Source: Nitrospinales bacterium (GTDB lineage: Bacteria; Nitrospinota; Nitrospinia; Nitrospinales; VA-1). Taken from it: DNA of 64,000 nt. The stretch spans positions 577,036 through 641,035 of the forward strand of contig CBDCXL010000002.1 of NCBI GenBank assembly GCA_965223795.1, in the 5' to 3' direction. Under the pieces are notes generated by a model that was not told the origin of the DNA, searched no databases, and saw only the letters and a program-made list of their open reading frames with translations. Below are positions 1 through 64,000 of this stretch, piece by piece (within the stretch, counting starts at the first letter, position 1; each line of letters begins with the position of its first letter). The translations under genes were made by a program, and so were the position numbers.

Positions 1-360
1 ATCATCTACGACGCCATCGAGGACATGAAAAAGGCGATGGACGGCCTGCTGGCGCCCAAGTACAAGGAAAAGATCCTGGGACGCGCGGAAGTGCGGCAGG
101 TGTTCACCATCCCCAAGATCGGCTCCATCGCGGGCTGCCAGGTCACCTCCGGCAAAATCGAGCGCAACAGCGACGCGCGGCTGATCCGCGACAACATTGT
201 CATCTACCAGGGCAAGATCAACTCGCTGAGGCGTTTCAAGGAGGATGTCAAGGAAGTGCCTTCGGGCTACGAATGCGGGCTTTCGCTGGAAAAATATCAG
301 GATCTGAAATCCGGGGACATCGTCGAACCTTTCGTGCTTGAAGAGGTCACCGTGTCATGA
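1..360 (+). CDS. infB: translation initiation factor IF-2, C-terminal fragment (5' end lies outside the window)
   Basis: Frame 1 is open from the window edge. The IF-2 C-terminal domain sequence is present ([50 protein letters not shown]). It is followed by the canonical DUF503-rbfA-truB-rpsO-pnp order. Confidence 0.9.
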
Positions 361-680
361 GCGGAACGGATTTTCCCATGAAAGTGGGCTGTTGCTCGCT
401 GAAGTTTTTTCTGCATGGCAATTCCTCCCTGAAGGAAAAACGGCGCATCACCAAATCGATCAAGGACCGGGTGAAGAACAAGTTCAACATTTCCATCGCC
501 GAGATCGGCGACCAGGACGTCTGGCAGAATCTGCACCTGGGCATCGTCGCGGTGGGCTCGGACCTCAAATACCTGGACGGGCTGATGAGCCAGGTGGTCA
601 ACGCCATCGACCGGATGCACCTTGCGGAGATGACGGACTGCCAGATCAAGACCCTGCACCTGGGACCGCTGGAATCCTGA
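357..680 (+). CDS. DUF503 (YlxP-like) protein
   Basis: 107 aa with the DUF503 pattern [34 protein letters not shown]. Its start overlaps the infB stop in an ATGA arrangement. The position between infB and rbfA is typical for this family. Confidence 0.8.
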
Positions 681-695
681 GAGGATGCGTGTGCG

Positions 696-1040
696 ATGCG
701 ATTCAAACGTTCACAACGGATCCAGGAGCTGCTGCTGGAGGAAATCTCCAAGCTGATTCAACACGGATTGAAAGATCCCCGCATCGGGTTCGCCACCATC
801 ACGCACGTGGACGTGAGCGACAACCTGAAACACGCCAACATCTATGTGAGCGTGATGGGGGAAGAAAAGGAAAAAGAAGACACCCTGGCCGCTTTGAAAA
901 GCGCGCGGGGTTTCATCCGAAACTCTCTGGGCAAGAACCTGTACCTCAAGAAAATCCCCGAACTGGATTTCAAGCGGGACGACACCCAGGACAATGTGGA
1001 TCGGATCACCAAGATCCTCAAGGATTTGCACCTTGAATGA
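696..1040 (+). CDS. rbfA: ribosome-binding factor A
   Basis: 114 aa. The RbfA-like N-terminus is RSQRIQELLLEEISKLIQHGLKDPRIGFATITHVDVSDNLKHANIYVSV. Operon context supports the call. Confidence 0.9.
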   Translation: MRFKRSQRIQELLLEEISKLIQHGLKDPRIGFATITHVDVSDNLKHANIYVSVMGEEKEKEDTLAALKSARGFIRNSLGKNLYLKKIPELDFKRDDTQDNVDRITKILKDLHLE

Positions 1041-1110
1041 CACGCAATGGGCCGCGAAGGAAACGCGCGCGGCCGACCCGAAATCGGAAACCGGCTCCGG
1101 CAGCGGCGAT

Positions 1111-2046
1111 TTGAACCGGATCGTCAACCTGTACAAAAAGGAGGGCCCCACCTCCTTCGACATGGTGCAGGCGGTGAAACGGGTGCTCAAGGTCAAGAAG
1201 GCCGGACATATCGGAACGCTGGATCCGCTGGCGGAGGGCGTTCTGCCCATCTGCCTCAACCGCTCGACACGGATCATCCAGTTTTTGTCGGCGCTGCCGA
1301 AATCCTACCGCACCCGCATGGTGCTGGGCACGGCCACGGACACGCAGGACGCCTCGGGAAAGGTGACCGCCACCGGAGAAACCGGCGGCATCACGGAGGC
1401 TGCGGTGCGTTCGGTTCTGGCCGGTTTCACGGGTCCGCAGAAACAGGTGCCGCCGATGTTTTCCGCCAAGAAACGCAAAGGAATTCCCCTTTACAAATTG
1501 GCCAGAAATGGTATTACTATCGAAAGAAAGCCAGCAAATATAACGATATTTGCCATTGAGTTCATCAAGAAGGAGGGCGACCGGGTTGAATTCGAGGTTC
1601 ACTGCTCGGCAGGAACCTACATCAGAACGCTTTGCCACGATATCGGGCAGGCGTTGGGCTCTCAGGCCCACATGGAACACCTGGTGCGAACCCGCGTCGG
1701 GGAATTCGATCTGGCCGGCTCGGTGACCCTGGACGCCCTGGAAGCCGCGGTTTCGAACGGAAGCCTGTCGCAAAAGCTGGTCCCCCAGGAAAAAGCTCTC
1801 CAATTTCTTCCGGAAATCCGCATCAAAAAAGATTTTTCCGGTTCCGTCGCCCACGGCGTCGCGCCGTCGAAATCCTGTCTGGAAACCGAAACCGTTCCGG
1901 GAACGTTTCATCCGGGAATGAATCTCAGGCTTGCCAACGGCAACCACCGGCTTTTGGCCATCGTGGAACCGGTTGTGGATCAGGATGCGTTCACGCAGCT
2001 GGGTCCCAATGCCGTGCCGTTCAAACTGAAACGTGTTCTGGTCTGA
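1111..2046 (+). CDS. truB: tRNA pseudouridine(55) synthase TruB
   Basis: The catalytic motif GHIGTLDPLAEGVLPI is present. A TTG at 1111 gives a typical N-terminus (NRIVNLYKKEGPTSFDMV). The ORF-track start at 994 would overlap rbfA and add about 39 uninformative residues, so the start is uncertain. Confidence 0.85.
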   Translation: MNRIVNLYKKEGPTSFDMVQAVKRVLKVKKAGHIGTLDPLAEGVLPICLNRSTRIIQFLSALPKSYRTRMVLGTATDTQDASGKVTATGETGGITEAAVRSVLAGFTGPQKQVPPMFSAKKRKGIPLYKLARNGITIERKPANITIFAIEFIKKEGDRVEFEVHCSAGTYIRTLCHDIGQALGSQAHMEHLVRTRVGEFDLAGSVTLDALEAAVSNGSLSQKLVPQEKALQFLPEIRIKKDFSGSVAHGVAPSKSCLETETVPGTFHPGMNLRLANGNHRLLAIVEPVVDQDAFTQLGPNAVPFKLKRVLV

Positions 2047-2292
2047 ATTGTGTGAGACTTTATATAAAATGTTTTTTTCAGTAAGCGGCTGATGCCGCCT
2101 GCCACAATGAACATCAACGTGAACATCAAGTTATGAACCCCATTGCTGAAAGAAGACGGTTGGAATGTTTTCGCAGGGAAGTTCCTGGAATCCCGCGCAC
2201 ATTCACACCAGGCCGGGGCCGCCCGAGCTGGTCTGCGAAAACATTCGCCAATCCTCTTGCAGCAGCCGATTCCATCCTGGGAGGATGAAACG

Positions 2293-2562
2293 ATGGCTTT
2301 AAAAAAGGAAGAGAAATCGACGATCATTTCGGATTACAAGCTGCACGAAAAGGACACAGGATCTTCGGAAGTCCAGATTGCCCTTCTTACCAAACGCATC
2401 AACGACCTCACCGAACATTTCAAGACCCACGCCAAGGACCACCACTCCCGGCGGGGGTTGCTCAAACTCGTCAGCCAGCGGCGCAAACTGCTCGATCATC
2501 TCAAAGAAGAAGACGCGAGACGCTACCAGCAAATCATTGCGCAGCTCGGCATCCGACGATAA
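2293..2562 (+). CDS. rpsO: 30S ribosomal protein S15
   Basis: 89 aa ([57 protein letters not shown]). A GGGAGG Shine-Dalgarno sits about 9 nt upstream. The track ORF starting at 2143 is an upstream extension. Confidence 0.92.
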
Positions 2563-2584
2563 CAAAGGAACTGGAGAAGAATTA

Positions 2585-4681
2585 ATGGAAAAAGTAGAAA
2601 TAGACATAGACGGGAAAGTACTATCTATTGAAGCTGGTGACCTCGCCCGCCAAGCCGGGGGAGCGGTGGTGATCCGCCAGGGAGATTCGATGGTTCTGGT
2701 GACCGCCACGATGGCCAAGCAGGCCAAGGAAGGTCAGGATTTTTTCCCCCTCACGGTGGACTACCGCGAACGCACCTACGCCGCCGGTAAGATTCCGGGC
2801 AGCTTTTTCAAACGCGAAGCGCGGCCGGGAGAGATCGAGACGCTGATCTGCCGGCTGATCGACCGGCCGATCCGGCCGTTGTTTCCCAAAGCCTTTCTCA
2901 ACGAAACGCAGGTCATCTGCCTGGTGGTGTCGCACGATCAGGTCAACCCCACCGACGTGGTCGCCATCACCGGCGCGTCGGCGGCGCTCATGATATCCGA
3001 TATTCCTTTCACCACGCCCATCGCCGGCGCGCGCGTCGGCCGGATCGACGGCAACTTCGTCTTCAATCCGACCTATGAAGAAACCGCGAGCAGCGATCTC
3101 AACCTGGTGATGGCGGGCACCTCCGACGGCATCGTCATGGTGGAAGCGGGCGCCAAGGAAATGAGCGAAGAAGTGATGATGAGCGCCCTGGAGTTCGGGC
3201 ACGAACGCATCAAAAAAATCATCGAAATTCAGGAAAAACTGCACAGCCTCATCAATAAGGAAAAGGTGGCGGTGGAAAAAACCGATCCGGACGCGGACCT
3301 GCAATCCAAGGCGGACGGCCTGGCGCGGGGACGGCTGGAATCGGCCATGAACATTCCCGGCAAGCAGGAACGCACCGACACGATCAAGGCGATCAAGGAA
3401 TCGCTGGTCGCGGAGCTCAATCCGGAGGACGACGACGCCGTCAAGAACGATCTCGACACCATTTACCACGATCTGGAAAAGGAAGTGGTGCGCAACCTCA
3501 TTCTGGACAAGGGCTACCGCGTCGACGGCCGCGGCCTGAAGGACATCCGGCCGATCAGCATCCAGGTGGGCTACCTGCCCAGGACGCACGGCTCGGCCAT
3601 CTTCACGCGCGGTGAAACCCAGGCGCTGGTGACGACGACGCTCGGCACCTCCATCGACGAGCAGCGGATGGACAGCCTGGAGTTCAAGGGCACCAAGTCG
3701 TTTTTGCTGCATTACAATTTTCCCGCGTTCTGCACCGGTGAAGTCAAGTTCATCGGCGGGCCGGGCCGCCGGGAAATCGGCCACGGCATGCTGGCGGAAC
3801 GCTCGCTGATTCCGGTTTTGCCCTCCAAGGACGACTTCCCCTACACCATCCGCATCGTTTCCGAGATCCTCGAATCCAACGGTTCCTCCTCGATGGCCTC
3901 GGTGTGCGGCGGCGCGCTGTCGCTGATGGACGCGGGCGTTCCCATCAAGGAGCCGGTGGCGGGCATCGCCATGGGACTCATCAAGGAAGGCGACCGCACG
4001 GCCATCCTGTCGGACATCCTGGGCAGCGAGGACCATCTCGGCGACATGGATTTCAAGGTGGCCGGGACGAAAAACGGCATCACCGCGCTGCAGATGGACA
4101 TCAAGATCGGCGGGCTGGACAAGGCGCTCATGTCCACGGCGCTGGAGCAGGCGCGCGAAGGCCGGATGCACATTCTCGGCGAGATGGGCAAGGTGCTGGA
4201 AACCCCGAGACAGCAGATGTCCATGTACGCGCCGCGCATCATCACCATGACCGTGCCGAAGGACAAGATCCGCGATATCATCGGACCGGGCGGCAAGGTG
4301 ATCCGCGAGATCATCGACAAGACCGGCGTCACCATCGACATCAACGACGACGGCTTGGTGTCGATCGCCTCGGCGGACGAGATGGCGGCGAAGGACGCCA
4401 TCCATTTCGTCGAAAGCCTCATCCAGGAAGTGGAGGTCGGCAAGATCTATCTCGGCAAGGTCAAAAAGATCGTCGATTTCGGGGCGTTCGTGGAGATCCT
4501 GCCGGGCACCGACGGCCTGGTTCACATCTCGCAGGTCTGCGACAGGCGCATCAAGAGCGTGTCCGATGAAATCCAGGAAGGCGACGAGATCAAGGTCAAG
4601 GTGATCGACGTCGACTCCCAGGGCAAGGTCAAGCTCAGCCGCAAGGAAGCGCTGCGCGAGGAAGCGGGCGTCGCGACCTGA
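2585..4681 (+). CDS. pnp: polyribonucleotide nucleotidyltransferase (PNPase)
   Basis: 698 aa counted from [18 protein letters not shown]. It has two RNase PH-like domains, KH and S1 domains, and the motif [10 protein letters not shown]. The track ORF from 2378 overlaps rpsO. Confidence 0.95.
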
Positions 4682-4708
4682 CGCAAGCTCCACTCTCTAT
4701 AGCACCCA

Positions 4709-4757
4709 AGCCGGAAACGGCGGATCGCACACGGTCCGCGGTTTCCGGCTTTTTTTT
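4709..4757 (+). terminator. rho-independent terminator downstream of pnp
   Basis: A perfect 10-bp stem pairs AGCCGGAAAC (4709-4718) with GTTTCCGGCT (4741-4750). It is followed by a T-run. Confidence 0.8.
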
Positions 4758-4870
4758 GACTTTCCGGCCGCCTTAGCAGCTTCGAAGCGGATTGGGTGTT
4801 TATTTGAAAATGGTTACACTTGGATCTGCTTGTGGCGTCGTTCACCTCATATCGAGAAAGGCAAACCTGC

Positions 4871-5200
4871 ATGACTTCTTTTATCTACTACATAACCGCT
4901 GCCGCCGCCGAGATCGCCGGCTGCTTCGCCTTCTGGAGGTGGCTCAGGCTGGGGCACAGCCCCTGGTGGGTGGTTCCGGGCGCGGTGGCGCTGTGTGCGT
5001 TCGCGATCCTTCTCACCCGCATCGATTCCGCGTTCGCGGGCCGGGCGTTCGCCGCCTACGGCGGCGTCTACATCGCGGCGTCGCTGCTCTGGCTGTGGGG
5101 TGTGGAAGGCCAGCGGCCGGACCGGTGGGATGTGCTGGGCGGGGCGATCTGCCTGAGCGGCGCGGCGGTGATCCTGTTCGGCCCGCGGCCGGGGCTGTGA
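4871..5200 (+). CDS. YnfA/UPF0060 family small membrane protein
   Basis: 109 aa. Matches the YnfA pattern ([17 protein letters not shown] ... [16 protein letters not shown]), and the four-TM layout is typical of the family. Confidence 0.75.
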
Positions 5201-5201
5201 G

Positions 5202-5957
5202 TCAGAACTGGATGTCCCACTCCTTCAGCCCTTCTATCGTCTTGTAGTGGGTGAGGTCGTAGTGGATGGGGGTGATGGCGATGTGGTTCTTGGACACCAT
5301 CTCGCAGTCGGTCTCCTTGTCCACCTCGTCGAAACGCATCTCGCCCGCCAGCCAGTAGTAGGTGTTGTTGCGCGGATCGACGCGTTTGTCAAAGGTCTCG
5401 ATGACGCGGGATTTGCCCTGGCGGGTGATGGCCACGCCCTCGATCTGGTCGCGCGGCACCGCCGGCACGTTGATGTTGAGCGACACCCCCTCGGGCAGCC
5501 CCTTTTCCAGAACGGTGGGCACCAGCTTGCGGGTGAACTCGGCGGCGGGGCCGAAATCGGGATCGACGAAGGTGTCGAGGGACACGGCGATGGCGGTGAC
5601 GCCCATGATCGTGGCCTCGGTGGCGGCGGAGACGGTTCCGGAATAAATGGCGCAGGTTCCCAGATTGCCGCCGAGATTGATCCCGGAGATCACCAGCTCG
5701 GGCGGCTCCTCCATGAGCACGGTGATGGCGATCTTGATGCAGTCGGCGGGGGTGCCGTTGACCGCGTAGCCGATGAACTCGCCGTTTTCGACCACTTTGT
5801 GGGTCTTGAGCGGATTGGACAGGGTGATGGCGTGCCCCACCGCACTCTGCTCGGTTTCCGGCGCCACCACCATGACATCGGCGATCTTGGCGATCTCGCG
5901 CCGCAGCGTGCGCAGGCCGGGGGCGTTGATGCCGTCGTCGTTGGAAAGAATGATCAT
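5202..5957 (-). CDS. surE: 5'/3'-nucleotidase SurE
   Basis: 251 aa. The hallmark N-terminus MIILSNDDGINAPGL and the motif GINLGGNLG are both present. Confidence 0.92.
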   Translation of the reverse strand: MIILSNDDGINAPGLRTLRREIAKIADVMVVAPETEQSAVGHAITLSNPLKTHKVVENGEFIGYAVNGTPADCIKIAITVLMEEPPELVISGINLGGNLGTCAIYSGTVSAATEATIMGVTAIAVSLDTFVDPDFGPAAEFTRKLVPTVLEKGLPEGVSLNINVPAVPRDQIEGVAITRQGKSRVIETFDKRVDPRNNTYYWLAGEMRFDEVDKETDCEMVSKNHIAITPIHYDLTHYKTIEGLKEWDIQF

Positions 5958-6062
5958 ATCAATACCGGGTCGCGCCCGGTAGCAACTATCGGTGAGAAAA
6001 GACTCCCGTCATCCGGCCGGAAAAAACGGGGGTTGAACCTCCGTAAACCACGGGATCCGCAT

Positions 6063-6100
6063 AAAAAAACGGGCGGACCGGGTTGACTCCGGTTCCGCCC
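6063..6100 (-). terminator. rho-independent terminator downstream of the peroxiredoxin gene
   Basis: On the minus strand, a GGGCGGAACCGG / CCGGTCCGCCC stem is followed by T7 (seen as the A-run 6063-6069 on the plus strand). Confidence 0.7.
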
Positions 6101-6150
6101 TGATTTCCCCTGTGTTCCAGGAAGTCGAGGCTGAGTGAAAATAAGCGCCG

Positions 6151-6738
6151 TCAATTGTGCTTGGAAAAATACTCCTGGGAGCCTTTCGGGTCCGCTTTCA
6201 TGCCGTCGGCGCCTTCCTGCCAGTTCGCCGGGCAGACTTCGCCGTTTTTCTCGTGATACTGCAGGGCGTCCACCATGCGTAGCGCTTCGTCGATGTTGCG
6301 CCCCAGTGGCAGGTTGTTGATGAGCTGATGCTGGACGACGCCGTCCTTGTCGATCAGAAACAGGGCGCGGAACGCCACGCCGATGTCGGCCAGAACGTCG
6401 TAATCCTTGCTGATCTGCTTGGTCACGTCGCCGATCAGCGGGTATTGGATGTCCCCCAAACCGCCCTGTTTGCGGTCGGTGTTCCTCCAGGCCAGGTGCG
6501 AGAACTTGCTGTCGATGGAAACGCCGAGGATCTCCGTGTTGCGCTTTTTGAAATCCGCCGCCTTGGTGCTGAAGGCGATGATCTCGGTGGGGCAGACGAA
6601 CGTGAAATCCAGGGGATAGAAGAATAAAATGACATATTTGCCGCGGAAGTCGGAAAGCTTGATCTGCTTGAAACTGCCGTCGGGCATGACCGCATCCGCT
6701 GTGAAATCGGGTGCAGGTTTGGAAACTAGGTTGGCCAT
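6151..6738 (-). CDS. typical 2-Cys peroxiredoxin (AhpC/Tsa family)
   Basis: 195 aa. The peroxidatic Cys motif [14 protein letters not shown] and the resolving Cys motif GEVCPANW are both present. Confidence 0.9.
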
Positions 6739-6794
6739 ATTTTTAACTCCTCGTGAATAACGGTTGTTTTGGAAAGGCCTTAATACTACACAAA

Positions 6795-6868
6795 TTTGCA
6801 GCCGGGTTCAAACCCGATGTTTCCCCCACTCCGCGTGGGGCGGGTTTGCTCACGCCGTGCAAAACTCT
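6795..6868. repeat. dispersed intergenic repeat, family C, copy 1
   Basis: The 41-nt core CCACTCCGCGTGGGGCGGGTTTGCTCACGCCGTGCAAAACT (6826-6866) matches 50963-51003 at 37/41 positions. Both copies are preceded by TTTGCAGCC. Confidence 0.75.
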
Positions 6869-6967
6869 TTTGGTTTGGTTCGAATTTCCTCCCTTCAGGC
6901 CCTCCTGCGCGGAGGGCGGACGGCCTGAAACACACAGCCGGATTTGTGTGTATGCCGGGACGCCCGC

Positions 6968-6996
6968 TTGACAGTGCCGGTGCCTCTATTTACAAT
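6968..6996 (+). promoter_or_regulatory. sigma-70-type promoter candidate for the CDF transporter operon
   Basis: TTGACA (6968-6973), a 17-bp spacer, then TACAAT (6991-6996), about 75 nt upstream of the ATG at 7070. Confidence 0.5.
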
Positions 6997-7069
6997 AAAA
7001 ACATTCGAATTAAAGGGATTTTGACCGGCCAACGCCCGCTCCGATCCCGGCTCCCGTTCCCTCTCTGGT

Positions 7070-7957
7070 ATGGAATCGACACAAGTTCAAAAGCGGTTGA
7101 AAATCGCTATTTTCCTGACGTTCGCCATCTTCTGCTTCGAGGCGGCGGGCGGCTGGATTGCCGGCAGCTTGGCGCTGCTCAGCGACGCGGGACACATGTT
7201 CAGCGACGTGTTCGCCCTGTTTCTCAGCTGGATGGCGCTGCGCATCGCGACCCTGCCTTCGACTTCGACCAAAACCTACGGCTACCACCGGCTGGAGATC
7301 TTCGCGGCGCTGATCAACGGGCTTCTGCTCCTGGGCATGGCGGGCACGATCCTGTTCGAGGCGTTCGAGCGTTTTCAGAATCCGCGTGAGGTGCAGACCG
7401 GCATCGTGCTGCTGGTGGGCGGCATCGGACTGGCCACCAATCTGGCGGTGATCTACTTTCTCAAGGAACCGGGACTCCAATCGGGCGATTTGAACGTGAA
7501 AAGCGCGCTCTACCATGTTCTCGGCGACACGCTGGCCTCGTTAGGGGTGATCGCCGGCGCGCTGGTGATGCAATGGACGGGCTGGTTCTGGGTGGATGCG
7601 CTGGTGGGTGCGGCGATTGCGTGCCTTTTGATCTGGGGCGCCAAGCACATCCTCACCGATTCGGTGCACATCCTGCTGGAAGGGGTGCCCAAGGGCATCT
7701 CGCTGTCCGAGGTGAAGCGGGAGCTGACGGCCATCCCGGCGATCAAGAACATCCACGAGCTGCACATCTGGTGCATCTGCTCCAACATCTACGCGCTCAG
7801 CACGCACGCGCTGGTGGGGGATTCCAAGGCGAGCCAGGGACTGCTGACCGAAGTGCAGGACGTGCTGCGGCAAAAGTTCAACATCACCCATACCACCATC
7901 CAGTTCGAATCCACTCCCTGCGGGCAGGGCGAAATCCTGTGCGACATGAACCATTGA
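7070..7957 (+). CDS. cation diffusion facilitator family transporter (CzcD/ZitB-like)
   Basis: 295 aa with six TM segments. The CDF signature is LSDAGHMFSDVFAL ... YHVLGDTLASLGV. It ends in a His/Cys-containing cytoplasmic domain. Confidence 0.85.
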   Translation: MESTQVQKRLKIAIFLTFAIFCFEAAGGWIAGSLALLSDAGHMFSDVFALFLSWMALRIATLPSTSTKTYGYHRLEIFAALINGLLLLGMAGTILFEAFERFQNPREVQTGIVLLVGGIGLATNLAVIYFLKEPGLQSGDLNVKSALYHVLGDTLASLGVIAGALVMQWTGWFWVDALVGAAIACLLIWGAKHILTDSVHILLEGVPKGISLSEVKRELTAIPAIKNIHELHIWCICSNIYALSTHALVGDSKASQGLLTEVQDVLRQKFNITHTTIQFESTPCGQGEILCDMNH

Positions 7958-7964
7958 CGCCTCC

Positions 7965-8732
7965 ATGAACATTCTTTTTCTGGGTACAGGGACCTCGACC
8001 GGCGTTCCCTCGATGTGCTGCGAATGCGCGGTGTGCCGGTCCGAAGACCCCAAAAACAAACGGCTCCGGGCCTCGGTGCTGTTTCAGCACGACGGCTACA
8101 ACCTGCTGATCGACACGTCCACGGACCTGCGCCAGCAGAGCCTGACGCACGGGCTCAAGCACATCGACAGCGTGCTGTTCACGCACCACCACGCGGACCA
8201 CGTGCACGGCATCGACGAGCTGCGCAGCTTCAACTATTTCAATAAAACCGCCATCCCCTGCTACGGCAACGCGGAAACGCTGGAAGAGCTGAGAAACAAA
8301 TTCAGCTACATTTTCAAGGGGTCGGCGGCGCAGGTGGGCGGGGGACTGCCGCAGCTCAACCTGCATGCGCTGGACGGCGCGCCGCTGCCGCTCGGTGGGA
8401 TGGAGGTGACGCGGCTGGACATCACGCACGGCAAACTCACGATCTCCGGGTACAAGGTCGACAACTGCGCCTACATCACCGACTGCAGCGCCATCCCGGA
8501 GCAGACGATGGCAAAGCTGCACGGCCTGGACGTTTTGATCCTCAACGCGCTCGGCTTCGATCCGCACCCGACGCACATGTGCCTCCGGGAAGCGCTTGAC
8601 GTCATCGAGCAGCTTAGGCCCAGGCAGACGTTCCTGACGCACATCAACCACAAATTCGACCACAACACGGTCTCGGCCGACCTTCCGGAAAACGTGCAGC
8701 TTGCCTATGACGGACTGACTGTGGAGGTTTGA
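7965..8732 (+). CDS. MBL-fold metallo-hydrolase (PhnP-like, COG1235)
   Basis: 255 aa. The N-terminus carries GTGTSTGVPSMCCECAVC and the metal motif is HHHADHVHG. It starts 7 nt after the CDF gene, so the two are probably co-transcribed. Confidence 0.8.
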   Translation: MNILFLGTGTSTGVPSMCCECAVCRSEDPKNKRLRASVLFQHDGYNLLIDTSTDLRQQSLTHGLKHIDSVLFTHHHADHVHGIDELRSFNYFNKTAIPCYGNAETLEELRNKFSYIFKGSAAQVGGGLPQLNLHALDGAPLPLGGMEVTRLDITHGKLTISGYKVDNCAYITDCSAIPEQTMAKLHGLDVLILNALGFDPHPTHMCLREALDVIEQLRPRQTFLTHINHKFDHNTVSADLPENVQLAYDGLTVEV

Positions 8733-8810
8733 ATTTTGCCGGAAGTATTGCGAACTTTTTAAAACAGCATCCTCGCGCAACACCCGCAGGAAACGCCGAA
8801 AAAAAACAAG

Positions 8811-9031
8811 TCTCGCGCAAAGACGCGAAGACGCAAATCCCCCCTCACCTAAATCCTCAAGCCACCTTCAGTATTTTTTTATAGGCGGGTGGCAGAACAA
8901 GTTCTGCATTTCCTCATTAAACTGATTTAAAGGAGGGTCATCAAGCTATGCTTGACCTCCACCTTCTGGGGGGAGAGGAATTTCATTAAAAAATTCTCTA
9001 GCATTCCTTTGTGTTCTTTGCGTCTTTGCGG
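8811..9031. repeat. MITE-like structured repeat, family A, long form, with inverted ends (copy 1)
   Basis: The ends carry an 11-bp perfect inverted repeat: CGCAAAGACGC (8816-8826) and GCGTCTTTGCG (9020-9030). The core 8841-8979 is shared with 10625-10810 and, in a short form, with 52311-52400. No coding capacity is evident. Confidence 0.7.
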
Positions 9032-9044
9032 TTCCGTTCTTCAA

Positions 9045-9329
9045 TCAATAAAACCTGAGCGGCACGAAATACCGGTGCACGAACCAGACCCCAAAGAACA
9101 ACGGCACGCACAGGATTCCGTAAAACAGGGACGGGCCGGTTGCCAGTTTCAGCAAAACAGGAACCAGCAACAGGAACACCGCTATTCTGGAAGCGACCTC
9201 ATAGCCTGTGTGCAGATACAGCCGGGTGTGGCAGCCGGGACAGGTGGCGGGCTTACGGTGGGAAACGAACCACTTTTTCGCCAGGGGGATGGCACGCTGC
9301 CCGCATTGGGGGCATTGCCTTGGATTCAC
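9045..9329 (-). CDS. hypothetical small membrane protein with N-terminal zinc-ribbon
   Basis: 94 aa. CPQC ... CPGC pairs are followed by two hydrophobic helices. I recognise no family. Confidence 0.45.
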   Translation of the reverse strand: MNPRQCPQCGQRAIPLAKKWFVSHRKPATCPGCHTRLYLHTGYEVASRIAVFLLLVPVLLKLATGPSLFYGILCVPLFFGVWFVHRYFVPLRFY

Positions 9330-9383
9330 GTTTGCCCCGTTCGGGTGGGAATTGCCGTATCAGGGCAACGGGGAAAGCGCCGG

Positions 9384-9668
9384 TCAATCGAGGTCGAAAT
9401 CGCGGAGGGGTTTTTCCACGTTGCGGTCGACCTTCTTCGCGGATTCCTTGAACCGCTCTTCCAGAAGGCGGTCGCGTTCTTTCTGGGTCTGGGTGTGCTT
9501 TTTGAACAGACTCTGCTGCTCTTTTTTCTGGGCGTCCAGCGATTTGACCATGTCCGACAGCGACACGTCGGGCTTGGGTTTCTTTTCCTCCCAGATGACC
9601 TCTCCGGTTTTGATATCGACTTTCAGCTTGCTTTCGCAGCAAGGGCATTTGACATCGATGCTGCTCAT
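9384..9668 (-). CDS. hypothetical small protein with a CPCC knuckle and a Lys/Glu-rich helical tail
   Basis: 94 aa counted from MSSIDVKCPCCESKLKVDIKTGEV. The track start at 9704 adds 12 residues. Family unknown. Confidence 0.45.
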   Translation of the reverse strand: MSSIDVKCPCCESKLKVDIKTGEVIWEEKKPKPDVSLSDMVKSLDAQKKEQQSLFKKHTQTQKERDRLLEERFKESAKKVDRNVEKPLRDFDLD

Positions 9669-9722
9669 GTTCGACCCCCAGTGTGTGGATGACCCTCCCT
9701 GCACGATTATACCAAATTTTAA

Positions 9723-10601
<879 letters not shown>

Positions 10602-10624
10602 GTGGAAATAAAAAGCATTCATTT

Positions 10625-10810
10625 CCCCTCACCCCACCCTCAAGCCACCTCAAGTATTTCAATGAGCGGGTGCCGAGCTATGCTCGGCCAAGCCACCTTC
10701 CGTTTTTTAATATGCGGGTGGCAGAACAAGTTCTGCATTTCCTCATTAAAATGATTTTAAGGAGGGTCATCAAGCTTCGCTTGACCTCCCTCCTGAGGGG
10801 GGAGAGGAAT
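10625..10810. repeat. structured repeat, family A, long form (copy 2)
   Basis: Shares GCGGGTGGCAGAACAAGTTCTGCATTTCCTCATTAAA..TGATTT.AAGGAGGGTCATCAAGCT..GCTTGACCTCC...GGGGGGAGAGGAAT with 8886-8982. The CAAGCCACCT/GCGGGTG module is duplicated in this copy. Confidence 0.75.
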
Positions 10811-10901
10811 ATTGAAGGAAGGAGCCCAACACAGGTAATAAGCAGTCTATTTGCGGGTTCTCTTCGCGTTTCATTGCAGAGCTGCTGAAGACTCTGCAGG
10901 T

Positions 10902-11615
10902 CTATTTTTCCCCGGCATCGGCGATGAACTGGTAGCCTTTTTCGCGCACGGTGAGGATGTGGCGGGGCTTCTGCGGTTTTTTCTCAAAGTGTTTTCTGAG
11001 CCGCGCGACGAAGTTGTCGACGGTGCGGGTTTCGGTCTCGGGGGCGTAGCCCCACACGGTTTCCAGCAGTTCCTCGCGCGTCACCACGTCGCCCTTCTTC
11101 GCCACCAATAGCTTCATGATCTGCGCTTCCTTGGCGGTGAGGTAGAACTCTCCCTGGCAGCCTTTGGCCTTGCCCGAGTCGAAGTCGATCCACATGTCGC
11201 CGAAGCGCATCACGCCCTCGTCGTTGACCGGCTGGCGGTACCAGTCCCACCTTCTTAAAATGCCTTTGACGCGCAGCAGCAGCTCCGGCAGGTGAAAGGG
11301 TTTGGCCAGGTAATCGTCGGCCCCCATTTCCAGTCCGGCGGCGCGGTCCTCGTCGGTCGATTTGGCGGACAGCATGAGGATGGGAAAACGGATGTCGGTT
11401 TCGCGGATGCGCCGGGCGACTTCCATCCCGCCCATCTTCGGCAGCATGAGGTCGAGGATCGCCAGGTCGAATTCCTGGCTTTGCAGGAGATCCAGGGCGC
11501 TCTGGCCGTCTTCCGCCACCACCACGCTGTACCCTTCCCGCTCCAGATTGAACTTGAGGCCCTTGGCGAGATGGCTCTCGTCTTCCACCACGAGTATCTT
11601 TTTCCTGGTTTCCAT
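10902..11615 (-). CDS. OmpR/PhoB-family response regulator
   Basis: 237 aa. It has a receiver domain (ILVVEDE ... DLAILDLMLPKMGG) and a winged-helix C-terminal domain (TRTVDNFVARLRKHF). Confidence 0.9.
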   Translation of the reverse strand: METRKKILVVEDESHLAKGLKFNLEREGYSVVVAEDGQSALDLLQSQEFDLAILDLMLPKMGGMEVARRIRETDIRFPILMLSAKSTDEDRAAGLEMGADDYLAKPFHLPELLLRVKGILRRWDWYRQPVNDEGVMRFGDMWIDFDSGKAKGCQGEFYLTAKEAQIMKLLVAKKGDVVTREELLETVWGYAPETETRTVDNFVARLRKHFEKKPQKPRHILTVREKGYQFIADAGEK

Positions 11616-11619
11616 AGGC

Positions 11620-12603
11620 TCAATTCACCGAAACCGCAGGGGGCACCGCCTGCTTTTCGAGCTTTTGCACAGGCAGACTCACGGTGAACACGGCGCCTTT
11701 GTTCAGGCCCTCGCTGGAGACGCGGATCGAACCTTTGTGGTTTTTGACGATCTCTTTGGAAATGAACAGCCCCAGCCCGGCGCCTTCGATGTTCTGCGTG
11801 TCGAGGTTCTGCACCCGGTAGAACTTTTTGAAGATCTTTTTGACGTCTTTTTTATTCAAACCGATGCCCTGGTCGATGAAATCGATTTCGCAGGTCTTTT
11901 TGCCGTTGCGCACCCGGATGGTGAGTGTCGAGCCCACGGGCGAGTATCGCAGCGCATTGCCGATCAGGTTGTTGAACACCATCCGCATGGCCCGCTGGTC
12001 CAGCTTGGCGATGACCGGCGCATCGGTCTCAAGATTCACATTGCAGTTTCGGTCCTCAAACTGGCGCTTCAGACCCTGGAGCACTTCGGAAAGGAACGCG
12101 CCCACCTCCACGGGCTTGAATTCCAGCTGCATGTTCTTGGGTTCGTATTTGCTGGAAGCCAGGATGTTGTCGATCAGCGAGGACAGCCGCTCGGTGTCGG
12201 TCAGCATGGTCTCGACGAAATCTTCGGAGTCCTCCCTGGACACTTTCTGGTACTTCAGGGTTTCCAGATACAGCTGAATGGATGCGAGTGGTGATTTCAA
12301 TTCGTGGGAAACGCTGGCGACGAAATTGCTCTGCAGGTCGTTCAGCTTCGCCTGCTTGTTCCAGTAAACAAAAATCATGTAGACCCCGGCCAGGATCACC
12401 AGCATTAAAAAACATCCTTCGAGCAAAATCAACCAGTTGAACTCGGCGCTGAAGAGATCCGGGCGCAGTTTCTGGGCGAAATCCTGCAAATCCCGGCTGT
12501 TTTTCAGGTACCAGTTGATCCAGACCGCCATCAGAATGATCCAGGCGATCTGGACCCCGATGAAGATCATGATCGGGTGAAACAATGCACGCAATCGGTT
12601 CAT
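11620..12603 (-). CDS. sensor histidine kinase with two TM helices and a minimal external loop
   Basis: 327 aa. The H-box is FVASVSHELKSPLASI. HATPase_c N/G boxes are present (NLIGNALRYS, DQGIGL, GAGLGL). It ends 4 nt before the response-regulator start. Confidence 0.9.
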   Translation of the reverse strand: MNRLRALFHPIMIFIGVQIAWIILMAVWINWYLKNSRDLQDFAQKLRPDLFSAEFNWLILLEGCFLMLVILAGVYMIFVYWNKQAKLNDLQSNFVASVSHELKSPLASIQLYLETLKYQKVSREDSEDFVETMLTDTERLSSLIDNILASSKYEPKNMQLEFKPVEVGAFLSEVLQGLKRQFEDRNCNVNLETDAPVIAKLDQRAMRMVFNNLIGNALRYSPVGSTLTIRVRNGKKTCEIDFIDQGIGLNKKDVKKIFKKFYRVQNLDTQNIEGAGLGLFISKEIVKNHKGSIRVSSEGLNKGAVFTVSLPVQKLEKQAVPPAVSVN

Positions 12604-12677
12604 GCGTCGATCTCCCTACGCCCTCCGGGCCCCCTGCTCCGGGCTGCCGGTCCCGGAACAGGCGGATTCCCGTGATA

Positions 12678-12694
12678 TTACATAAGTTTTACAT
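12678..12694. promoter_or_regulatory. direct repeat TTACAT x2 with 11-bp periodicity in the kinase/desaturase divergent region
   Basis: TTACAT occurs at 12678-12683 and again at 12689-12694, in the contexts aTTACATaa and tTTACATta. A TAAGAT -10-like hexamer sits at 12715-12720. The geometry resembles OmpR/PhoB-type boxes. Confidence 0.3.
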
Positions 12695-12789
12695 TAGGGG
12701 CGTTGGTTCAAGGTTAAGATGAAATGGTTCAGATATACCTGCAATCCATATCGGAAACCGGTACGTTGACCTCTTGAAAGGGACGCTTC

Positions 12790-13683
12790 ATGGCAGCTAC
12801 GGAAACCCAGCCTGTTTACACATTCAATAAATCCACAGCGGCATTCTTCATTTTTCTGCATCTGGGGGCCCTGCTGGCCCTGGCGCCGTTTGCCTTTTCC
12901 TGGAGCGCGGTGATCCTGTTCTTCGTGCTGCACTGGATGACGGCCTCTTTGGGTATCTGTCTGGGATACCACCGCTTTCTGACACACCGGGGGCTGAAAC
13001 TGCCCAAACCGGTGGCTTATTTTCTGGTGTTTCTGGGCACGCTGGCCTGCGAAAACGGCCCCATCAAATGGGTGGCCCAGCACCGCATGCACCACGCCGG
13101 CTCCGATACCGACCGGGACCCGCACAACGCCAAGAAGAGCTTCTGGTGGGCCCATTTCGGCTGGATGCTTTTCAGCCACCGCGAATTCGACGATCGCAAG
13201 GTCCTGCACAGCTACGCGAAAGACATCGCGGACGACCGATTTTATCAGTTTTTGGACAACCATTTCATTAAAATCCAGGTGGCCTTGGGCTTGATTTTAT
13301 TCGCCATCGGCGGGATTCCCTGGGTGGTGTGGGGCATTTTCCTGCGCATCGTCATGGTGTATCACAGCACCTGGTTTGTGAACAGCGCGGCGCATTATTT
13401 CGGCTACAAGACCTTCAAGCTGGAAAACGACCTGTCCACCAACTGCTGGTGGGTGGGGCTCATCGCCTACGGCGAGGGCTGGCACAACAACCACCACGCT
13501 TATCCCAAATCCGCCCGCCACGGCCTCCGGTTCTGGGAAATCGACATGACCTGGATGGCCATCTGCTTCCTGCGGGCCCTGGGCCTGGCCAAGGACATCC
13601 AGTACGCCAAACTGGTGCGCCAGCCGGAAACGGACACCACGGATAGCATCCTGATCGGGCAGATGGTCAAGCAGGCGGCCTGA
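12790..13683 (+). CDS. acyl-CoA/acyl-lipid delta-9-type fatty acid desaturase
   Basis: 297 aa. All three histidine boxes are present: HRFLTH, HRMHHAGSD and WHNNHHAYP. Confidence 0.88.
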   Translation: MAATETQPVYTFNKSTAAFFIFLHLGALLALAPFAFSWSAVILFFVLHWMTASLGICLGYHRFLTHRGLKLPKPVAYFLVFLGTLACENGPIKWVAQHRMHHAGSDTDRDPHNAKKSFWWAHFGWMLFSHREFDDRKVLHSYAKDIADDRFYQFLDNHFIKIQVALGLILFAIGGIPWVVWGIFLRIVMVYHSTWFVNSAAHYFGYKTFKLENDLSTNCWWVGLIAYGEGWHNNHHAYPKSARHGLRFWEIDMTWMAICFLRALGLAKDIQYAKLVRQPETDTTDSILIGQMVKQAA

Positions 13684-13704
13684 CCCCGATACACCGTATT
13701 CTCA

Positions 13705-13740
13705 ATCCGGACCGGTTCTGACCGGTCCGGATTTTTTTTT
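13705..13740 (+). terminator. rho-independent terminator downstream of the desaturase gene
   Basis: A perfect 11-bp stem ATCCGGACCGG / CCGGTCCGGAT has a 6-nt loop and is followed by T9. Confidence 0.85.
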
Positions 13741-13758
13741 GCCCTGATTGCGTCCGGC

Positions 13759-14253
13759 CTAAAGCATGCGGTACAGATGCTGGCTGGGAATCGCGGGGCC
13801 GAATCCGGCTTTTTCGTAGGCCCGGCGTGCGGGAGCGTGGCTGGCGTCGGCGCCGGTGCCCACGGTTGCAACCCGCATCCCGGCCGCCCGCAGCCGGTTC
13901 AGCGCTTCTTCGAACATCCAGGTGCCGATTCCCCTGCCCTGGTGATCGGGATGGACCGCGTTGAGGTCGATTTCCCCGACCTGGGACTTGGGATCGCTGT
14001 TCACCGAGCAAAACGCGACGATGTCCGTGCCGTGCTCGATCACAAACACATCGTGCGAGGAGTCCGCGTCACAAATGGTATCGAGATATTCGGCCTGCTC
14101 GCGCTCCGCGCTGGTGATCGCAAATTCGGCGATGGTTTCGCCAACGAGGTCCCGGAACGACTGAAACACGGATTTGTACGCCGCCTCGCGGATGGCGTGC
14201 AGCCGTGGCAGATCCTTCGGCGCAAACGCCCGGATGCGGCAGTTTTTGATCAT
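13759..14253 (-). CDS. GNAT family N-acetyltransferase
   Basis: 164 aa. The acetyl-CoA binding motif is HPDHQGRGIGTWMFEEAL. Confidence 0.8.
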   Translation of the reverse strand: MIKNCRIRAFAPKDLPRLHAIREAAYKSVFQSFRDLVGETIAEFAITSAEREQAEYLDTICDADSSHDVFVIEHGTDIVAFCSVNSDPKSQVGEIDLNAVHPDHQGRGIGTWMFEEALNRLRAAGMRVATVGTGADASHAPARRAYEKAGFGPAIPSQHLYRML

Positions 14254-14304
14254 GCGGCCGTCTCCCTTTCAGGGGCATGCATTGAATATCCCGGAGGCAA
14301 TCGC

Positions 14305-14988
14305 TCACCAGTGGACGCGCTTCACGCCGGCCACCTTCGAGATATCCAGAATCAGCGCTTCTTCGTCGATTCCCTTCTTCACGATGACCGGGTACTTGAT
14401 TTCCACTTCCTGCTGCGCATGGTCCACGATCCATTTCCGGCTGCCGGTTTTCAGGCCGAACTTTTGCATCACCTGCTGAATCCCCTCTTTCGCGCCGCCC
14501 CATTCCGGCAAATTCAGGTTGACCACCAGAATACGTGGATCCGGAAACGGGATCCATTTCTCCAGGTTTTTGAACAGAACCAGGATCACCAGCGCGCTGA
14601 AGGTGGCGCCGATGGCAAGGGCGTAGAACTGTTTGCCGATGAGGATTCCGATCCCCGCCACCAGCCAGATGCTGCCGGCGGTGGTCAGCCCGCGCACCAG
14701 GTTGCCTTCCTTGATGATGGCTCCGGCGCCGAGAAACCCGATGCCGGTGATGATGCCCGCGGCGAGCCGGTCCGGATCGAAAATCCCGTTTCCCGGCGGC
14801 AGGCTCTGCTGCGTGAATTCGGACCCGATGATCAGGATGGCCGCTCCCAGGCAGACCATCATGTGGGTGCGCAATCCGGCGGGACGCCAGCGCATCTCGC
14901 GTTCCAGCCCGACCAGACCGCCCAGAATCAAGGCCAGCGCCAGGCGGAGCAGAACGGAAACGTCGAGGTACCATTGCATCGCATCCAT
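14305..14988 (-). CDS. MgtC/SapB family membrane protein
   Basis: 227 aa. The N-terminal MgtC signature is LRLALALILGGLVGLEREMRWRPAGLRTHMMVCLGAA. Confidence 0.85.
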   Translation of the reverse strand: MDAMQWYLDVSVLLRLALALILGGLVGLEREMRWRPAGLRTHMMVCLGAAILIIGSEFTQQSLPPGNGIFDPDRLAAGIITGIGFLGAGAIIKEGNLVRGLTTAGSIWLVAGIGILIGKQFYALAIGATFSALVILVLFKNLEKWIPFPDPRILVVNLNLPEWGGAKEGIQQVMQKFGLKTGSRKWIVDHAQQEVEIKYPVIVKKGIDEEALILDISKVAGVKRVHW

Positions 14989-15028
14989 CGATCCCCTTCC
15001 CGCGGCGTGAAGACCGCTCTTCTATTCT

Positions 15029-15820
15029 CTAAAACTCAAACTCAAGGTGGTAGCCGGCGTATTTGCGCAGATTGATGACCTTGTTCGGGAACAGCAGGTA
15101 CTGCCCCTTGATGCCTGTGAGGGTGCCCTTGAGCTCGGGTTCCTTGTCCAGATTGTGGCTGGTGATTTTCTGCGGCGCCGCATCGACGGGATAGGAAAAC
15201 CGGTGCACCCCCTCTCCTTCCACGACGTATTGCCTGAGATCCTCCGGTATCCAGTTGACCGCCTGCTGCCGGGTGTCCAGCAGATCGACGGCGTCGATCT
15301 CGCCTTTGAGCATTTTCCGCCAGTTGGTCTTGTCGGACATGTGCTTTGCGATCGCGACTTCGATCTGTCCGGACAGCGCGCGTTTGGGGACCCTGGCGAT
15401 GATGACGGCCTCCACCGCGCCCTGATCGATCCAGCGCGACGGGATGTTGAAATGCCGCGTCACCCCGACCTTCACGCTGGAGGTCTTGGACAGGTACACG
15501 AAATGATCGACGCCGCAGTAGTTGCGGTAAAACTCCCGGTCCGCTTCGCTGCCGGTCTCGTGCTGGCAGGTTTCGGGACGCACGGCGCACATGGCGTTTT
15601 CCGGAAGATCGCGCGCGCAGGGAAAGCAGTATCCCTGATTGTAGGTTTTCTTGATGGCGCGGCCGCATTCGACGCAGGTGATTTTTCCGAGAAATTTGAG
15701 CCGCACGTCTTTTCCGACCTGCGCGGTGAACGGCACCGGTTTCTCGTCCAGACTCAGAAAATACTGAATCGGGTTCGCGTCTTCGTGGGTCATTTTTCTA
15801 AGCTGTCCGGAATGAATCAT
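15029..15820 (-). CDS. DUF2797 domain protein
   Basis: 263 aa. Cys pairs (CVECGRAIKKTYNQGYCFPC) plus VYLSKTSSVKVGVTR and RWIDQGA match my recollection of the DUF2797 pattern. Confidence 0.65.
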   Translation of the reverse strand: MIHSGQLRKMTHEDANPIQYFLSLDEKPVPFTAQVGKDVRLKFLGKITCVECGRAIKKTYNQGYCFPCARDLPENAMCAVRPETCQHETGSEADREFYRNYCGVDHFVYLSKTSSVKVGVTRHFNIPSRWIDQGAVEAVIIARVPKRALSGQIEVAIAKHMSDKTNWRKMLKGEIDAVDLLDTRQQAVNWIPEDLRQYVVEGEGVHRFSYPVDAAPQKITSHNLDKEPELKGTLTGIKGQYLLFPNKVINLRKYAGYHLEFEF

Positions 15821-15909
15821 CGTGCGAACCTGAAGGAAATTTCAAAATCGAAGGAAGGGTTTTCAAATCGGCAAACAAAGACCTTTGCTCAAAATAAACT
15901 AAGCCCGAC

Positions 15910-15965
15910 GTCACCCTGAGCTTGTCGAAGGGTGCAATGTCATGCTTCGACAGGCTCAGCATGAC
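15910..15965. repeat. palindromic dispersed repeat, family B (copy 1)
   Basis: GTCACCCTGAGCTTGTCGAAGGG ... CATGCTTCGACAGGCTCAGCATGAC. The same units recur at 39270-39396 and 50205-50269. Confidence 0.75.
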
Positions 15966-16020
15966 ATCCGTCCTATTCTATGCAAAAGTCACAAACCAGC
16001 GGCCCGTGATGGCGCGTCGT

Positions 16021-16209
16021 TCAATTCTGACTGTCGCGCGCCCAGCGGGAGGAAAAATGAAACAGCGCCCAGAGAGCCAGCATCACCACTCCGACGATCA
16101 CGGCGGAATCGAACACCAGCAGCGCGGTGAAAAACAAAACACCGTATCCCAGGATTTTTAACCACGCCGCGCGCCGCTTGGTCATGGCCTCACTCCTAAT
16201 GAAACGCAT
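16021..16209 (-). CDS. possible small two-TM membrane protein
   Basis: A 62-aa ORF with two hydrophobic stretches. There are no recognisable motifs and the start is uncertain. Confidence 0.25.
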   Translation of the reverse strand: MRFIRSEAMTKRRAAWLKILGYGVLFFTALLVFDSAVIVGVVMLALWALFHFSSRWARDSQN

Positions 16210-16635
16210 TCACGATGTTGTCCGGGAACGCCACGGCCCTGCCTCCGTGTTGTTGAGGTGGATGCCCTGTATGAAATTATAAAACATTTCGGCTTTCCCT
16301 GCACTGGCGCACGGGGAGCGCCGACGGGAAACGGGGGAAACGTTTTTTGGCGCGTGTCATTCCCCTATCGGCGTGTTAAAGTTTTCTGATTTATAAATAT
16401 CGTCTAAACTAAACTTAAAAACCAATCGATAAGACTATGCTGACAGGTTCGGCTCCATGAAAATCAAAACCCTTCAGGGCAGCCGCGTTGCGGGGGAGGC
16501 GTTTTTCGGGGGACAAATAAACAGTCCGCCGCGCGCTCATCCATTTTTGCCTGAATGCCGACCGGTTTTTATACGGCAGTGGGTTGCGCGATTGCGGTTG
16601 CCGGTGCTTTAGGCCTTAATTTTCAGGAAGGTTGC

Positions 16636-16863
16636 ATGGGAATTCGAGAAAAAACCGTCCTCCTGGCGGTGTTGATCATGGCGTTCACGTATCTCATTCT
16701 GGTGAACTGGGTGTCCCCGAAACACCCCGATCCGGGGATACCGGCGCAACACATATCCGAACCGTTCCCTAAAAAAACGCCTCCCAGGGAGGACGTGTTT
16801 TTCCCCCCCACCCCGAAAGTTCCAGAGGAAGATATCATCGTGGAAGAGACGCTGAAGGAATGA
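16636..16863 (+). CDS. possible small single-TM, Pro-rich protein
   Basis: 75 aa counted from MGIREKTVLLAVLIMAFTYLILV. An AGGAAG Shine-Dalgarno sits 6 nt upstream. Family unknown. Confidence 0.35.
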   Translation: MGIREKTVLLAVLIMAFTYLILVNWVSPKHPDPGIPAQHISEPFPKKTPPREDVFFPPTPKVPEEDIIVEETLKE

Positions 16864-17084
16864 CCGTGAGTTTTTTATAATTATGAACGTTTTTGACTTC
16901 CGATAATTTTAGTGTGTCACAAATATATGGTGATCCGTTACGATACTGTAAACATGTAATTTTTTGCTGGTCAGCTTGACAGGGATGGATTAAAATATTA
17001 GTTAGTAGCAAGGGAGGAATTACCCGTTTATGAGCCGGGGATCTTTCGGCTTGTTGCGGGGCACAGAGGAGAAAGGGAAAAGAA

Positions 17085-17300
17085 ATGAAAAATCTCAATA
17101 TCTCCAAAGGCTGGTTTGACGAAGAAAAAAAACCGGCCGAAAAAAAGAAATTCTGTGATCATGAGCAGGCAATCACCATCGACTACGATCACGGAATCGA
17201 ACACTGCCCTTACTGTGGTGCATTGGGTCACTACAACGTGGATAGCGACTCCATCGAGTGGACCCTGCCCGAGTACCTGAGCAAGCAAAACTACAACTGA
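17085..17300 (+). CDS. hypothetical small protein with a C..H..CxxC..H motif
   Basis: 71 aa (FCDHEQ ... HCPYCGALGH). It is preceded by an AT-rich region and GAGGAGAAAGGGAAAAG. Confidence 0.4.
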   Translation: MKNLNISKGWFDEEKKPAEKKKFCDHEQAITIDYDHGIEHCPYCGALGHYNVDSDSIEWTLPEYLSKQNYN

Positions 17301-17335
17301 ACACGGACCGGTTCATCACCGCCGTTTTCTCATAC

Positions 17336-17366
17336 GGCCAGGCTGTATTTGCGCCTGGCCTTTCTC
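17336..17366 (+). terminator. candidate terminator downstream of the 71-aa ORF
   Basis: A 7-bp stem GGCCAGG / CCTGGCC is followed by the T-rich sequence TTTCTCGTCCTTTCG. Confidence 0.35.
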
Positions 17367-17474
17367 GTCCTTTCGTTCGTTCCCGTCCGTTTACACCCCG
17401 TTATTCAGGTTCCCCGCTTATATCGATCCCGTCAGGTCCGCTTATACGGCATTTTATGCCCGTTGTCCGTGGCT

Positions 17475-18194
17475 CTAGCCGCCCATGACCTGCAACCAGT
17501 CCTCCAGGCGTTTGATCTGTAAATACGCGTTGGTTTCGCGCACTTCTCCCAGGGGCGCGTTGGCCTTGCCGCCATAGTTGTGGCCGGGATACAGGATGAT
17601 GTCGTCCTGGATGCTGGCCAGCCGGCGCGTGAGGGTGTGGTACATCTCCTGGCTGTCGCCCCCCGGCAGGTCCACGCGGCCGCAGCCTTGCAGAAACAGC
17701 GTGTCTCCCGCCACCAGATTGTCCTCAACGCGAAAACACTGCGATCCGGGAGTGTGGCCGGGCGTGTGCAGGCAGGTGATTTCGATCGATCCCACCTTCA
17801 CCGTGTCCTCGCTGTCGACCTTTTTGAGATCCGATTCGGAAAGCCCGGTCACCTGGATGACGCCGTCCGCCTCGTGCTTGTTGACGTACACCGGAACGGG
17901 ATGTTTGGCCATCAGCTCCGGCAGGCCGGTGATGTCCATGCCGAAAATGTGCCCGCCCACGTGGTCGGGATGGTAATGGGTGACCAGCGCGCCGGTGAGC
18001 TTCATGCCGTCGCGCTCCAGGATCTGGAGCAGGCTGTCCACATCCCAGGCCGGATCGACCACCAGGCACTCTTTGGTCTCGCTGTCGCCGATGAGATAGA
18101 TGAAATTGGCCATCTGCGCCGCGGAGGGGTCCGACTGCGCCACATCGGAGCCGCACAAAAGCTGCTTGAAATAAATCGGATGATTCGCGTTCAC
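17475..18194 (-). CDS. MBL-fold metallo-hydrolase (glyoxalase II/ETHE1-like)
   Basis: 239 aa with the metal motif THYHPDHVGG and a later TPGHTPGS. Its start overlaps the stop of the upstream nuclease gene in an ATGA arrangement (18191-18194). Confidence 0.85.
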   Translation of the reverse strand: MNANHPIYFKQLLCGSDVAQSDPSAAQMANFIYLIGDSETKECLVVDPAWDVDSLLQILERDGMKLTGALVTHYHPDHVGGHIFGMDITGLPELMAKHPVPVYVNKHEADGVIQVTGLSESDLKKVDSEDTVKVGSIEITCLHTPGHTPGSQCFRVEDNLVAGDTLFLQGCGRVDLPGGDSQEMYHTLTRRLASIQDDIILYPGHNYGGKANAPLGEVRETNAYLQIKRLEDWLQVMGG

Positions 18195-19015
18195 ATTCCT
18201 CTCCCCTGCCCCGGGTCCAAAAGGGCGTTCAGTAATTGAGCCAGACGGACCCCCGCCTGGCTCAGCCGCAATGCGATGATCTCCCGGCTTTGTTCGACAT
18301 AGGTCTTGTCAGGCCGCCCACCCGTAGTTCCGAAGCGGTAGACGTGATCGAGCACGACCGCGCGCGACTCCTGCGCCCAGCCGGTCACGGACACAGCGGC
18401 CCACTTCTCGCGATCCGATGCGGTGATGCGGGCGTTGAGACCGCGGGCGTATTGTACCAGATCCTCGGCGCCGATCAGCCCTTCATCCCAGAGCGCGTGC
18501 AGATCGGTGGGCTCTCCCTCAAACTCAACCGGGATTTCATTGCCGCCGCGGTCTGCCGCATATCCCAGATGCAGGGGCTGGTGGATGTCGGCGACGAAAT
18601 GCACGAGGTACATCAGCGCCTCTTTGCGCTCACTCGGGCTTTGTCCTGTCTCTTCGAGGATGCGGGAAAAATCCAGGATTTTTTCCAGCACGCAGTGCCC
18701 GTCCGGGCAGTCACGTCTTTTCCGGTAGGCGCGCTCGCCTTCGGGAAGGTTGAGGTAGTGCCAGGGGCCCTCGTCGCGCTGGCGTTTGACCGCATCCGCC
18801 CAATTTGCGATTGCGGCGAGATCCGGTATGTTAAAATCCTTCTGGTATTTGTCGCGGATCTCGGGTTTGAGGTTCGCGTCCGCCACAATCGCGACGATGC
18901 GGTGGCCTTTCGGCCCCCAGGCCAGGGCCTCAAAAGGAACGATTCCCATCAGGGCCAGCAGCGCCGCCGCCGCGAACCGCTGCGTTAGCCGGTTGAACTC
19001 AGGATAAAAGCGCAT
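18191..19015 (-). CDS. S1/P1 nuclease family protein with a predicted signal peptide
   Basis: 274 aa. The mature N-terminus is WGPKGHRIVA. It also has HFVADIHQPLHLG and NEIPVEFEGEPTDLHALWD, which are S1/P1 zinc-ligand motifs. Confidence 0.8.
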   Translation of the reverse strand: MRFYPEFNRLTQRFAAAALLALMGIVPFEALAWGPKGHRIVAIVADANLKPEIRDKYQKDFNIPDLAAIANWADAVKRQRDEGPWHYLNLPEGERAYRKRRDCPDGHCVLEKILDFSRILEETGQSPSERKEALMYLVHFVADIHQPLHLGYAADRGGNEIPVEFEGEPTDLHALWDEGLIGAEDLVQYARGLNARITASDREKWAAVSVTGWAQESRAVVLDHVYRFGTTGGRPDKTYVEQSREIIALRLSQAGVRLAQLLNALLDPGQGRGM

Positions 19016-19764
19016 TGAAAACCCTCAGGCTCATTTTTGACACGGTCCGCTTCTGGCTGCTGATCATCCTGCTCTCCATTCTGCTCGGGATCATCAGCGT
19101 CCTGGTGGGCCTGTTCGACTCCACCGGCAATTTCTCCCACCGCGTGGCCAGCCTGTGGGCGCGCCTGCTCTGCCGCTTAAGCGGCGTTCCCATCGCGGTG
19201 AGCGGCCTGGAGCACGTGTTTCGCGACCGGGCGCAGATCTTCGTGGCCAACCACCAGAGCTATTTCGACATTTTCGCGCTGGCGGGCTACCTGCCGGTGC
19301 AGATCCGCTGGGTGGCCAAGGCCAGCCTGTTCCGCATTCCGTTTCTGGGCTGGTCGATGCGGGCGGCGGGCTACATCCCGGTGGAGCGGGAAAACCGCAA
19401 AAAAGCCTACCAGTCCTTTCTGACGACGGTGGACAAGATCAAATCGGGCTGTTCGGTGGTGGTGTTTCCGGAGGGAACGCGCTCGACGGACGGCACTCTG
19501 GGGGCGTTCAAGAAGGGCAGCCATCTTCTGGCGGTGCGGTCGAAAGCGCCGATGCTGCCGGTCACCATCGTGGGCAGCGGACGGATCATCAAGAAGAAGA
19601 GCATGTGGATCCGGCCGGGCCCGATCCGCATCGTCATCTCACCGCCGGTGACGCTGGACGACAACAATTCCGGCGACGGGGAAGCCGTTCTGGGATCGAT
19701 CCGCGAGACCATCCTTGCAAACTACAACGCGATGGAAGCCGATCTGCACGCCGCCGGCCGGTGA
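19015..19764 (+). CDS. plsC: 1-acyl-sn-glycerol-3-phosphate acyltransferase
   Basis: 249 aa. The NHQSYFD (HX4D) motif lies at residues 79-85, and FPEGTRS is present. The TTG start at 19015 gives the usual N-terminal TM helix and the usual distance to HX4D. Confidence 0.85.
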   Translation: MKTLRLIFDTVRFWLLIILLSILLGIISVLVGLFDSTGNFSHRVASLWARLLCRLSGVPIAVSGLEHVFRDRAQIFVANHQSYFDIFALAGYLPVQIRWVAKASLFRIPFLGWSMRAAGYIPVERENRKKAYQSFLTTVDKIKSGCSVVVFPEGTRSTDGTLGAFKKGSHLLAVRSKAPMLPVTIVGSGRIIKKKSMWIRPGPIRIVISPPVTLDDNNSGDGEAVLGSIRETILANYNAMEADLHAAGR

Positions 19765-19774
19765 AAATCCTTCC

Positions 19775-20299
19775 TTACGCGGTTTTTTCTTTCTGGATGA
19801 AATCCCAGACTTCGCGCGGGTGGTCCCTGAGATCCTCGATGTTGCGCCAGACGGCGCGGATCATGCCGGTCTTGTCGATGACGAAGGTGGTGCGGTCGAT
19901 CACCTTCACCATGGTGCCGAGATCGTCCACCTCTTTGATGACGCCGTAGGCGTCGGTGGTCTTCTTGTATTCGTCGGCGATCAGGGTGAAACCGAGCTGG
20001 TACACTTCGATGAACTGCTGGTGGGAATTGACCCCGTTCCAGCTGCATCCCAGCACTTCCACTTCGCGGGTCTTGAATTTGCGGTTCCATTCGTTGAAAC
20101 CGATCATCAGACGGGTGTCTTCCGGTGAGCTGTCCTGGGCGTAAAACGCCAGCACGACCCATTTTTTATCCTGGAAGTCCTTGAGTTTGACAATCACCTT
20201 TTCTTCAGCGGAGGGGCTGGTCGCTCCCGCCTTGTAACCGTATACGGCGGGGAGCTCGAACGCAGGGGCCCTATCGCCGACTTCCAATTCATTGGCCAT
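19775..20299 (-). CDS. peroxiredoxin-fold (BCP/AhpC-TSA-like) protein lacking the peroxidatic cysteine
   Basis: 174 aa. It aligns to BCP, but the TPGC(T) active-site motif reads SPED(T), with a GAC codon at 20119-20117. The conserved Arg context DRTTFVID is retained. Confidence 0.7.
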   Translation of the reverse strand: MANELEVGDRAPAFELPAVYGYKAGATSPSAEEKVIVKLKDFQDKKWVVLAFYAQDSSPEDTRLMIGFNEWNRKFKTREVEVLGCSWNGVNSHQQFIEVYQLGFTLIADEYKKTTDAYGVIKEVDDLGTMVKVIDRTTFVIDKTGMIRAVWRNIEDLRDHPREVWDFIQKEKTA

Positions 20300-20347
20300 T
20301 TAGAAACCTCGGGGTTTGGGGGAAAATTGCGCGGATGCCGGTAAGGC

Positions 20348-20668
20348 TCAGTCGCCGAAAGCGGCTTTGAGCAGAGGCTCCACTTCCCCTTTGGCTTCCA
20401 TCTCGTCCAGAATGTCGGTGTCGCCGTAAAACTTGCCGTCGATGAACACCTTGGGGAGGGTCGGCCAGTTGGTCATCTTGTTCAAGGCTTCGCGCTTGGG
20501 CATGTTTTCCAGCACGTTGACCACCTCGAAGGGATATCCGTACTTGGCGAAAAACTGGATCGTCTCCACGGTGAAACCGCACTGCGGCGCGTTTTTGGTG
20601 CCCTTGCCGTAAATCAGAATCTTGTTCTGCGCAACTTCTTCCTTGATTTCACTTTCGATGTCGGACAT
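20348..20668 (-). CDS. grxD: monothiol glutaredoxin (Grx4/GrxD family; CGFT variant of CGFS)
   Basis: 106 aa (KILIYGKGTKNAPQCGFTVETIQFF ... WPTLPKVFIDGKFYGDTDIL). Confidence 0.88.
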   Translation of the reverse strand: MSDIESEIKEEVAQNKILIYGKGTKNAPQCGFTVETIQFFAKYGYPFEVVNVLENMPKREALNKMTNWPTLPKVFIDGKFYGDTDILDEMEAKGEVEPLLKAAFGD

Positions 20669-20735
20669 GTTCGCTCTCCTGAATATAGTCTTTAAAAAAA
20701 GTTTATCGAATTGGGTGACGCGGGAATCGACCGGT

Positions 20736-20969
20736 TCAGCCCGGCAGGGCCGTCTTGATCTCGGCTGCGTGGATGCGCCCGTCCTGCATGGCTTCGTTGA
20801 GGGACTCCTGGACGGCGCGGTGCCGGGACATCAGATCCATGCTTTCGAATTCCTTGGAAGTCACATGGATGATGAAATGGTCCTTCATGCCCGTTTTGTC
20901 CATGACCTGGACTTCGGCATCGGGTATCTTGGTTTTGACCAAACCGATTAAATTCTCAATGCTGATCAT
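20736..20969 (-). CDS. bolA: BolA family protein
   Basis: 77 aa. The BolA pattern is DHFIIHVTSKEFESMDLMSRHRAVQESL ... IHAAEIKT. Confidence 0.85.
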   Translation of the reverse strand: MISIENLIGLVKTKIPDAEVQVMDKTGMKDHFIIHVTSKEFESMDLMSRHRAVQESLNEAMQDGRIHAAEIKTALPG

Positions 20970-21205
20970 GTCGCCTCGTTTCTCCTTTTTGAGAGTATGC
21001 GCTTCATTTTATTAGGTATTGGATTCAAAATGCATTAAAAAGATTTTTAACTTTTCCCGCTCTTTCCACAGCCTGAGGAAGCCTGCGCGCCGCGCCAGCG
21101 GAATTACAATAAGATATTGATTTTTATAGACTTAAAATGACATCCGGCGGCCGGACAGCGGGACTCCAGGCGGGCTGCGGGTTGGCGCTTCACTCGGTTT
21201 TTGAG

Positions 21206-21266
21206 TATAATATATGAATCCGCGGCCGGTTGAAACCATCTTAACTCAAGCGGCGGTTGAAACCAT
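21206..21266 (+). promoter_or_regulatory. candidate erpA promoter (-10 TATAAT) followed by two 13-bp direct repeats
   Basis: TATAAT lies at 21206-21211. CGGTTGAAACCAT occurs at 21227-21239 and again at 21254-21266, just upstream of the AGGAGG Shine-Dalgarno and the ATG at 21284. Confidence 0.35.
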
Positions 21267-21283
21267 TTCAGCAGGAGGCGTCA

Positions 21284-21625
21284 ATGAGCGTTGCATCGGA
21301 TTTTGTCAAAATCACCCCGAAAGCCTGTGAGGAAGTGAAACGTCTCATCAAGGCGGAAGGCAAACCCGAAATCGGTCTGCGTCTGGGTGTCAAGGGCGGC
21401 GGCTGCTCGGGGTTGTCCTACGACCTTCAGTTCACCCCGCAGGAAAAAGGCGACACAATTCTTGAGGGAGACGGGTTTCAGGTCTTCATGGACGCCAAGA
21501 GCATGATCTACCTGAAAGGCATGCAGCTGGATTTTCAGGACGGGCTTCAGGGCAAGGGTTTCGTGTTCGTCAACCCCAACGCTTCGTCCACCTGCGGCTG
21601 CGGCGAGTCGTTTTCCATCGCCTGA
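21284..21625 (+). CDS. erpA: A-type Fe-S cluster carrier/insertion protein (ErpA/IscA, HesB family)
   Basis: 113 aa. It has GGGCSG and the C-terminal CGCGESF motif. An AGGAGG Shine-Dalgarno sits 7 nt upstream. Confidence 0.88.
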   Translation: MSVASDFVKITPKACEEVKRLIKAEGKPEIGLRLGVKGGGCSGLSYDLQFTPQEKGDTILEGDGFQVFMDAKSMIYLKGMQLDFQDGLQGKGFVFVNPNASSTCGCGESFSIA

Positions 21626-21669
21626 TTTTCCGGCCGGACGCGTTTCATTCCGGCGGCGCACTTCCACCC

Positions 21670-21706
21670 GGCGGGAACGGGCAGTCTTCGCGTTTCCGCC
21701 TTTTTT
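21670..21706 (+). terminator. rho-independent terminator downstream of erpA
   Basis: The stem GGCGGGAACG / CGTTTCCGCC pairs at 9/10 positions and is followed by T6. Confidence 0.7.
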
Positions 21707-21723
21707 ACGAATCCACCTTGTGA

Positions 21724-21751
21724 GCGCATTGCGGCCCGAATGCGCTTTTTT
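21724..21751 (+). terminator. second hairpin plus T-run immediately upstream of ygfZ
   Basis: A GCGCATT / AATGCGC stem is followed by T6 and ends 12 nt before the ATG at 21763. Confidence 0.4.
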
Positions 21752-21762
21752 CATTTCTTGCC

Positions 21763-23469
21763 ATGAACCCGCAATTTGAGGAGGAGCACCGGCGTATCCG
21801 TGAGAACTGGGGCTACTTCCCCCTGGACGACTGGTGCTGCGTGCGCGCCTCGGGTGCGGACGTGTTCGATTTCCTGCAAACCCAGACCACCAACGACGTC
21901 ATGCAGCTGCCGGTCGGCGAAGGGCAGAACAGCGCCATCACCGACCGCAAGGCGAAGCTGATCGCCGCGTTTTCGCTGCACCGGCAAGGGGAAGACGCGG
22001 TGGTGTTCTTCCTGGAAGCGGTGCTCAAGGACGCTCTGACCGCGCATCTCAACTCCTTTCTGTTTCGCGAGCAGGTGGTGATCGAGCCTGTGGAGCTGAC
22101 TCTTGTAGCGGTGCAGGGCCCCAAGAGCGCCCTGGTGCTGGAATCTCTGGGCAGCGCGGCGCTGCCGGAAAAACCCAACAGCATCGCGGCCTTCCGATTT
22201 GAAGAAGACGCGGGTATCGTGATCAACAAATCGCTGACCGGGGAGGAAGGGTTCGTGGTGGGTGTTTCGCCCGAACGGGCAAACTCCTTCATTTCAGCGC
22301 TATCGGCCGCGGACACCGGCGCATCCGCCATTTCCAGGGAAACGCTGGAGGTGCTTCGCATCGAGGCGGGGATTCCGCTGTTCGGAAAAGACATGGACAA
22401 CTCCCACGTACTGCCGGAAACGGGTCTGGAGCACAGCTCGGTGAGCTACAACAAGGGCTGCTACATCGGCCAGGAGGTGATCGCCCGCATCAAGACCTAC
22501 GGGGCGCCCAATTTCGCGCTGATGGGGCTTGTGCTCGAGGACGGCCCCCTGCCCGCTCCCGATACGGTTGTGAAGCTCAAGGATAAAAAGATCGGCACGG
22601 TCAAAAGCTCGACATTTTCCCCCTCTTTGGGAAAGAACATCGCCCTGGCCTACGTGCAAAAGGATCACCGCAGCCCGGACGTGACGCTTTCGGTCACGCT
22701 GGGCGAGACGGAAACCCAGGTGACGACCCACCTGTTGCCGTTTTACCAGCCGCGCACGCGCACGGACCATTCGAAGCGGCTTTTGGAAAAGGCGCTCGCC
22801 ATCTACAAAGAGGAAGAGGATCTCGACCGGCCCATTGCCCTGCTTCGGGAAGCCATCGCCATCGACCCCAAGCACGCACAGGCCTACGAGGCGCTGGGCG
22901 TGTTTCTCTCCAAACAGAACAAGCTGGATGAGGCCATCGCGTTGATGAAGCGGCTGGTCGAGATCGACCCCAAGGAAATCATGGCGCACTCCAACCTTTC
23001 GATCTACTACATGAAGCAGGGACGCATCGAGGATGCGGAGATGGAAAAGGGGGAAGCCACGGCCATCGAGTTTGAACGCCTGGTCGAGCAGAACATGGCG
23101 AAAAAGAAAAAGCAGCAGCAGGACGCGGAAGCGCAAAAGGAGCGGGAGCGAAAAATCGAGATGTTCAAGAAGGTGCTGGAAATCGATCCCATCGATCAGG
23201 TGGCCAATTTCGGGCTGGGCTCCATCTACCTGGAAACCGGGCGCCCGCAGGAGGCGCTGGCGCCGCTTGAGACCGTGATCCGCGAGAACAAGGATTATTC
23301 CGCCGCCTATCTGCTTCTGGGCAAGAACCTGGAAAAGCTGGACAGGCTGGATGAGGCCATCGAGGTGTACCGCCAGGGCATCGCCGCCGCATCCAAAAAA
23401 GGCGACCTCATGCCGCTCAAGGACATGCAGAACCGGCTCAACCGGCTGCTGCACCCGCAGGAACCCTGA
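21763..23469 (+). CDS. ygfZ: YgfZ/CAF17 (IBA57-like) folate-binding Fe-S maturation protein fused to a C-terminal TPR domain
   Basis: 568 aa. The N-terminal ~335 aa form a GcvT-like fold carrying the family signature KGCYIGQE. The C-terminal ~230 aa are TPR repeats (for example AIDPKHAQAYEALGVFLSKQNKLDEAIALMKRLVEIDP). Confidence 0.8.
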   Translation: MNPQFEEEHRRIRENWGYFPLDDWCCVRASGADVFDFLQTQTTNDVMQLPVGEGQNSAITDRKAKLIAAFSLHRQGEDAVVFFLEAVLKDALTAHLNSFLFREQVVIEPVELTLVAVQGPKSALVLESLGSAALPEKPNSIAAFRFEEDAGIVINKSLTGEEGFVVGVSPERANSFISALSAADTGASAISRETLEVLRIEAGIPLFGKDMDNSHVLPETGLEHSSVSYNKGCYIGQEVIARIKTYGAPNFALMGLVLEDGPLPAPDTVVKLKDKKIGTVKSSTFSPSLGKNIALAYVQKDHRSPDVTLSVTLGETETQVTTHLLPFYQPRTRTDHSKRLLEKALAIYKEEEDLDRPIALLREAIAIDPKHAQAYEALGVFLSKQNKLDEAIALMKRLVEIDPKEIMAHSNLSIYYMKQGRIEDAEMEKGEATAIEFERLVEQNMAKKKKQQQDAEAQKERERKIEMFKKVLEIDPIDQVANFGLGSIYLETGRPQEALAPLETVIRENKDYSAAYLLLGKNLEKLDRLDEAIEVYRQGIAAASKKGDLMPLKDMQNRLNRLLHPQEP

Positions 23470-23497
23470 TTCCCATACCCCCCGCGGGACTCCCCGC

Positions 23498-25198
23498 TCA
23501 GGATCGGCACTGCTCTCCGGGATTGTTCAGATAGGCCCAAAGGTCGGTCCCCGGCATCAGCACGCCTTTTTTGATCAGCCCCTGATTGACGGTCTCGCCG
23601 TGGTCCATGAGGAACCAGAACTTGAGCAGGATTTTCTCCTCGGGCGTGGTGTGGGGGTCTTCCCAGTTCGGCACGGAGCGGTGACTGGCGTGCGCATCCA
23701 ACAGTTCCTGAGGGATCGTGAGCCGTTTCTTTTTGATGAAGGCGTGATAGCCCTCGATGAGGATGGGTTTGAAGTCTTTGCGGCTGATTTTGATCAGCTC
23801 GGACACGCTGGGAACGCCTTCGGCGTGGAACTCGAAAAATTTGAGCTTGTAGTACTGGTGGATGGTCTCCAGCCGGAAATAGCAGTGCAGGTCCACCACA
23901 TCCGGACCGTACAGGCGGATCAGGTAGTCGCGGATCAGGGATTTGCCGACCTTGAGCAGCAGTTTGTTGAGGCGGCCGCGCTCGAAGAGATGGATACGCA
24001 CGGTGCTCAGGTGCTTCAGGCACTGGGCCTCGATGTCTTTGCGGATTTTTTCGGACTGGGCCGGGATGCGGTACCAGTAGATCTCTTCCCGCGCCACGTT
24101 GAGAGCGGAATTGAACGCTTCGTAAATCTGCTGATTGTTGGACCGCTTGGCCTGACGCGCGATCTTATAGGAGCTTTCTTTTGTGAAACCCAGCTCAATC
24201 AATTGATCCTGAAACTCCTTGCGGCTGCCCATGAGAAAGCCGCCGCGTTCTTTGATGTGGTCTTTGGCTTTTTGCACTCCCCGCAGCGCCAGGCTCACGT
24301 CGCGGGGAATCAGCTTCAAATCGTAACTTCGGGCGAATTTGTGGATCTCTTCCAGAGTCTTGAAATTGAGCTTGTCGATGTATAAGAACTTTTGAATGCT
24401 TTGCTCGGTGAAACCGCATTCCTCAAAAATCCGGATCTTCTTGTACTTGACTTCCTCCCAGTACTTGCGCGTGCCCTCTTTCTTCCTGAACTGGGCCTGG
24501 ATTTCGGACTTGGCCTTGAAAAAATAGCTGCGCAGCAGATACCATTTGATTTTCAAGGTGGACTCGATGATCCACCGGTATTTGGGGGTGAGGATGTTGA
24601 GCTTGGGATCTTCGAGAAGCTCCATCTCCTCGGTCTCCAGGATGTACTCCAGAAGCTCCAGATGCCTTTCGAGCAGGATGGGATTGATCTGCTCGATGAA
24701 TTTCCGGTAGATGGTTTTCCAGCGGAAAGGTTCAAACTGGGTAGCCGGTTCGCCGCCTTCGGCTGCATCCTGAATCCGGCTTTTGATTTTCTGCACGCCC
24801 ACTTGCTCGATCTTTTCGAACAATTCGTCGCGGGCGACGATATCACGGATTTTCAGCTGTTTCAGACGGCTGATGACGTCGGGGATGCGTTCGTTTAAGG
24901 CCTCATCGATTTCCCTGTAGGTCTGGATGGGAAGGAAATACAGCTCTTCGAGCAAGCCATTGACGTTTTCCAGGGAAACGTCCGTCTTTTTCGCGAGCTG
25001 GCGGTAGAGATCGAAATCGAGGATCTTGTCGCCGGTCTGGCAGGCGCGGATGTCCTTCAGGAAGCTTCTGGCTTTTTTCAGCTCCTCTCTTTGGGCATAG
25101 GGATCGTTGATGATCCTCAAAAAGAGATATTCCGCCCTTTGCAGATCCCTTTGAGCAAGGAGTTCCAGTCCCTGCGTCATGGGGTCGAATACGAACAT
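23498..25198 (-). CDS. hypothetical 566-aa Lys/Glu-rich helical protein
   Basis: A GGGAGGAAG Shine-Dalgarno precedes the ATG at 25198; the track start at 25318 adds 40 aa. I recognise no motifs. A terminator separates it from nxrC. Confidence 0.6.
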   Translation of the reverse strand: MFVFDPMTQGLELLAQRDLQRAEYLFLRIINDPYAQREELKKARSFLKDIRACQTGDKILDFDLYRQLAKKTDVSLENVNGLLEELYFLPIQTYREIDEALNERIPDVISRLKQLKIRDIVARDELFEKIEQVGVQKIKSRIQDAAEGGEPATQFEPFRWKTIYRKFIEQINPILLERHLELLEYILETEEMELLEDPKLNILTPKYRWIIESTLKIKWYLLRSYFFKAKSEIQAQFRKKEGTRKYWEEVKYKKIRIFEECGFTEQSIQKFLYIDKLNFKTLEEIHKFARSYDLKLIPRDVSLALRGVQKAKDHIKERGGFLMGSRKEFQDQLIELGFTKESSYKIARQAKRSNNQQIYEAFNSALNVAREEIYWYRIPAQSEKIRKDIEAQCLKHLSTVRIHLFERGRLNKLLLKVGKSLIRDYLIRLYGPDVVDLHCYFRLETIHQYYKLKFFEFHAEGVPSVSELIKISRKDFKPILIEGYHAFIKKKRLTIPQELLDAHASHRSVPNWEDPHTTPEEKILLKFWFLMDHGETVNQGLIKKGVLMPGTDLWAYLNNPGEQCRS

Positions 25199-25367
25199 GT
25201 TCTTCCTCCCGCACTCAATCCGGGCTGTTCCGGTCAAGTCTGGGTCTAAGGGTCTTCTCCCCGGCCGACGAGGCGGCCCAAGCAATTTACTGATAGGCTG
25301 ACAGCAGCGTGAAACCAACGGGCAGGATTATCAATAAATTAAGATTTGCTCTTTTTTTTAGATGCGT

Positions 25368-25405
25368 GATTTTTGAGCCGGGTTTTTAATAATGACTCAA
25401 AAATC
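25368..25405. promoter_or_regulatory. 10-bp perfect inverted repeat in the AT-rich region upstream of the 566-aa gene
   Basis: GATTTTTGAG (25368-25377) and CTCAAAAATC (25396-25405) are separated by an 18-nt spacer. Confidence 0.3.
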
Positions 25406-25445
25406 TCATAATTTTTCCGGGGAGATGGGGCGGGAGGGGGCAGGC

Positions 25446-25484
25446 AAAAAAAACCGGGACGGCCTGCAAAGCAGACCGCCCCGG
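25446..25484 (-). terminator. rho-independent terminator ending the nxr operon
   Basis: On the minus strand, a CCGGGGCGGTC / GGCCGTCCCGG stem pairs at 9/11 positions and is followed by T8. Confidence 0.8.
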
Positions 25485-25519
25485 ATTTTTAAAACTCAAT
25501 CGGTCACAAGGAAAAAAGC

Positions 25520-26521
25520 TCAGTACTGCAGCTCATGCCACTGGGTGACGCCTTTCTGACCGTTTCTTTCTTTGTTCTGACCGTTCCAGATCGCGAATGC
25601 GATCGGGGTTTTGCCACTCGAAAACTGAGTGTCGTTCTGGTCATCGGTTTTGAGAGCGCGTTTGTAGACTACGCCCCAGCGGTCATTGCTCCAGTTGCCT
25701 TCACCGTCCACATCCTGATTCGCCTGAGTGGTCAGCGTGCTGAACCCTTCGGCATTCAGGTCTTCAACAGGCGATACGCGCATGGATGCTTCGGAGAGGA
25801 TGTTACCGGTAGCACGACCGGGATTGAACACGCCCTCGTCTTTACCCATGCCGAAATCGACGTAGGTGCTGCGCTTGGAGATGTCGCTGGCTCCGCCGGA
25901 CTCGATGCCGGCCGCGTTCCGCTTGGACTTGCTGCCGGAAGCGTGCTGGGTGTCGAGACCTTTGAGTGCACCATCAGGCTCATACATGTAGTAACTGCCG
26001 GAACCCATGGCCATGTACTTGTACTGATCTTCCATGTCCAGCATTCCCTTGTTACCGGTTTTCCCTGCGCCTTCTTTATTCCAGGTCGCTTTCCACTGCC
26101 AGATGTTGACCCGCTCGCCGTCACCACCCATGGTGAACGGAGGCTCTTCACCGGTCTGGTTCACAGGAAACATGATCGCACCCTGGTCCCTGTACTGCTG
26201 GGACTGCACCATGATGTCGTTTCTTGTGGGATCGGTCCAGGAAACCCGGATTGCGATTTCCTTGCCATTGGTGGCGGCTTTCACATTGACCCACTTGGTC
26301 GCGGGATTCGGCCACATGGGATTGGTGATCATCTGCGGATCCAGATCGATGACCACGTGTTTGCCCTTGGTGGGACCGTAATTGGACCAGAAAGGATCGG
26401 TCGGATCAATGGGGATTTCGCCCTGAACTTTCAATGCCTTGATCGTGGCCGCGCCAGCGCTGGACGCAAACAGACCGAGCATCAAAGCTGAAATTAAAAT
26501 GAGTAGATACGTCTTCTTCAC
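25520..26521 (-). CDS. nxrC: NxrC-like gamma subunit (type II DMSO-reductase-family heme-b subunit, EbdC/DdhC-like) with Sec signal peptide
   Basis: 333 aa. The signal peptide is MKKTYLLILISALMLGLFASSAGA. The EB_dh-like region is PFWSNYGP ... AIRVSWTDPTRNDIM ... DQGAIMFPVNQ. It is the last gene of the operon. Confidence 0.7.
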   Translation of the reverse strand: MKKTYLLILISALMLGLFASSAGAATIKALKVQGEIPIDPTDPFWSNYGPTKGKHVVIDLDPQMITNPMWPNPATKWVNVKAATNGKEIAIRVSWTDPTRNDIMVQSQQYRDQGAIMFPVNQTGEEPPFTMGGDGERVNIWQWKATWNKEGAGKTGNKGMLDMEDQYKYMAMGSGSYYMYEPDGALKGLDTQHASGSKSKRNAAGIESGGASDISKRSTYVDFGMGKDEGVFNPGRATGNILSEASMRVSPVEDLNAEGFSTLTTQANQDVDGEGNWSNDRWGVVYKRALKTDDQNDTQFSSGKTPIAFAIWNGQNKERNGQKGVTQWHELQY

Positions 26522-26576
26522 AGTATTCTCTCCTCGTTAGCAAACAGATTAATCAAGTCAATCGAGGAAAAGCCCG

Positions 26577-27395
26577 CTAACGGGGTTCGCATTCCGCAGG
26601 AGCATTTGCAATCAGATCGTTTTCCATACTGTAGGACAAAGAACGGAATTCCGGTTCTTCCACCTTGATCGGCTGGATGTCCAGAAGCGTGTTTTCGTTC
26701 CTGAGAAAAATCGACAGGATATCGACGATGTCCTTGTACAGTCCGCGTTCCGCCTTGCGGGACGTGAAGATGCAAAACAAAGGAGCCCAGCGTCCAACAT
26801 GGTTGCGCATGAATTTCTTCATGCTGCTGAGCAGGACTCCGATCTTTCGCTCGTCATGACCGTTCTGGATTCCATATGCAGTCCTGAAGCACATGTAATA
26901 CATGAAGGCCAGTTCAATCGAAATATGGTCCAGGCGTTCCTTCGAACGTTTCCTCGGCAATTCGAAACCGAAGGTTTCAAAAAAGCCGCCCAGCTGGATC
27001 AATACGTCCGTCTGGGACTGGATCCCGCCTTCCGTACCATACTGCATTTCGTATGGAGGACACTCCATAGAAACCGCATGCCCGAAAACGTGGATGTACT
27101 CTTTCTGCACCTGCTGGACGGTCATTTTCGGCAGGTATTTGCTGAATCCGCTCACAATGGATTCAACCTGCTTCCAATCGTCCTCGTCCACAAGGGCGAT
27201 ATCCATGGGTTCGAGTAAAGATTTGGGACGGAAAAACTTGCGATTCCAGGGATAACTCAAGGCACGTGAAAGAATATCGTATATCCGTCCTCGCGCGAGG
27301 TTTAGGGATATTCTCTGTTCTTTCAGTTCTTCAAGAGTGCCGGTTTCCCCAAGTTTCGCCAACATGGGATCCGATGCTTGAGTCACGTTCGCCAT
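26577..27395 (-). CDS. TorD/NarJ-family redox-enzyme maturation chaperone
   Basis: 272 aa. The family pattern is QKEYIHVFG ... CPPYEMQYG ... GGFFETFGFEL ... RLDHISIELAFMYYM. It lies between nxrB and nxrC. Confidence 0.75.
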   Translation of the reverse strand: MANVTQASDPMLAKLGETGTLEELKEQRISLNLARGRIYDILSRALSYPWNRKFFRPKSLLEPMDIALVDEDDWKQVESIVSGFSKYLPKMTVQQVQKEYIHVFGHAVSMECPPYEMQYGTEGGIQSQTDVLIQLGGFFETFGFELPRKRSKERLDHISIELAFMYYMCFRTAYGIQNGHDERKIGVLLSSMKKFMRNHVGRWAPLFCIFTSRKAERGLYKDIVDILSIFLRNENTLLDIQPIKVEEPEFRSLSYSMENDLIANAPAECEPR

Positions 27396-27531
27396 ATTCG
27401 ATAATCTCCAAAATCCCCGAAGGTTACCCGCAATCCGGAGCAGGGAGTGGAATCTCCCTGCCCCGGCGTTGCAGGATGAGCTCTTGCTTCAAGCGAGTCC
27501 CGGTTAAGGGCTTTCGCCTTCACTTCACTCC

Positions 27532-28809
27532 TTAGATGGCGCCGACATGCTCCTCGGGCCGGACGTAGAAAGGCTCTTCAACCGTCACGCGGATGACTTC
27601 CTTTCCTTTCCGGTTGAACCCGATGATCGTGTCGTTGTACATCTCAAACTTCTTGCCGTGAATGTTGGTCTCGAAGATCTTCGGACCCGGCTCACGTTTC
27701 CATTTGAAGATGATGCGCTGTGTCGTCCTAAAGAGCTGAAGGACGCCCAGCAGATCCCGGTCCGGAACCATGTACTGATCGATCGCATGGTCGACGCCCG
27801 GTCCGAACATCTGCTGTGAATAGGCCCTGGGAACGTGCCGCGACGGTACGTAGTAACCGTTCGGCTCGGTGCCCAGCTGCGGATACAGCGGCAGTGCGAC
27901 TTTGCGGTCCCGGATCATGTAATACTGCGGATTCTCGGGATCGTGCGCCCATTCGCCGTTGCTGCCTATCTTCACCAGACCCTGAAGGCGAATCTTGCCG
28001 ACACAGGCGGCCATGCAGCGGGTCTCCATCTGATCGCCTTCCGTCAACGGATCCAGTCCTTCGATCCTCGGGTAACAGGCGATGCATTTCTCGGAGATCC
28101 GCGTCGTGCCGCGGAACATCGGCTTTTTGTAAGGACACTGCTCAACGCACTTTTTGTAACCACGGCAGCGCGACTGGTCGATCAGAACGATGCCGTCCTC
28201 CTGGCGCTTGTAGATCGCCTTACGGGGACACGCCGCCAGACAGCCCGGATACGTGCAGTGGTTGCAGATGCGCTGGACATAGAAAAACCAGATTTTGTGC
28301 TCGGGCAGCACCGAACGCGTTCCGTTGTCGCCGCCGAAGGTGCCTTCGCGGGACTGCGTGAACTCGCGGCCGTGAGCGGTGTCTTCGCCGAAGTTCGGGA
28401 AGCGCCACTCTTCGTCCGTCGGTACGTAACCGATCGCTTGCTGGTTCAAACCGATCTTGGCAGGCGCTTCGAAAATCGTCACGCCTTCGTACACGCCGTG
28501 GATCGCCTTGTTGGAAGTCTTGCGGACGTTCCACACGTTCTGACCCGGATTGGACTGCTCAAGCATCTTCAAGATCTTCCAATCCCAGAACTGCGGGTAA
28601 CCGCCGTAAGGCTTCGTTTCAACGTTGTTCCACCACATATACTCCTGGCCCTTGGAGAAGGTCCAGGTGGATTTATGGGCCATCGTACACGTCTGACAAG
28701 CAATGCAGCGGTTCGTGTTGAACACGAACGTAAACTGCTCTTTCGGATGCTTCTCTTCGTATACGTAAGTAGACATCCGGCCCAGTTGCCAGTTATAGAC
28801 TTCAGGCAT
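27532..28809 (-). CDS. nxrB: nitrite oxidoreductase beta subunit (Fe-S subunit of a type II DMSO reductase family enzyme)
   Basis: 425 aa. The Cys clusters are CIACQTC, CNHCTYPGCLAACP, CRGYKKCVEQCP, CIACYPR and CMAAC. A perfect TAAGGAGG Shine-Dalgarno is present. Confidence 0.8.
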   Translation of the reverse strand: MPEVYNWQLGRMSTYVYEEKHPKEQFTFVFNTNRCIACQTCTMAHKSTWTFSKGQEYMWWNNVETKPYGGYPQFWDWKILKMLEQSNPGQNVWNVRKTSNKAIHGVYEGVTIFEAPAKIGLNQQAIGYVPTDEEWRFPNFGEDTAHGREFTQSREGTFGGDNGTRSVLPEHKIWFFYVQRICNHCTYPGCLAACPRKAIYKRQEDGIVLIDQSRCRGYKKCVEQCPYKKPMFRGTTRISEKCIACYPRIEGLDPLTEGDQMETRCMAACVGKIRLQGLVKIGSNGEWAHDPENPQYYMIRDRKVALPLYPQLGTEPNGYYVPSRHVPRAYSQQMFGPGVDHAIDQYMVPDRDLLGVLQLFRTTQRIIFKWKREPGPKIFETNIHGKKFEMYNDTIIGFNRKGKEVIRVTVEEPFYVRPEEHVGAI

Positions 28810-28861
28810 TATCGTACCTCCTTAGCTTACTGTGTGTTCAGTTCCGTTAAATACCGGATGC

Positions 28862-28889
28862 GGCGGGCTCCCCACAAGGGAAGCCCGCC
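28862..28889 (-). other. strong intercistronic hairpin between nxrA and nxrB
   Basis: On the minus strand, GGCGGGCTTCCC-TTGT-GGGGAGCCCGCC pairs at 11/12 positions. No T-run follows. Confidence 0.5.
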
Positions 28890-28899
28890 AACACCAGAT

Positions 28900-31800
28900 T
28901 TAAATCTTCACGCGGACGTACTGACCTGCAAGGTACATTTCCGCGAATCGGTCTTTCAACGGTGACTCCGGGGTGTAACCCGTTCGCACGGGCTCCCACA
29001 GTCCTTTACCATGGAGACCACCATCCTCGGCCTTGGAGAATTTAACCAGCGTCTCTTTCGGAACTGCGTTGATCGCATGGTTATCCGCTTCGTAACCGTG
29101 GAGGAACTTCATCTTGGTTTTTGCCTTATGGAACAGACTGTCCGTCTGATGCATGGGCATCAACCAGGACCGCGTGATGGACTGCTGACCGCCGTACCGG
29201 AAGTTGGACTGATACGGAGTGGTCATCGACATGGCGCGGCCGTCGGGGCGTTCTTCATGGGCCTTGACGGTACGCTCGGTGCCGGTCCACGTGGCGTGTT
29301 TCATCATGGTGGTATGGTACGGATATGCCGGGTTGTACTTCGCCCGCAGCATGAGCCGTGCCACTTTGTACCTCGGATCCGACGGTTTCCAACCCATGTA
29401 CGGCCGGTCAGCGGGATTCGCGTCGCAGTATACATAGTCACCGTCGTTGATACCCAGGTCTTTACACAGGAACGGGTTCATGTGCACCTGCCACTCACCA
29501 ACACCCGGAGAACGCTTATCCATGCGGTAAGGATCGCCGAAGTTGTTGTTCCAGATCATATTCCAGTCCGTGGTGGCCCAGGAAGAATGCGCGGTATGTC
29601 TGGATTTCGGAGTGACGCAGTAGAACCGGTACCCCTTCTCCCACAAGAAGTTCTTGGTCGTACGCACTGCGGACCAGGGCTTCTTGATGTTACGGACGTG
29701 GCGCAGATCCGGATCCTGCTCGTCTTCCGGAATGCCGTAGTCGTCCGGCCGGATGTAGGGGTTGGTGGACACGATCACGTTCGGCAGATAAGGCGTCGCT
29801 TCAGGTCCTTCACGATGGACGATGAAGTTTTCGCCCCACTCGATCGCTTCCGGTTCGTCATTGTAGAACTGGATGCGGCCGTTCGGAGTGTAGAAAGGCT
29901 TCGACTCCGTGAACATCTCCCAGAACGGAGACCGCGGATAGGTCCGGTACAGCATCAAACAACATCCCGGCTCACCGTACTTGCCGTTGATGATGTCGTC
30001 GATGTTGTAGCCCATACCCGTGGTGGAGGTAGTGAATACCCGGCGAATCATGGCTTTCGTCCGGTTGGGCGCTTCGCCTTCATATACTTTCATATGATCG
30101 GCAAACCGCTTGTCACCGGTGACTTCCGCCAGACGCTTGGAGAATTCACGATGCATCAGGTTGTCGTCGATGGTGTCGAAGATCGGCTTGATGCCGGTGC
30201 CGCCCCAGATCTGATGGAACGGGTTCGAACACGCGGACGTGATCTCGTAAGACTCGAATTCCGCCCAGGAGTTCGGCGCCAAAACGATGTCCGAGTACTC
30301 GCAGGATCCGGTGAACTCGATGTCCTGAGCCACGATCATGTCGACGTTGTTGTTGGTGTTGAACACCAGCTCGTAGAACCACTTCGCGTTGTTGATGACG
30401 TTGACGTTAACGAACCAAACAAGCTTAGTGGGCGTCGGCATATGGGTGCGGCCGGTGAACACTTTCCGTCCATACCGCGGGGTATTGACGACCAGCGCTT
30501 TATCGCGGTGCGCCCAGTATCCGACTTCCTCACCCTTCAGGTAACCCTTGACGTTCTTCCAGTCGATGTTCTTGGCCGGATCGAGAACGGTGTTGAAGGG
30601 ATCTTCCGCGACCATCGCGGCGAAACCAGGTCCTGACCAGTGGGAACCCTGGTAGTTGCCGGCTTTGTAGTTGCCCGCCCAGGTGTGGGAACCGGAGCCT
30701 TTCGGGCCTACGTTACCGGTCAGCATCAGGGGCACATAAGAAGCCCGGTTGTGCATCGTGGCGTGGAAGTAATGGTTGATGCCTTCCCCGTAGTGGATCT
30801 CAACCGGCTTGATGGTGCCGATGTCGCGGGCAACACGAAGCACGAGATCACGCGGGGCGTGACTGATCTGATTGACGGTATCCAGATCGTAGTCTTTCAG
30901 ATGTACTTTGTACATCTCGTACAGAGGCATGACGGTGATCGTCTTGCCGCTCACGAGCTTGATGTCATAAACACCGTCCAGTGCAGGATCGATGTTTTTC
31001 TTCTTCATCTTCGCGCCGATGTCTTCGCGGTTGATCGCAACCGGTTTGTCCGAGTTGGTATCCCACACGACGAAATCGGGCATCTTGTCACGGTTGAAGT
31101 TGGCCATCCACTTCGTGGTCGCTCCATCCTTCGGCAGGGCCTGAGCCTTGTAGCCGGGGATGAAATCGTCCGGATGCAGACGGATCAGGTTGTCCGTTCG
31201 CACCAGAAGCGGCATGTCGGTGTACTCCTTAACGTAGTCCACATCGACCAGACCTTCTTCCATGATGATCTTCGCACAGCCCAGAAAGATGGAGATGTCC
31301 GAAAGACCCGCACGCACCGGAACCCAGTAGTCCGCCTTGGTTGCCGGCGGGTTGTACTCCGGAGCGATCGCAACGAGCGTGCCGCCGCGTTCCATGATCT
31401 CCGTGTACCAGTGGGCTTCCGGCATCTTGTTCTCGATCAGGTTCTTACCCCACTGAATCGTCATCTTCGCATACCGGTGGTCGGCGAAGTCGATGTCGGA
31501 GGTCTGCATTCCGTGCGTCCAGGAATGCCCCGGCGCCTGGTCGCCGTGCCAGGTGTAGTTCGACCATGCGCGGCCGCCCAATACCTGTCCCGGTCCCCGG
31601 CCCCGAATGATCGAGTCCAGAAGGGCCACCTGGTTGCCCAGGCGGTAAATGCCGTACTTGCCGATAACGCCGAGAAGTCCCATGCCGCCGCGGTACTTGA
31701 AAGTACGCGGGCCGGAACCGCCCATCGCTTCGATCATTTCAGGCTGATAACCTTCGTTCTTCAGGCGCTGGGCACCGCGGGCGCCGCTGTATGCTTTTGC

Positions 31801-32361
31801 AACGGCCACGTGGCCTTTCGCCAGATAGGTGAAGGTCTGATCCCAGGTCAAACGGACGAACTCGTCCGTGCCCCGGCTGGTGAACTTATATTTTTCGCGG
31901 TTTTCTTTATCCAGAAACGGAAAACCGTCGTCCGCCCACTGTTTCCAGCCGACGCGGATCATCGGATACTTGTTCCGATAAGGTCCGTACGCCCGGCGGG
32001 GATAGGTCATGCCACGCAGACACATGCGCGGGTTCCACGCTGCGTCGGCCTGGTTGCCGTAAAGGTCGCGGACTTTGTGATGATCGTAGTTCTGCTCGAT
32101 ACGCATCAGGATGCCGTTACGAACGAATCCGCGTACGCGGCACTGATGGGTGTCGTTGGGCGAACAGCAGTAGGTGAAAGACCGCTCATACTTGTACTGA
32201 TCGCGGTACACTTCCTCCCAACGCCGGTCGGGATAGGATTCCAACGGGTTTCCTACCTTCACTACGGGCTTTAACTGAGCTCCTACCTTCTTGCTGGAAA
32301 GGGCCATAGCTGTCGCTACACCAGCACTCACCTGCAAGAATTTCCTTCTGTTTAACCTCAT
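28900..32361 (-). CDS. nxrA: nitrite oxidoreductase alpha subunit, periplasmic type (Mo-bisPGD, Tat-exported)
   Basis: 1153 aa. The twin-arginine signal is MRLNRRKFLQVSAGVATAMALS and the FS0 Cys segment is FTYCCSPNDTHQCRVRGF. The size and the 425-aa beta partner fit the Nitrospira/Nitrospina/anammox NXR better than Nar, Ser, Pcr or Ebd enzymes. A GGGAGGG Shine-Dalgarno is present. Confidence 0.78.
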   Translation of the reverse strand: MRLNRRKFLQVSAGVATAMALSSKKVGAQLKPVVKVGNPLESYPDRRWEEVYRDQYKYERSFTYCCSPNDTHQCRVRGFVRNGILMRIEQNYDHHKVRDLYGNQADAAWNPRMCLRGMTYPRRAYGPYRNKYPMIRVGWKQWADDGFPFLDKENREKYKFTSRGTDEFVRLTWDQTFTYLAKGHVAVAKAYSGARGAQRLKNEGYQPEMIEAMGGSGPRTFKYRGGMGLLGVIGKYGIYRLGNQVALLDSIIRGRGPGQVLGGRAWSNYTWHGDQAPGHSWTHGMQTSDIDFADHRYAKMTIQWGKNLIENKMPEAHWYTEIMERGGTLVAIAPEYNPPATKADYWVPVRAGLSDISIFLGCAKIIMEEGLVDVDYVKEYTDMPLLVRTDNLIRLHPDDFIPGYKAQALPKDGATTKWMANFNRDKMPDFVVWDTNSDKPVAINREDIGAKMKKKNIDPALDGVYDIKLVSGKTITVMPLYEMYKVHLKDYDLDTVNQISHAPRDLVLRVARDIGTIKPVEIHYGEGINHYFHATMHNRASYVPLMLTGNVGPKGSGSHTWAGNYKAGNYQGSHWSGPGFAAMVAEDPFNTVLDPAKNIDWKNVKGYLKGEEVGYWAHRDKALVVNTPRYGRKVFTGRTHMPTPTKLVWFVNVNVINNAKWFYELVFNTNNNVDMIVAQDIEFTGSCEYSDIVLAPNSWAEFESYEITSACSNPFHQIWGGTGIKPIFDTIDDNLMHREFSKRLAEVTGDKRFADHMKVYEGEAPNRTKAMIRRVFTTSTTGMGYNIDDIINGKYGEPGCCLMLYRTYPRSPFWEMFTESKPFYTPNGRIQFYNDEPEAIEWGENFIVHREGPEATPYLPNVIVSTNPYIRPDDYGIPEDEQDPDLRHVRNIKKPWSAVRTTKNFLWEKGYRFYCVTPKSRHTAHSSWATTDWNMIWNNNFGDPYRMDKRSPGVGEWQVHMNPFLCKDLGINDGDYVYCDANPADRPYMGWKPSDPRYKVARLMLRAKYNPAYPYHTTMMKHATWTGTERTVKAHEERPDGRAMSMTTPYQSNFRYGGQQSITRSWLMPMHQTDSLFHKAKTKMKFLHGYEADNHAINAVPKETLVKFSKAEDGGLHGKGLWEPVRTGYTPESPLKDRFAEMYLAGQYVRVKI

Positions 32362-32500
32362 AAAACTTGCCCTCCCTTTTGGCTTTTTTCAAATACAGCC
32401 AATGGAATTAATGTTTGAGCTCTGTTTACAACAGCACACTTCCTGTATGCCTTCGAAAATACCCTCCCTTCTTGAAATAGTCGTTTCACTTATAACTCAC

Positions 32501-32517
32501 ATTCGTGGGTCACGAAT
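32501..32517. promoter_or_regulatory. perfect palindrome ATTCGTG-N3-CACGAAT about 140 nt upstream of nxrA
   Basis: It has 7-bp arms and a 3-nt spacer, and starts 18 nt downstream of the stop of the preceding gene. It could be an operator or a small hairpin. Confidence 0.35.
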
Positions 32518-32534
32518 TAACATGATCGGCCGGA

Positions 32535-33755
32535 TCAACCGACTCCGGCCCTCAACTCATACACTTCGATGCAACGGTCACAGGCCCCGTCCTTGCTTTC
32601 CCAGTCGGGAAAATCAATCTGGATGGCCTCGATGACCATTTCATCGCAGATACTCTCGGGATCGTCCACCCAGTTGTAAGTGGGAAACTTGCACAACGGG
32701 CACGGGGATCCCTGCAAATGGATATAGTCTCTCTCCTCTTCCGCCAACTCCGCTTCATCAACATACTTGGCCATCAGCGTGTCCAGATCGGTGGCCATCG
32801 ACAACAATTCCTCATGGGTGAACACTTCGGTGCGCCACAAGCCTTCGAAGATACCCTTACGCTGACCATCCGGAATTTTGCGGTAAAAGTTGTCGAATTC
32901 GCGGTAGCGGGATTCTTTGGACATAACGGACACAACGCCCATTCTGGCCAATCGCGCATCCACATAAACGTTCCACAACAGGCGGAAGCGTGCGGTGATC
33001 ATGTTCTTGACCGACGGATTACCGGGAATGAAGGAATCCTCGTAGTCAAACTCAGGATCGACCATATCCTTCGCATGCATGAACTCGTGGATGAGAAACG
33101 CATCCAGCTCCTGGACTTCCTCAGGATTGCTGAAACGGCTCGCCAGAACCCGCATCTCGATGATGGGCTTGTTGGAGGTTCGCGCCAGAACATTCGAACC
33201 TTCATCAACCTTGTTGATCGCCCGTTTGACCGTGACCTCCTGAATTCGTTCTTCAAAGTCACGCGCCAGATCGTAGGCGATCTCGCCTTCATCGATGTCG
33301 TCTTGGGGCTGATCTGAAACTTCGGAAGCGTCTTCTTGGGTGGGGACAGGCTGATCCTGCTCGGTGGGAGTGCTTTCTAGGGTTTCGCCTTGGGATGCTT
33401 CCGGGGAAGAAGCGTCTTCTTCTAGGGTTTCGCCGGACGTTTCTTCCGCTGATGGATCCTGCAACTGGTGGGATTGAGGAGCCTTATTGCGGCCAACGGA
33501 GCGCTGACTCTTTGGAATCAGGCCAACCGCCTCTAAGGCTCGCAGCACATGTTCCCCGAGTTTCAGCTTCTCTATGAAGAACAGGCGGTTTACTTTCTCA
33601 AACGCCTCTTCGCGGTCGTCCTCGGGGAGTTCGTATATGGGGTCCGCAAGGGAATGGTATTCATCATAATCGGCACGGAACCCGGAACGCTCATGGTGGT
33701 TCAGGTGCCTGAATACGGCTTCTTCCATCAATTGCGGGCTGTAGGTAACTTTCAT
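32535..33755 (-). CDS. hypothetical protein with an HExxH motif, an acidic low-complexity linker and a C-terminal CxxC...CxxC zinc-ribbon
   Basis: 406 aa. It contains FLIHEFMHAKD, a roughly 90-aa Glu/Asp/Ser/Pro-rich linker with GETLE repeats, and a C-terminus CPLCKF ... CDRCIEVY. It lies immediately upstream of nxrA on the same strand. Confidence 0.6.
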   Translation of the reverse strand: MKVTYSPQLMEEAVFRHLNHHERSGFRADYDEYHSLADPIYELPEDDREEAFEKVNRLFFIEKLKLGEHVLRALEAVGLIPKSQRSVGRNKAPQSHQLQDPSAEETSGETLEEDASSPEASQGETLESTPTEQDQPVPTQEDASEVSDQPQDDIDEGEIAYDLARDFEERIQEVTVKRAINKVDEGSNVLARTSNKPIIEMRVLASRFSNPEEVQELDAFLIHEFMHAKDMVDPEFDYEDSFIPGNPSVKNMITARFRLLWNVYVDARLARMGVVSVMSKESRYREFDNFYRKIPDGQRKGIFEGLWRTEVFTHEELLSMATDLDTLMAKYVDEAELAEEERDYIHLQGSPCPLCKFPTYNWVDDPESICDEMVIEAIQIDFPDWESKDGACDRCIEVYELRAGVG

Positions 33756-34200
33756 CTGCCCATTTCTATTAAGATAAAGCGGTCAGCGTGCAAGGATCGA
33801 TATTAAGTTTTCCCGGCGTCTTTTTACCCTAGATGGAGTAAGTTATATGTAACTTCAAAGCCATTGTCAAGACAAACCCATCATTTTTTTTGGGGAAAAA
33901 CTGGGGAAAAACTTTGAATTTTCCCGCCTCTTCGGCACGCGAGGAGAGATTTTTTCTACTGCGATCCCATTTGCCAACAACTATTTGATTTGCCTAAAGT
34001 TTTTACAAAAAAACAGTGCGATAGAAAGGTTTTTCAGACACATCGGGCGGGAACCCACTGGCCTTGATCTCAAAATCCACAATATGGATCACAGCCCCTT
34101 ATCACAATTCCTAATTTCTCACTAAAAATCCGGAATCACGATCCCGCCCTCAATTCAGAGACTTGTGCCGGACAGCCTGACCGGCTTTTGTTCGGACTGC

Positions 34201-36831
34201 CTATTTTTTATCGACAGCATCTTTCAGCTTGTCGATTTCCTGGATCATCTTCATGAAATGCTCGGGGTCGCCCAGCTCTTTGGCCACCGCACGGGCATTT
34301 TCGAGGTATTTCTCCCCCGGGTCCTTCCTGCTGAGCAGGATTTCCATGCGAGCCACGGTTAAAAGCAACTGGATCTGATGCGAAAGGGCCCTGGCTTCGG
34401 CAAACGTTTCCGCAGCCTGGTCGAAGTAGGACTCCCCCTCCTCAAATTGGATCTCCTTGAAATGGAGGTTCCCCAGATAGGTCAGATCCTGAGCGCATCC
34501 GATTTTATCTCCTATTTCCCGCGTCAGAGCCAATGCCTTGAGATACAGTTGTTTGGCCTTGACCCGGTCGCCGTTGCTGAAACTCAGGTTGGCGAGGTTG
34601 CGGTAATCCTCAGCCATTCCCTGCTTGTCTTTATTCCTTTCGACAATATCGAAAGATTCCTGATATCTGGTTTCGGCTTTTTCTTTATATCCACGTTCCA
34701 GAAAATACTGGCCGAGGCTTCTGAGATCGATGCTGATTTCCTTGTCGTCTTTGAGCGCCCTTGCGAACTCCAGGGCTTTCTCAAGATAGGACTGCTGATT
34801 CGGCCGGTCTTTCTTCTCTGAATAGATGTTTGCCAGATTGCGGCAATCGTAGCAGGCGGCACGCAGGTTTTTGCTTTCCTCGGCAATTTCAAGAGCCTTC
34901 AGGGCGTACTGCTCCGCCCGGCCCCAGTCCTCCTTCTGCACGTACAGCGCATACAGGTTCCTGTGGTCTTCGCTCATCTCCACCCGGTTGCCTGCCTGCT
35001 CGTCGAGCTTGAGCGCCTCCAGGTAATTGCGTTCCGCGCCGGCAAAATCGGTCTTGTTGAGACACATGTCCCCCAGACTGCGGTGATCTTCGACCTGACC
35101 GCGGCTGTCGCCCTGCCCTTCATGGAAGGCGATGGATTTTTTCATCCACTTTTCGGCGGCATCAAATTTATTGAGCTGGACGAACATCTTCGCCCGGCTG
35201 CGGTAGAGTTCGCCCAGCCCCTGCCTGTCGCCGAGCTTTTCCTTGATGGCGATCGCCTGGCCGTAGGACTCACCGGCTTTTTGATATTCCTTTTTCTCCT
35301 GCAGGACTCCGGCAAGGCTCTCCAGAACGGCGGCCTTCACGCCTTCGTCCTTGGACATTTCCGGCAGGGCGAGGGCTTTTTCAAACGCAGCGACGGCTTC
35401 ATCGAGCTGCCCCGCCATGAAATGCACGTTGGCCAGCTCGGTCATGAGGCTCATCTTTGCGGCGGGGTCCTTTTCGACGTCCGGGCTTTCCAGCAGGGAG
35501 GCGATGTCTTCCTGCCTCTGGGACAGGTATTTGGGCTGCGCCATGATGTAGACGAGCTTGTCCTGCACCTGCTGGGTGCTGCGGCTGTCTTTCATGGCGT
35601 CGTACAGGGAGTTGGCGCGGATGAAATAGGACTCGGCGTCCCTGTATTCCTCTTTTTTCATCAGGATGTCGCCGATGGCCTCGCACTGCTGCGCCATGCC
35701 GGGACGGTTTTCCAGCTTCTCCATGATCTCGAGCGACTGCCGATACAACTCCAGCGCGGGCTCCCACTCTTCCTTAAGGGTGCGCACCTGCCCGAGGTTG
35801 GCAAAACTGCGCGCCTCGCCCAACGCATCGCCCAGGGCGCTCATGATTTTGCGGGAATCTTCGTAGTACTCCAGCGCCTGATCGAGGTTTTTCTTGTGCA
35901 GGCATATGTTGCCGAGGCTGCCCAGAAGGTAGGACTGACGGCGCTGGTCCTTGCCTTCCTGAACGATCTTCAAGGCCTTGCGGAAATTTTCCTCGGCGCT
36001 GTCGAGGTATTCCGGGCCGCCTTTCTGCGCCAGTTGCAGGCAGGCTCCGCCCAGATTGCCGTAACAGATGCCGGCGGACTGGGTGTCCCCCAGTTCTTCA
36101 TAAAGGGCGATGGATTTTTCTATGGTCTCGGCGACCTTGTCCATTCGGGCGGATTTGAAATAGATCTCCTCAAGCTCCTGATAGCGGGCCAGCAATTCTT
36201 TTTTGTCGCCGGATTGCGCCAGAGAGTTGATGGTCTTGAGCAGCGCGGTCTCCTGCTGCGCGAGATAGCGGGTGTTCTTCTGGATGGATTCGACTTTATC
36301 GTTGAGCGCGTCGATCCGCTCCTTGTCTTTTTCCGGGTCCAGGCTCGCATGCGCCTTCTGGAAGTAATCCTTCGCGGTGTCGAATTCCTCTTTCTGCATG
36401 TGAACGTTGCCGAGGTACTCATAATAGACCGCCTGGCCGCCGGTGTCGTTCGCCTTGACCATGAGCTGCAAGGCTTTGTGGTAATTTTCCTCGGCCTTGT
36501 CCAGGCTGCCTTTGTACAGATACACCGAACCCAGGTTGCCGAGGGAGCTTTCGATGCCTTTCAGATCCTCCACTTTTTCCATCAGCGCCAAAGACTGGGA
36601 ATAGTAGTCCTCCGCCTTGTCCAGCTTGCGGCTCTGAAAACAGATATTCCCCAGGTTGCCGAGCACATAGGCCTGGCCGGTTTCGTCGCCCGACTGATGC
36701 ATGAACTTGAGGGCCTTGAGAAAATGGGATTCCGCTTCTTTCAAATCGTTTTTTTCCAGCGAGGCGTAACCGAGTTTTTCGTATTTTCTTCCGTCTTCCA
36801 TCGGGCAATCACTTAAAAGAGAGGTTGTCAT
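34201..36831 (-). CDS. large tetratricopeptide-repeat (TPR) protein
   Basis: About 876 aa of nearly continuous TPR units, following a recurring A/G..Y..LG..Y pattern. The start is uncertain: ATG at 36831 or 36801, while the track start at 36993 adds implausible residues. Confidence 0.75.
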   Translation of the reverse strand: MTTSLLSDCPMEDGRKYEKLGYASLEKNDLKEAESHFLKALKFMHQSGDETGQAYVLGNLGNICFQSRKLDKAEDYYSQSLALMEKVEDLKGIESSLGNLGSVYLYKGSLDKAEENYHKALQLMVKANDTGGQAVYYEYLGNVHMQKEEFDTAKDYFQKAHASLDPEKDKERIDALNDKVESIQKNTRYLAQQETALLKTINSLAQSGDKKELLARYQELEEIYFKSARMDKVAETIEKSIALYEELGDTQSAGICYGNLGGACLQLAQKGGPEYLDSAEENFRKALKIVQEGKDQRRQSYLLGSLGNICLHKKNLDQALEYYEDSRKIMSALGDALGEARSFANLGQVRTLKEEWEPALELYRQSLEIMEKLENRPGMAQQCEAIGDILMKKEEYRDAESYFIRANSLYDAMKDSRSTQQVQDKLVYIMAQPKYLSQRQEDIASLLESPDVEKDPAAKMSLMTELANVHFMAGQLDEAVAAFEKALALPEMSKDEGVKAAVLESLAGVLQEKKEYQKAGESYGQAIAIKEKLGDRQGLGELYRSRAKMFVQLNKFDAAEKWMKKSIAFHEGQGDSRGQVEDHRSLGDMCLNKTDFAGAERNYLEALKLDEQAGNRVEMSEDHRNLYALYVQKEDWGRAEQYALKALEIAEESKNLRAACYDCRNLANIYSEKKDRPNQQSYLEKALEFARALKDDKEISIDLRSLGQYFLERGYKEKAETRYQESFDIVERNKDKQGMAEDYRNLANLSFSNGDRVKAKQLYLKALALTREIGDKIGCAQDLTYLGNLHFKEIQFEEGESYFDQAAETFAEARALSHQIQLLLTVARMEILLSRKDPGEKYLENARAVAKELGDPEHFMKMIQEIDKLKDAVDKK

Positions 36832-37075
36832 CGGAAGGGACACAGACACGCTGGGACCCCGAAGATGAAGAAAGACCCGGCGAACAAAACGCTGCGGCGG
36901 CCTGATCTTGTTGTAGAAAGTGAATGATATCGAATTATATTGCCCGGAAAGAGAGGTGTCAACATGAGGCCCAAGGGATGGACCGGCACCCATTATAGCG
37001 CATCCGAATTTTAATGTGTTTGTTTTTTATGGAATATCAATCAGTTTTTGAATATCCGCAATCGGCAGGCAGGCA

Positions 37076-37105
37076 TTGACATCGACGGGATGTGCTTTTT
37101 ATAAT
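37076..37105 (+). promoter_or_regulatory. consensus sigma-70 promoter upstream of the 657-aa orphan gene
   Basis: TTGACA (37076-37081), an 18-bp spacer, then TATAAT (37100-37105), 39 nt before the ATG at 37144. Confidence 0.55.
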
Positions 37106-37143
37106 CCATCTTTGTTTTCCCCCTGAAACGCGAACCCACTCTT

Positions 37144-39117
37144 ATGTCCGATCTCGATAAGCTCGTATCCATTCTCGACCGTCCGCACACGCTTTCGTTC
37201 GATTCCAGCAAGTCCGCCGCCGAGGCGCTCAAGGCCTGCCAGTCCGAACTCAACAGCAGCACCCTGGACGGCGCCACGTACTGGCACCTGGGAGAGCAGC
37301 CGGGAGCGGCGGCGACCCGCATCAAGAAGTACCCCACCGGGCACAAGGCGTTTTATTCGCCCGAGGGGATGCGGTTTCTCACCACGGACCCGGAGGGCGA
37401 ACCGCTCAACGAAAGCGACTGGGTTCAGGATGCGGAGTTCGGTGGACTCCGTCTCAACCGGGTGCGGATGCAGCTCGATTCCAAGCAGTGGATCGGCCTG
37501 GTGCCGCGGGCCAAGTCTTTCAAGACCGAGATCGACATCAAGGGGCAGCCGGGCTGGCAGGAGATGCAACTAGACGATCTGCGCAAAAAGGCCGCCGAGG
37601 CCTGGCGGGTGCCGTTTTCGGAAGTGAAGTATTTTTACAACGACAACAACATCGTGCCCAAGGGCGAGGGCAAGTACGAGATCCATTTGACCAAGGACAG
37701 CCTGTACGCCCTGGGCGATGGCGCATTCGACGACAAAAAGCTGTTCATGAGCTTTCTGTTTTCGGTGAACTGGGAGGATCTGGACCTGATCCCGGTGGTG
37801 GAGTTGTTTCAATCGACGCTGCCGGGCAGCGGCGGCGCGTGTTTCGAGTACATCTGGGGGCTGCACGAGGATCAGTCGCGCAGCAAAACGCTGGCGCCTT
37901 TGCGCTACCGGGGGCTTCCCACCTACCCCTCGAAAGAAGCGTTCAACATTTTCTGCGCTTTTTTCACGCCCAAAGGGCCCGAAGGCACGGCGGATCAGGA
38001 CATCTACAAGATCTTCATGAACGCGGACACCTCGCACCAGATCGAATGGACGCCGAAACCCAACCCGCCCTGGCGCTATTTCAGCGCCACGCACGAACTG
38101 ACGCTCACCATCCAGGACGGCCTGCTGTACAAAGTGACGGTGCTCAACGACCCGGTGCCGATCCCGTACGTCAACCGCGAGCTGGGGGGCAAGCCGTCGT
38201 GCCAGCGGGAGCTGGTGGTGCGGACCAACGAATTCGAACTGCTGGACGGCCCAAAGCTGCGCGAGGTGCCGTTCTACCCGGCCTGGCCCATCAAACCGCA
38301 GACCAACACGCCGCGGCCGCCGGAAAAGGTTCCCTTCGACTGGAAATGGTTCTTCAACGGGTTCCCGCCGCAGGTGGACCCGGTCAAGGCGCTGCACACG
38401 GTGCCCTTCTACCCGGAAGGGGCGCAGGAAATCGACGAATCGGCGCTGCAGCCGATGGTGCTGGATCAGATTTTCTATTACATGGAAATGTCGCCGGGCA
38501 TGCCGGCCAAACTGGAAAAGGTGGAGAAGGTCCTCATCCACACCTTCGACACGGTCATCGCCGGCTGCGTGGACTGCACGCACGAACGGGAATACACGGT
38601 GCTGTTCAGCGATCCGGAATTCGCGCAGAAAAACGCCTGCCTGTTGTGGAATTACGGCGCCAAGCGCAAGCAGCTCGACAATCTGAAAAAAGTGTCCTTC
38701 CTGCCGGAGCGGGACAACATCCAGGAAGTGTACAAGGAAAAATACGGTCTGGTGTTCAAATGGATCCCGTTCATGTATTTCCAGGACCGGGAAGCCTGCG
38801 AGAGCATGCTCAAGGCGCTGGTGGACGTGCTCTTGCCGGAGGGCATCCTGTTTCTGGTGGCGCCGAGGCCCATACAGGGCCTGTTTTCGCATTACGGCCT
38901 GGAATGCCTGTACAACGATCCGGTCGTGAACATGCCGTTCTTCAGGCAGCATCTGAAGATGTGCCCGGAAAACTACGTCAACCCGGAGCTTGCGGTGTTC
39001 CTGGCCGAGAAGAAAGAAGTCTCCAAACCCGATGAAGCCCCGCCGCACCCGCCCGCAGAAGAGAAACGCGGCGCGCCGCGGCCGATGATCCGCGATTTCC
39101 AGCGCAAAATCCATTGA
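37144..39117 (+). CDS. hypothetical 657-aa protein, no recognisable family
   Basis: A long ORF with native-like codon usage. The C-terminal ~150 aa (YGLVFKWIPFMYF ... LLPEGILFLVAP) loosely resemble the distal half of a class I methyltransferase fold, but no Gly-rich SAM loop is present. Confidence 0.65.
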   Translation: MSDLDKLVSILDRPHTLSFDSSKSAAEALKACQSELNSSTLDGATYWHLGEQPGAAATRIKKYPTGHKAFYSPEGMRFLTTDPEGEPLNESDWVQDAEFGGLRLNRVRMQLDSKQWIGLVPRAKSFKTEIDIKGQPGWQEMQLDDLRKKAAEAWRVPFSEVKYFYNDNNIVPKGEGKYEIHLTKDSLYALGDGAFDDKKLFMSFLFSVNWEDLDLIPVVELFQSTLPGSGGACFEYIWGLHEDQSRSKTLAPLRYRGLPTYPSKEAFNIFCAFFTPKGPEGTADQDIYKIFMNADTSHQIEWTPKPNPPWRYFSATHELTLTIQDGLLYKVTVLNDPVPIPYVNRELGGKPSCQRELVVRTNEFELLDGPKLREVPFYPAWPIKPQTNTPRPPEKVPFDWKWFFNGFPPQVDPVKALHTVPFYPEGAQEIDESALQPMVLDQIFYYMEMSPGMPAKLEKVEKVLIHTFDTVIAGCVDCTHEREYTVLFSDPEFAQKNACLLWNYGAKRKQLDNLKKVSFLPERDNIQEVYKEKYGLVFKWIPFMYFQDREACESMLKALVDVLLPEGILFLVAPRPIQGLFSHYGLECLYNDPVVNMPFFRQHLKMCPENYVNPELAVFLAEKKEVSKPDEAPPHPPAEEKRGAPRPMIRDFQRKIH

Positions 39118-39269
39118 GCCAGGCAGCTTGCCCGGCATTTCCTCAGACCCCGGATTTAAAGAATCACCTCAATCCATTCGGATATTCGACGCTCATCCTG
39201 CGCGGTGAGACTGTGAGACCGGCGCGCCCTGCCCTGCCGCCCTGCCGAAAACAAGTCCTTGGGCATGAA

Positions 39270-39396
39270 CGCGAAGCATGCACTTGGCGAAGGTCACCCT
39301 GAGCCCTTCGTCCTTCGACAGGCTCAGGACGACAGCTCAGGACAAGCAGGGTCGAAGGGTGCGCGGAGTCATGCTTCACAGTCTCAGTCTGACAGT
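39270..39396. repeat. palindromic dispersed repeat, family B (copy 2, compound)
   Basis: GGTCACCCTGAGCCCTTCGTCCTTCGACAGGCTCAGGAC ... GGTCGAAGGGTGCGCGGAGTCATGCTTCAC. It lies in the convergent intergenic region. Confidence 0.7.
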
Positions 39397-39471
39397 CACA
39401 CTTCCTGACACAAGGTTCCTTGACTGCTTTCAGTTGTTACGTGTCAATCGTGAGAGGAAGGGAGTGGCAAT

Positions 39472-41310
39472 CTACATCATCACTTCCGGGGCCAGCTCGC
39501 GGTGGTCTTCGGTCTGGTTCTTGACGTAGATGTCGGGCAGGTTGTTGGTGCCGAAGTGGGTGATGTACAGGTAGACGTGCTCGCGGGCGTTGATCCTCAG
39601 CGCCCAGGGGCCGAAGTCGTTCTGGTAGAAGCTTTCGTAACGCTTCATCGCCTCTTCGGTGGTCTGGCCGGATTCGGGGGTGTAGTAGTAATCCAGCGCC
39701 AGGTCGTGCTCGGGGATTTCCTTCACGTTGATTTTGTACTCATCGGCGGCGTTGAAGATCGGCGCGTTGTTGTACAGGACGAAGAAGTACATCTCCACCG
39801 AATGGATGATGTCCTGGTGGTCGAGGAGAAACCGGCGGGTGTCCTCGGCCTCTTCGGGCGTCTCGCTGGGAAAGCCGTAAAAGCCCATGACGTGGCTCCA
39901 TATGCCCACGCGCCGCGCCTCGTTGAGATTCTTGATCGCCGCCTGTATATCCGTATCCTTTTTGACCAGCTTGATGATGCGCTCGTTGGCGGACTCCAGG
40001 CCGAAATACAGCGAACGGCAGCCGGACTCGGCGGCCTTGTCCCACAACTCGGGCTCCAGCAGGCTCGATTCGAATCGGATGAGCGTGGTCCAGTAGATGT
40101 CGAGCTTGGCCTCGATCATCATGGGCGGCAGCTTGACGAACAGCGCCGGCGGGAACGACTCGTCGGTGAACAGAAAGTGTTTGGCCTGATATTTGTCGCG
40201 CAGCTCGGCCAGCTCGCGCACGATCTGGTCGGCGTGCTTGGCGCGGAACTGATCGATGTAACCCGCGCCGTGATCGCAGAAGGTGCATTTGCCCCAGTAG
40301 CAGCCGCGCGTGCCCAGGTAGGGGACGATTTTTTCCGGGGCGAAGTACTTGTCCCAGGGCAGCCCGTCGAAATCGGGGATGGGCAGCTCGCTCACGCGTT
40401 CCTGATGCAATTCGTTGACGTGCAACTGACCGGCCTCATCCTTGTAGATGAGGTTGGGCACTTCGGATATGGGCCTTCTTCCGGACAACGCCTCGACCAG
40501 CCGCACCATCGCGTGCTCGCCTTCGTAGGTGATCATGGAATCGAAGGCGCTGCCCCAGAACTCTTCACGTTTGGGCAGCTGATCCTTGAGCCGGGTGACG
40601 ACATTGCCTCCCACCGTCACGTGAATGTGCGGGTAGTGTTTCTTGATGAGGGTGGAAAACGTGATGCCGGACATGAGCTGCACCGGCGTGCCGATGGAGA
40701 TGCCGATGACGTCGGGCTTCTCATTCTCGAGGTACTGGAACACCAGCTGGCGGCAGACGTCGGCGTAGACGTTCACCTTGTCGTCGTGCGGCGCTTTCAA
40801 GAGATCCGCGGACACCCAGGGCCGGTAGACGTTGAGATTGCTCTCGACGGGATAGAATTGCACGCTCGCCGGGAAATAGGCCACGGAGATGTATTCCATG
40901 ACTTCGCGGAAGGCGTTGAGCGCCCATTCGGCCTTGTCGATTTCGTAGAATTCCTCGGTGCGCATGATGACCTTGGCGCGCTCCACTTTCTGGATGTGGT
41001 GCTCAAGATCGATGCGGGTGTAGTCCTTCAGCATGCGCAGCAGATCGGTCTCCTGGTCTGTGAGACCGGTCCACTTTTTCGCGTTGAGCTCCTTGATCTG
41101 GTTGCGGATGCGCCCGGCAACGAACTCCAGATAATTGCGGGAAAAAAAGTGGTCGTACATCTCGACGTTGACGTCTTTCTGCACAACTTCGATGCCGTTC
41201 TGCCTGAGCACGGCGGTGAGGCTGGGCAGGGCCAGGTAAGGCGCTGTGGGAACCCATTCCGGGGGGAACAGCAGCATGACTTTTTTCAAGGGCTGCGGGT
41301 TTTGCGTCAC
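39472..41310 (-). CDS. B12-binding-domain radical SAM protein (class B-like)
   Basis: 612 aa. It has an N-terminal cobalamin-domain-like region (KVMLLFPPEWVPTAPYLALPSL), the cluster motif GTRGCYWGKCTFCDHG (40276-40305) and YFGLESANERI. The start codon is GTG; an alternative ATG lies at 41277. Confidence 0.8.
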   Translation of the reverse strand: MTQNPQPLKKVMLLFPPEWVPTAPYLALPSLTAVLRQNGIEVVQKDVNVEMYDHFFSRNYLEFVAGRIRNQIKELNAKKWTGLTDQETDLLRMLKDYTRIDLEHHIQKVERAKVIMRTEEFYEIDKAEWALNAFREVMEYISVAYFPASVQFYPVESNLNVYRPWVSADLLKAPHDDKVNVYADVCRQLVFQYLENEKPDVIGISIGTPVQLMSGITFSTLIKKHYPHIHVTVGGNVVTRLKDQLPKREEFWGSAFDSMITYEGEHAMVRLVEALSGRRPISEVPNLIYKDEAGQLHVNELHQERVSELPIPDFDGLPWDKYFAPEKIVPYLGTRGCYWGKCTFCDHGAGYIDQFRAKHADQIVRELAELRDKYQAKHFLFTDESFPPALFVKLPPMMIEAKLDIYWTTLIRFESSLLEPELWDKAAESGCRSLYFGLESANERIIKLVKKDTDIQAAIKNLNEARRVGIWSHVMGFYGFPSETPEEAEDTRRFLLDHQDIIHSVEMYFFVLYNNAPIFNAADEYKINVKEIPEHDLALDYYYTPESGQTTEEAMKRYESFYQNDFGPWALRINAREHVYLYITHFGTNNLPDIYVKNQTEDHRELAPEVMM

Positions 41311-41671
41311 GGTTTCACCTGTCTGCGGAATCGCCGGGGCCGCGCTGAAAAGCGCACGGCTTGCTGAGCCAGCCTGTTGATCGAGCTGCTATGGTATCAT
41401 ATCCCTATCATGTGGAAAACGCCGATCGAAACCGGGTTCGCGGGAAGGATGTTTCGCATCCCGGTGGAGGCAAAGGCTTTCAATTCCCCGGCGTTCGGTT
41501 CGATTCTCCGGGTTTTTTGTGGGAATCGCCGGGGGGGCGTGCTACCATTTGTTTCTGCGTAAACCATTGATGCCCGGCGGCCCCTGCTGCCAAAGCAAAG
41601 GGACGCGCGAGCGGGCACAGCCTGCCGGATCCCTGATCGGGTCCGGCCGATTTGGGGAGTCACATTGGGGA

Positions 41672-42172
41672 ATGGAAATTCAAGAAACCAGCACAGAGAA
41701 CAAAGCCAAGATTCTTCTCGATGAAGCAAATTTAGCATTTTGTGAAGCGGCTGAACGTAAGGACAGCCCCAACGAACGGAACGTTGACGGCTCGGCCTGG
41801 GACCACGGCAAGATGGACGGCGAGTTCGACGAAGAGGATTATCAGAAAATCCTGGAAATGCAGCTGCGTTCGGCGCAGATCTGCGACGCGCAGCCGGAGC
41901 TGGAAGCCAAATCCGAGGAGATGTTCAAATCGGTGACGCCGGAAAACGCCGAAGAGGTGCTCAAGGACCTGATGGCCGATCCGGGCCTTAAGGAGCTTGG
42001 GGAAATCGCGGTCAAGATCTTCATCCTGCGCTTCCCGACGGTGCAGTCGTTCGTCAACAAGGGGCATCCGCTGGTGCTCGCGATGGACGAGTACATGCTG
42101 GAAAACTCCAACGCGCAGAACTGGTACGATTACCGGAACATCGCCGAAGAATACGGCTGGGCGATCAAATGA
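41672..42172 (+). CDS. hypothetical acidic 166-aa protein
   Basis: Starts MEIQETSTENKAKILLDEANLAF and is preceded by GGGGA. The track ORF from 41519 adds an Arg/Gly/Cys-rich leader. Family unknown. Confidence 0.5.
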   Translation: MEIQETSTENKAKILLDEANLAFCEAAERKDSPNERNVDGSAWDHGKMDGEFDEEDYQKILEMQLRSAQICDAQPELEAKSEEMFKSVTPENAEEVLKDLMADPGLKELGEIAVKIFILRFPTVQSFVNKGHPLVLAMDEYMLENSNAQNWYDYRNIAEEYGWAIK

Positions 42173-42245
42173 GGTCTTTCCATCCCGGCGCGCACGCCTG
42201 AGATGCGCCCGCCTGCGGACGGAAACCCAACACAGGCATCCTGCC

Positions 42246-43568
42246 ATGCAGTTTCGCTACAAACTCGCGAAAGAAACGTTCAAGAATAAAAAGATCCCGC
42301 CTAAAAAGGCGCCGGGAGAGGACAACATTTCCGCCGATCAGCGCGGCAACGACGCCTCGATCGACGGCAAGCTGTTGAGCCTGGACAAGGACACCAAGCT
42401 GGACCGCTCCGAACCGGCAAAACCCGCGACCTCCAGGGAAGTGTCGCGGCGGGACCTGTTCTCGTTCGGGCGGCTGACCGATTTCGCCGAAGCGGTGGAG
42501 GAAGGCGAACAAGCCCTGCCGAAAAAGAAAAAAGCGCAAGCGCCCGAAGAGGAAACCTCCGAAACAAAATCCGCGGAAGCGCCTGTGGAAACGGCGGAGA
42601 GCGAAGCGGCGGCAGCCGAAGCGGCGCCGAAAAAGAATTTTTTCCGCCGCATGATCGGAAAGTTCAAAGCCGAACCGGAAGACGAAATAGAATCCACATC
42701 CGCCGCGCCCGGCGAGGAAACTTCGCTAACCGATGAGGCGGAGGCCAACGCCGGAGCGGAAGCGGCCGCCGGGCACACCGCATCCCCGGAGCCCGCTGCG
42801 CCCAACCCTTTCGAGCTTTCCGAGGACGAAGAGGTCGACCCGGAGTACAGCCGCCGCAACCTGCTGCGCCAGGGCGTGCACTTTTTCGCCAAGCCGGCGG
42901 TGGAGAAGGTGCAGAGCAAGATCGACCGGGTCAACGAGACGGTCGACAAGATCACCAAGCGGGTGCCGCTCATCCGCCCGCCGGGGGCGATTTCCGAGCG
43001 CAAGTTTTTGCAGGCCTGCACGCGCTGCGACGAGTGCATCCACGCCTGTCCCAAGGACGCGATCCAGCGGGCGCCCAAGAAAATGGGGTTCCTCATCGCG
43101 GGCACGCCCTACATCGATCCGAAAAAGATCCCCTGCGTGATGTGCGACGATCTGCCCTGCATCCCCGCCTGCCCGGACGGGGCGCTGGTGATGCCGGAGA
43201 GCCGCAGCCGCGAAGACGTCAAAATGGGCTATGCCATTCTGGACAAGGCGAAATGCCAGGCCTACGGCGACACGTTCTGCCAGCAGTGCGTGATCGACTG
43301 CCCGATCCCCGGCGCCATCAGCCAGGTGGACCAGAAACCGGTGATCCACAAGAACGCCTGCACCGGCTGCGGCGTGTGCGTGCTCTCGTGCAGCACGGTC
43401 AACATCCCGCTGGCGATCAAGATCAAGCCGCAGATGGTGATCGAAAGCCAGCTGCGCAAGAAACGGCTGGAGCAGGAAAAGGCCCGCCTCGCCGCCGAAC
43501 GGGAGGCCGAGGAAAAAGCCGCCCAGGAGGCGCAAGCGCAGGAACCGGCGGAAAGCGCCGGCGAGTGA
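42246..43568 (+). CDS. NapG/MauM-like 4Fe-4S ferredoxin-type protein with a ~195-aa low-complexity N-terminal extension
   Basis: 440 aa. It has the family signature RPPGAISERKFLQACTRCDECIHACP plus three further Cys clusters (CVMCDDLPCIPACP, CQAYGDTFCQQCVIDCP, CTGCGVCVLSCS). RR motifs lie at residues 68-69 and 203-204. Confidence 0.75.
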   Translation: MQFRYKLAKETFKNKKIPPKKAPGEDNISADQRGNDASIDGKLLSLDKDTKLDRSEPAKPATSREVSRRDLFSFGRLTDFAEAVEEGEQALPKKKKAQAPEEETSETKSAEAPVETAESEAAAAEAAPKKNFFRRMIGKFKAEPEDEIESTSAAPGEETSLTDEAEANAGAEAAAGHTASPEPAAPNPFELSEDEEVDPEYSRRNLLRQGVHFFAKPAVEKVQSKIDRVNETVDKITKRVPLIRPPGAISERKFLQACTRCDECIHACPKDAIQRAPKKMGFLIAGTPYIDPKKIPCVMCDDLPCIPACPDGALVMPESRSREDVKMGYAILDKAKCQAYGDTFCQQCVIDCPIPGAISQVDQKPVIHKNACTGCGVCVLSCSTVNIPLAIKIKPQMVIESQLRKKRLEQEKARLAAEREAEEKAAQEAQAQEPAESAGE

Positions 43569-43793
43569 CCCTGCAGCGTGCGGTTCCGCGCCCCGAATCC
43601 CGGCTCCCCACCGCCCTTCACCCGCACAATTTGCCTTGCAAGTTAAAACCGTTTTCAGTATTTTGGCCCCCTCCCCTCCGCAATTTGGGGGGACGTCCGG
43701 CCCGCGGAGGCAACCTGCGCGCGCCGCAGGACTCCATTCCAACCCGAAATACATGATGACCGAATTTTGCAATCCTCACCGGAACCGCGCTTG

Positions 43794-45569
43794 ATGACAT
43801 CCAGCATTCGACGCACCCACAACTGCGGGGAACTATCAGAACAGAACATCGACCAGGAGGTCACCATCTGCGGCTGGGTGCACACCCGGCGCGACCACGG
43901 CGGGCTGATCTTCATCGACCTTTGGGACAAGCAGGGCATCACGCAGGTGGTGCTGAACCCGCAGATCGACAAGCTGGCGCACCAGCATGCGCAGGACCTG
44001 CGCGGCAATTTCGTGATCGCGGTGCACGGCAAGGTGCGCCTGCGGCCTGAGGGGATGGTGAATACGAAGCTGGCTACGGGCAAGATCGAAGTGTACGTGG
44101 ACGATCTCAACATCCTCAACGAATCGAAGACGCCGCCGTTTTCGGTGTGGGACAATCCGGACGTTTCCGAAGCGCTCAGGCTCAAGCACCGCTACCTCGA
44201 CCTGCGCGGCGAGACGCTGCAGCACAATCTGAAAACGCGCTACCAGATCACGCGCACGGCGAGAAACGTGCTGGACGCGCACGGCTTCACGGAAGTGGAG
44301 ACGCCCATTCTGACCAAAAGCACGCCGGAGGGCGCGCGCGACTACCTTGTGCCGAGCCGCCTCAACCCGGAAAAATTCTACGCCCTGCCACAGTCGCCGC
44401 AGCTGTTCAAGCAGATCCTGATGGTGTCGGGCATGGACCGGTATTTCCAGATCGTCAAATGCTTCCGCGACGAAGATCTCAGACAGGACCGGCAGCCGGA
44501 GTTCACGCAGATCGACGTGGAGGCGTCGTTCATCGACGAGCCGCAACTGTTCGGGATGGTGGAGACCCTGATGGCGGCGGTGTACAAAGACACGCTGGGG
44601 ATCGAAATCGAAACGCCGTTTCCCATCCTCAAATACCAGGACGCGATCGACCGCTACGGCACGGACAAGCCGGACCTGCGCTTCGGGCTTGAGATCGTCG
44701 ATCTCGGTGATCTGCTTGCGGGCGTCGGCTTCAAGGTGTTCGCGCAGGCGCTGAAGGACGGCGGCCAGGTGCGGGCCATCAATCTCAAGAACAGCGCCGA
44801 GGCGCTGTCGCGCAAGGCGCTCGACGACCTCACCGAGGTGGCCAAGACCTACGGCGCGAAGGGCATGGCCTGGATCAAGATCCAGCAGGACGATCTGCAG
44901 TCGCCGATCATCAAATTTTTCGAGAAGGACACGCTGGACGCGCTGATCGCAAAGATGCAGGGCGAGACGGGAGACACGCTGGTGTTCATCGCCGACACGC
45001 CGAAGATCGTCGCCGACGCGCTGGCGCACATCCGGCTGGCGGCGGGCAAGCAGCTCGGCCTCATCGACCCATCGCTGAACCGTTTCGCCTGGGTGACGGA
45101 GTTTCCGCTGCTGGAATACGACGAGGAGGAAAAACGCTACGTCGCCATGCACCATCCGTTCACGGCGCCGCTCGATGAAGATCTGGACAAGCTGGAAAGC
45201 GATCCGGGCCAGATCCGCGCGCGCGCCTACGATCTGGTCCTAAACGGCAACGAGATCGGCGGCGGCAGCATCCGTATCCACCAGAAAACCGTGCAGGACA
45301 AGATGTTCCAACTGCTCGGCATCGACGAGGAGGAAGCGGCGCTCAAGTTCGGCTTCCTGCTCGACGCGCTGCAGTACGGCGCGCCGCCGCACGGCGGCAT
45401 CGCCTTCGGGCTCGACCGCATCGCCATGCTGGTGGTGGGCGCAGACTCGATCCGCGACGTGATCGCCTTCCCCAAAACCCAGAAAGCCACCTGCCTGATG
45501 ACCCAGGCCCCCTCCGAAGTGGACAAAAAACAGCTCCGGGAATTGAAGCTCAAGTTCGACCTTTCCTGA
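43794..45569 (+). CDS. aspS: aspartate--tRNA ligase
   Basis: 591 aa counted from MTSSIRRTHNCGEL. Class II motifs are present (FRDEDLRQDRQPEFTQID, GGGSIRIH, GIAFGLDR). Confidence 0.95.
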   Translation: MTSSIRRTHNCGELSEQNIDQEVTICGWVHTRRDHGGLIFIDLWDKQGITQVVLNPQIDKLAHQHAQDLRGNFVIAVHGKVRLRPEGMVNTKLATGKIEVYVDDLNILNESKTPPFSVWDNPDVSEALRLKHRYLDLRGETLQHNLKTRYQITRTARNVLDAHGFTEVETPILTKSTPEGARDYLVPSRLNPEKFYALPQSPQLFKQILMVSGMDRYFQIVKCFRDEDLRQDRQPEFTQIDVEASFIDEPQLFGMVETLMAAVYKDTLGIEIETPFPILKYQDAIDRYGTDKPDLRFGLEIVDLGDLLAGVGFKVFAQALKDGGQVRAINLKNSAEALSRKALDDLTEVAKTYGAKGMAWIKIQQDDLQSPIIKFFEKDTLDALIAKMQGETGDTLVFIADTPKIVADALAHIRLAAGKQLGLIDPSLNRFAWVTEFPLLEYDEEEKRYVAMHHPFTAPLDEDLDKLESDPGQIRARAYDLVLNGNEIGGGSIRIHQKTVQDKMFQLLGIDEEEAALKFGFLLDALQYGAPPHGGIAFGLDRIAMLVVGADSIRDVIAFPKTQKATCLMTQAPSEVDKKQLRELKLKFDLS

Positions 45570-45824
45570 TCACCCCCCCTACTGCTTCAATCAGTGCAGT
45601 TTTCATTTTCAGCATCGACATGCATCGATTTGAAGCGATTCAGTGGGGTTTCAATGAAAATGTCTCTATTATTTAACCCATTGATTCTTATTTAATTGAC
45701 TTCCCGCCCCATTGAGCGGATTCTGGTTCCAGCCTACCTTACCCCACCTTGGCTTCCACCCGCATAGCAGGGAAAAGTAAAGTCGCGCACGCACTTAACC
45801 TTTTTACCCGGAAAAGGAGGAAGC

Positions 45825-45887
45825 ATGGAAATCCTGGCATTGACCATGATCGCTCTCGTCGCCCTGGTTGGCGGCCTGAACAACTAG
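45825..45887 (+). CDS. candidate 20-aa hydrophobic micropeptide
   Basis: The peptide MEILALTMIALVALVGGLNN is preceded by AAGGAGG 5 nt upstream of the ATG. It sits in an otherwise non-coding ~580-nt gap. Confidence 0.3.
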   Translation: MEILALTMIALVALVGGLNN

Positions 45888-46153
45888 TAGAAGATCGGAA
45901 CACCCAGCAAGAGACGATGAATCGATATTGCTGACGCGTCAGTCCTCTTCCCGGATCTGCCTTGTTATCCGTGTTCATTCATACGTCAGGGGTTTGTCTT
46001 TTTGAGGTTGAACGACCGGAGACGGTCGAGAGAAAGCGGGATCACTTCTCCACGATGTCTTTTTTCAGGCTCTCGACAAATCCGGCGACTTGGGATTTTT
46101 CCCGATCGGGCACGTTGAAATGATCGAGGGAATTCGACGCGTGTGGGCGGTGG

Positions 46154-46539
46154 GGTGTCGAAGCAAACCGTAAGCCGGGTTCTGTTCTCCATCGAGATGG
46201 AGCGATGGTCATCAATCTAGGCCTGCCGTTGCCGGCAGGCTCGAGCGATCTACCCGAAAGTATCGGACGGGCCGCCCTCGAACACTTTCCTATTCGATCT
46301 TGCTCCGGATAGGGTTTGCCCTGCCACCGCTGTCGCCAGCGGCGCGGTGAGCTCTTACCTCACCTTTTCACCTTTGCCGCCGGCGGGCGAACCCGCCGGG
46401 TGGGCCGTGTGTTTTCTGCGGCACTTTCCTTGAGGTCACCCTCACTCCGCGTTACGGAGTATCCTGCCCTGTGGAGCCCGGACTTTCCTCCCTCCCGGCA
46501 TGACGCCGGGACGGCGACCATCTGGTTTGCTTCGACACC
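46154..46539 (-). ncRNA. rnpB: RNase P RNA, bacterial type A
   Basis: The minus strand carries GAGGAAAGTCCGGGCTCCACAGGGCAGGA, AAAGGTGAAAAGGTGAGGTAAGAGCTCACC and ACAGAACCCGGCTTA. The P1 stem pairs GGTGTCGAAGCAAACC (5' end, 46539-46524) with GGTTTGCTTCGACACC (3' end, 46169-46154). Confidence 0.92.
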
Positions 46540-46679
46540 CCGTCCCACGGGGTGGGAACAGGTCCCACGTTCCTATTCCAATCGTATTTTACCAGCATGC
46601 AGCCGGAGTTTGAAATCTCAGCGCACCTCAACATCCTTGAACAATCAACTGTTGGGAAATTCAGCGGGTTTGCGAACGC

Positions 46680-47420
46680 TCAGGATTGCAGCGGTTCTGC
46701 GGCCTCGGCTTCGGGCTTGGGGATGAAGTACAGAAACCGGGAGCACTGGGAGCACTGGTGGATGATCTCTCCCTTGCGGATGTCGACCACCATCTGCGGC
46801 AGGATCTGTTGGAAACAGCCCTGGCACACGCTGTCCTGCATGGGCACCACGGCCCTGCCCTCCCGGGCCTTGAGCACCTTCTCGTAGCTTCTGGCCCATT
46901 GGGGCTCAATGGTTCCTATCCGTTCCGTCCGCTTTGCGATCAGGGTCTCGAGATCCCGCTTCGCCCGTTCGGCCTCGGCTTCCTTTTTGGCCTTGTACGC
47001 GTTGTATTCCGCCTGTTCCTCCTTGAACCGGGCGTCGATGCCGGGCAGCTCTTTTTCCTTTTCCTCGAGGGTCTCCATGATCGCCAGTTCCTCGTCTTCG
47101 AAGCGGGCGATCTTCACCTTGACGGCATCCACTTCCGACAGGATGGCGCTGTACTCCTTGTTGGTCTTGACGGTGGGGAGCTTCTGCTTGGTCCTGGCCA
47201 TGTGGTCGTGTTCGGCCTGCACGTCCATTTCCAGCTGGTGGCGTTTCTTCTTCAACTCGTCGATCACATCGTGAGCCTGTTTCTGCTCCTCCTCGATCTT
47301 GCGCATGCCCGCCTGCGCGGACTCCAGCTGGCCGGGGATGCGGGCGATGGCACCCTGGCACTCGGCGATTTCCCGGTCGATTTCCTGCAGTTCGATGAGA
47401 TGTTTGAGCTGGACGTTCAT
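46680..47420 (-). CDS. COG1579-type coiled-coil protein with C-terminal C4 zinc ribbon
   Basis: 246 aa counted from MNVQLKHLIELQEIDREI. A long coiled coil is followed by CQGCFQQI ... CSQCSRFLY. An alternative start lies at 47477. Confidence 0.75.
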   Translation of the reverse strand: MNVQLKHLIELQEIDREIAECQGAIARIPGQLESAQAGMRKIEEEQKQAHDVIDELKKKRHQLEMDVQAEHDHMARTKQKLPTVKTNKEYSAILSEVDAVKVKIARFEDEELAIMETLEEKEKELPGIDARFKEEQAEYNAYKAKKEAEAERAKRDLETLIAKRTERIGTIEPQWARSYEKVLKAREGRAVVPMQDSVCQGCFQQILPQMVVDIRKGEIIHQCSQCSRFLYFIPKPEAEAAEPLQS

Positions 47421-47630
47421 TCGGCTCTCGAGGGCGTTTTCGATGCCGCATCCCGGTATTTCGAACTCTTTCTCCATCTCTGGAGCCGGGAAGCGGTTGC
47501 GTGGAACGCCTGAAAATGTAGCACGGGCCCCTCCGGCATTGCAAATATTAAGCCCCCAAATCCGCAAGGACTCCGGCGCCCGGCCGCGGGAACGCGGCGC
47601 GCGGCAAGGCGTTGCGACGGATATCCGGTG

Positions 47631-48542
47631 TCAGGCGTGCTTTTTTTTGGCTTTGAACTTGGTTTCCCAATAGAGCAGGAACACGCTGGCGATGAAGATC
47701 GAGGAATAGGTGCCCACCAGGACGCCGATGAGCAGCGCGAAGGAGAAATCGTGGATGATCTCGCCGCCCAGGAAAAACAGCGCCATCACCACGAGCAGCG
47801 TGGTGCCGGAGGTCAGCAGGGTGCGGCTCAGGGTCTGGTTGACGCTCATGTTGATGAGGTCGAACAGCGACATCTTGCCCTTGCGGCGGTAGTTCTCGCG
47901 GATGCGGTCGAACACCACGATGGTGTCGTTCAAGGAATAACCGATGATGGTGAGAAACGCCGCCACGATGACGAGGGTGAACTCCTTGTCGGTGACGGAA
48001 AATGCGCCCATGGTGATCATCACGTCGTGGATCAGGGCGATGATGGCGGCGATGGCGTACTGGAACTCGAAACGCCAGGAAATGTAGATGACGATGCCGA
48101 TGACCGCGTACACGATGGAGAGCAGCGCTTTCTTTCTGAGGTCCTTGCCGACTTTCGGCCCGACCATCTCCACGCGCTCCACCGAGATGTCGTCGAGGTT
48201 GAAGTGGTCCTTGAGACTGTCCTTGACGTCGGCGCCGATCGCCTGCAGCTTTTCCTCGGAACTTTTCACGCGGATGAGGATGTCGTTTTTGGTACCGAAC
48301 TCCTGAATGGTGCTGTCGCCCAGGTTGATGGTCTTGAGGCCTTCGCGGATGTCGTCGATGGCGGGCGGGTTCTTGAACTTGAGCTGCACCAGCGTGCCGC
48401 CGGCGAAGTCGATCCCGTAGCGCAGTCCTCCGTGCATGATGATGGAGACGATGCCGAGCAGAATCAGGATTCCGGACAGCACCAGGGTGATGCGGATCTT
48501 GCCCATGAAGTCGAAATGGGTCTGGCGTTTGAATATTTCCAT
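47631..48542 (-). CDS. secF: protein translocase subunit SecF
   Basis: 303 aa. SecF pattern: GIDFAGGTLVQL and IGYSLNDTIVVFDRIREN. Confidence 0.92.
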   Translation of the reverse strand: MEIFKRQTHFDFMGKIRITLVLSGILILLGIVSIIMHGGLRYGIDFAGGTLVQLKFKNPPAIDDIREGLKTINLGDSTIQEFGTKNDILIRVKSSEEKLQAIGADVKDSLKDHFNLDDISVERVEMVGPKVGKDLRKKALLSIVYAVIGIVIYISWRFEFQYAIAAIIALIHDVMITMGAFSVTDKEFTLVIVAAFLTIIGYSLNDTIVVFDRIRENYRRKGKMSLFDLINMSVNQTLSRTLLTSGTTLLVVMALFFLGGEIIHDFSFALLIGVLVGTYSSIFIASVFLLYWETKFKAKKKHA

Positions 48543-48621
48543 AGATCAGGTGCGTTCCGCCGAATGCGCGCGGGATTCGCGGCGCGGGGTTTTCAATTTG
48601 TGTTCGGGTTGCGGCATGGCG

Positions 48622-50178
48622 TCAGATGCTGAGCCGGGCCAGTTTTTTCCGGCTCATGGCGCTGTCGAAGATGGTGCGGCTCACGAACACCGCGGTGAAC
48701 ATGCTGGCCGCGATGCCGATGCACAGCGTGATGGCGAATCCCTTGATCGGCCCGGTGCCGAACTGGAACAGCACCACCGCGGCGATGAAGGTGGTGATGT
48801 TGGCGTCGACGATGGTGCGGAACGCCTTGGAAAATCCGGAATCGATGGCGGCGCGGACGGTCTTGCCGTTTTTCAGCTCTTCGCGGATGCGCTCGAACAC
48901 CAGCACGTTGGCGTCGATCGCCATGCCCACGGTCAGGATGATGCCGGCGATGCCCGGCAGGGTGAGCGCCGCGCCGAAATAGGCCAGCGCGCCCACCAGC
49001 ATGACGATGTTGAGAAACAGCGCCGTCACGGCCACGAATCCGGACAGCTTGTAGTAGATGATGATGAACGCGATCACCAGAATGCCGCCGAGGATGATGG
49101 AGCTGATCCCCTTCTCGATGGAGTCCTTGCCGAGCGAGGGGCCGACGGTGCGGTTTTCCAGGATGACGACGGGCGCGGGCAGCGCGCCGGCGCGCAGGAC
49201 GATGGCCAGGTCGCGCGCCTCCTCGGTGGTGAAGCTGCCGGTGATCTGGGCGCGGCCGCCGGGAATCTCATCCTGGATGACCGGCGCGGAATAGACGTTG
49301 TCGTCCAGCACGATGGCCAGCCGCTTTTTCACGTTTTCGCGGGTGATGCGTTGAAACGTGCTGGCTCCCTGCCGGTTGAAGGTGATGGCGACGTAGGGCT
49401 CGTTGAACTGCTGGGAATCGAAGCGCACCTCGGCGTTGGTCAGGGTATCGCCGGTGAGGACCGTCCGCTTCTTGAGCAGGAAGGGCTCCTTGGTGGTCTC
49501 GCCGGTTTCCTTGTTCTCCTTGCGCTCATACAGGATCTCATCGCCGGGAGGCAGGCCGTTTTTCATCGCCATGTCCACGCTCATGGACTCATCCACCAGC
49601 TTGAATTCGAGGCGCGCGGTCTTGCCGATCAGGTTGATGGCGCGCTTGGGGTCCTTGATGCCGGGCAATTGCACTAATATGCGCCTTTCGCCCTGCACCT
49701 GAATGGTGGGTTCGGACACGCCGAACTGGTCCACGCGGTTGCGGATGGTCTCCAGCCCCTGGCTCACGGCGTTCTTTTCGATCTGCTCGATCTGCGAATC
49801 GGACAGCTTGAACCGAAGCTCCACGCCGTCGGCCAGCACTTCCTTGTTCTGGAGGAAGGGGTAGTTCTCCATCACTTTTTCCACTTCCGGCCGGTCGACG
49901 CTGTCCACGAGCACGATGCGGATTTTCTTGTTCTCCTGGTCGTCGAGGACCCGGTCGATCTCGATGTCCTCGTTCTCCAGATCGCGCTTGATGTCGTCGG
50001 CGAGCCGCTCCAGGCTGGCCTCGACGGCTTTTTCCACCTGGACTTCCAGCACCAGGTGCATGCCCCCCTGAAGGTCGAGCCCCAGGGCGATCTTCTCCTT
50101 GAGCGGATAGGCGAGAAACACCGCGCCGCAGATGGTGAGCAGGATCAGGGGAATTTTCCACTTGAGGTCTTTATACAT
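48622..50178 (-). CDS. secD: protein translocase subunit SecD
   Basis: 518 aa counted from MYKDLKWKIPLILLT. It has LGLDLQGGMHLVLEV and AIDANVLVFERIREE. The track start at 50226 would run into repeat B copy 3. Confidence 0.92.
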   Translation of the reverse strand: MYKDLKWKIPLILLTICGAVFLAYPLKEKIALGLDLQGGMHLVLEVQVEKAVEASLERLADDIKRDLENEDIEIDRVLDDQENKKIRIVLVDSVDRPEVEKVMENYPFLQNKEVLADGVELRFKLSDSQIEQIEKNAVSQGLETIRNRVDQFGVSEPTIQVQGERRILVQLPGIKDPKRAINLIGKTARLEFKLVDESMSVDMAMKNGLPPGDEILYERKENKETGETTKEPFLLKKRTVLTGDTLTNAEVRFDSQQFNEPYVAITFNRQGASTFQRITRENVKKRLAIVLDDNVYSAPVIQDEIPGGRAQITGSFTTEEARDLAIVLRAGALPAPVVILENRTVGPSLGKDSIEKGISSIILGGILVIAFIIIYYKLSGFVAVTALFLNIVMLVGALAYFGAALTLPGIAGIILTVGMAIDANVLVFERIREELKNGKTVRAAIDSGFSKAFRTIVDANITTFIAAVVLFQFGTGPIKGFAITLCIGIAASMFTAVFVSRTIFDSAMSRKKLARLSI

Positions 50179-50204
50179 AGAACGGTGCCGGTTGTGTGCG
50201 GCGA

Positions 50205-50269
50205 CATGCTTCGGCAGGCTCAGCATGACAGGATCTTTGCGCTTCCGTCATCCTGGGCCTGCCGAAGGG
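50205..50269. repeat. palindromic dispersed repeat, family B (copy 3)
   Basis: CATGCTTCGGCAGGCTCAGCATGAC ... GTCATCCTGGGCCTGCCGAAGGG, in the yajC-secD intergenic region. Confidence 0.75.
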
Positions 50270-50273
50270 TGGT

Positions 50274-50819
50274 TTATTTCATTTTTTCCAGCAGGAAATT
50301 GTAGGCTTTTTCCACTTTCTTGAATTCCGCTTCCGCTTTGGGATCGCCGTTGTTGCTGTCCGGACGCACCTCGGCGGCCTTTTTCTTGTAGGCCTTCTTC
50401 AACTGGTTCTTGCTGGTCAATTCCTCAAGATCCAGAACTTTGCAGTATTTTTTGATTTCATCGTCGTCCGGATCGATCTCGCCTTTTTCCGCACCGGCGG
50501 CCGATTCGCTCTTCATGGTGGCGATGGAAGCGCGGTTGATCTTGATGCGGACGTTGTCGGCGATCTGCAGCATCACCACGTCGTCCTTGATCTTTTTGAT
50601 GGTGCCGTGGATGCCGCTCATTGTGACGACGTTGTCCCCTTCCTTCAGGGCATCGAGCATCTTGCGCGTTTGTGCCTGCTTCTTCTGCTGCGGCCGGATC
50701 AGGATGAAGTAGAAAATCGCGAACATCATGATCATCGGCGGCAGCAGCGCCAGAAATCCGCCGCCTCCGCCTTCGCCGCCTTCGGGCGGGGGCGCCATGG
50801 CAAATGCTAGTTCAAGCAT
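50274..50819 (-). CDS. yajC: preprotein translocase subunit YajC with a C-terminal J-domain-like extension
   Basis: 181 aa. The YajC core is FAIFYFILIRPQQKK ... GDNVVTMSGIHGTIKKI. Residues ~121-179 align to DnaJ J-domain helices (KAYKKKAAEVRPDSNNGDPKAEAEFKKVEKAYNFL). A GAGGAAAG Shine-Dalgarno is present. Confidence 0.85.
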   Translation of the reverse strand: MLELAFAMAPPPEGGEGGGGGFLALLPPMIMMFAIFYFILIRPQQKKQAQTRKMLDALKEGDNVVTMSGIHGTIKKIKDDVVMLQIADNVRIKINRASIATMKSESAAGAEKGEIDPDDDEIKKYCKVLDLEELTSKNQLKKAYKKKAAEVRPDSNNGDPKAEAEFKKVEKAYNFLLEKMK

Positions 50820-50924
50820 GGTTTGCTTTCCTCAAATCTCACGATGATGGGTGGGATGCGGGTTCACCAGCGTGCCGCTGGCCCCAAATGCAACGCGCGA
50901 CGGGTTTGGAGGCGAAACGTTTTG

Positions 50925-51005
50925 TTTGCAGCCTCTGATTTGAACTTAATCCTATACCTCCACCACTCCGCGGAGGGCGGGTTTGCACACGCCGTGTAAA
51001 ACTTT
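50925..51005. repeat. dispersed intergenic repeat, family C, copy 2
   Basis: TTTGCAGCC ... CCACTCCGCGGAGGGCGGGTTTGCACACGCCGTGTAAAACT, matching 6795-6868. Confidence 0.75.
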
Positions 51006-51295
51006 CCGCTTCCGCCGTCCAGTTGCAGGGCCGCATCCGCGCACCCGGCCGTGGGAGTGGTCTGCCCGCGCGGGCCATGCTTTCGGGCCCGGACCCGGTG
51101 TGTTTCCGTCCTCGCACTCCGGGACGGATCCTCCCGCATTCGGAGATTTCTATTTTACGGGTTTACAAAAGGTTATCAAGCAGATTGCGCGGCCCGGCCT
51201 CACTGCGATCAAAGGCTCAGCTTCTATCAAATACCGGGGTCTTTGTCAACCCGGCGGGCCGAAGCCGCAACCGGTTTTCCGGCGCGGGCCGGGAC

Positions 51296-51826
51296 TCAGT
51301 AAAACCCCGGCATCTTCAGATTGGCCTCGTCCGTGAGCTTGCGGTAGAGGGCGTGGAACTCCTCGGTCGTCAGCTTGGGATCTTTCAGGGCTTCGAACTC
51401 CTCGCTGGTGATGGGAATCTGCGAATTTTCATCCCAGGCGGAAGTGGCGATGGCCGCATAATTCGGCGGATTGAGCGACTGCACGATCAGCATGTCCACC
51501 TTGTCGTTGTATTCGAGGGCGAGATCGATCACCAGCCGGGCGTCCTCGGCGCTCACGGCGCTGCCGATGGCGATGTTGGTCGGCGGGTGCCCGCCCCGGG
51601 GTTTCCAGTACTGCACCGTGTGCCTGAGCACCTTGATGGATTTGGACTTGAGAAAATCCCGCAGTTCCTTTTTGCGTTTTTTCTGCTTGTGGGCGAGCCA
51701 GATCTCGATGGTGCAGATGGTGGTTTTCGACTTGTCGCACGCGGCCGCCGCCTGCCGCGGCAGGTGAAACAGGCTCACGGAAACGACAAAGCACATCAAA
51801 ATCAGGTGGATAACAGGCTTTTTCAT
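51296..51826 (-). CDS. hypothetical secreted protein
   Basis: 176 aa counted from MKKPVIHLILMCFVVSVSLFHLPRQAAA, which looks like a signal peptide. A GAAGGGA Shine-Dalgarno is present. Family unknown. Confidence 0.5.
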   Translation of the reverse strand: MKKPVIHLILMCFVVSVSLFHLPRQAAAACDKSKTTICTIEIWLAHKQKKRKKELRDFLKSKSIKVLRHTVQYWKPRGGHPPTNIAIGSAVSAEDARLVIDLALEYNDKVDMLIVQSLNPPNYAAIATSAWDENSQIPITSEEFEALKDPKLTTEEFHALYRKLTDEANLKMPGFY

Positions 51827-52080
51827 ACAGGTCCCTTCATCGATCAAGGTTCAAACATGGATGCGGACAATCTTAACACAACCGCGCGCAGGCCGGACAG
51901 AGCCGGGAAACGGCCTCAAGAACCAAAACGCAGACTATTGATACTTATATACTTATTTTATTCCATCCGGGCCGGAGCGCCGTCTGCCCTCCCCTTCCCG
52001 CGAACGGGAGGGCTCAAGTTTGAGGTGTTTTTTCCGATAAAATGAATGGGATTTTTGTACGCATACCGGGAGTGAACCGA

Positions 52081-52281
52081 ATGACTACAGTCAGCGACGC
52101 AGCGGGTGCATCCGGATTGAGCGCGCAGTATCAGGCGGCGGCCGCGAAAACGGCGCTCGATGCGCAGAAACAGGAAGGGGCCGCGGCGATCGCGCTCATC
52201 GAATCGGCGGCGGCGGTGACGCAGGCTGCCGTTTCCAGCGGCCCCAGGGCCACCGGCAACAACATCGATGTGACTGTGTGA
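52081..52281 (+). CDS. YjfB-like small protein (putative motility protein family pattern)
   Basis: 66 aa. It is Ala/Gln-rich (AKTALDAQKQEGAAAIALIES) and ends GNNIDVTV, as I recall for PF14070-type proteins. Confidence 0.45.
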   Translation: MTTVSDAAGASGLSAQYQAAAAKTALDAQKQEGAAAIALIESAAAVTQAAVSSGPRATGNNIDVTV

Positions 52282-52310
52282 GTCTTTAAAGAACTAAGGA
52301 AAGGGTCTTT

Positions 52311-52400
52311 CCCTCCCCCTCACCCCGCCCTCAAGCCACCTTCAATTGCATTGATAAGCGGGTGTCAAGCTTTGCTTGACCTCCCTCCAGGGGAGAGGGG
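52311..52400. repeat. structured repeat, family A, short form (copy 3)
   Basis: CCCTCCCCCTCACCCCGCCCTCAAGCCACCTTCAATTGCATTGATAAGCGGGTGTCAAGCTTTGCTTGACCTCCCTCCAGGGGAGAGGGG. It lacks the ~47-bp internal module present in copies 1 and 2. Confidence 0.75.
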
Positions 52401-52439
52401 TGAATATATCTAGTTTTCTCGTCTCACCGTTTAATCCTC

Positions 52440-53036
52440 TTACTCCAGAACCAGGTTCTGGATACGCGGGAAGGCCTCGCTTTCCTTGAGCAGTTTCTGC
52501 CCCGCCTCGCTGATTCCGTTTCCGAACAATTCCAGGTATTTCAATTCCGAGAGTGTGTTGCTTTCGGCCAGGGCTTTGGCGCCCTCGTCGCCGATTTGAT
52601 TCTGCGCAAGGTCCAGCAGTTCCAGGTTGACCATCTGGATGGACTGGGCCAGTGCCGCCGCGCCTTCAGGCCCGACCTGGTTTTTCCACAGATTGAGCGC
52701 GTTGAGCCGGGAAAACACGGCAGAGCGGGCGATGGCCGTTGCTCCGGCGTCGCCGATGGCGTTGCGCTCCAGGTGCAGGGCCTTGAGCCGGGTCAGCGAT
52801 TTGGCCTCGGCGAGGGCCTGAATGCCTTTATCGGTGATTTCGTTTCTCTCCAGATTGAGTTCCATCACTTCGCCCAGTTTCTGGTGCCGGGCGATGTACT
52901 CGCAGCCCGCATCGCCGATGTATTTGAGCCTGAGATCGAGCACGCTGTGGTCGTTCCCGGCGAGGAACTGCTCGATGAGTGTTTCGATGGGTTGATCGTT
53001 GAAGGGTCGATTCATTTTTGTCGGAGCCTCGGACAA
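52440..53036 (-). CDS. leucine-rich repeat protein (ribonuclease-inhibitor-like LRR)
   Basis: 198 aa with about six 28-residue repeats, for example LNLERNEITDKGIQALAEAKSLTRLKALHLERNAIGDAGATAIA. Confidence 0.8.
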   Translation of the reverse strand: MSEAPTKMNRPFNDQPIETLIEQFLAGNDHSVLDLRLKYIGDAGCEYIARHQKLGEVMELNLERNEITDKGIQALAEAKSLTRLKALHLERNAIGDAGATAIARSAVFSRLNALNLWKNQVGPEGAAALAQSIQMVNLELLDLAQNQIGDEGAKALAESNTLSELKYLELFGNGISEAGQKLLKESEAFPRIQNLVLE

Positions 53037-53089
53037 TTTAGGATTTTTATACGGCCTTGCGCCCGGCCCAATGCGTTTTCAGCGGGCGT

Positions 53090-55705
53090 TCATTTGCGCT
53101 TTTTCTTTTTTGCACGCTCTTCCTGTTTTTTCTCCATGAGATCGAGCCGGTCGCGCAGGGATTTGTTTTCCTGGGCCACGTCGTCCAGCTCGGAACGGAA
53201 GGCTTTCATCTCTTTCGGTTTTTTCGCCGATTCGTGGAGCGCCGCCACGGTTTCCTCGGCGCGCCGCTTGATGCGGCCGTCGGGGTCGTTTTCCGCCAGG
53301 TGCCGCAGCGCGGAAACGGCGGCCAGATCGTCGAGCTGCTTCATGGCCTGAATCGCTCCCAGCTTGCCGCGGAACACGGCGGCGGGCGTGCCGCGCGTCT
53401 CCCGCGCGAAGCGGGTGAACTGCTCGATCGCCTCGGATTTTTTGTGCTCGTAGCGCCGGGCCAGCCGGGCCAGCGCGCGCATGGCGGCGCCGCGGCTGTT
53501 CCGGGCGGCGCCGTAGTCGGCGCCGCGCAGCAGCACCTCCCAGGAGGCTTCCTCTTCCAGCTGCGCCAGCGCGTTGTAGATGGCGGACTGGGCCATGTCG
53601 TTGTGCGAGGGACGGTCGAGCGAATCTTCCAGAATTTCGCGCGCGTCCTCGGCACGCACCCTGCCGAGCGATTCCAGCGCCGCCGCTTCGACGCGGTAGG
53701 AGTCGTCGCCGGCGGCGGTCTTGATGAGCGCTTTGGCGGCCTTGTCATCGTGCAGGAAATTGCCCAGCGCCCGCGCGGCGGCGAAGCGGACTTTCGGGTG
53801 CTTGTGGGCGAGACCCTTGATCAGCGCGTCGCGCGCGGCGTCGCCGCCGATTTTTCCCAGGGCCCGTGCGATGCGTCCGCCCACGCCCCAGAAGCTCTCC
53901 TTGCGCAGCCGCTCTCCCAATATTTTCACGTCCTGCATGGAGGGTTTCTGCGCCAGCGCCGCCGCCGCTTCAATCCGGCCGATGGGGTCCTTGTCGCGCT
54001 TGAGCTGCTCGTGCAAAAGCGAACGGGAAACGTCGAGCTTCACCTTTTTCGCGGGGCAGACGTAATCCGGATCGAGCCGGAAATAAAGCGGCCTGGATTT
54101 CAGACGAAAACAGAATTTCTGCTCGCGGCTTTCAAGGGTGACGGGGAACCGCTCCTCGCCGCGGGAAAAGTAAAACGCCAGATCCAACGGCAGCTTGAAC
54201 AAAAGCTCATCGTCTTTCTTGTCGGCGGTCTGGGTCTGCTTGACGGTGACCACCGCCATCGAGTCCGCCGGCTCCCAGGAATAGCTCAGCTCCAGCCTGG
54301 GGTAGCCGCCGCGGTAGATCCACTGATCGAGCCATTCGTCGTGGTTTTGCGCGGTGACCTCTTCGAGGCAGCGGAAGAAATCGACGGTCTCCACCAGGCC
54401 GTATTCGTGCCGCTTGAGAAAGATCGCCAGCGCCTTGCGGAACACCTCCTCGCCGACGATGGATTTGAGATGGTGCAGGCGCACGGCGCCGCCGGGATAC
54501 AGATGAGCGTCGAACAGGTCGATCGGTTCTTTATAGATGTGCGTGACGATCGGCCGGCGGTACTGCGCCTCTTCGCTGAAATAGGTCTCGGCGTCTTCCA
54601 GGCACTGGTAGCGGAATTCCTCCTCCCCTTTCGATTCGCGCGTGTACAGGGCGTCGAAATAGGTGGCGAACGATTCGTGCAGCCAGGCGTGCGACCAGTT
54701 CTTCGCGGTCACCACATCGCCGAACCACATGTGCGCGGCTTCGTGGGCCACCAGCCCGTTGGAGTCGATGTCCAGCGCCGCGCGGTCGTCGTGCAGGGTG
54801 AGGTCGGTCTGGGTGGTGACGGTGAAGTTCTCCATGCCGCCGAACACGAACTCGGGCACGGCGATCTGGGTGTAGTGTTCGTAGGGATAGGGATAACCGG
54901 TGTAGCCGGAAAAAAAAGAGAGAATTTTTCCGGTGTCCTTGAACGCGTTGTGGCCCTCGTTCATGCGGCCCCGCTGGACGTACCACTTGATGTCCACGCC
55001 CTTGCTGTGGCTGGTGTGCCCTTCGAAATCGCCCGCCACGATGGAAAGCAGGTAGGTCGAATAGGGAATCTCCAGCTTGTAATGATACAGCGATTCCGTG
55101 TCGGTGTGCTTTTCCCGCAACAACCTGCCGTTGGACAGCCCGAACAGCTTGGGCGGCAGGTGCAGGATCACTTCGGTGGTCTGCTTGAAGTTGGGCTTGT
55201 CGAAACAGGGGAAGTAGTAGCGCGAGTCCTCGTCCTGGCCCTGGGTCCAGACGGTCTGGAAGCGGTCCGGATACTCGCTATCGGGCTTGGTGAAATAGAT
55301 CCCGGCCACCGGGCGGGTCACCGAGTGCAGCAGGTTCACCTTGACCGTCGAGCCCGGCTTGAACGGCTTTTTCGCGAACAGGCGCACGTTCTCGCCGGTG
55401 TTTTCAAACTCGACCGGGTCGTTTCCAATCCGCGCCTCGCTGATTTCAAGATCCACCGCATCGAGCACGACGTCGCGCACGTCCGCCCCCTTGACGCACA
55501 GGTCGTAGGTGGTGCTGCCCCAGACCCGCTCCTCCTCCCAGTCGAAATGCAGGGACAGCTGCAGATGTTTTGGAACGAGCGGCGTGTCGGGGGTGAAATG
55601 GGCTTTTGCGCCTTTTTGGGCAAATGATTTGCGGTCGAGCAGCCCCCAGTGTTCGGACTCGCCGTTTGAAAAATGGCATTTGCAGTAACGGGTCGCGCTC
55701 ATCAA
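53090..55705 (-). CDS. pepN: M1-family aminopeptidase N with C-terminal HEAT-like repeats and a Lys-rich tail
   Basis: 871 aa. It has a GAMEN-like motif FGGMENF, the zinc motif HEAAHMWFGD(X18)E, HEAT-like repeats (AARALGNF ..., VEAAALESLG) and a tail EERAKKKKRK. Confidence 0.88.
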   Translation of the reverse strand: MMSATRYCKCHFSNGESEHWGLLDRKSFAQKGAKAHFTPDTPLVPKHLQLSLHFDWEEERVWGSTTYDLCVKGADVRDVVLDAVDLEISEARIGNDPVEFENTGENVRLFAKKPFKPGSTVKVNLLHSVTRPVAGIYFTKPDSEYPDRFQTVWTQGQDEDSRYYFPCFDKPNFKQTTEVILHLPPKLFGLSNGRLLREKHTDTESLYHYKLEIPYSTYLLSIVAGDFEGHTSHSKGVDIKWYVQRGRMNEGHNAFKDTGKILSFFSGYTGYPYPYEHYTQIAVPEFVFGGMENFTVTTQTDLTLHDDRAALDIDSNGLVAHEAAHMWFGDVVTAKNWSHAWLHESFATYFDALYTRESKGEEEFRYQCLEDAETYFSEEAQYRRPIVTHIYKEPIDLFDAHLYPGGAVRLHHLKSIVGEEVFRKALAIFLKRHEYGLVETVDFFRCLEEVTAQNHDEWLDQWIYRGGYPRLELSYSWEPADSMAVVTVKQTQTADKKDDELLFKLPLDLAFYFSRGEERFPVTLESREQKFCFRLKSRPLYFRLDPDYVCPAKKVKLDVSRSLLHEQLKRDKDPIGRIEAAAALAQKPSMQDVKILGERLRKESFWGVGGRIARALGKIGGDAARDALIKGLAHKHPKVRFAAARALGNFLHDDKAAKALIKTAAGDDSYRVEAAALESLGRVRAEDAREILEDSLDRPSHNDMAQSAIYNALAQLEEEASWEVLLRGADYGAARNSRGAAMRALARLARRYEHKKSEAIEQFTRFARETRGTPAAVFRGKLGAIQAMKQLDDLAAVSALRHLAENDPDGRIKRRAEETVAALHESAKKPKEMKAFRSELDDVAQENKSLRDRLDLMEKKQEERAKKKKRK

Positions 55706-55901
55706 TGTGGCTCGCTGGTTCGACGCTCCAAACTCCGCCGCCTGAGAGGGAAACGGGAGTCTCTCCGGAAGACGGGCAATAGGTCATTCTATAAGCCTTT
55801 TGCGGGTTGTCAAGCGAAGGGCCGCGCCCTTTAGGGCGGAACCGCAGGCAGGGTTCTTTCCCCCTGCCGATGTTCGCGGCCGGAGCCTGCGGCATTTTGA
55901 T

Positions 55902-55930
55902 TTGTCAATGGACGCCGGGAGACCTAATAT
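55902..55930 (+). promoter_or_regulatory. promoter candidate for the DUF58-BatA operon
   Basis: TTGTCA (55902-55907), a 17-bp spacer, then TAATAT (55925-55930), 34 nt before the GTG start at 55964. Confidence 0.3.
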
Positions 55931-55963
55931 AAAAGGACCGTTTCCTCTATCCAGGACAGAGAC

Positions 55964-56878
55964 GTGCAGGAAAACAAATCCGACATCTACGACCCGGAAG
56001 TGCTGGCGCGGATCTCCGCCCTCAAAATCCAGGCGATGAGCCTTGTGGAGGGGCTCCTGTCGGGCAACCACCGCAGCCGCCACAAGGGCTCCAGCGTCGA
56101 GTTCGCGGAATACAAGGATTACACGCCCGGCGACGAGATCCGCCACATCGACTGGAAAGTGGCGGGCAAGACCGACAAATACCACGTCAAGCAGTTCGAG
56201 CAGTCCACCAACCTCAAGTGCACGATCCTGCTGGACGCGAGCGGCTCGATGGGCTACGTGACGCCGGAGCCGGACGGCCGGGTGACCAAAATGGACTACG
56301 CCCGCACGCTGGTGGCGTCTTTGTCCTGCCTTTTGCTCAAGCAGTTCGATGCGGTGGGGCTGGCGCTGTTCAACGATACGGTGGTGCGGCACATCCCGCC
56401 GCGCTCCAAAACCTCGCACCTGCAGCACATCCTGCACGAGCTGGCGGTGATGCAGCCCAAGGGCGTGACCCGCATCGACCAGGTGGTCGGCGGCCTCGTC
56501 GAGCGGATTTCCAGCCGCGGCATGCTGATCCTGGTTTCGGATTTTCTGACGCGGGACGACGATCTGTACCACGATCTCAAGCTCCTCATCTCGCGCGGGC
56601 TGGAAGTGATCCTGTTTCAGATTCTCGATCCGGACGAAGTGACGCTTCCTTTTGAGGGAGACACGGTGTTCGAATCGCTGGAGGACGATCCCAGCATCGG
56701 CCTCGAACCCGAGGACATCCGCGAAGCGTATCAGAACATGATCCAGGAGCTGATCGAATCGAACCGCAGGCACTGCCACGGCCTGGGCATCGACTACGTG
56801 TTCCTCGATACCGCGACGCCGCTGGACCAGGCCCTCAGTTATTATCTATTGCGGCGGCAGAGCCTGAGCCGCGTGTGA
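55964..56878 (+). CDS. DUF58 domain protein (MoxR-associated, vWA-like)
   Basis: 304 aa with a GTG start. The DUF58 pattern is HRSRHKGSSVEFAEYKDYTPGDEIRHIDWKVAGKTDKYHVKQFE. Confidence 0.85.
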   Translation: MQENKSDIYDPEVLARISALKIQAMSLVEGLLSGNHRSRHKGSSVEFAEYKDYTPGDEIRHIDWKVAGKTDKYHVKQFEQSTNLKCTILLDASGSMGYVTPEPDGRVTKMDYARTLVASLSCLLLKQFDAVGLALFNDTVVRHIPPRSKTSHLQHILHELAVMQPKGVTRIDQVVGGLVERISSRGMLILVSDFLTRDDDLYHDLKLLISRGLEVILFQILDPDEVTLPFEGDTVFESLEDDPSIGLEPEDIREAYQNMIQELIESNRRHCHGLGIDYVFLDTATPLDQALSYYLLRRQSLSRV

Positions 56879-56909
56879 GTATCCCGATTGTGAAAGCGTC
56901 CTTTCGCTC

Positions 56910-59063
56910 ATGAGCCTGAACTTTCTGTCTCCCATTTTTCTGTACGGCCTGCTGGGCCTGTCGATTCCCGTTCTGATCCACCTGCTGACGAAACGGCAGC
57001 AGAAGAAGGTGCGGTTTTCGGCGGTGTACCTGCTGTTTCAATCGCAGAAGCGCTCGATCAAGCGGTCCGCGCCCAACCGGCTCTTCCTGCTTTTCATCCG
57101 CTGCCTGGCCATCGCCCTGCTCAGCCTGGCGCTGGCGAACCCCATCTTTTCGTTCAGCGGACCGGGGGCGGATTTTCCGTCGGAACCCTCGGCGACGGTG
57201 ATCGTGCTCGACGACAGCTACAGCATGGCGGCGCAGGCCGATGAGAGCACGCTGTACGCGGAAGCGGCCGCGGCGCTGGAATCGCACCTGGAAGAAATTC
57301 CCGCGGACAGCAAGTACTGCCTGCTGCTGGCGTCGTCGCCGCCCCGGCTGCTGGAGAACTGGTCGTCGGACCCGGACGCGGGCATGCGCAAACTGAAAGC
57401 GTCGCAGGTGTCCTTCGCGACGACTGAGATCGGTCCCGCCCTCAAGCAGGCTGCGGATCTGCTCGACCCGATGGCGGAGAAGAAAAAACGCATCCTGCTT
57501 CTGACCGACCGCGACCGCAACGGCTGGGATCCGGAAACCTTTCCCGACAGCGCGGAGCGGGCGTTGTATCCGGTGCGGGTGGTGGATTTTTCCAGCCTGC
57601 AGAGCTCACCCAACCGGGCGGCGGTGGAATCGGTGGAGGTGCGGCAGGAGTTTCTCACCAACAGCCGGGTGCTGCGGGTGAAAACGGGCGTCCTGAACCT
57701 GGCCGCGGACGGCTCGACGGCCCGGCTTGAGGTTTCGCTGTTGACCGGCGACAAGAACGTGAGCGAAGCCAAGGTTGAGGTGCTGGACCGGGTGGAGCAG
57801 GAATTTTCGTATCCGCTGCCGGGGAGCGATCCGGTTCCCGGCCGCATCGAAATCTCCGAGGACGGCCTGCTGGTGGACAACGTGCGGCATTTCTCCTACC
57901 AGCCCGACCAGAAAATCAAAGTGCTGGTGGTGGACGGCGACCCCAAGACGGTGGCGCACCAGAGCGAGTCGTTTTACCTGGAACGGGCGCTCAACCCGTT
58001 TTCCACCACGCTCTCCAACATCGAGCCGACAGTGTCCACGCCGGAAGAGCTGGCGGTGCGCAACCTGTTCGATTACTCGGTGCTCATCTTCTCCAACGTG
58101 GATGAGCTGCCGTTCGACTACATCCTCAACCTGGAAAAATACGTGATGGCGGGGGGCGCGCTGTTCGTGGCGCTGGGGGACCAGGTCGATCCGAAATACT
58201 ACAACGAAAAGCTGGGCAACCTTCTGCCCGTCAAACTGAAAGCGCTGCAGCAGGTGGGACGTGAGAACGAACCGTTCCGGCTGAAATTCGCCAACACCGA
58301 CCATCCGGTGCTCAGGATTTTCAAGGACAAGACGCTGGAAGAGATGAAAGGCATCCGCTTTCATTCGCTGTTCAGCGTCGAGTTGAAACCGGAACGCAAG
58401 GTCCGTGTGGCGATGCGCTTTCGCAACGAGGCGCCCGCCCTCATCGAGTCGGATCTGGGCAAGGGGAAGGTGATTCTGTTCGCCTCCAGCCTCGACCGGG
58501 ACTGGAACGATTTTCCCATTCAACCGACGTTCCTGCCCTGGATCCAGCGGTGGGTCAAGTATTCGGCGCGCGGCCTAGAAAGCATCTTAAGGCAGGACCT
58601 TGTGGTGGGCGAGGTGTTCGCGCCGGCGTTCGAGGTGGAGGAGGCGCGCTATTTCGTGACGACGCCGGGTGGCCGCACCGCGGAGCTGTTCAAAACCGAG
58701 GCGGGCCTGTCCTTCTCGGAAACGCACCGGCCGGGGGTGTACGTGCTGCATCGGGTGCCGCTGGAAAAAGCGCGTGCCGCCGAAGACGAAAACACCGCCT
58801 TTAAAATCGTGTCCAGCCTGCCGGAGAACGCCGAGCCGGTGGGCGCGTTCACCGTCAACATCGACACCGCCGAATCGGCTCCGGGAAAAATTTCGGATGC
58901 GGAAATCCGCACGCTTCTGGGGGAGGCCCCGGTGGAGTTTTTCTCGGGCGAGGATTTTCGCGCCCCTTCCGGCACATCGGAGGGATTCCCCCTGACCACA
59001 CCGTTTTTCCTGGGGGTGGCGGGCCTGTTTCTGCTCGAAGGCTGGATCCTGCGAAAAGAATGA
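56910..59063 (+). CDS. BatA-N-domain membrane protein (aerotolerance/Bat-like, 717 aa)
   Basis: The N-terminus is FLSPIFLYGLLGLSIPVLIHLLTKRQQKKVRFSAVYLL. It has a C-terminal TM segment and follows DUF58. Confidence 0.75.
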   Translation: MSLNFLSPIFLYGLLGLSIPVLIHLLTKRQQKKVRFSAVYLLFQSQKRSIKRSAPNRLFLLFIRCLAIALLSLALANPIFSFSGPGADFPSEPSATVIVLDDSYSMAAQADESTLYAEAAAALESHLEEIPADSKYCLLLASSPPRLLENWSSDPDAGMRKLKASQVSFATTEIGPALKQAADLLDPMAEKKKRILLLTDRDRNGWDPETFPDSAERALYPVRVVDFSSLQSSPNRAAVESVEVRQEFLTNSRVLRVKTGVLNLAADGSTARLEVSLLTGDKNVSEAKVEVLDRVEQEFSYPLPGSDPVPGRIEISEDGLLVDNVRHFSYQPDQKIKVLVVDGDPKTVAHQSESFYLERALNPFSTTLSNIEPTVSTPEELAVRNLFDYSVLIFSNVDELPFDYILNLEKYVMAGGALFVALGDQVDPKYYNEKLGNLLPVKLKALQQVGRENEPFRLKFANTDHPVLRIFKDKTLEEMKGIRFHSLFSVELKPERKVRVAMRFRNEAPALIESDLGKGKVILFASSLDRDWNDFPIQPTFLPWIQRWVKYSARGLESILRQDLVVGEVFAPAFEVEEARYFVTTPGGRTAELFKTEAGLSFSETHRPGVYVLHRVPLEKARAAEDENTAFKIVSSLPENAEPVGAFTVNIDTAESAPGKISDAEIRTLLGEAPVEFFSGEDFRAPSGTSEGFPLTTPFFLGVAGLFLLEGWILRKE

Positions 59064-59070
59064 AACCGCC

Positions 59071-59267
59071 GGGAATTCCGCCGCGACCGCCCTCCCCGCC
59101 CGCGGACGCGAGCCTCCGCCATTTCGGATCGATCGATCCGATTCACTATTTGGTTTATACTGCCACCATTTTTATATACAATTTCATATAAAATCGCGCT
59201 CCGGCATGCACAGCGGCAACCGCGGACCGTTTGACGGCGGAGTCCTGTGGGCGGCGGCGGAATTCCC
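59071..59267. repeat. 14-bp perfect inverted repeat pair flanking an AT-rich core
   Basis: GGGAATTCCGCCGC (59071-59084) and GCGGCGGAATTCCC (59254-59267) are separated by 169 nt, in the intergenic region upstream of the hybrid kinase. Confidence 0.6.
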
Positions 59268-59317
59268 TTGCCCGAACTGGCACACGTGATGAATGACTTT
59301 AACGCGGCGGTATCCTG

Positions 59318-61826
<2,509 letters not shown>

Positions 61827-61837
<11 letters not shown>

Positions 61838-62960
61838 GGGGCTTCGTGGCAAGCAGATCCTGATCGTCGACGACACCCCCGCCAACATCGACGTGCTCGA
61901 CCAGTTCCTCGAACAGGAGGGCTACCGCATCTCGGTGGCTTCCAGCGGCGAGGCGGCGCTGAAGCTGATCAAAAAGACGCTGCCGGACCTCATTTTACTG
62001 GATGTGATGATGCCGGGCATCGACGGGTTCGAGACCTGCCGCAGGCTGAAGAAGCTGGACGCGGCGGCGGAGATCCCGGTGATCTTTATCACCGCCAAGA
62101 ACGAAACCGCGGACATCGTCAAAGGCTTCACGCTGGGCGGCGTCGATTACATCACCAAACCGTTCCGGCAGGAGGAGGTGTCCGCGCGCATCCGCATTCA
62201 TCTCAAGCTCAAGCACCTCATCGAAGAGCTGGAACGGAAGAACAAAAAGCTCATCGAACTCAACGATCTCAAGATCAAGTTTCTGGGGATGGCGTCGCAC
62301 GACCTGAGAAATCCGCTGGCTTCGATCCAGGGGTTTTCGAAAATGCTGATCGATCATGGCAGTGAGCTTCCCGAAGAAACGCGCAACGAGTTTCTGCATT
62401 CCATCCACAAGGTGAGCAACGAGATGCTGCACCTGCTGGGCGACCTGCTCAATATCTCGGTCATCGAGAGCGGCCGGCTGGAACTCAAGCCCACGCCGGG
62501 GTCGATCAAGGCGCTGGTGGAAGAAAAAGTCCGCATGTATAAAACCGTGGCGGAGCGCAAGAACATCGGCACGCACACCGAGATCGAGGACGTGGCGGAA
62601 TTTTCCTTCGACCCGCACCGCATCGGCCAGGTGCTGGACAACCTGCTGACCAACGCCATCAAGTATTCGCCGCCGGGCAAGCAGATCTACATCCTGCTGG
62701 AGCAGAACGGCGATAGCGTCCGCTTCAGCGTGCGCGACGAAGGACCGGGGATTTCCATGGAAGACCGGGACAAGCTGTTCAAGCACTTCGGCAAGCTCGA
62801 CACCAAGCCGACGGGAGACGAGCCGAGCCACGGGCTGGGCCTCGCCATCGCGCGCAAGATGATCGAGGCGCACCACGGCAAGATCGAGGTGGAAAGCACG
62901 CCCGGCAAGGGCTCGACCTTCCGGTTTGAAATTCCGATGGGGAATGCGGGGACGGGGTGA
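61827..62960 (+). CDS. response-regulator receiver fused to a histidine kinase (REC-HisKA-HATPase_c)
   Basis: 377 aa with DLILLDVMMPGIDG, the H-box FLGMASHDLRNPLASI and the G-box HGLGLAI. It overlaps the upstream kinase gene by 11 nt. Confidence 0.88.
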
Positions 62961-62973
62961 AAAGCTAAAGACG

Positions 62974-63002
62974 GTCTCGCGCAAAGCCGCGAAGACGCAA
63001 AG
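62974..63002. repeat. solo copy of the left end of the family A long element
   Basis: GTCTCGCGCAAAGCCGCGAAGACGCAAAG matches 8810-8838 (GTCTCGCGCAAAGACGCGAAGACGCAAAT) with 2 mismatches. It lies at the left border of the AT-rich insert. Confidence 0.7.
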
Positions 63003-63103
63003 AAAAGCGAAAACTTAATACAGGATGACAGGATGAAATTCAGGAAAGCCTAATGATCCAGGTGAATCGAATATAAACTTATTCCCTACTTGGAAGGGTT
63101 GAA

Positions 63104-63687
63104 ATGAATTTAAAAGTAAAACTTCTTACTTTTCTTATCACTTTTAGCATCAGTATTTCAATTCAAGTAAGTCAAGTGAATGCTCAGGGTGTTTCCCGCG
63201 AAGATATTTTAAAATACGATCATGTTTCAATATATTACACACATCCTGACATCATTACTCATCCGCTAATCACGATGTTGAATATTGAAGATCAGAGTCT
63301 CCATGAACTAGTTATTGGCAATGAAGAGCAAATTAAAATAATCAGAACTATTCTTAACAAGTCTTTAGCTGATTATGAAAAATCCAATGTAAATCTCAGG
63401 ATAATTAATAAATCCAGTATTTTTTAAAAGTTGTTTTTCATAAAGATATTTCATTAAAAGAAATTTGGTATATAGACAGAAAGGGAAATTTTTTATGGGA
63501 AAAAGACAAAGAAATGTTCGGAAAAAATGAAAAAATTACCAATGATATGAAGGGTAAAGAAAAAATATCGCTTGCGATTACTCTTGAAGGCAAATTACCT
63601 AAAATACTCTTGGATGAATTAACTCAACAATGCGAACAAATGAGCGATATTGTGGATTTCAAATATCTAAGAAATAAAATTTATTAA
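63104..63687 (+). pseudogene. AT-rich gene split by a frameshift at a T6 tract (secreted hypothetical protein)
   Basis: ORF-a (63104-63427, signal-peptide-like MNLKVKLLTFLITFSISISIQVSQVNA) stops right after T6 (63420-63425). Frame -1 stays open from 63412 to the TAA at 63685-63687. One extra T would fuse them into an ORF of about 193 aa. Confidence 0.5.
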
Positions 63688-64000
63688 TGATCGAATTATT
63701 CAGCCAACCGGAAGCGTGGGCTGCCCTCATTGCCTTGTCGGCAATGGAAATTGTCCTGGGCATCGACAATCTGATTTTCATCACCATCGTGACCAACCGA
63801 TTGCCCGAATCGGAACGGCCGCTTGCGCGCCGCATCGGGTTTGGCCTGGCGCTTGGATTTCGCATTCTACTCCTGTTCACCATTGTCTGGCTCGCCGGGC
63901 TCACGGCCACGGTCTTCGACCTCGGGTGGAGCGGTCCGGTTGACGACCACGGCGAGCCGAGTTTTGAAACCGCTTTTTCGTGGCGGGATTTGATCTTGAT
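63687..64000 (+). CDS. TerC-family integral membrane protein, N-terminal part (3' end lies outside the window)
   Basis: MIELFSQPEAWAALIALSAMEIVLGIDNLIFITIVTNRLPESERPLARRIGFGLALGFRILLL is a TerC/YoaE-type signature. The frame is open to the window end. The gene is absent from the ORF track because no stop codon falls inside the window. Confidence 0.85.
   Translation, partial: MIELFSQPEAWAALIALSAMEIVLGIDNLIFITIVTNRLPESERPLARRIGFGLALGFRILLLFTIVWLAGLTATVFDLGWSGPVDDHGEPSFETAFSWRDLIL

Follow-up and report, generated by a model that had tools for sequence, protein, structure and literature searches.

X657, a conserved orphan protein with a predicted methyltransferase-like fold, is encoded beside nxr in Nitrospinota behind a perfect sigma-70-type promoter

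Introduction

Natural promoters rarely match the consensus perfectly, and a gene found behind such a match raises the question of what its product is and what it does. Here the question is posed by a 657-aa orphan protein from a Nitrospinales bacterium, for which we coined the label X657 and whose gene lies in a window of 64 kb (the whole stretch of DNA analysed). The first-pass annotation of this DNA, made from the sequence alone, had found no motif in X657 that it could place and called the family unknown, a view that holds after Pfam, NCBIfam and PDB sequence searches with X657 gave 0 matches each. X657 is a member of an unnamed, uncharacterised family: our literature search, which included accessions of the N. 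gracilis orthologue, found no paper naming the family or its expression, and the automatic UniProt name of that orthologue is 'Methyltransferase domain-containing protein'.

Results

X657 lies in an nxr locus

The window is a Nitrospinota nxr locus, in which X657 and the genes around it are arranged as follows (basis of each assignment in brackets).

25520-26521, minus strand: nxrC (Pfam, NCBIfam); the whole run of nxrC, chaperone, nxrB and nxrA covers 25520-32361
26577-27395, minus strand: TorD/NarJ-like chaperone (Pfam, NCBIfam)
27532-28809, minus strand: nxrB (Pfam, NCBIfam)
28900-32361, minus strand: nxrA (Pfam, NCBIfam)
32535-33755, minus strand: 406-aa zinc-finger-like protein (translation, synteny)
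34201-36831, minus strand: large TPR protein, about 865-877 aa (Pfam TPR_12 and related repeats)
36934-36962, minus strand: second perfect promoter, TTGACA-N17-TATAAT, divergent, for the TPR gene (promoter scan)
37076-37105, plus strand: perfect sigma-70-type promoter, TTGACA-N18-TATAAT, of X657 (sequence read; promoter scan 12/12)
37144-39117, plus strand: X657 coding sequence, 657 aa, orphan protein (ORF and translation; ORF intact)
39472-41310, minus strand: cobalamin-binding radical SAM protein, 612 aa, class B methylase type (Pfam B12-binding and Radical_SAM)
41672-42172, plus strand: conserved 166-aa protein
42246-43568, plus strand: 440-aa protein, of low complexity at its N-terminus and with 4Fe-4S ferredoxin domains at its C-terminus

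This map confirms the earlier statement that X657 is divergent from the TPR gene and convergent with the B12-radical SAM gene; being convergent, X657 and the latter are not co-transcribed. Three points had escaped the first-pass annotation: the setting beside nxr, the twin promoter that faces the TPR gene, and the occurrence of homologues in Nitrospira (below). The 406-aa protein, whose gene lies directly upstream of nxrA, has an acidic middle and a C-terminal CxxC...CxxC end, and a putative zinc-finger protein is listed among the conserved nxr-cluster genes (Lucker et al. 2013, PMC3578206). As for the TPR gene, its start is probably at 36831 or 36801, downstream of the promoter, rather than at 36993 as in the longest ORF, and the orthologue in locus L001 is called at 865 aa. 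The best NCBIfam matches of the radical SAM gene, PhpK-type and RiPP C-methyltransferase, both stay below cut-off; its orthologues in N. gracilis and N. watsonii are 70-71% identical, and the homologues among the matches listed are from Nitrospinota.

About 60 Nitrospinota loci as well as N. gracilis 3/211 share the arrangement with nxr/TorD/NxrC, zinc-finger and TPR genes on one side and X657, B12 radical SAM, 166-aa and ferredoxin genes on the other, the order of radical SAM gene, 166-aa gene, ferredoxin gene and aspS being conserved. In most Nitrospinota loci the radical SAM gene adjoins X657, and in about 14 a gene matching TIGR03975, 'RiPP maturation radical SAM C-methyltransferase' (607 bits vs a cut-off of 282), is found between the TPR gene and X657. 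The position beside nxr could also mean that a genomic island has been inherited as a block, without a function in common.

Two perfect promoters stand back-to-back

The -35 hexamer of X657 (TTGACA, 37076-37081) and its -10 hexamer (TATAAT, 37100-37105) are separated by 18 nt and were correctly placed by the first-pass annotation, which also had it right that a 657-aa ORF follows just downstream. The ATG start codon at 37144 is 38 nt away from the -10 hexamer; transcription would start around 37112, and the resulting 5' UTR, some 32 nt long, shows no obvious Shine-Dalgarno sequence. Under uniform base composition 64 kb should contain about 0.023 perfect sites, yet the window has 2, and both are in one intergenic region, back-to-back.

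For comparison we used 80 Nitrospinota loci totalling 1.15 Mb, which contain 115 perfect sites where 0.4 would be expected. Almost all of them belong to just three genes, namely X657 (44), the TPR gene (61) and the zinc-finger gene, which has its own perfect N16 promoter in 7 loci; of the remaining 3 sites, 2 are edge cases of these same genes. Seen by gene, the X657 promoter is perfect in 44/73 Nitrospinota loci from different species, with spacers of N16-18, and the TPR promoter in 61/63 loci that include the TPR 5' end; the N. gracilis 3/211 orthologue is likewise preceded by perfect hexamers. The 44 X657 upstream regions are distinct, with identical hexamers amid diverged spacers and flanks (0.1-0.5 bit in the flanks), which together with the count on the TPR side excludes chance. 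The weight that the first-pass annotation gave to the rare match in both hexamers gains from the comparison, and the comparative evidence argues strongly that the X657 and TPR promoters are real and strong. As in the E. coli-type sigma-70 consensus, both hexamers are perfect, the spacing is 16-18 nt and the distance to the start codon is sensible; what sets the Nitrospinota pair apart from typical sigma-70 promoters is that perfection is kept phylum-wide and back-to-back. The spacer has a conserved G-C-T-n-n-C directly upstream of the -10 hexamer, which is not a TG extended -10.

Since 29/73 Nitrospinota loci lack a perfect promoter and keep an intact X657 gene, such a promoter is not essential, and the Nitrospira homologues are without a consensus promoter. 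The 29 loci count in favour of the view that the match is incidental or the promoter normally repressed, with X657 made at low level or induced by stress (oxidative stress, for instance) and unrelated to nitrite oxidation. Also in its favour, very strong promoters are often repressor targets, rubrerythrin adjoins the gene in loci of second paralogues (with a rubrerythrin fusion call in P0117) and a ferritin gene is near a Nitrospira copy. Identical hexamers in 44 diverged regions and in 61/63 loci on the TPR side are, however, beyond chance, and no operator-like element between the two promoters is conserved beyond the closest relative, so that to our minds this view is hardly credible. Short inter-promoter repeats in the window, which might be read as operators or repeats, are likewise unconserved past the closest relative, and a search for a sigma-54 promoter upstream of nxrA gave no meaningful match.

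Judged by promoter quality and conservation, X657 would be produced on a large scale. Codon adaptation was tried as a proxy for expression and rejected, as the CAI against an nxrABC reference follows GC3 and does not discriminate; an Rfam scan of 33-43 kb gave sub-threshold noise only. A hydropathy check found neither a signal peptide nor a membrane helix in X657, and the protein is predicted to be cytoplasmic.

The family is found in two phyla of nitrite oxidisers

Searching from X657, we found 146 full-length homologues (52-86% identity), all named ones from Nitrospinota and the closest among the matches listed (86%) from a Nitrospinales MAG. A profile of divergent members recovered 1309 homologues, and the named ones among the matches listed are Nitrospira, Nitrospiraceae and Nitrospirota; among 1.84 billion representative proteins there were 125 matches. 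Taken by sequence, named members of the family among the matches listed appear all to come from nitrite-oxidising Nitrospinota or Nitrospira-type Nitrospirota, and a few shorter relatives (440-458 aa) occur in other organisms. Orthologues come in size classes of about 650 and about 620 aa, the N. gracilis protein being in the latter; that the two classes are paralogues is ruled out by their sharing the same syntenic locus, and true second paralogues, at 51-54% identity, are sited elsewhere.

In the Nitrospira type A loci (L086, L090, L091) the X657 homologue is followed by a metallo-beta-lactamase-fold gene and then by two B12 radical SAM genes, and in two of the three (L086 and L090) nxrA lies divergently upstream. 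Radical SAM homologues that adjoin Nitrospira homologues show 46-56% identity. The type B homologues sit between aldehyde dehydrogenase and pyrimidine genes, with nxr and radical SAM absent nearby, and none of the Nitrospira loci read has a TPR partner. The first-pass annotation had proposed to check phyletic distribution and co-occurrence of neighbours, and the outcome is a family in Nitrospinota and Nitrospira that is linked to nxr and radical SAM genes in both, type B being exempt.

Further paralogue and clade loci also have radical SAM genes adjoining the X657 homologue, which makes 1-2 B12 radical SAM genes beside it in four lineages. Methyl-coenzyme M reductase is modified by such radical SAM methylases, and X657 itself might by analogy be the substrate, an abundant protein modified post-translationally by the adjacent enzymes. 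The recurrent neighbourhood and the TIGR03975 gene inserted in some 14 Nitrospinota loci would fit, but the basis of this idea is purely one of context, we found no leader-like region or evidence of modification, and the inserted gene is absent from many loci. We therefore regard it as very unlikely.

The C-terminal domain resembles class I methyltransferases

The AlphaFold model of X657 is confident (pLDDT 88.9, pTM 0.85) and, together with alignments of the family, divides the protein into the following regions.

37144-37536, plus strand: aa 1-131, N-terminal helical hairpin, then long beta-hairpins that form a sheet (model secondary structure)
37783-37971, plus strand: aa 214-276, family signature, the best-conserved stretch across phyla (family MAFFT alignment)
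38044-38328, plus strand: aa 301-395, beta-rich module (alignment, model secondary structure)
38434-39024, plus strand: aa 431-627, class I (Rossmann) methyltransferase-like domain (Foldseek, profiles, motif comparison)
39025-39114, plus strand: aa 628-657, disordered Pro/Glu/Lys-rich tail (pLDDT <50)

The loose likeness of the C-terminus to a class I methyltransferase, minus the Gly-rich loop, had been guessed before and is now backed by a fold match of the model. Seven strands (462-466, 483-488, 517-521, 534-540, 563-574, 586-593 and 616-623) follow one another in canonical order at pLDDT >90, and Foldseek against the PDB gave 234 matches at E<=0.001, with the top 50 listed all of the SAM-methyltransferase fold and top matches including NNMT, BioC and TrmN (E ~1e-5, TM 0.45-0.53 on target). 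Sequence matches are weak and agree with the fold: a CheR PDB profile matches over 528-589 (E 0.0024), a ToxA PDB profile at E 0.057, hhalign against a PrmC-like methyltransferase gives a sensible register, and DUF938 (2e-4) and Methyltransf_23 (1e-3) appear as sub-threshold Pfam matches from single relatives only. By the model, then, the C-terminal ~200 aa of X657 are predicted to form a class I methyltransferase fold that is without the glycine SAM loop. CheR-type proteins have an N-terminal helical domain, the motif I A-x-x-S-T-G-E-E-P-Y-S and a beta-subdomain that binds a receptor peptide; we reject X657 as a CheR-type glutamate methyltransferase because the match is local (beta4-beta5), motif I differs and Pfam CheR is absent.

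With class I methyltransferases such as NNMT, BioC, TrmN, PrmC/HemK, CheR and ToxA the domain shares the seven-stranded fold, its strand order, the motif I acid (D469), an aromatic-Pro motif after beta4 and an LxPGGxLFL-type beta5, which in X657 reads LLPEGILFLVAP. It differs from them in that motif I is degenerate (VLIHTFD469TVIAG in place of DxGxG, so D-T-V-I-A-G without the glycine loop), the ribose-binding acid is absent, the D/N of (D/N)PPY is replaced by W and a 430-aa N-terminal region is added. At the end of beta2, where the ribose-binding acid is expected, stands F488 (F or Y family-wide), and nearby D490 is unconserved outside Nitrospinota; W540-I-P542-F occupies the position of motif IV. 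Across both phyla D469, W540 and P542 are invariant. In the X657 lineage the domain has lost two hallmarks of canonical members, namely their glycine-rich SAM loop and their ribose-binding acid, and the loss of both disfavours ordinary SAM binding.

These data need to be weighed against the simpler idea that X657 is an ordinary, active SAM methyltransferase for a small molecule or protein, whose N-terminus binds the substrate and whose odd motif I is mere drift. The fold matches small-molecule as well as protein/RNA methyltransferases, D469 and W540-x-P542 are invariant, and DxGxG persists in certain type B members from Nitrospira and in short forms (P0350, D-A-G-L-G; P0137, D-C-G-A-G), of which P0137 shares its operon with a GNAT and three further enzymes, namely a 2OG oxygenase, one of beta-lactamase fold and one of the nitroreductase family - a non-nxr context that resembles a small-molecule or peptide tailoring pathway. 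Against this, the first glycine positions of motif I are V/I or L throughout Nitrospinota and Nitrospira type A, the acid has given way to F/Y in the whole family, no curated methyltransferase profile in Pfam or NCBIfam reaches threshold for X657, and the top conservation falls outside the methyltransferase domain. On balance, we consider ordinary methyltransferase activity unlikely, if deserving of attention.

The other regions of X657 and their conservation

The top conservation lies in the signature, D-x-IPVVELFQS-x-LPG-x-G ... DDQ ... LRYRG-x-P-x-YPS ... F-x-x-FF-x-P, which the model folds as a strand, a Gly-rich loop and a helix and whose invariant residues include V218, L221, G228, Q244, R256, G257, P262, F270, F274 and P276. 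The order beta-alpha-alpha-beta-beta-beta-alpha-beta-alpha-beta of aa ~116-277 and the LPGSGGA loop prompted a GNAT reading, the mark of GNATs being their fold and a Q/R-x-x-G-x-G/A pyrophosphate loop. We rejected it: there was no GNAT among the Foldseek matches of the 1-430 model against the PDB, the central-domain profile reached a probability of only 0.1% when set against a GNAT by hhalign, and the same profile had 0 matches among PDB sequences. Foldseek against PDB and BFVD found no fold relatives for aa 1-430 as a whole. For aa 1-131 the same databases yielded noise only (best E 8e-3, probability 0.05; OspA, RHS and MORN-like beta repeats), and RHS/YD or MORN repeats in the N-terminus, for which Pfam has no match even at E<=1, are not claimed here. 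With its first 430 residues modelled at high confidence yet lacking a structural counterpart in the PDB, X657 would repay the solving of its structure. The beta-rich module at aa 301-395 corresponds to alignment columns that are missing from the short forms P0137 and P0172 (440-458 aa class).

The tail, which ends in a conserved P..(L/I)R(G/D)F.R, is confined to the ~650-aa orthologues. Short peptides at protein termini are common ligands of TPR proteins, and the conserved C-terminal peptide on the disordered tail of X657 may be one of them. This would suit a non-catalytic pseudo-methyltransferase, an abundant scaffold or chaperone that, with the TPR and zinc-finger proteins, holds pre-NXR in the cytoplasm, or helps to assemble it there, before Tat export. 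The degenerate cofactor motifs of X657 are in line with such a role, and so is the location of the three perfect-promoter genes (X657, TPR, zinc-finger), each of which lies on the flanks of nxr, TorD and NxrC. No system of nitrite oxidisers is expressed more highly than NXR (PMC6606698), and helpers made in stoichiometric amounts would need strong promoters. Yet the Nitrospira loci offer no TPR partner, the ~620-aa orthologues (that of N. gracilis too) do without the tail, the invariance of residues in the pocket points to a retained ligand site, and the recurrent association with radical SAM genes is left unexplained. We find a purely structural role of this kind improbable.

Discussion

The reading that we tentatively prefer, at a probability of roughly 0.45, is that X657 is a remodelled methyltransferase-fold protein and that it acts together with the neighbouring B12 radical SAM methylase in some process connected with nitrite oxidation. 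Its remodelled pocket would still bind a ligand or substrate, either SAM held in an unusual pose or a different molecule, and the conserved central Gly-rich segment may add to this site. The neighbouring cobalamin radical SAM methylase and its ferredoxin would be the partners of X657, and the joint step may be a methylation or maturation needed by nitrite oxidisers with periplasmic NXR. Its most plausible target would be a component of the machinery for nitrite oxidation, whether protein or cofactor, that is handled in the cytoplasm.

Similar partnerships are known from natural-product biosynthesis. In the polytheonamide pathway, the N-methyltransferase PoyE works beside the cobalamin radical SAM C-methyltransferases PoyB/C, and X657 loci resemble RiPP and natural-product systems of this sort in that a methyltransferase-fold gene adjoins 1-2 class B radical SAM genes, TIGR03975 occurs in some of them and relatives have 2OG oxygenase and nitroreductase-family neighbours. 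Unlike RiPP clusters, X657 loci have no identified protease or transporter nor, outside the TIGR03975 loci, an identified precursor peptide, and whereas biosynthetic clusters are sporadic, the X657 genes are core, conserved in two phyla and located beside respiratory genes.

Accessory genes of nxr clusters, among them the TorD-like chaperone and the zinc-finger protein, have been described for Nitrospira, Nitrospina and Kuenenia (PMC3578206). X657 is like them in its conserved position, by nxr/TorD/NxrC in Nitrospinota and by nxrA in Nitrospira type A, and unlike them in that it is absent from the published conserved list (PMC3578206), has neither signal peptide nor cofactor motif and, in Nitrospira type B, occurs in copies without nxr linkage.

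A bolder version, which we think rather improbable, sees the X657, TPR and zinc-finger proteins as abundant, unrecognised cytoplasmic components of nitrite oxidation that Nitrospinota and Nitrospira have in common, with X657 - methyltransferase-derived and equipped with a new N-terminal fold - and dedicated cobalamin radical SAM methylases installing or handling a methyl modification on NXR or its cofactor. If true, the key enzyme by which nitrate forms in the sea would mature through a step that has so far gone undescribed.

The back-to-back perfect promoters, kept over dozens of Nitrospinota species, seem to be a rare natural case of selection for a maximal match, and the pair may offer builders of genetic tools a strong promoter ready for use in these bacteria, which are hard to handle. 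Nitrospinota and Nitrospira are the source of much of the nitrate in ocean and soil, and the biochemistry of NXR is poorly understood. The X657 family, which is conserved, probably abundant and encoded next to nxr in the two phyla, is a concrete candidate for an accessory function that is still missing, and a role linked to cobalamin methylases could be relevant to the need of marine nitrite oxidisers for vitamin B12.

The nxr locus and its conserved neighbourhood

The window is a nitrite oxidoreductase (nxr) locus of a member of the Nitrospinota, in which the gene for X657, a 657-aa orphan protein with a methyltransferase-like C-terminal domain, lies between a divergent TPR gene and a convergent B12 radical SAM gene. 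Both neighbours had been named in the first-pass annotation, and Pfam domains and coordinates bear them out.

Genes around X657 (window coordinates, strand, product)
21763-23469, plus: 568-aa protein with a glycine-cleavage T-protein (aminomethyltransferase) folate-binding domain and a C-terminal TPR array, an unusual architecture
23498-25318, minus: 606-aa protein, no family match, downstream of nxrC
25520-26521, minus: NxrC, EB_dh-domain haem subunit
26577-27395, minus: NarJ/TorD-like chaperone (TorD)
27532-28809, minus: NxrB, 4Fe-4S subunit
28900-32361, minus: NxrA, 1153 aa, type II DMSO-reductase-family molybdoenzyme
32535-33755, minus: 406-aa protein with C-terminal CxxC...CxxC (zinc-finger gene)
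34201-36831, minus: TPR protein, divergent from X657
37144-39117, plus: X657
39472-41310, minus: cobalamin-binding radical SAM protein, convergent with X657
beyond the radical SAM gene: conserved 166-aa gene
42246-43568, plus: ferredoxin-domain protein, followed by aspS

About 60 Nitrospinota loci keep this order, and N. gracilis has it too. One flank carries the nxr, TorD and NxrC genes, or alternatively the 606-aa gene, followed by the zinc-finger and TPR genes; the other carries X657 and its B12 radical SAM neighbour and, beyond these, the 166-aa, ferredoxin-domain and aspS genes. X657 has a conserved neighbourhood, made up of nxr accessory genes and genes for cobalamin radical SAM methylases. 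In the species collection, the closest genome is a Nitrospinales MAG (X657 orthologue 86% identical); N. gracilis and N. watsonii stand further off, with radical SAM orthologues at 70-71% identity. The 606-aa protein occupies the same position in many Nitrospinota loci at 52-67% identity.

In about 14 loci a further gene stands between those for the TPR protein and X657. It encodes a true TIGR03975 RiPP maturation radical SAM C-methyltransferase, 615 aa long with 607 bits at 5700-7547 of locus L002; L005-L012, L014, L020, L031, L048 and L075 have the gene as well. X657 might itself be a substrate of the radical SAM methylases, a reading which we hold to be improbable. Since the ferredoxin-domain gene always comes after the B12 radical SAM and 166-aa genes, its product may be a dedicated electron donor; the protein has a long, Ala/Glu/Pro/Lys-rich low-complexity N-terminal half followed by two 4Fe-4S motifs.

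True second paralogues of X657 (51-54% identity) are found elsewhere in Nitrospinota genomes, together with a radical SAM-like gene, a 323-aa gene, rubrerythrin, a Sel1 protein, an FAD oxidoreductase and a 414-aa gene. One locus labelled 'Gammaproteobacteria bacterium' (L077, PBYU01000098.1) carries a typical Nitrospinota second paralogue (53% identity); its public entry has probably been wrongly binned or labelled.

Two perfect promoters, conserved across the phylum

As the first-pass annotation had it, X657 (ATG at 37144, 657 codons, end at 39117) is preceded by a fully consensus promoter, TTGACA at 37076-37081 and TATAAT at 37100-37105 with an N18 spacer, which scored 12/12 in our scan. The 64-kb window has two such perfect sites versus about 0.02 expected. 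The second, TTGACA-N17-TATAAT at 36962-36934 on the minus strand, shares the intergenic region of the first and faces the TPR gene, so that the two stand back-to-back; from its position, the TPR protein probably starts at 36831 or 36801 rather than at the 36993 of the longest ORF. The 5' UTR of X657 (37106-37143) is without a recognisable Shine-Dalgarno sequence in the window organism, and many orthologues have AGGA or GGAG 8-10 nt ahead of the start.

We surveyed 80 loci from different Nitrospinota species (1.15 Mb), counting those that covered the start of the gene together with 300 nt or more of upstream sequence and scoring TTGACA-N16-18-TATAAT as perfect. Such a promoter precedes X657 in 44 of 73 loci, usually 60-90 nt 5' of the start codon, and the TPR gene in 61 of 63, so the TPR promoter is the better conserved. 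Altogether there are 115 perfect sites versus 0.4 expected, and 112 of them belong to X657, the TPR gene or, in seven loci (L047, L049, L053, L054, L072, L073, L076), the zinc-finger gene, which there has its own perfect N16 promoter about 90-190 nt upstream; two of the remaining three are edge cases of these same genes. Nearly all perfect promoters in this DNA are found at three neighbouring genes of unknown function. In the cultured type strain N. gracilis 3/211 both promoters of the back-to-back pair are present (13848-13820 and 13909-13937 in its locus L089; about 1731265-1731237 and 1731326-1731354 in HG422173.1). One clade of oceanic Nitrospina has kept the TPR promoter and has a weak match, TTTACC-N18-TATTAT, 5' of X657.

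Spacer, upstream DNA and 5' UTR have diverged (only 0.1-0.5 bit per position). Shared ancestry alone cannot account for identical hexamers; judged from these alignments, the X657 promoter is selected to be perfect. Two places depart from this divergence: the G that follows the -35 hexamer, and G-C-T-n-n-C directly ahead of the -10 hexamer. The latter (37090-37099 in the window) reaches up to 1.7 bit per position across orthologous spacers, and a C just after TATAAT is conserved as well. No TG extended -10 motif occurs in the X657 spacers of the window and its orthologues, and G-C-T-n-n-C may be contacted by the housekeeping sigma factor in a lineage-specific manner. A promoter of this kind would imply high expression and abundance of X657; that the protein serves a repressed or stress-specific function unrelated to the enzyme NXR is the remotest of the readings we considered. 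That such a pair of perfect promoters runs through the phylum is, to our minds, a small finding in itself.

A degenerate class I methyltransferase domain

That X657 shows no placeable motif held up against Pfam, NCBIfam models and PDB sequences, none of which it matches, and it has neither a signal peptide nor a membrane helix. Searching 5.8 billion proteins returned 146 homologues (52-86% identity, mostly 83-100% query coverage), the named ones among the matches listed being all Nitrospinota. Against 1.84 billion cluster representatives, an exhaustive profile search yielded just 125 matches, mostly fragments, with about five full-length clusters and two short forms of 440-458 aa.

AlphaFold, run on a 44-sequence alignment, yields a confident model (pLDDT 88.9, pTM 0.85) with disorder limited to residues 628-657. 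Foldseek against the PDB found 234 matches at E<=0.001 (target TM-scores 0.45-0.53), the best 50 of which all have the SAM-methyltransferase fold (including NNMT, BioC, StiE, TrmN, ArmA, TehB and NodS), and residues 462-623 of the model follow the canonical seven-strand strand/helix order, in agreement with the class I methyltransferase-like C-terminus proposed earlier. Weak sequence-level matches agree with the fold result: CheR over beta4-beta5 (family profile, E 0.0024), ToxA methyltransferase (C-terminal-domain profile, E 0.057), sub-threshold Pfam matches to DUF938 and Methyltransf_23 from two relatives, and a low-probability hhalign match in sensible register to a PrmC-like methyltransferase, placing K-W-I-P-F opposite N-P-P-Y. 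The N. gracilis orthologue (M1ZCD6, WP_005009247.1) bears the UniProt auto-name 'Methyltransferase domain-containing protein'.

Whereas class I methyltransferases have DxGxG and a ribose-binding acid, motif I of X657 reads D469-T-V-I-A-G and the acid position is F or Y, so that the Gly-rich SAM loop is indeed absent. The glycine motif is kept in some Nitrospira members (D-A-G-L-G) and in the short forms (D-C-G-A-G), and D469, W540 and P542 are invariant family-wide. From alignment and model we read X657 as descended from true methyltransferases, its pocket remodelled yet still constrained. We find it rather unlikely that X657 is an ordinary active methyltransferase. By sequence and predicted structure, the X657 gene is real and belongs to an unnamed family; its product has a large region with no known relative, followed by a degenerate class I methyltransferase domain. 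In its fold it is a variant of something known, and as a family it is uncharacterised.

The N-terminal 430 residues, modelled separately (pLDDT 83.8), have no fold relative in PDB or BFVD, and a GNAT fold considered for residues ~116-277 failed in fold and profile comparisons. Residues 214-276 (IPVVELFQS-LPG-G ... DDQ ... LRYRG-P-YPS), a strand, Gly-rich loop and helix, are the best-conserved stretch of the family, near-identical between phyla, and probably belong to the functional site. Orthologues of ~650 aa end in a disordered tail (window 39025-39114) with a conserved P..(L/I)R(G/D)F.R, which ~620-aa orthologues at the same locus are without; this could be a docking peptide, with the neighbouring TPR protein as one conceivable partner. 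X657 as a non-catalytic scaffold or chaperone working with that TPR protein on pre-NXR seems to us unlikely.

Homologues beyond Nitrospinota

Searching with a profile built from the divergent representatives brought up 1309 proteins, those named among the matches listed being from Nitrospira sp. Kam-Ns4a, Ca. Nitrospira bockiana, Nitrospiraceae and Nitrospirota. No consensus promoter stands upstream of the homologue in the Nitrospira loci examined. In Nitrospira type B (~595 aa) the flanking genes are one for an aldehyde dehydrogenase on one side and pyrimidine genes on the other. A 540-aa metallo-beta-lactamase-fold gene comes after type A (~619 aa), which faces a pair of B12 radical SAM genes whose products are 56% and 46% identical to the window's enzyme. 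Type A loci further contain relatives of two genes from the Nitrospinota paralogue locus, the 323-aa and the 414-aa gene, and two of the three loci have, immediately upstream and divergently oriented, a Nitrospira-type nxrA that is 53-54% identical to that of the window. In L086, L090 and L091 type A lies in a tightly conserved cluster of unknown function, with the 540-aa metallo-beta-lactamase-fold protein, an 80-aa protein, the two B12 radical SAM enzymes and 420-, 68-, 320- and 433-aa proteins; the 320-aa and 420-aa proteins recur at the Nitrospinota second-paralogue locus L079.

In the lineage of homologue P0122 a radical SAM gene lies upstream and a 544-aa gene overlaps downstream. Short forms of the P0137 type (458 aa, DxGxG intact) occur in L087, which is a Logan SRR12282713 contig; their operon also encodes a 2OG oxygenase, a beta-lactamase-fold enzyme, a 395-aa nitroreductase-family enzyme and a GNAT, a context which may show that the ancestral role of the family was that of a tailoring enzyme. 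This operon adjoins TonB and ABC transport genes. Across these per-lineage contexts, the radical SAM link recurs in at least four lineages and the nxr link in two phyla, and neither is universal among the homologue loci.

A possible role in nitrite oxidation

In the literature searched we found no mention of the X657 family or of the accessions of its N. gracilis member, and a published list of conserved nxr-cluster genes does not include X657 (PMC3578206). We regard X657 as a moderately interesting lead, and one that is experimentally tractable since cultured N. gracilis has the same arrangement. Our preferred, tentative reading (probability about 0.45) combines three parts: X657 would be abundant in the cell, its remodelled methyltransferase pocket would still bind a ligand, and together with the radical SAM methylase and the ferredoxin it would act in a step, methylation or maturation, that is connected with nitrite oxidation.

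What the first reader, a model, noticed from the sequence alone, without database searches (positions are those of the whole stretch)
50274..50819. YajC fused to a J-domain-like module whose HPD motif reads RPD
The yajC ORF is 181 aa, about 70 aa longer than typical YajC proteins.

Residues ~22-105 form an ordinary YajC. An acidic linker (EKGEIDPDDDE) follows. Residues ~121-179 then align position for position with the DnaJ J-domain: 'KKYCKVLDLEELTSKNQLKKAYKKKAAEVRPDSNNGDPKAEAEFKKVEKAYNFLLE' against E. coli DnaJ '[55 protein letters not shown]'.

The HPD tripeptide needed for Hsp70 stimulation is RPD here. The codon is CGT at 50366-50364, one transition away from CAT.

The gene heads a yajC-secD-secF operon, and the YajC C-terminus is cytoplasmic. 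A J-like module tethered to the SecDF-YajC complex would therefore suggest a direct, possibly non-canonical, link between the translocon and DnaK. I am not aware of a described YajC-J fusion.
Basis: partly seen in the sequence, partly recalled or inferred. Interest (0 to 1): 0.72.

Follow-up and report, generated by a model that had tools for sequence, protein, structure and literature searches.

The report
One-off YajC fused to J-like domain
In one Nitrospina-family genome, a roughly 320-base insertion has joined a chaperone-recruiting "J-domain" with a mutated key motif to the small secretion-machinery protein YajC. No other sequenced organism shows this fusion, so it looks like a young evolutionary accident rather than an established link between secretion and chaperones.

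Summary
ORF 50274-50819(-) encodes 181 aa:
- a bona fide YajC (Pfam E=1.5e-30);
- an acidic linker;
- a significant J-domain (PF00226, 49 bits against a 27.8-bit cut-off; E. coli DnaJ J-domain E=4e-9; AF2 model rmsd 1.7-2.0 Å).

The HPD motif reads RPD (CGT at 50366-50364), and the gene heads yajC-secD-secF.

The fusion is a singleton. All relatives examined have a YajC of about 107 aa whose stop sits 3-5 nt from secD. That covers the nearest relative (about 85% nt identity), some 25 other Nitrospinaceae species and hundreds of metagenomic YajCs.

This genome has 326 nt in place of 12 nt. The insert holds the linker, the J-domain, a stop codon and a hairpin from a dispersed palindromic repeat family. 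Its GC3 is 0.66 against 0.84 in neighbouring genes.

No J-domain more than 53% identical turned up in any collection, and a chimeric YajC+J profile retrieved only this protein. The J-domain lacks helix IV, as other C-terminal J-domains do, and keeps every key DnaK-contact residue except the histidine.

Most likely this is a young captured 3' gene fragment that makes a membrane-anchored, stimulation-defective J-like tail. A working DnaK-translocon link is possible but has no conservation behind it.

The parts
50274..50819 (-). yajC-J fusion ORF, 181 aa plus stop codon
   Evidence: ORF list and sequence. Pfam YajC and DnaJ both score above their gathering thresholds.
50505..50819 (-). YajC portion, residues 1-105. 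It has an acidic N-terminus, a single TM segment (about residues 22-41, FLALLPPMIMMFAIFYFILI), a basic stretch (RPQQKKQAQTRK) and a beta-rich cytoplasmic domain.
   Evidence: PF02699 residues 26-100, E=1.5e-30; TIGR00739 residues 22-102. It is 77-93% identical to Nitrospinaceae YajC proteins. AF2 gives a TM helix plus four strands. The Foldseek top hit is B. subtilis YrbF (YajC), 9a7v.
50448..50504 (-). Linker, residues 106-124 (SAAGAEKGEIDPDDDEIKK). It is acidic, predicted disordered, and is the first part of the insertion.
   Evidence: pLDDT is below 50 for residues 98-114. No counterpart exists in relatives.
50277..50447 (-). J-like domain, residues 125-181, comprising helices I-III only. 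Helix IV is absent.
   Evidence: PF00226 E=5e-13, profile positions 2-56 of 63. PDB DnaJ J-domain E=4e-9. AF2 pLDDT is 81-89 with helices at 120-128, 137-151 and 160-180. Foldseek matches 1xbl at rmsd 1.7 Å over 53 columns and 5nro_B at 2.0 Å over 58.
50358..50366 (-). RPD tripeptide (R152-P153-D154) at the HPD position. The Arg codon is CGT (50366-50364).
   Evidence: Sequence and alignment to DnaJ H33-P34-D35. CGT makes up 9 of 145 Arg codons in neighbouring genes.
50179..50504 (-). Lineage-specific insertion: 326 nt here in place of 12 nt (AGCAAGTGATCG) in the nearest relative, a net gain of 314 nt. It contains the linker, J-domain, stop codon and a 95-nt non-coding tail.
   Evidence: Pairwise DNA alignment with L001 and junction sequences of L001/L002. 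The gene tables of L001-L005 show yajC (107 aa) 3-5 nt from secD. GC3 is 0.66 against a 0.84 background, p about 1e-4.
50209..50267 (.). Strong hairpin with 21-nt arms, a member of a dispersed palindromic repeat family. It lies between the yajC-J stop and the secD start.
   Evidence: Inverted repeat I1. RNA fold -44.7 kcal/mol, z=-5.2. Family copies lie at 15910-15965 and 39313-39333, with 0 matches expected by chance. No T-run follows it on the coding strand.
48622..50178 (-). secD. The start inferred from homologues is MYKDLKWKIP at 50178. The mechanical ORF reaches 50226, inside the hairpin.
   Evidence: Pfam SecD_1st, SecDF_P1_head and SecD_SecF_C. Start alignment with L001/L002.
47631..48542 (-). 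secF
   Evidence: Pfam Sec_GG and SecD_SecF_C.

Best explanation
This is a real but lineage-specific gene fusion.

After this Nitrospinaceae lineage split from its nearest sequenced relative (about 85% nt identity), 326 nt of foreign or ectopic DNA replaced the last two codons, the stop codon and the 3-nt spacer of yajC. The fragment looks like the 3' end of a gene for a protein with a C-terminal J-domain. It carries a linker, J helices I-III, its own stop codon and a downstream repeat-family hairpin. It landed in frame.

The product is an ordinary YajC: N-out, single TM, cytoplasmic beta domain, partner of SecDF. It now carries a flexible acidic linker of about 20 aa and a cytoplasmic J-like domain. 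Topologically this makes it a membrane-anchored class-C J-protein like DjlA.

The J-like domain keeps the basic helix II face (K141, K142, Y144, K145, K146), D154 (DnaJ D35), and F166 and K167 (DnaJ F47 and K48). It has Arg where the catalytic His belongs.

Inferred mechanism: the tail can still dock on DnaK-ATP at the NBD/linker interface, but it triggers ATP hydrolysis poorly or not at all. At most it holds DnaK transiently near the SecDF-YajC/SecYEG complex. Most probably it is a young, nearly neutral passenger that has already lost, or never had, co-chaperone activity in this context.

Shown: the fusion, the domain identities, the insertion, its uniqueness and the atypical codon usage. Inferred: the donor type, the topology of the tail, DnaK docking without stimulation, and near-neutrality.
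For: Domain identities:
- YajC and J-domain are both significant.
- The J part is confidently folded and superposes on DnaJ J-domains.

Insertion:
- Its boundaries come from alignment with L001.
- All relatives have yajC of about 107 aa abutting secD (24 Nitrospinaceae loci matching only residues 1 to about 105).

Uniqueness:
- Among 5.8 billion protein clusters, only P0001 (identical, on one 3.25-Mb contig) carries both Pfam domains. This held for the native query and for a chimeric YajC+J profile (276 bits; the next hit is 152 bits and YajC-only).
- An exhaustive phmmer search of the tail against 1.84 billion representatives gave nothing above 51% identity. The ten hits with a non-N-terminal J-domain that I scanned with Pfam contained no YajC.
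- Nothing above 53% identity appeared in metagenome or viral contigs. There were no plasmid or phage matches.

Foreign signature:
- GC3 is 0.66 against 0.84, p about 1e-4. The Arg codon CGT is rare (6% of Arg codons) and one transition from CAT.

Donor type:
- C-terminal J-domains that end right after helix III occur naturally, with HPD (P0194, P0212).
- The non-coding tail is a copy of a repeat family found elsewhere in the window.

H-to-R consequence:
- H33 hydrogen-bonds the DnaK linker at L391.
- Substitutions of the HPD histidine and aspartate abolished stimulation in every system tested (PMC8215388).
- In simulation, H33A keeps binding but blocks the activating transition (PMC13012618).
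- 165 of the 178 aligned J segments in the 150 nearest representatives have HPD.
Against: - Apart from the His, every core and DnaK-contact residue checked is intact and the reading frame is open. That is not what long neutral decay predicts, so the tail may be under selection or simply very young.
- Arg could in principle donate the hydrogen bond that His gives to the L391 carbonyl, so loss of stimulation is not proven.
- No second genome of this species is available, so neither selection nor fixation can be assessed.
- The donor was not found.
- The source genome was not retrievable here, so an intragenomic source for the fragment could not be tested.
Confidence: 0.6

Rival explanations
1. 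Functional translocon-tethered co-chaperone. The tail is a working, possibly tuned, J-domain that recruits DnaK to the cytoplasmic face of SecDF-YajC/SecYEG. There DnaK would hand over or rescue export substrates or stalled translocons. Arg152 would either substitute for His or deliberately slow hydrolysis.
For: - The tail sits on the cytoplasmic side, where DnaK is (positive-inside rule, read from the sequence).
- The flexible acidic linker has low pLDDT.
- The basic helix II face, D154 and F166 are conserved.
- The open reading frame is intact.
- Membrane-anchored J-proteins exist in bacteria (DjlA, DjlB, DjlC), and DnaK assists some exported proteins (PMC8215388).
Against: - It is a singleton, absent from all relatives and from every collection searched.
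- Its codon usage is atypical.
- The histidine, whose substitution abolished stimulation in every system tested, is replaced.
- The Pfam score (49 bits) is lower than for other helix-IV-less C-terminal J-domains (68-74 bits).
- The insertion also disrupts the tight yajC-secD junction that all relatives keep.
Confidence: 0.15
2. Dead relic or pseudo-domain. The tail is translated only because the insert happened to land in frame. It neither binds nor stimulates DnaK. Any consequence of the insertion is at the operon level: a 96-nt spacer with a -45 kcal/mol hairpin now separates yajC from secD.
For: - Singleton status, foreign codon usage and RPD.
- Helix IV is missing.
- A strong repeat-family hairpin sits right upstream of the secD start, where relatives have 3-5 nt.
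- Another RPD in the nearest J set is the degenerate second domain of a tandem J-protein (P0153).
Against: The core and interface residues are otherwise intact, and the AF2 single-sequence model is confident. Lack of helix IV is normal for some HPD-bearing C-terminal J-domains.
Confidence: 0.2
3. Assembly or sequencing artefact. Either a mis-assembly inserted the segment, or a base-calling error removed a stop or frameshift, or turned CAT into CGT.
For: Only one contig carries the sequence. Read data cannot be inspected with these tools.
Against: - The insert is flanked on both sides, within about 330 nt, by collinear yajC and secD sequence. An artefact would need two precise chimeric joins.
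- The contig is 3.25 Mb, which looks like a near-complete chromosome.
- The tail has no possible start codon of its own upstream of helix I, so it is not a separate ORF merged by one error (sequence).
- The J-domain is a clean HMM match with no frame disruption.
Confidence: 0.05

Closest known systems
DjlA, and other small membrane-anchored class-C (type III) J-domain proteins of bacteria
   Same: The layout matches: an N-terminal single TM anchor, a cytoplasmic middle part and a C-terminal J-domain facing DnaK. The J-domain also ends shortly after helix III without the canonical helix IV motif. This is seen here in the HPD-bearing C-terminal J-proteins P0194 and P0212; for E. coli DjlA I recall it from memory.
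   Different: There is no family-level sequence relationship: the NCBIfam DjlA model gives 19.9 bits against a cut-off of 162. The anchor here is a complete YajC, a Sec holo-translocon subunit, encoded at the head of secDF. The motif is RPD, not HPD.
Canonical YajC (PF02699 / TIGR00739), partner of SecDF
   Same: Residues 1-105 form a full-length YajC, 77-93% identical to Nitrospinaceae orthologues, in the conserved yajC-secD-secF position.
   Different: A 76-residue C-terminal addition is absent from every other YajC retrieved. Some relatives carry only short Lys/Glu-rich tails and reach at most 141 aa. The yajC stop to secD start distance is 96 nt instead of 3-5 nt.
Translocon-associated J and J-like proteins of eukaryotes: Sec63/ERdj at Sec61, and Pam18(Tim14)-Pam16(Tim16) at TIM23
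   Same: The principle is the same: a J-type domain is tethered to a protein-conducting channel complex to localise an Hsp70. Pam16 is a precedent for a J-like domain without HPD that binds but does not stimulate. This rests on established knowledge; 2guz (Tim14-Tim16) appears only as a weak fold match.
   Different: Those J-domains sit on the trans side, where Hsp70 pulls the chain in. Here the domain is on the cis (cytoplasmic) side. Those systems are universally conserved in their lineages, whereas this one is a singleton. There is no specific sequence relationship.
DnaJ J-domain (E. coli DnaJ residues 1-70; PDB 1xbl, 5nro)
   Same: The alignment to DnaJ residues 4-60 is ungapped and about 40% identical. 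Y25, K26, R27 (as Lys), P34, D35, F47, K48, A53, Y54 and L57 are conserved. The helix II-loop-helix III hairpin is the same.
   Different: H33 is Arg. Helix IV (the QKRAAYDQYG region) is absent. The domain is C-terminal and followed by a stop, rather than N-terminal and followed by a G/F region.

Membership tests
YajC (PF02699 / TIGR00739) | Family HMM match above the curated cut-off | tested here: met
   PF02699 scores 105.3 bits against 28.2. TIGR00739 scores 98.8 bits against 44.2.
YajC (PF02699 / TIGR00739) | Single N-terminal TM helix followed by a basic stretch and a small beta-rich cytoplasmic domain | tested here: met
   The hydrophobic stretch at residues 22-41 is followed by RPQQKKQAQTRK. 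AF2 gives a helix at 26-59 and four strands at 64-95. The Foldseek top hit is YrbF/YajC, 9a7v.
YajC (PF02699 / TIGR00739) | Gene immediately upstream of secD-secF | tested here: met
   secD and secF are confirmed by Pfam on the same strand. Relatives share the synteny.
J-domain (PF00226) | Family HMM match above the gathering score | tested here: met
   49.3 bits (52.1 when scanned alone) against 27.8, E=5e-13. PDB DnaJ J-domain E=4e-9.
J-domain (PF00226) | Helix II-loop-helix III antiparallel hairpin fold | tested here: met
   AF2 pLDDT is 81-89 for residues 120-180. Superposition gives rmsd 1.7 Å on 1xbl and 2.0 Å on 5nro_B, with TM (target) 0.62-0.75.
J-domain (PF00226) | Invariant His-Pro-Asp tripeptide in the helix II/III loop | tested here: not met
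   The tripeptide is R152-P153-D154. HPD occurs in 165 of the 178 aligned J segments in the 150 nearest representatives.
J-domain (PF00226) | Four-helix architecture including helix IV | tested here: not met
   The protein ends at DnaJ position 62, and the Pfam match stops at profile position 56 of 63. Some HPD-bearing C-terminal J-domains share this truncation.
J-domain (PF00226) | Stimulation of the partner Hsp70 ATPase | not testable with these tools
   This needs biochemistry. The literature predicts loss when the His is replaced (PMC8215388; PMC13012618).
DjlA (NCBIfam NF006948) | Equivalog HMM above cut-off | tested here: not met
   19.9 bits against a cut-off of 162, and only residues 108-154 match.
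DnaJ / CbpA (class A/B J-proteins) | N-terminal J-domain followed by a G/F region and C-terminal substrate-binding domains | tested here: not met
   The whole-protein models TIGR02349 (42 bits against 377) and PRK10266 (19.9 against 403) match the J part only. A stop codon follows helix III.
Translocon-tethered J systems (Sec63, Pam18/Pam16) | J or J-like domain on the trans side of the channel, conserved across the lineage | tested here: not met
   The tail is predicted cytoplasmic, which is the cis side. It is absent from all relatives.

The most novel reading that the evidence does not exclude
The RPD tail is a selected, functional J-like tether. It would dock DnaK-ATP at the cytoplasmic face of the SecDF-YajC/SecYEG holo-translocon, with Arg152 either substituting for His or deliberately uncoupling binding from ATP hydrolysis in the manner of Pam16. 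That would make it the first bacterial example of an Hsp70 recruiter built into a Sec translocon subunit, caught at or near its evolutionary birth.
Probability: 0.12. Interest if true: 0.7.

Novelty: new variant of a known kind. Interest (0 to 1): 0.35.

Why it matters
If the tail were active, it would physically couple DnaK to the bacterial Sec holo-translocon. Such coupling is known only from eukaryotic organelles (Sec63-BiP, Pam18/Pam16-mtHsp70). It would also give a natural RPD variant for separating Hsp70 binding from ATPase stimulation.

As the evidence stands, its main value is as a datable example of how class-C J-proteins arise. A 3' gene fragment with a C-terminal J-domain, its stop codon and its downstream repeat was dropped in frame onto a membrane protein. 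The review PMC8215388 notes that J-domains seem in some cases to be late evolutionary add-ons, and this looks like such an event in progress.

It does not change our understanding of YajC or of Nitrospinota secretion in general, because no relative shares it.

Tried and rejected
1. Word-index search with the tail alone found no candidates at all, not even the protein itself, and cost one of the three searches. The exhaustive phmmer search replaced it.

2. Apparent longer matches in the genome scan were not fusions.
   - L035 (residues 28-158) is a 119-aa YajC with a charged tail.
   - L050 (residues 93-181) and the many Geothrix/Holophagaceae hits are canonical dnaJ next to dnaK.

3. Ten J-proteins with a non-N-terminal J-domain were scanned for YajC. 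None had it. One (P0192) is a GrpE+J architecture.

4. The donor hunt failed.
   - P0131, a J+HEAT protein beside a non-canonical Hsp70, is 49% identical and shares the 'YC' and 'EKMK' quirks. That is too distant to call it the donor.
   - Plasmid DNA and phage protein searches found nothing.
   - There is no second copy of the J-domain in the window.

5. An independent start codon for the tail was rejected. There is no in-frame ATG, GTG or TTG between codon 105 and helix I.

6. The hairpin is not an intrinsic terminator on the coding strand, because no T-run follows it. It matches no known RNA family; the only hits are chance-level miRNA matches.

7. No direct repeats suggesting a target-site duplication flank the insert.

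8. The source genome could not be retrieved. I could therefore not examine its own dnaK or dnaJ, or other J-protein genes that might be the fragment's source.

9. Literature searches found nothing on a YajC-J fusion, on RPD variants, or on His-to-Arg changes in HPD.

Full report

Yes.

- Pfam places YajC (PF02699) on residues 26-100 at E=1.5e-30. It places the DnaJ J-domain (PF00226) on residues 125-179 at E=5e-13. The J-domain scores 49.3 bits against a gathering score of 27.8, or 52 bits when the tail is scanned alone.
- NCBIfam agrees. TIGR00739 (yajC) scores 98.8 bits against 44.2. The whole-protein DnaJ, CbpA and DjlA models match only through the J part and fall far below their cut-offs.
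- The best solved-structure relatives of the tail are E. coli DnaJ J-domains (1bqz, 1xbl, 5nro; E=4e-9 to 1e-8). The alignment is ungapped against DnaJ residues 4-60.
- A single-sequence AlphaFold2 model is poor for the YajC half. For residues 120-180 it is confident (block pLDDT 81-89), with helices at 120-128, 137-151 and 160-180.
- That part of the model superposes on 1xbl at 1.7 Å over 53 columns and on 5nro chain B at 2.0 Å over 58 columns. The YajC half hits B. subtilis YrbF.
- The tripeptide at the HPD position is R152-P153-D154. Codon 152 is CGT at 50366-50364.
- secD (true start 50178 by homology) and secF follow on the same strand.

One detail was missed. The protein ends at the position of DnaJ residue 62 (Pfam profile positions 2-56 of 63), so J helix IV is absent.

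**2. Where the tail comes from**

The closest YajC proteins in a 5.8-billion-cluster collection are 86-93% identical over residues 1 to about 105. They are about 107 aa long and carry no J-domain. Only P0001, which is identical to the query and sits on a single 3.25-Mb contig, has both Pfam domains.

In the nearest relative (L001), yajC ends ...MKSESK* and secD starts 3 nt later. In L002-L005 the gap is 5 nt. The flanks of L001 are 82-85% identical at nucleotide level, which points to a different species.

DNA alignment shows that the window has 326 nt (50179-50504) where L001 has 12 nt. The insert contains:
- the acidic linker;
- the J-domain;
- a stop codon;
- a 95-nt non-coding tail.

The core of that tail is a 21-nt-arm hairpin at 50209-50267 (-44.7 kcal/mol, z=-5.2). 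The hairpin belongs to a dispersed palindromic repeat family with other copies at 15910-15965 and 39313-39333 (0 matches expected by chance). One copy also occurs in L001, at a different place.

The coding part of the insert has GC3 of 0.66, against 0.84 for seven neighbouring genes (binomial p about 1e-4). CGT is a rare Arg codon there, at 9 of 145.

No in-frame start codon exists between codon 105 and helix I. The tail can therefore only be made as a fusion.

**3. Is the fusion found anywhere else?**

I found no second example.

- A scan of one genome per GTDB species returned 24 Nitrospinaceae loci, all matching only residues 1 to about 105. It returned no locus with both parts. Two apparently longer matches were a plain YajC with a charged tail and a canonical dnaK-dnaJ locus.
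- An exhaustive phmmer search of the tail against 1.84 billion representatives gave 2318 J-domain hits, none above 51% identity. I scanned the ten hits with a non-N-terminal J-domain with Pfam, and none contained YajC.
- Scans of JGI metagenome contigs and IMG/VR found nothing above 53% identity. Plasmid DNA and phage protein searches found nothing.
- I built a probe profile from synthetic chimeras of diverse YajC and J-domain sequences (alignment A2) and ran it against the 5.8 billion clusters. It retrieved P0001 at 276 bits. The next hit was a YajC-only protein at 152 bits.
- A caveat applies to that last search. Only the 8000 candidates sharing the most words were scored, so very divergent fusions could be missed.
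- Full-text searches found no paper describing a YajC-J fusion.

**4. What kind of J-domain is it?**

Mapped onto DnaJ (our residue number minus 119), the following are conserved:
- Y6;
- L10;
- R22 and K23 (as Lys);
- A24, Y25 and K26;
- R27 (as Lys);
- A29;
- P34 and D35;
- F47 and K48;
- I50 (as Val);
- A53, Y54 and L57.

The only key position that deviates is H33, which is Arg.

Lack of helix IV is not in itself a sign of decay. Among the nearest relatives, P0194 (136 aa, with a TM-like segment) and P0212 (163 aa) have HPD-bearing C-terminal J-domains that also stop right after helix III.

This pattern fits a donor gene with a C-terminal J-domain, whose 3' end was captured together with its stop codon and downstream repeat. 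That is an inference.

The Pfam score here (49 bits) is lower than for those two proteins (68-74 bits). Of the 178 aligned J segments in the 150 nearest representatives, 165 have HPD. One has RPD: the degenerate second domain of a tandem J-protein, P0153.

**5. Likely mechanism**

The YajC part should behave as in any bacterium. The acidic N-terminus faces out, there is one TM helix, and the basic stretch and beta domain lie in the cytoplasm. This follows from the positive-inside rule applied to the sequence and from established knowledge of YajC. The tail is therefore cytoplasmic, on a disordered linker of about 20 residues.

The literature describes the HPD contacts:
- H33 hydrogen-bonds the backbone carbonyl of DnaK linker residue L391.
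- D35 binds R167 and Q378.
- Substitutions of the His and Asp abolished ATPase stimulation in every system tested (PMC8215388).
- Simulations indicate that H33A still binds but cannot drive the activating transition (PMC13012618).

With the basic helix II face and the Asp intact, I infer that the tail can dock on DnaK-ATP but stimulates it poorly. Arg might partly replace the His hydrogen bond, but this is untested.

Taking into account the singleton status, the foreign codon usage and the collateral disruption of the tight yajC-secD junction, my probabilities are:
- 0.6 for a young, nearly neutral fusion whose tail is at most a weak, non-stimulating DnaK tether;
- 0.2 for a completely inert relic;
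- 0.15 for a truly functional translocon-DnaK link;
- 0.05 for an artefact.

**6. Comparison with known systems**

In layout it resembles DjlA-type membrane-anchored class-C J-proteins. In concept it resembles the translocon-tethered J and J-like proteins of eukaryotes (Sec63; Pam18/Pam16, where Pam16 lacks HPD).

It is not a member of the DjlA family (19.9 bits against a cut-off of 162). It fails two defining J-domain features, HPD and helix IV, while meeting the HMM and fold criteria. Its J-like domain also sits on the cis side of the membrane, unlike Sec63 and Pam18.

It is a genuine member of the YajC family. The YajC+J architecture appears to be new, but it is one more instance of the well-known modular spread of J-domains. 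I therefore class it as a new variant of a known kind.

**7. Verdict**

Interest is moderate to low (0.35). It is a neat, well-delimited example of domain capture and a cheap hypothesis to test biochemically. It is not evidence for a general translocon-DnaK link.

Noticed in passing
window 15910-15965, 39290-39400, 50209-50267; L001 2642-2656: A dispersed palindromic repeat family with core GTCAYSCTGAGCYTGYCGAAG forms long hairpins in intergenic DNA. A 21-mer search allowing up to 3 mismatches gave five matches at three sites in the window, where none is expected by chance. It has no Rfam family and looks REP- or MITE-like. One copy forms the 3' end of the yajC insertion.
   Followed up: partly
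window 50178-50276: The mechanical secD ORF starts at 50226, inside the hairpin. Homologues start at MYKDLKWKIP (50178). The yajC stop to secD start distance is 96 nt here against 3-5 nt in all relatives. Any translational coupling of yajC and secD is therefore probably lost in this genome.
   Followed up: partly
L179 118-4365: P0131 is among the nearest relatives of the tail by identity (49%). It is a J-domain plus HEAT-repeat protein encoded directly downstream of a 573-aa non-canonical Hsp70 and upstream of a pilM/pilN-like gene. This may be a specialised Hsp70/J pair.
   Followed up: no
proteins P0192, P0121-P0125, P0129, P0153 (one search hits): The J-domain hits include some odd architectures. 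P0192 combines a GrpE C-terminal domain with a J-domain in one 233-aa protein. Several proteins carry 2-6 tandem J-domains. P0121, P0122, P0124 and P0129 contain internally repeated, near-identical J-domain segments, which could be assembly repeats. In P0125 and P0153 the second J-domain has a degenerate motif instead of HPD.
   Followed up: no
window 51296-51847 (-) and 50820-51295: A 183-aa protein with a hydrophobic, signal-peptide-like N-terminus and no Pfam match lies upstream of yajC. Relatives have an unannotated gene of 175-187 aa at the same position. A 476-nt intergenic region separates it from yajC. That region contains one sigma-70-like site (51179-51152) and no Rfam hit in the part scanned, up to 51200.
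   Followed up: no
source genome: The fusion protein is indexed in the protein collection as one member on one 3.25-Mb contig, from NCBI and ENA. Its encoding contig was not on record in the contig look-up, and no 100% match appeared in the species-representative genome scan. The rest of the genome could therefore not be examined.
   Followed up: partly
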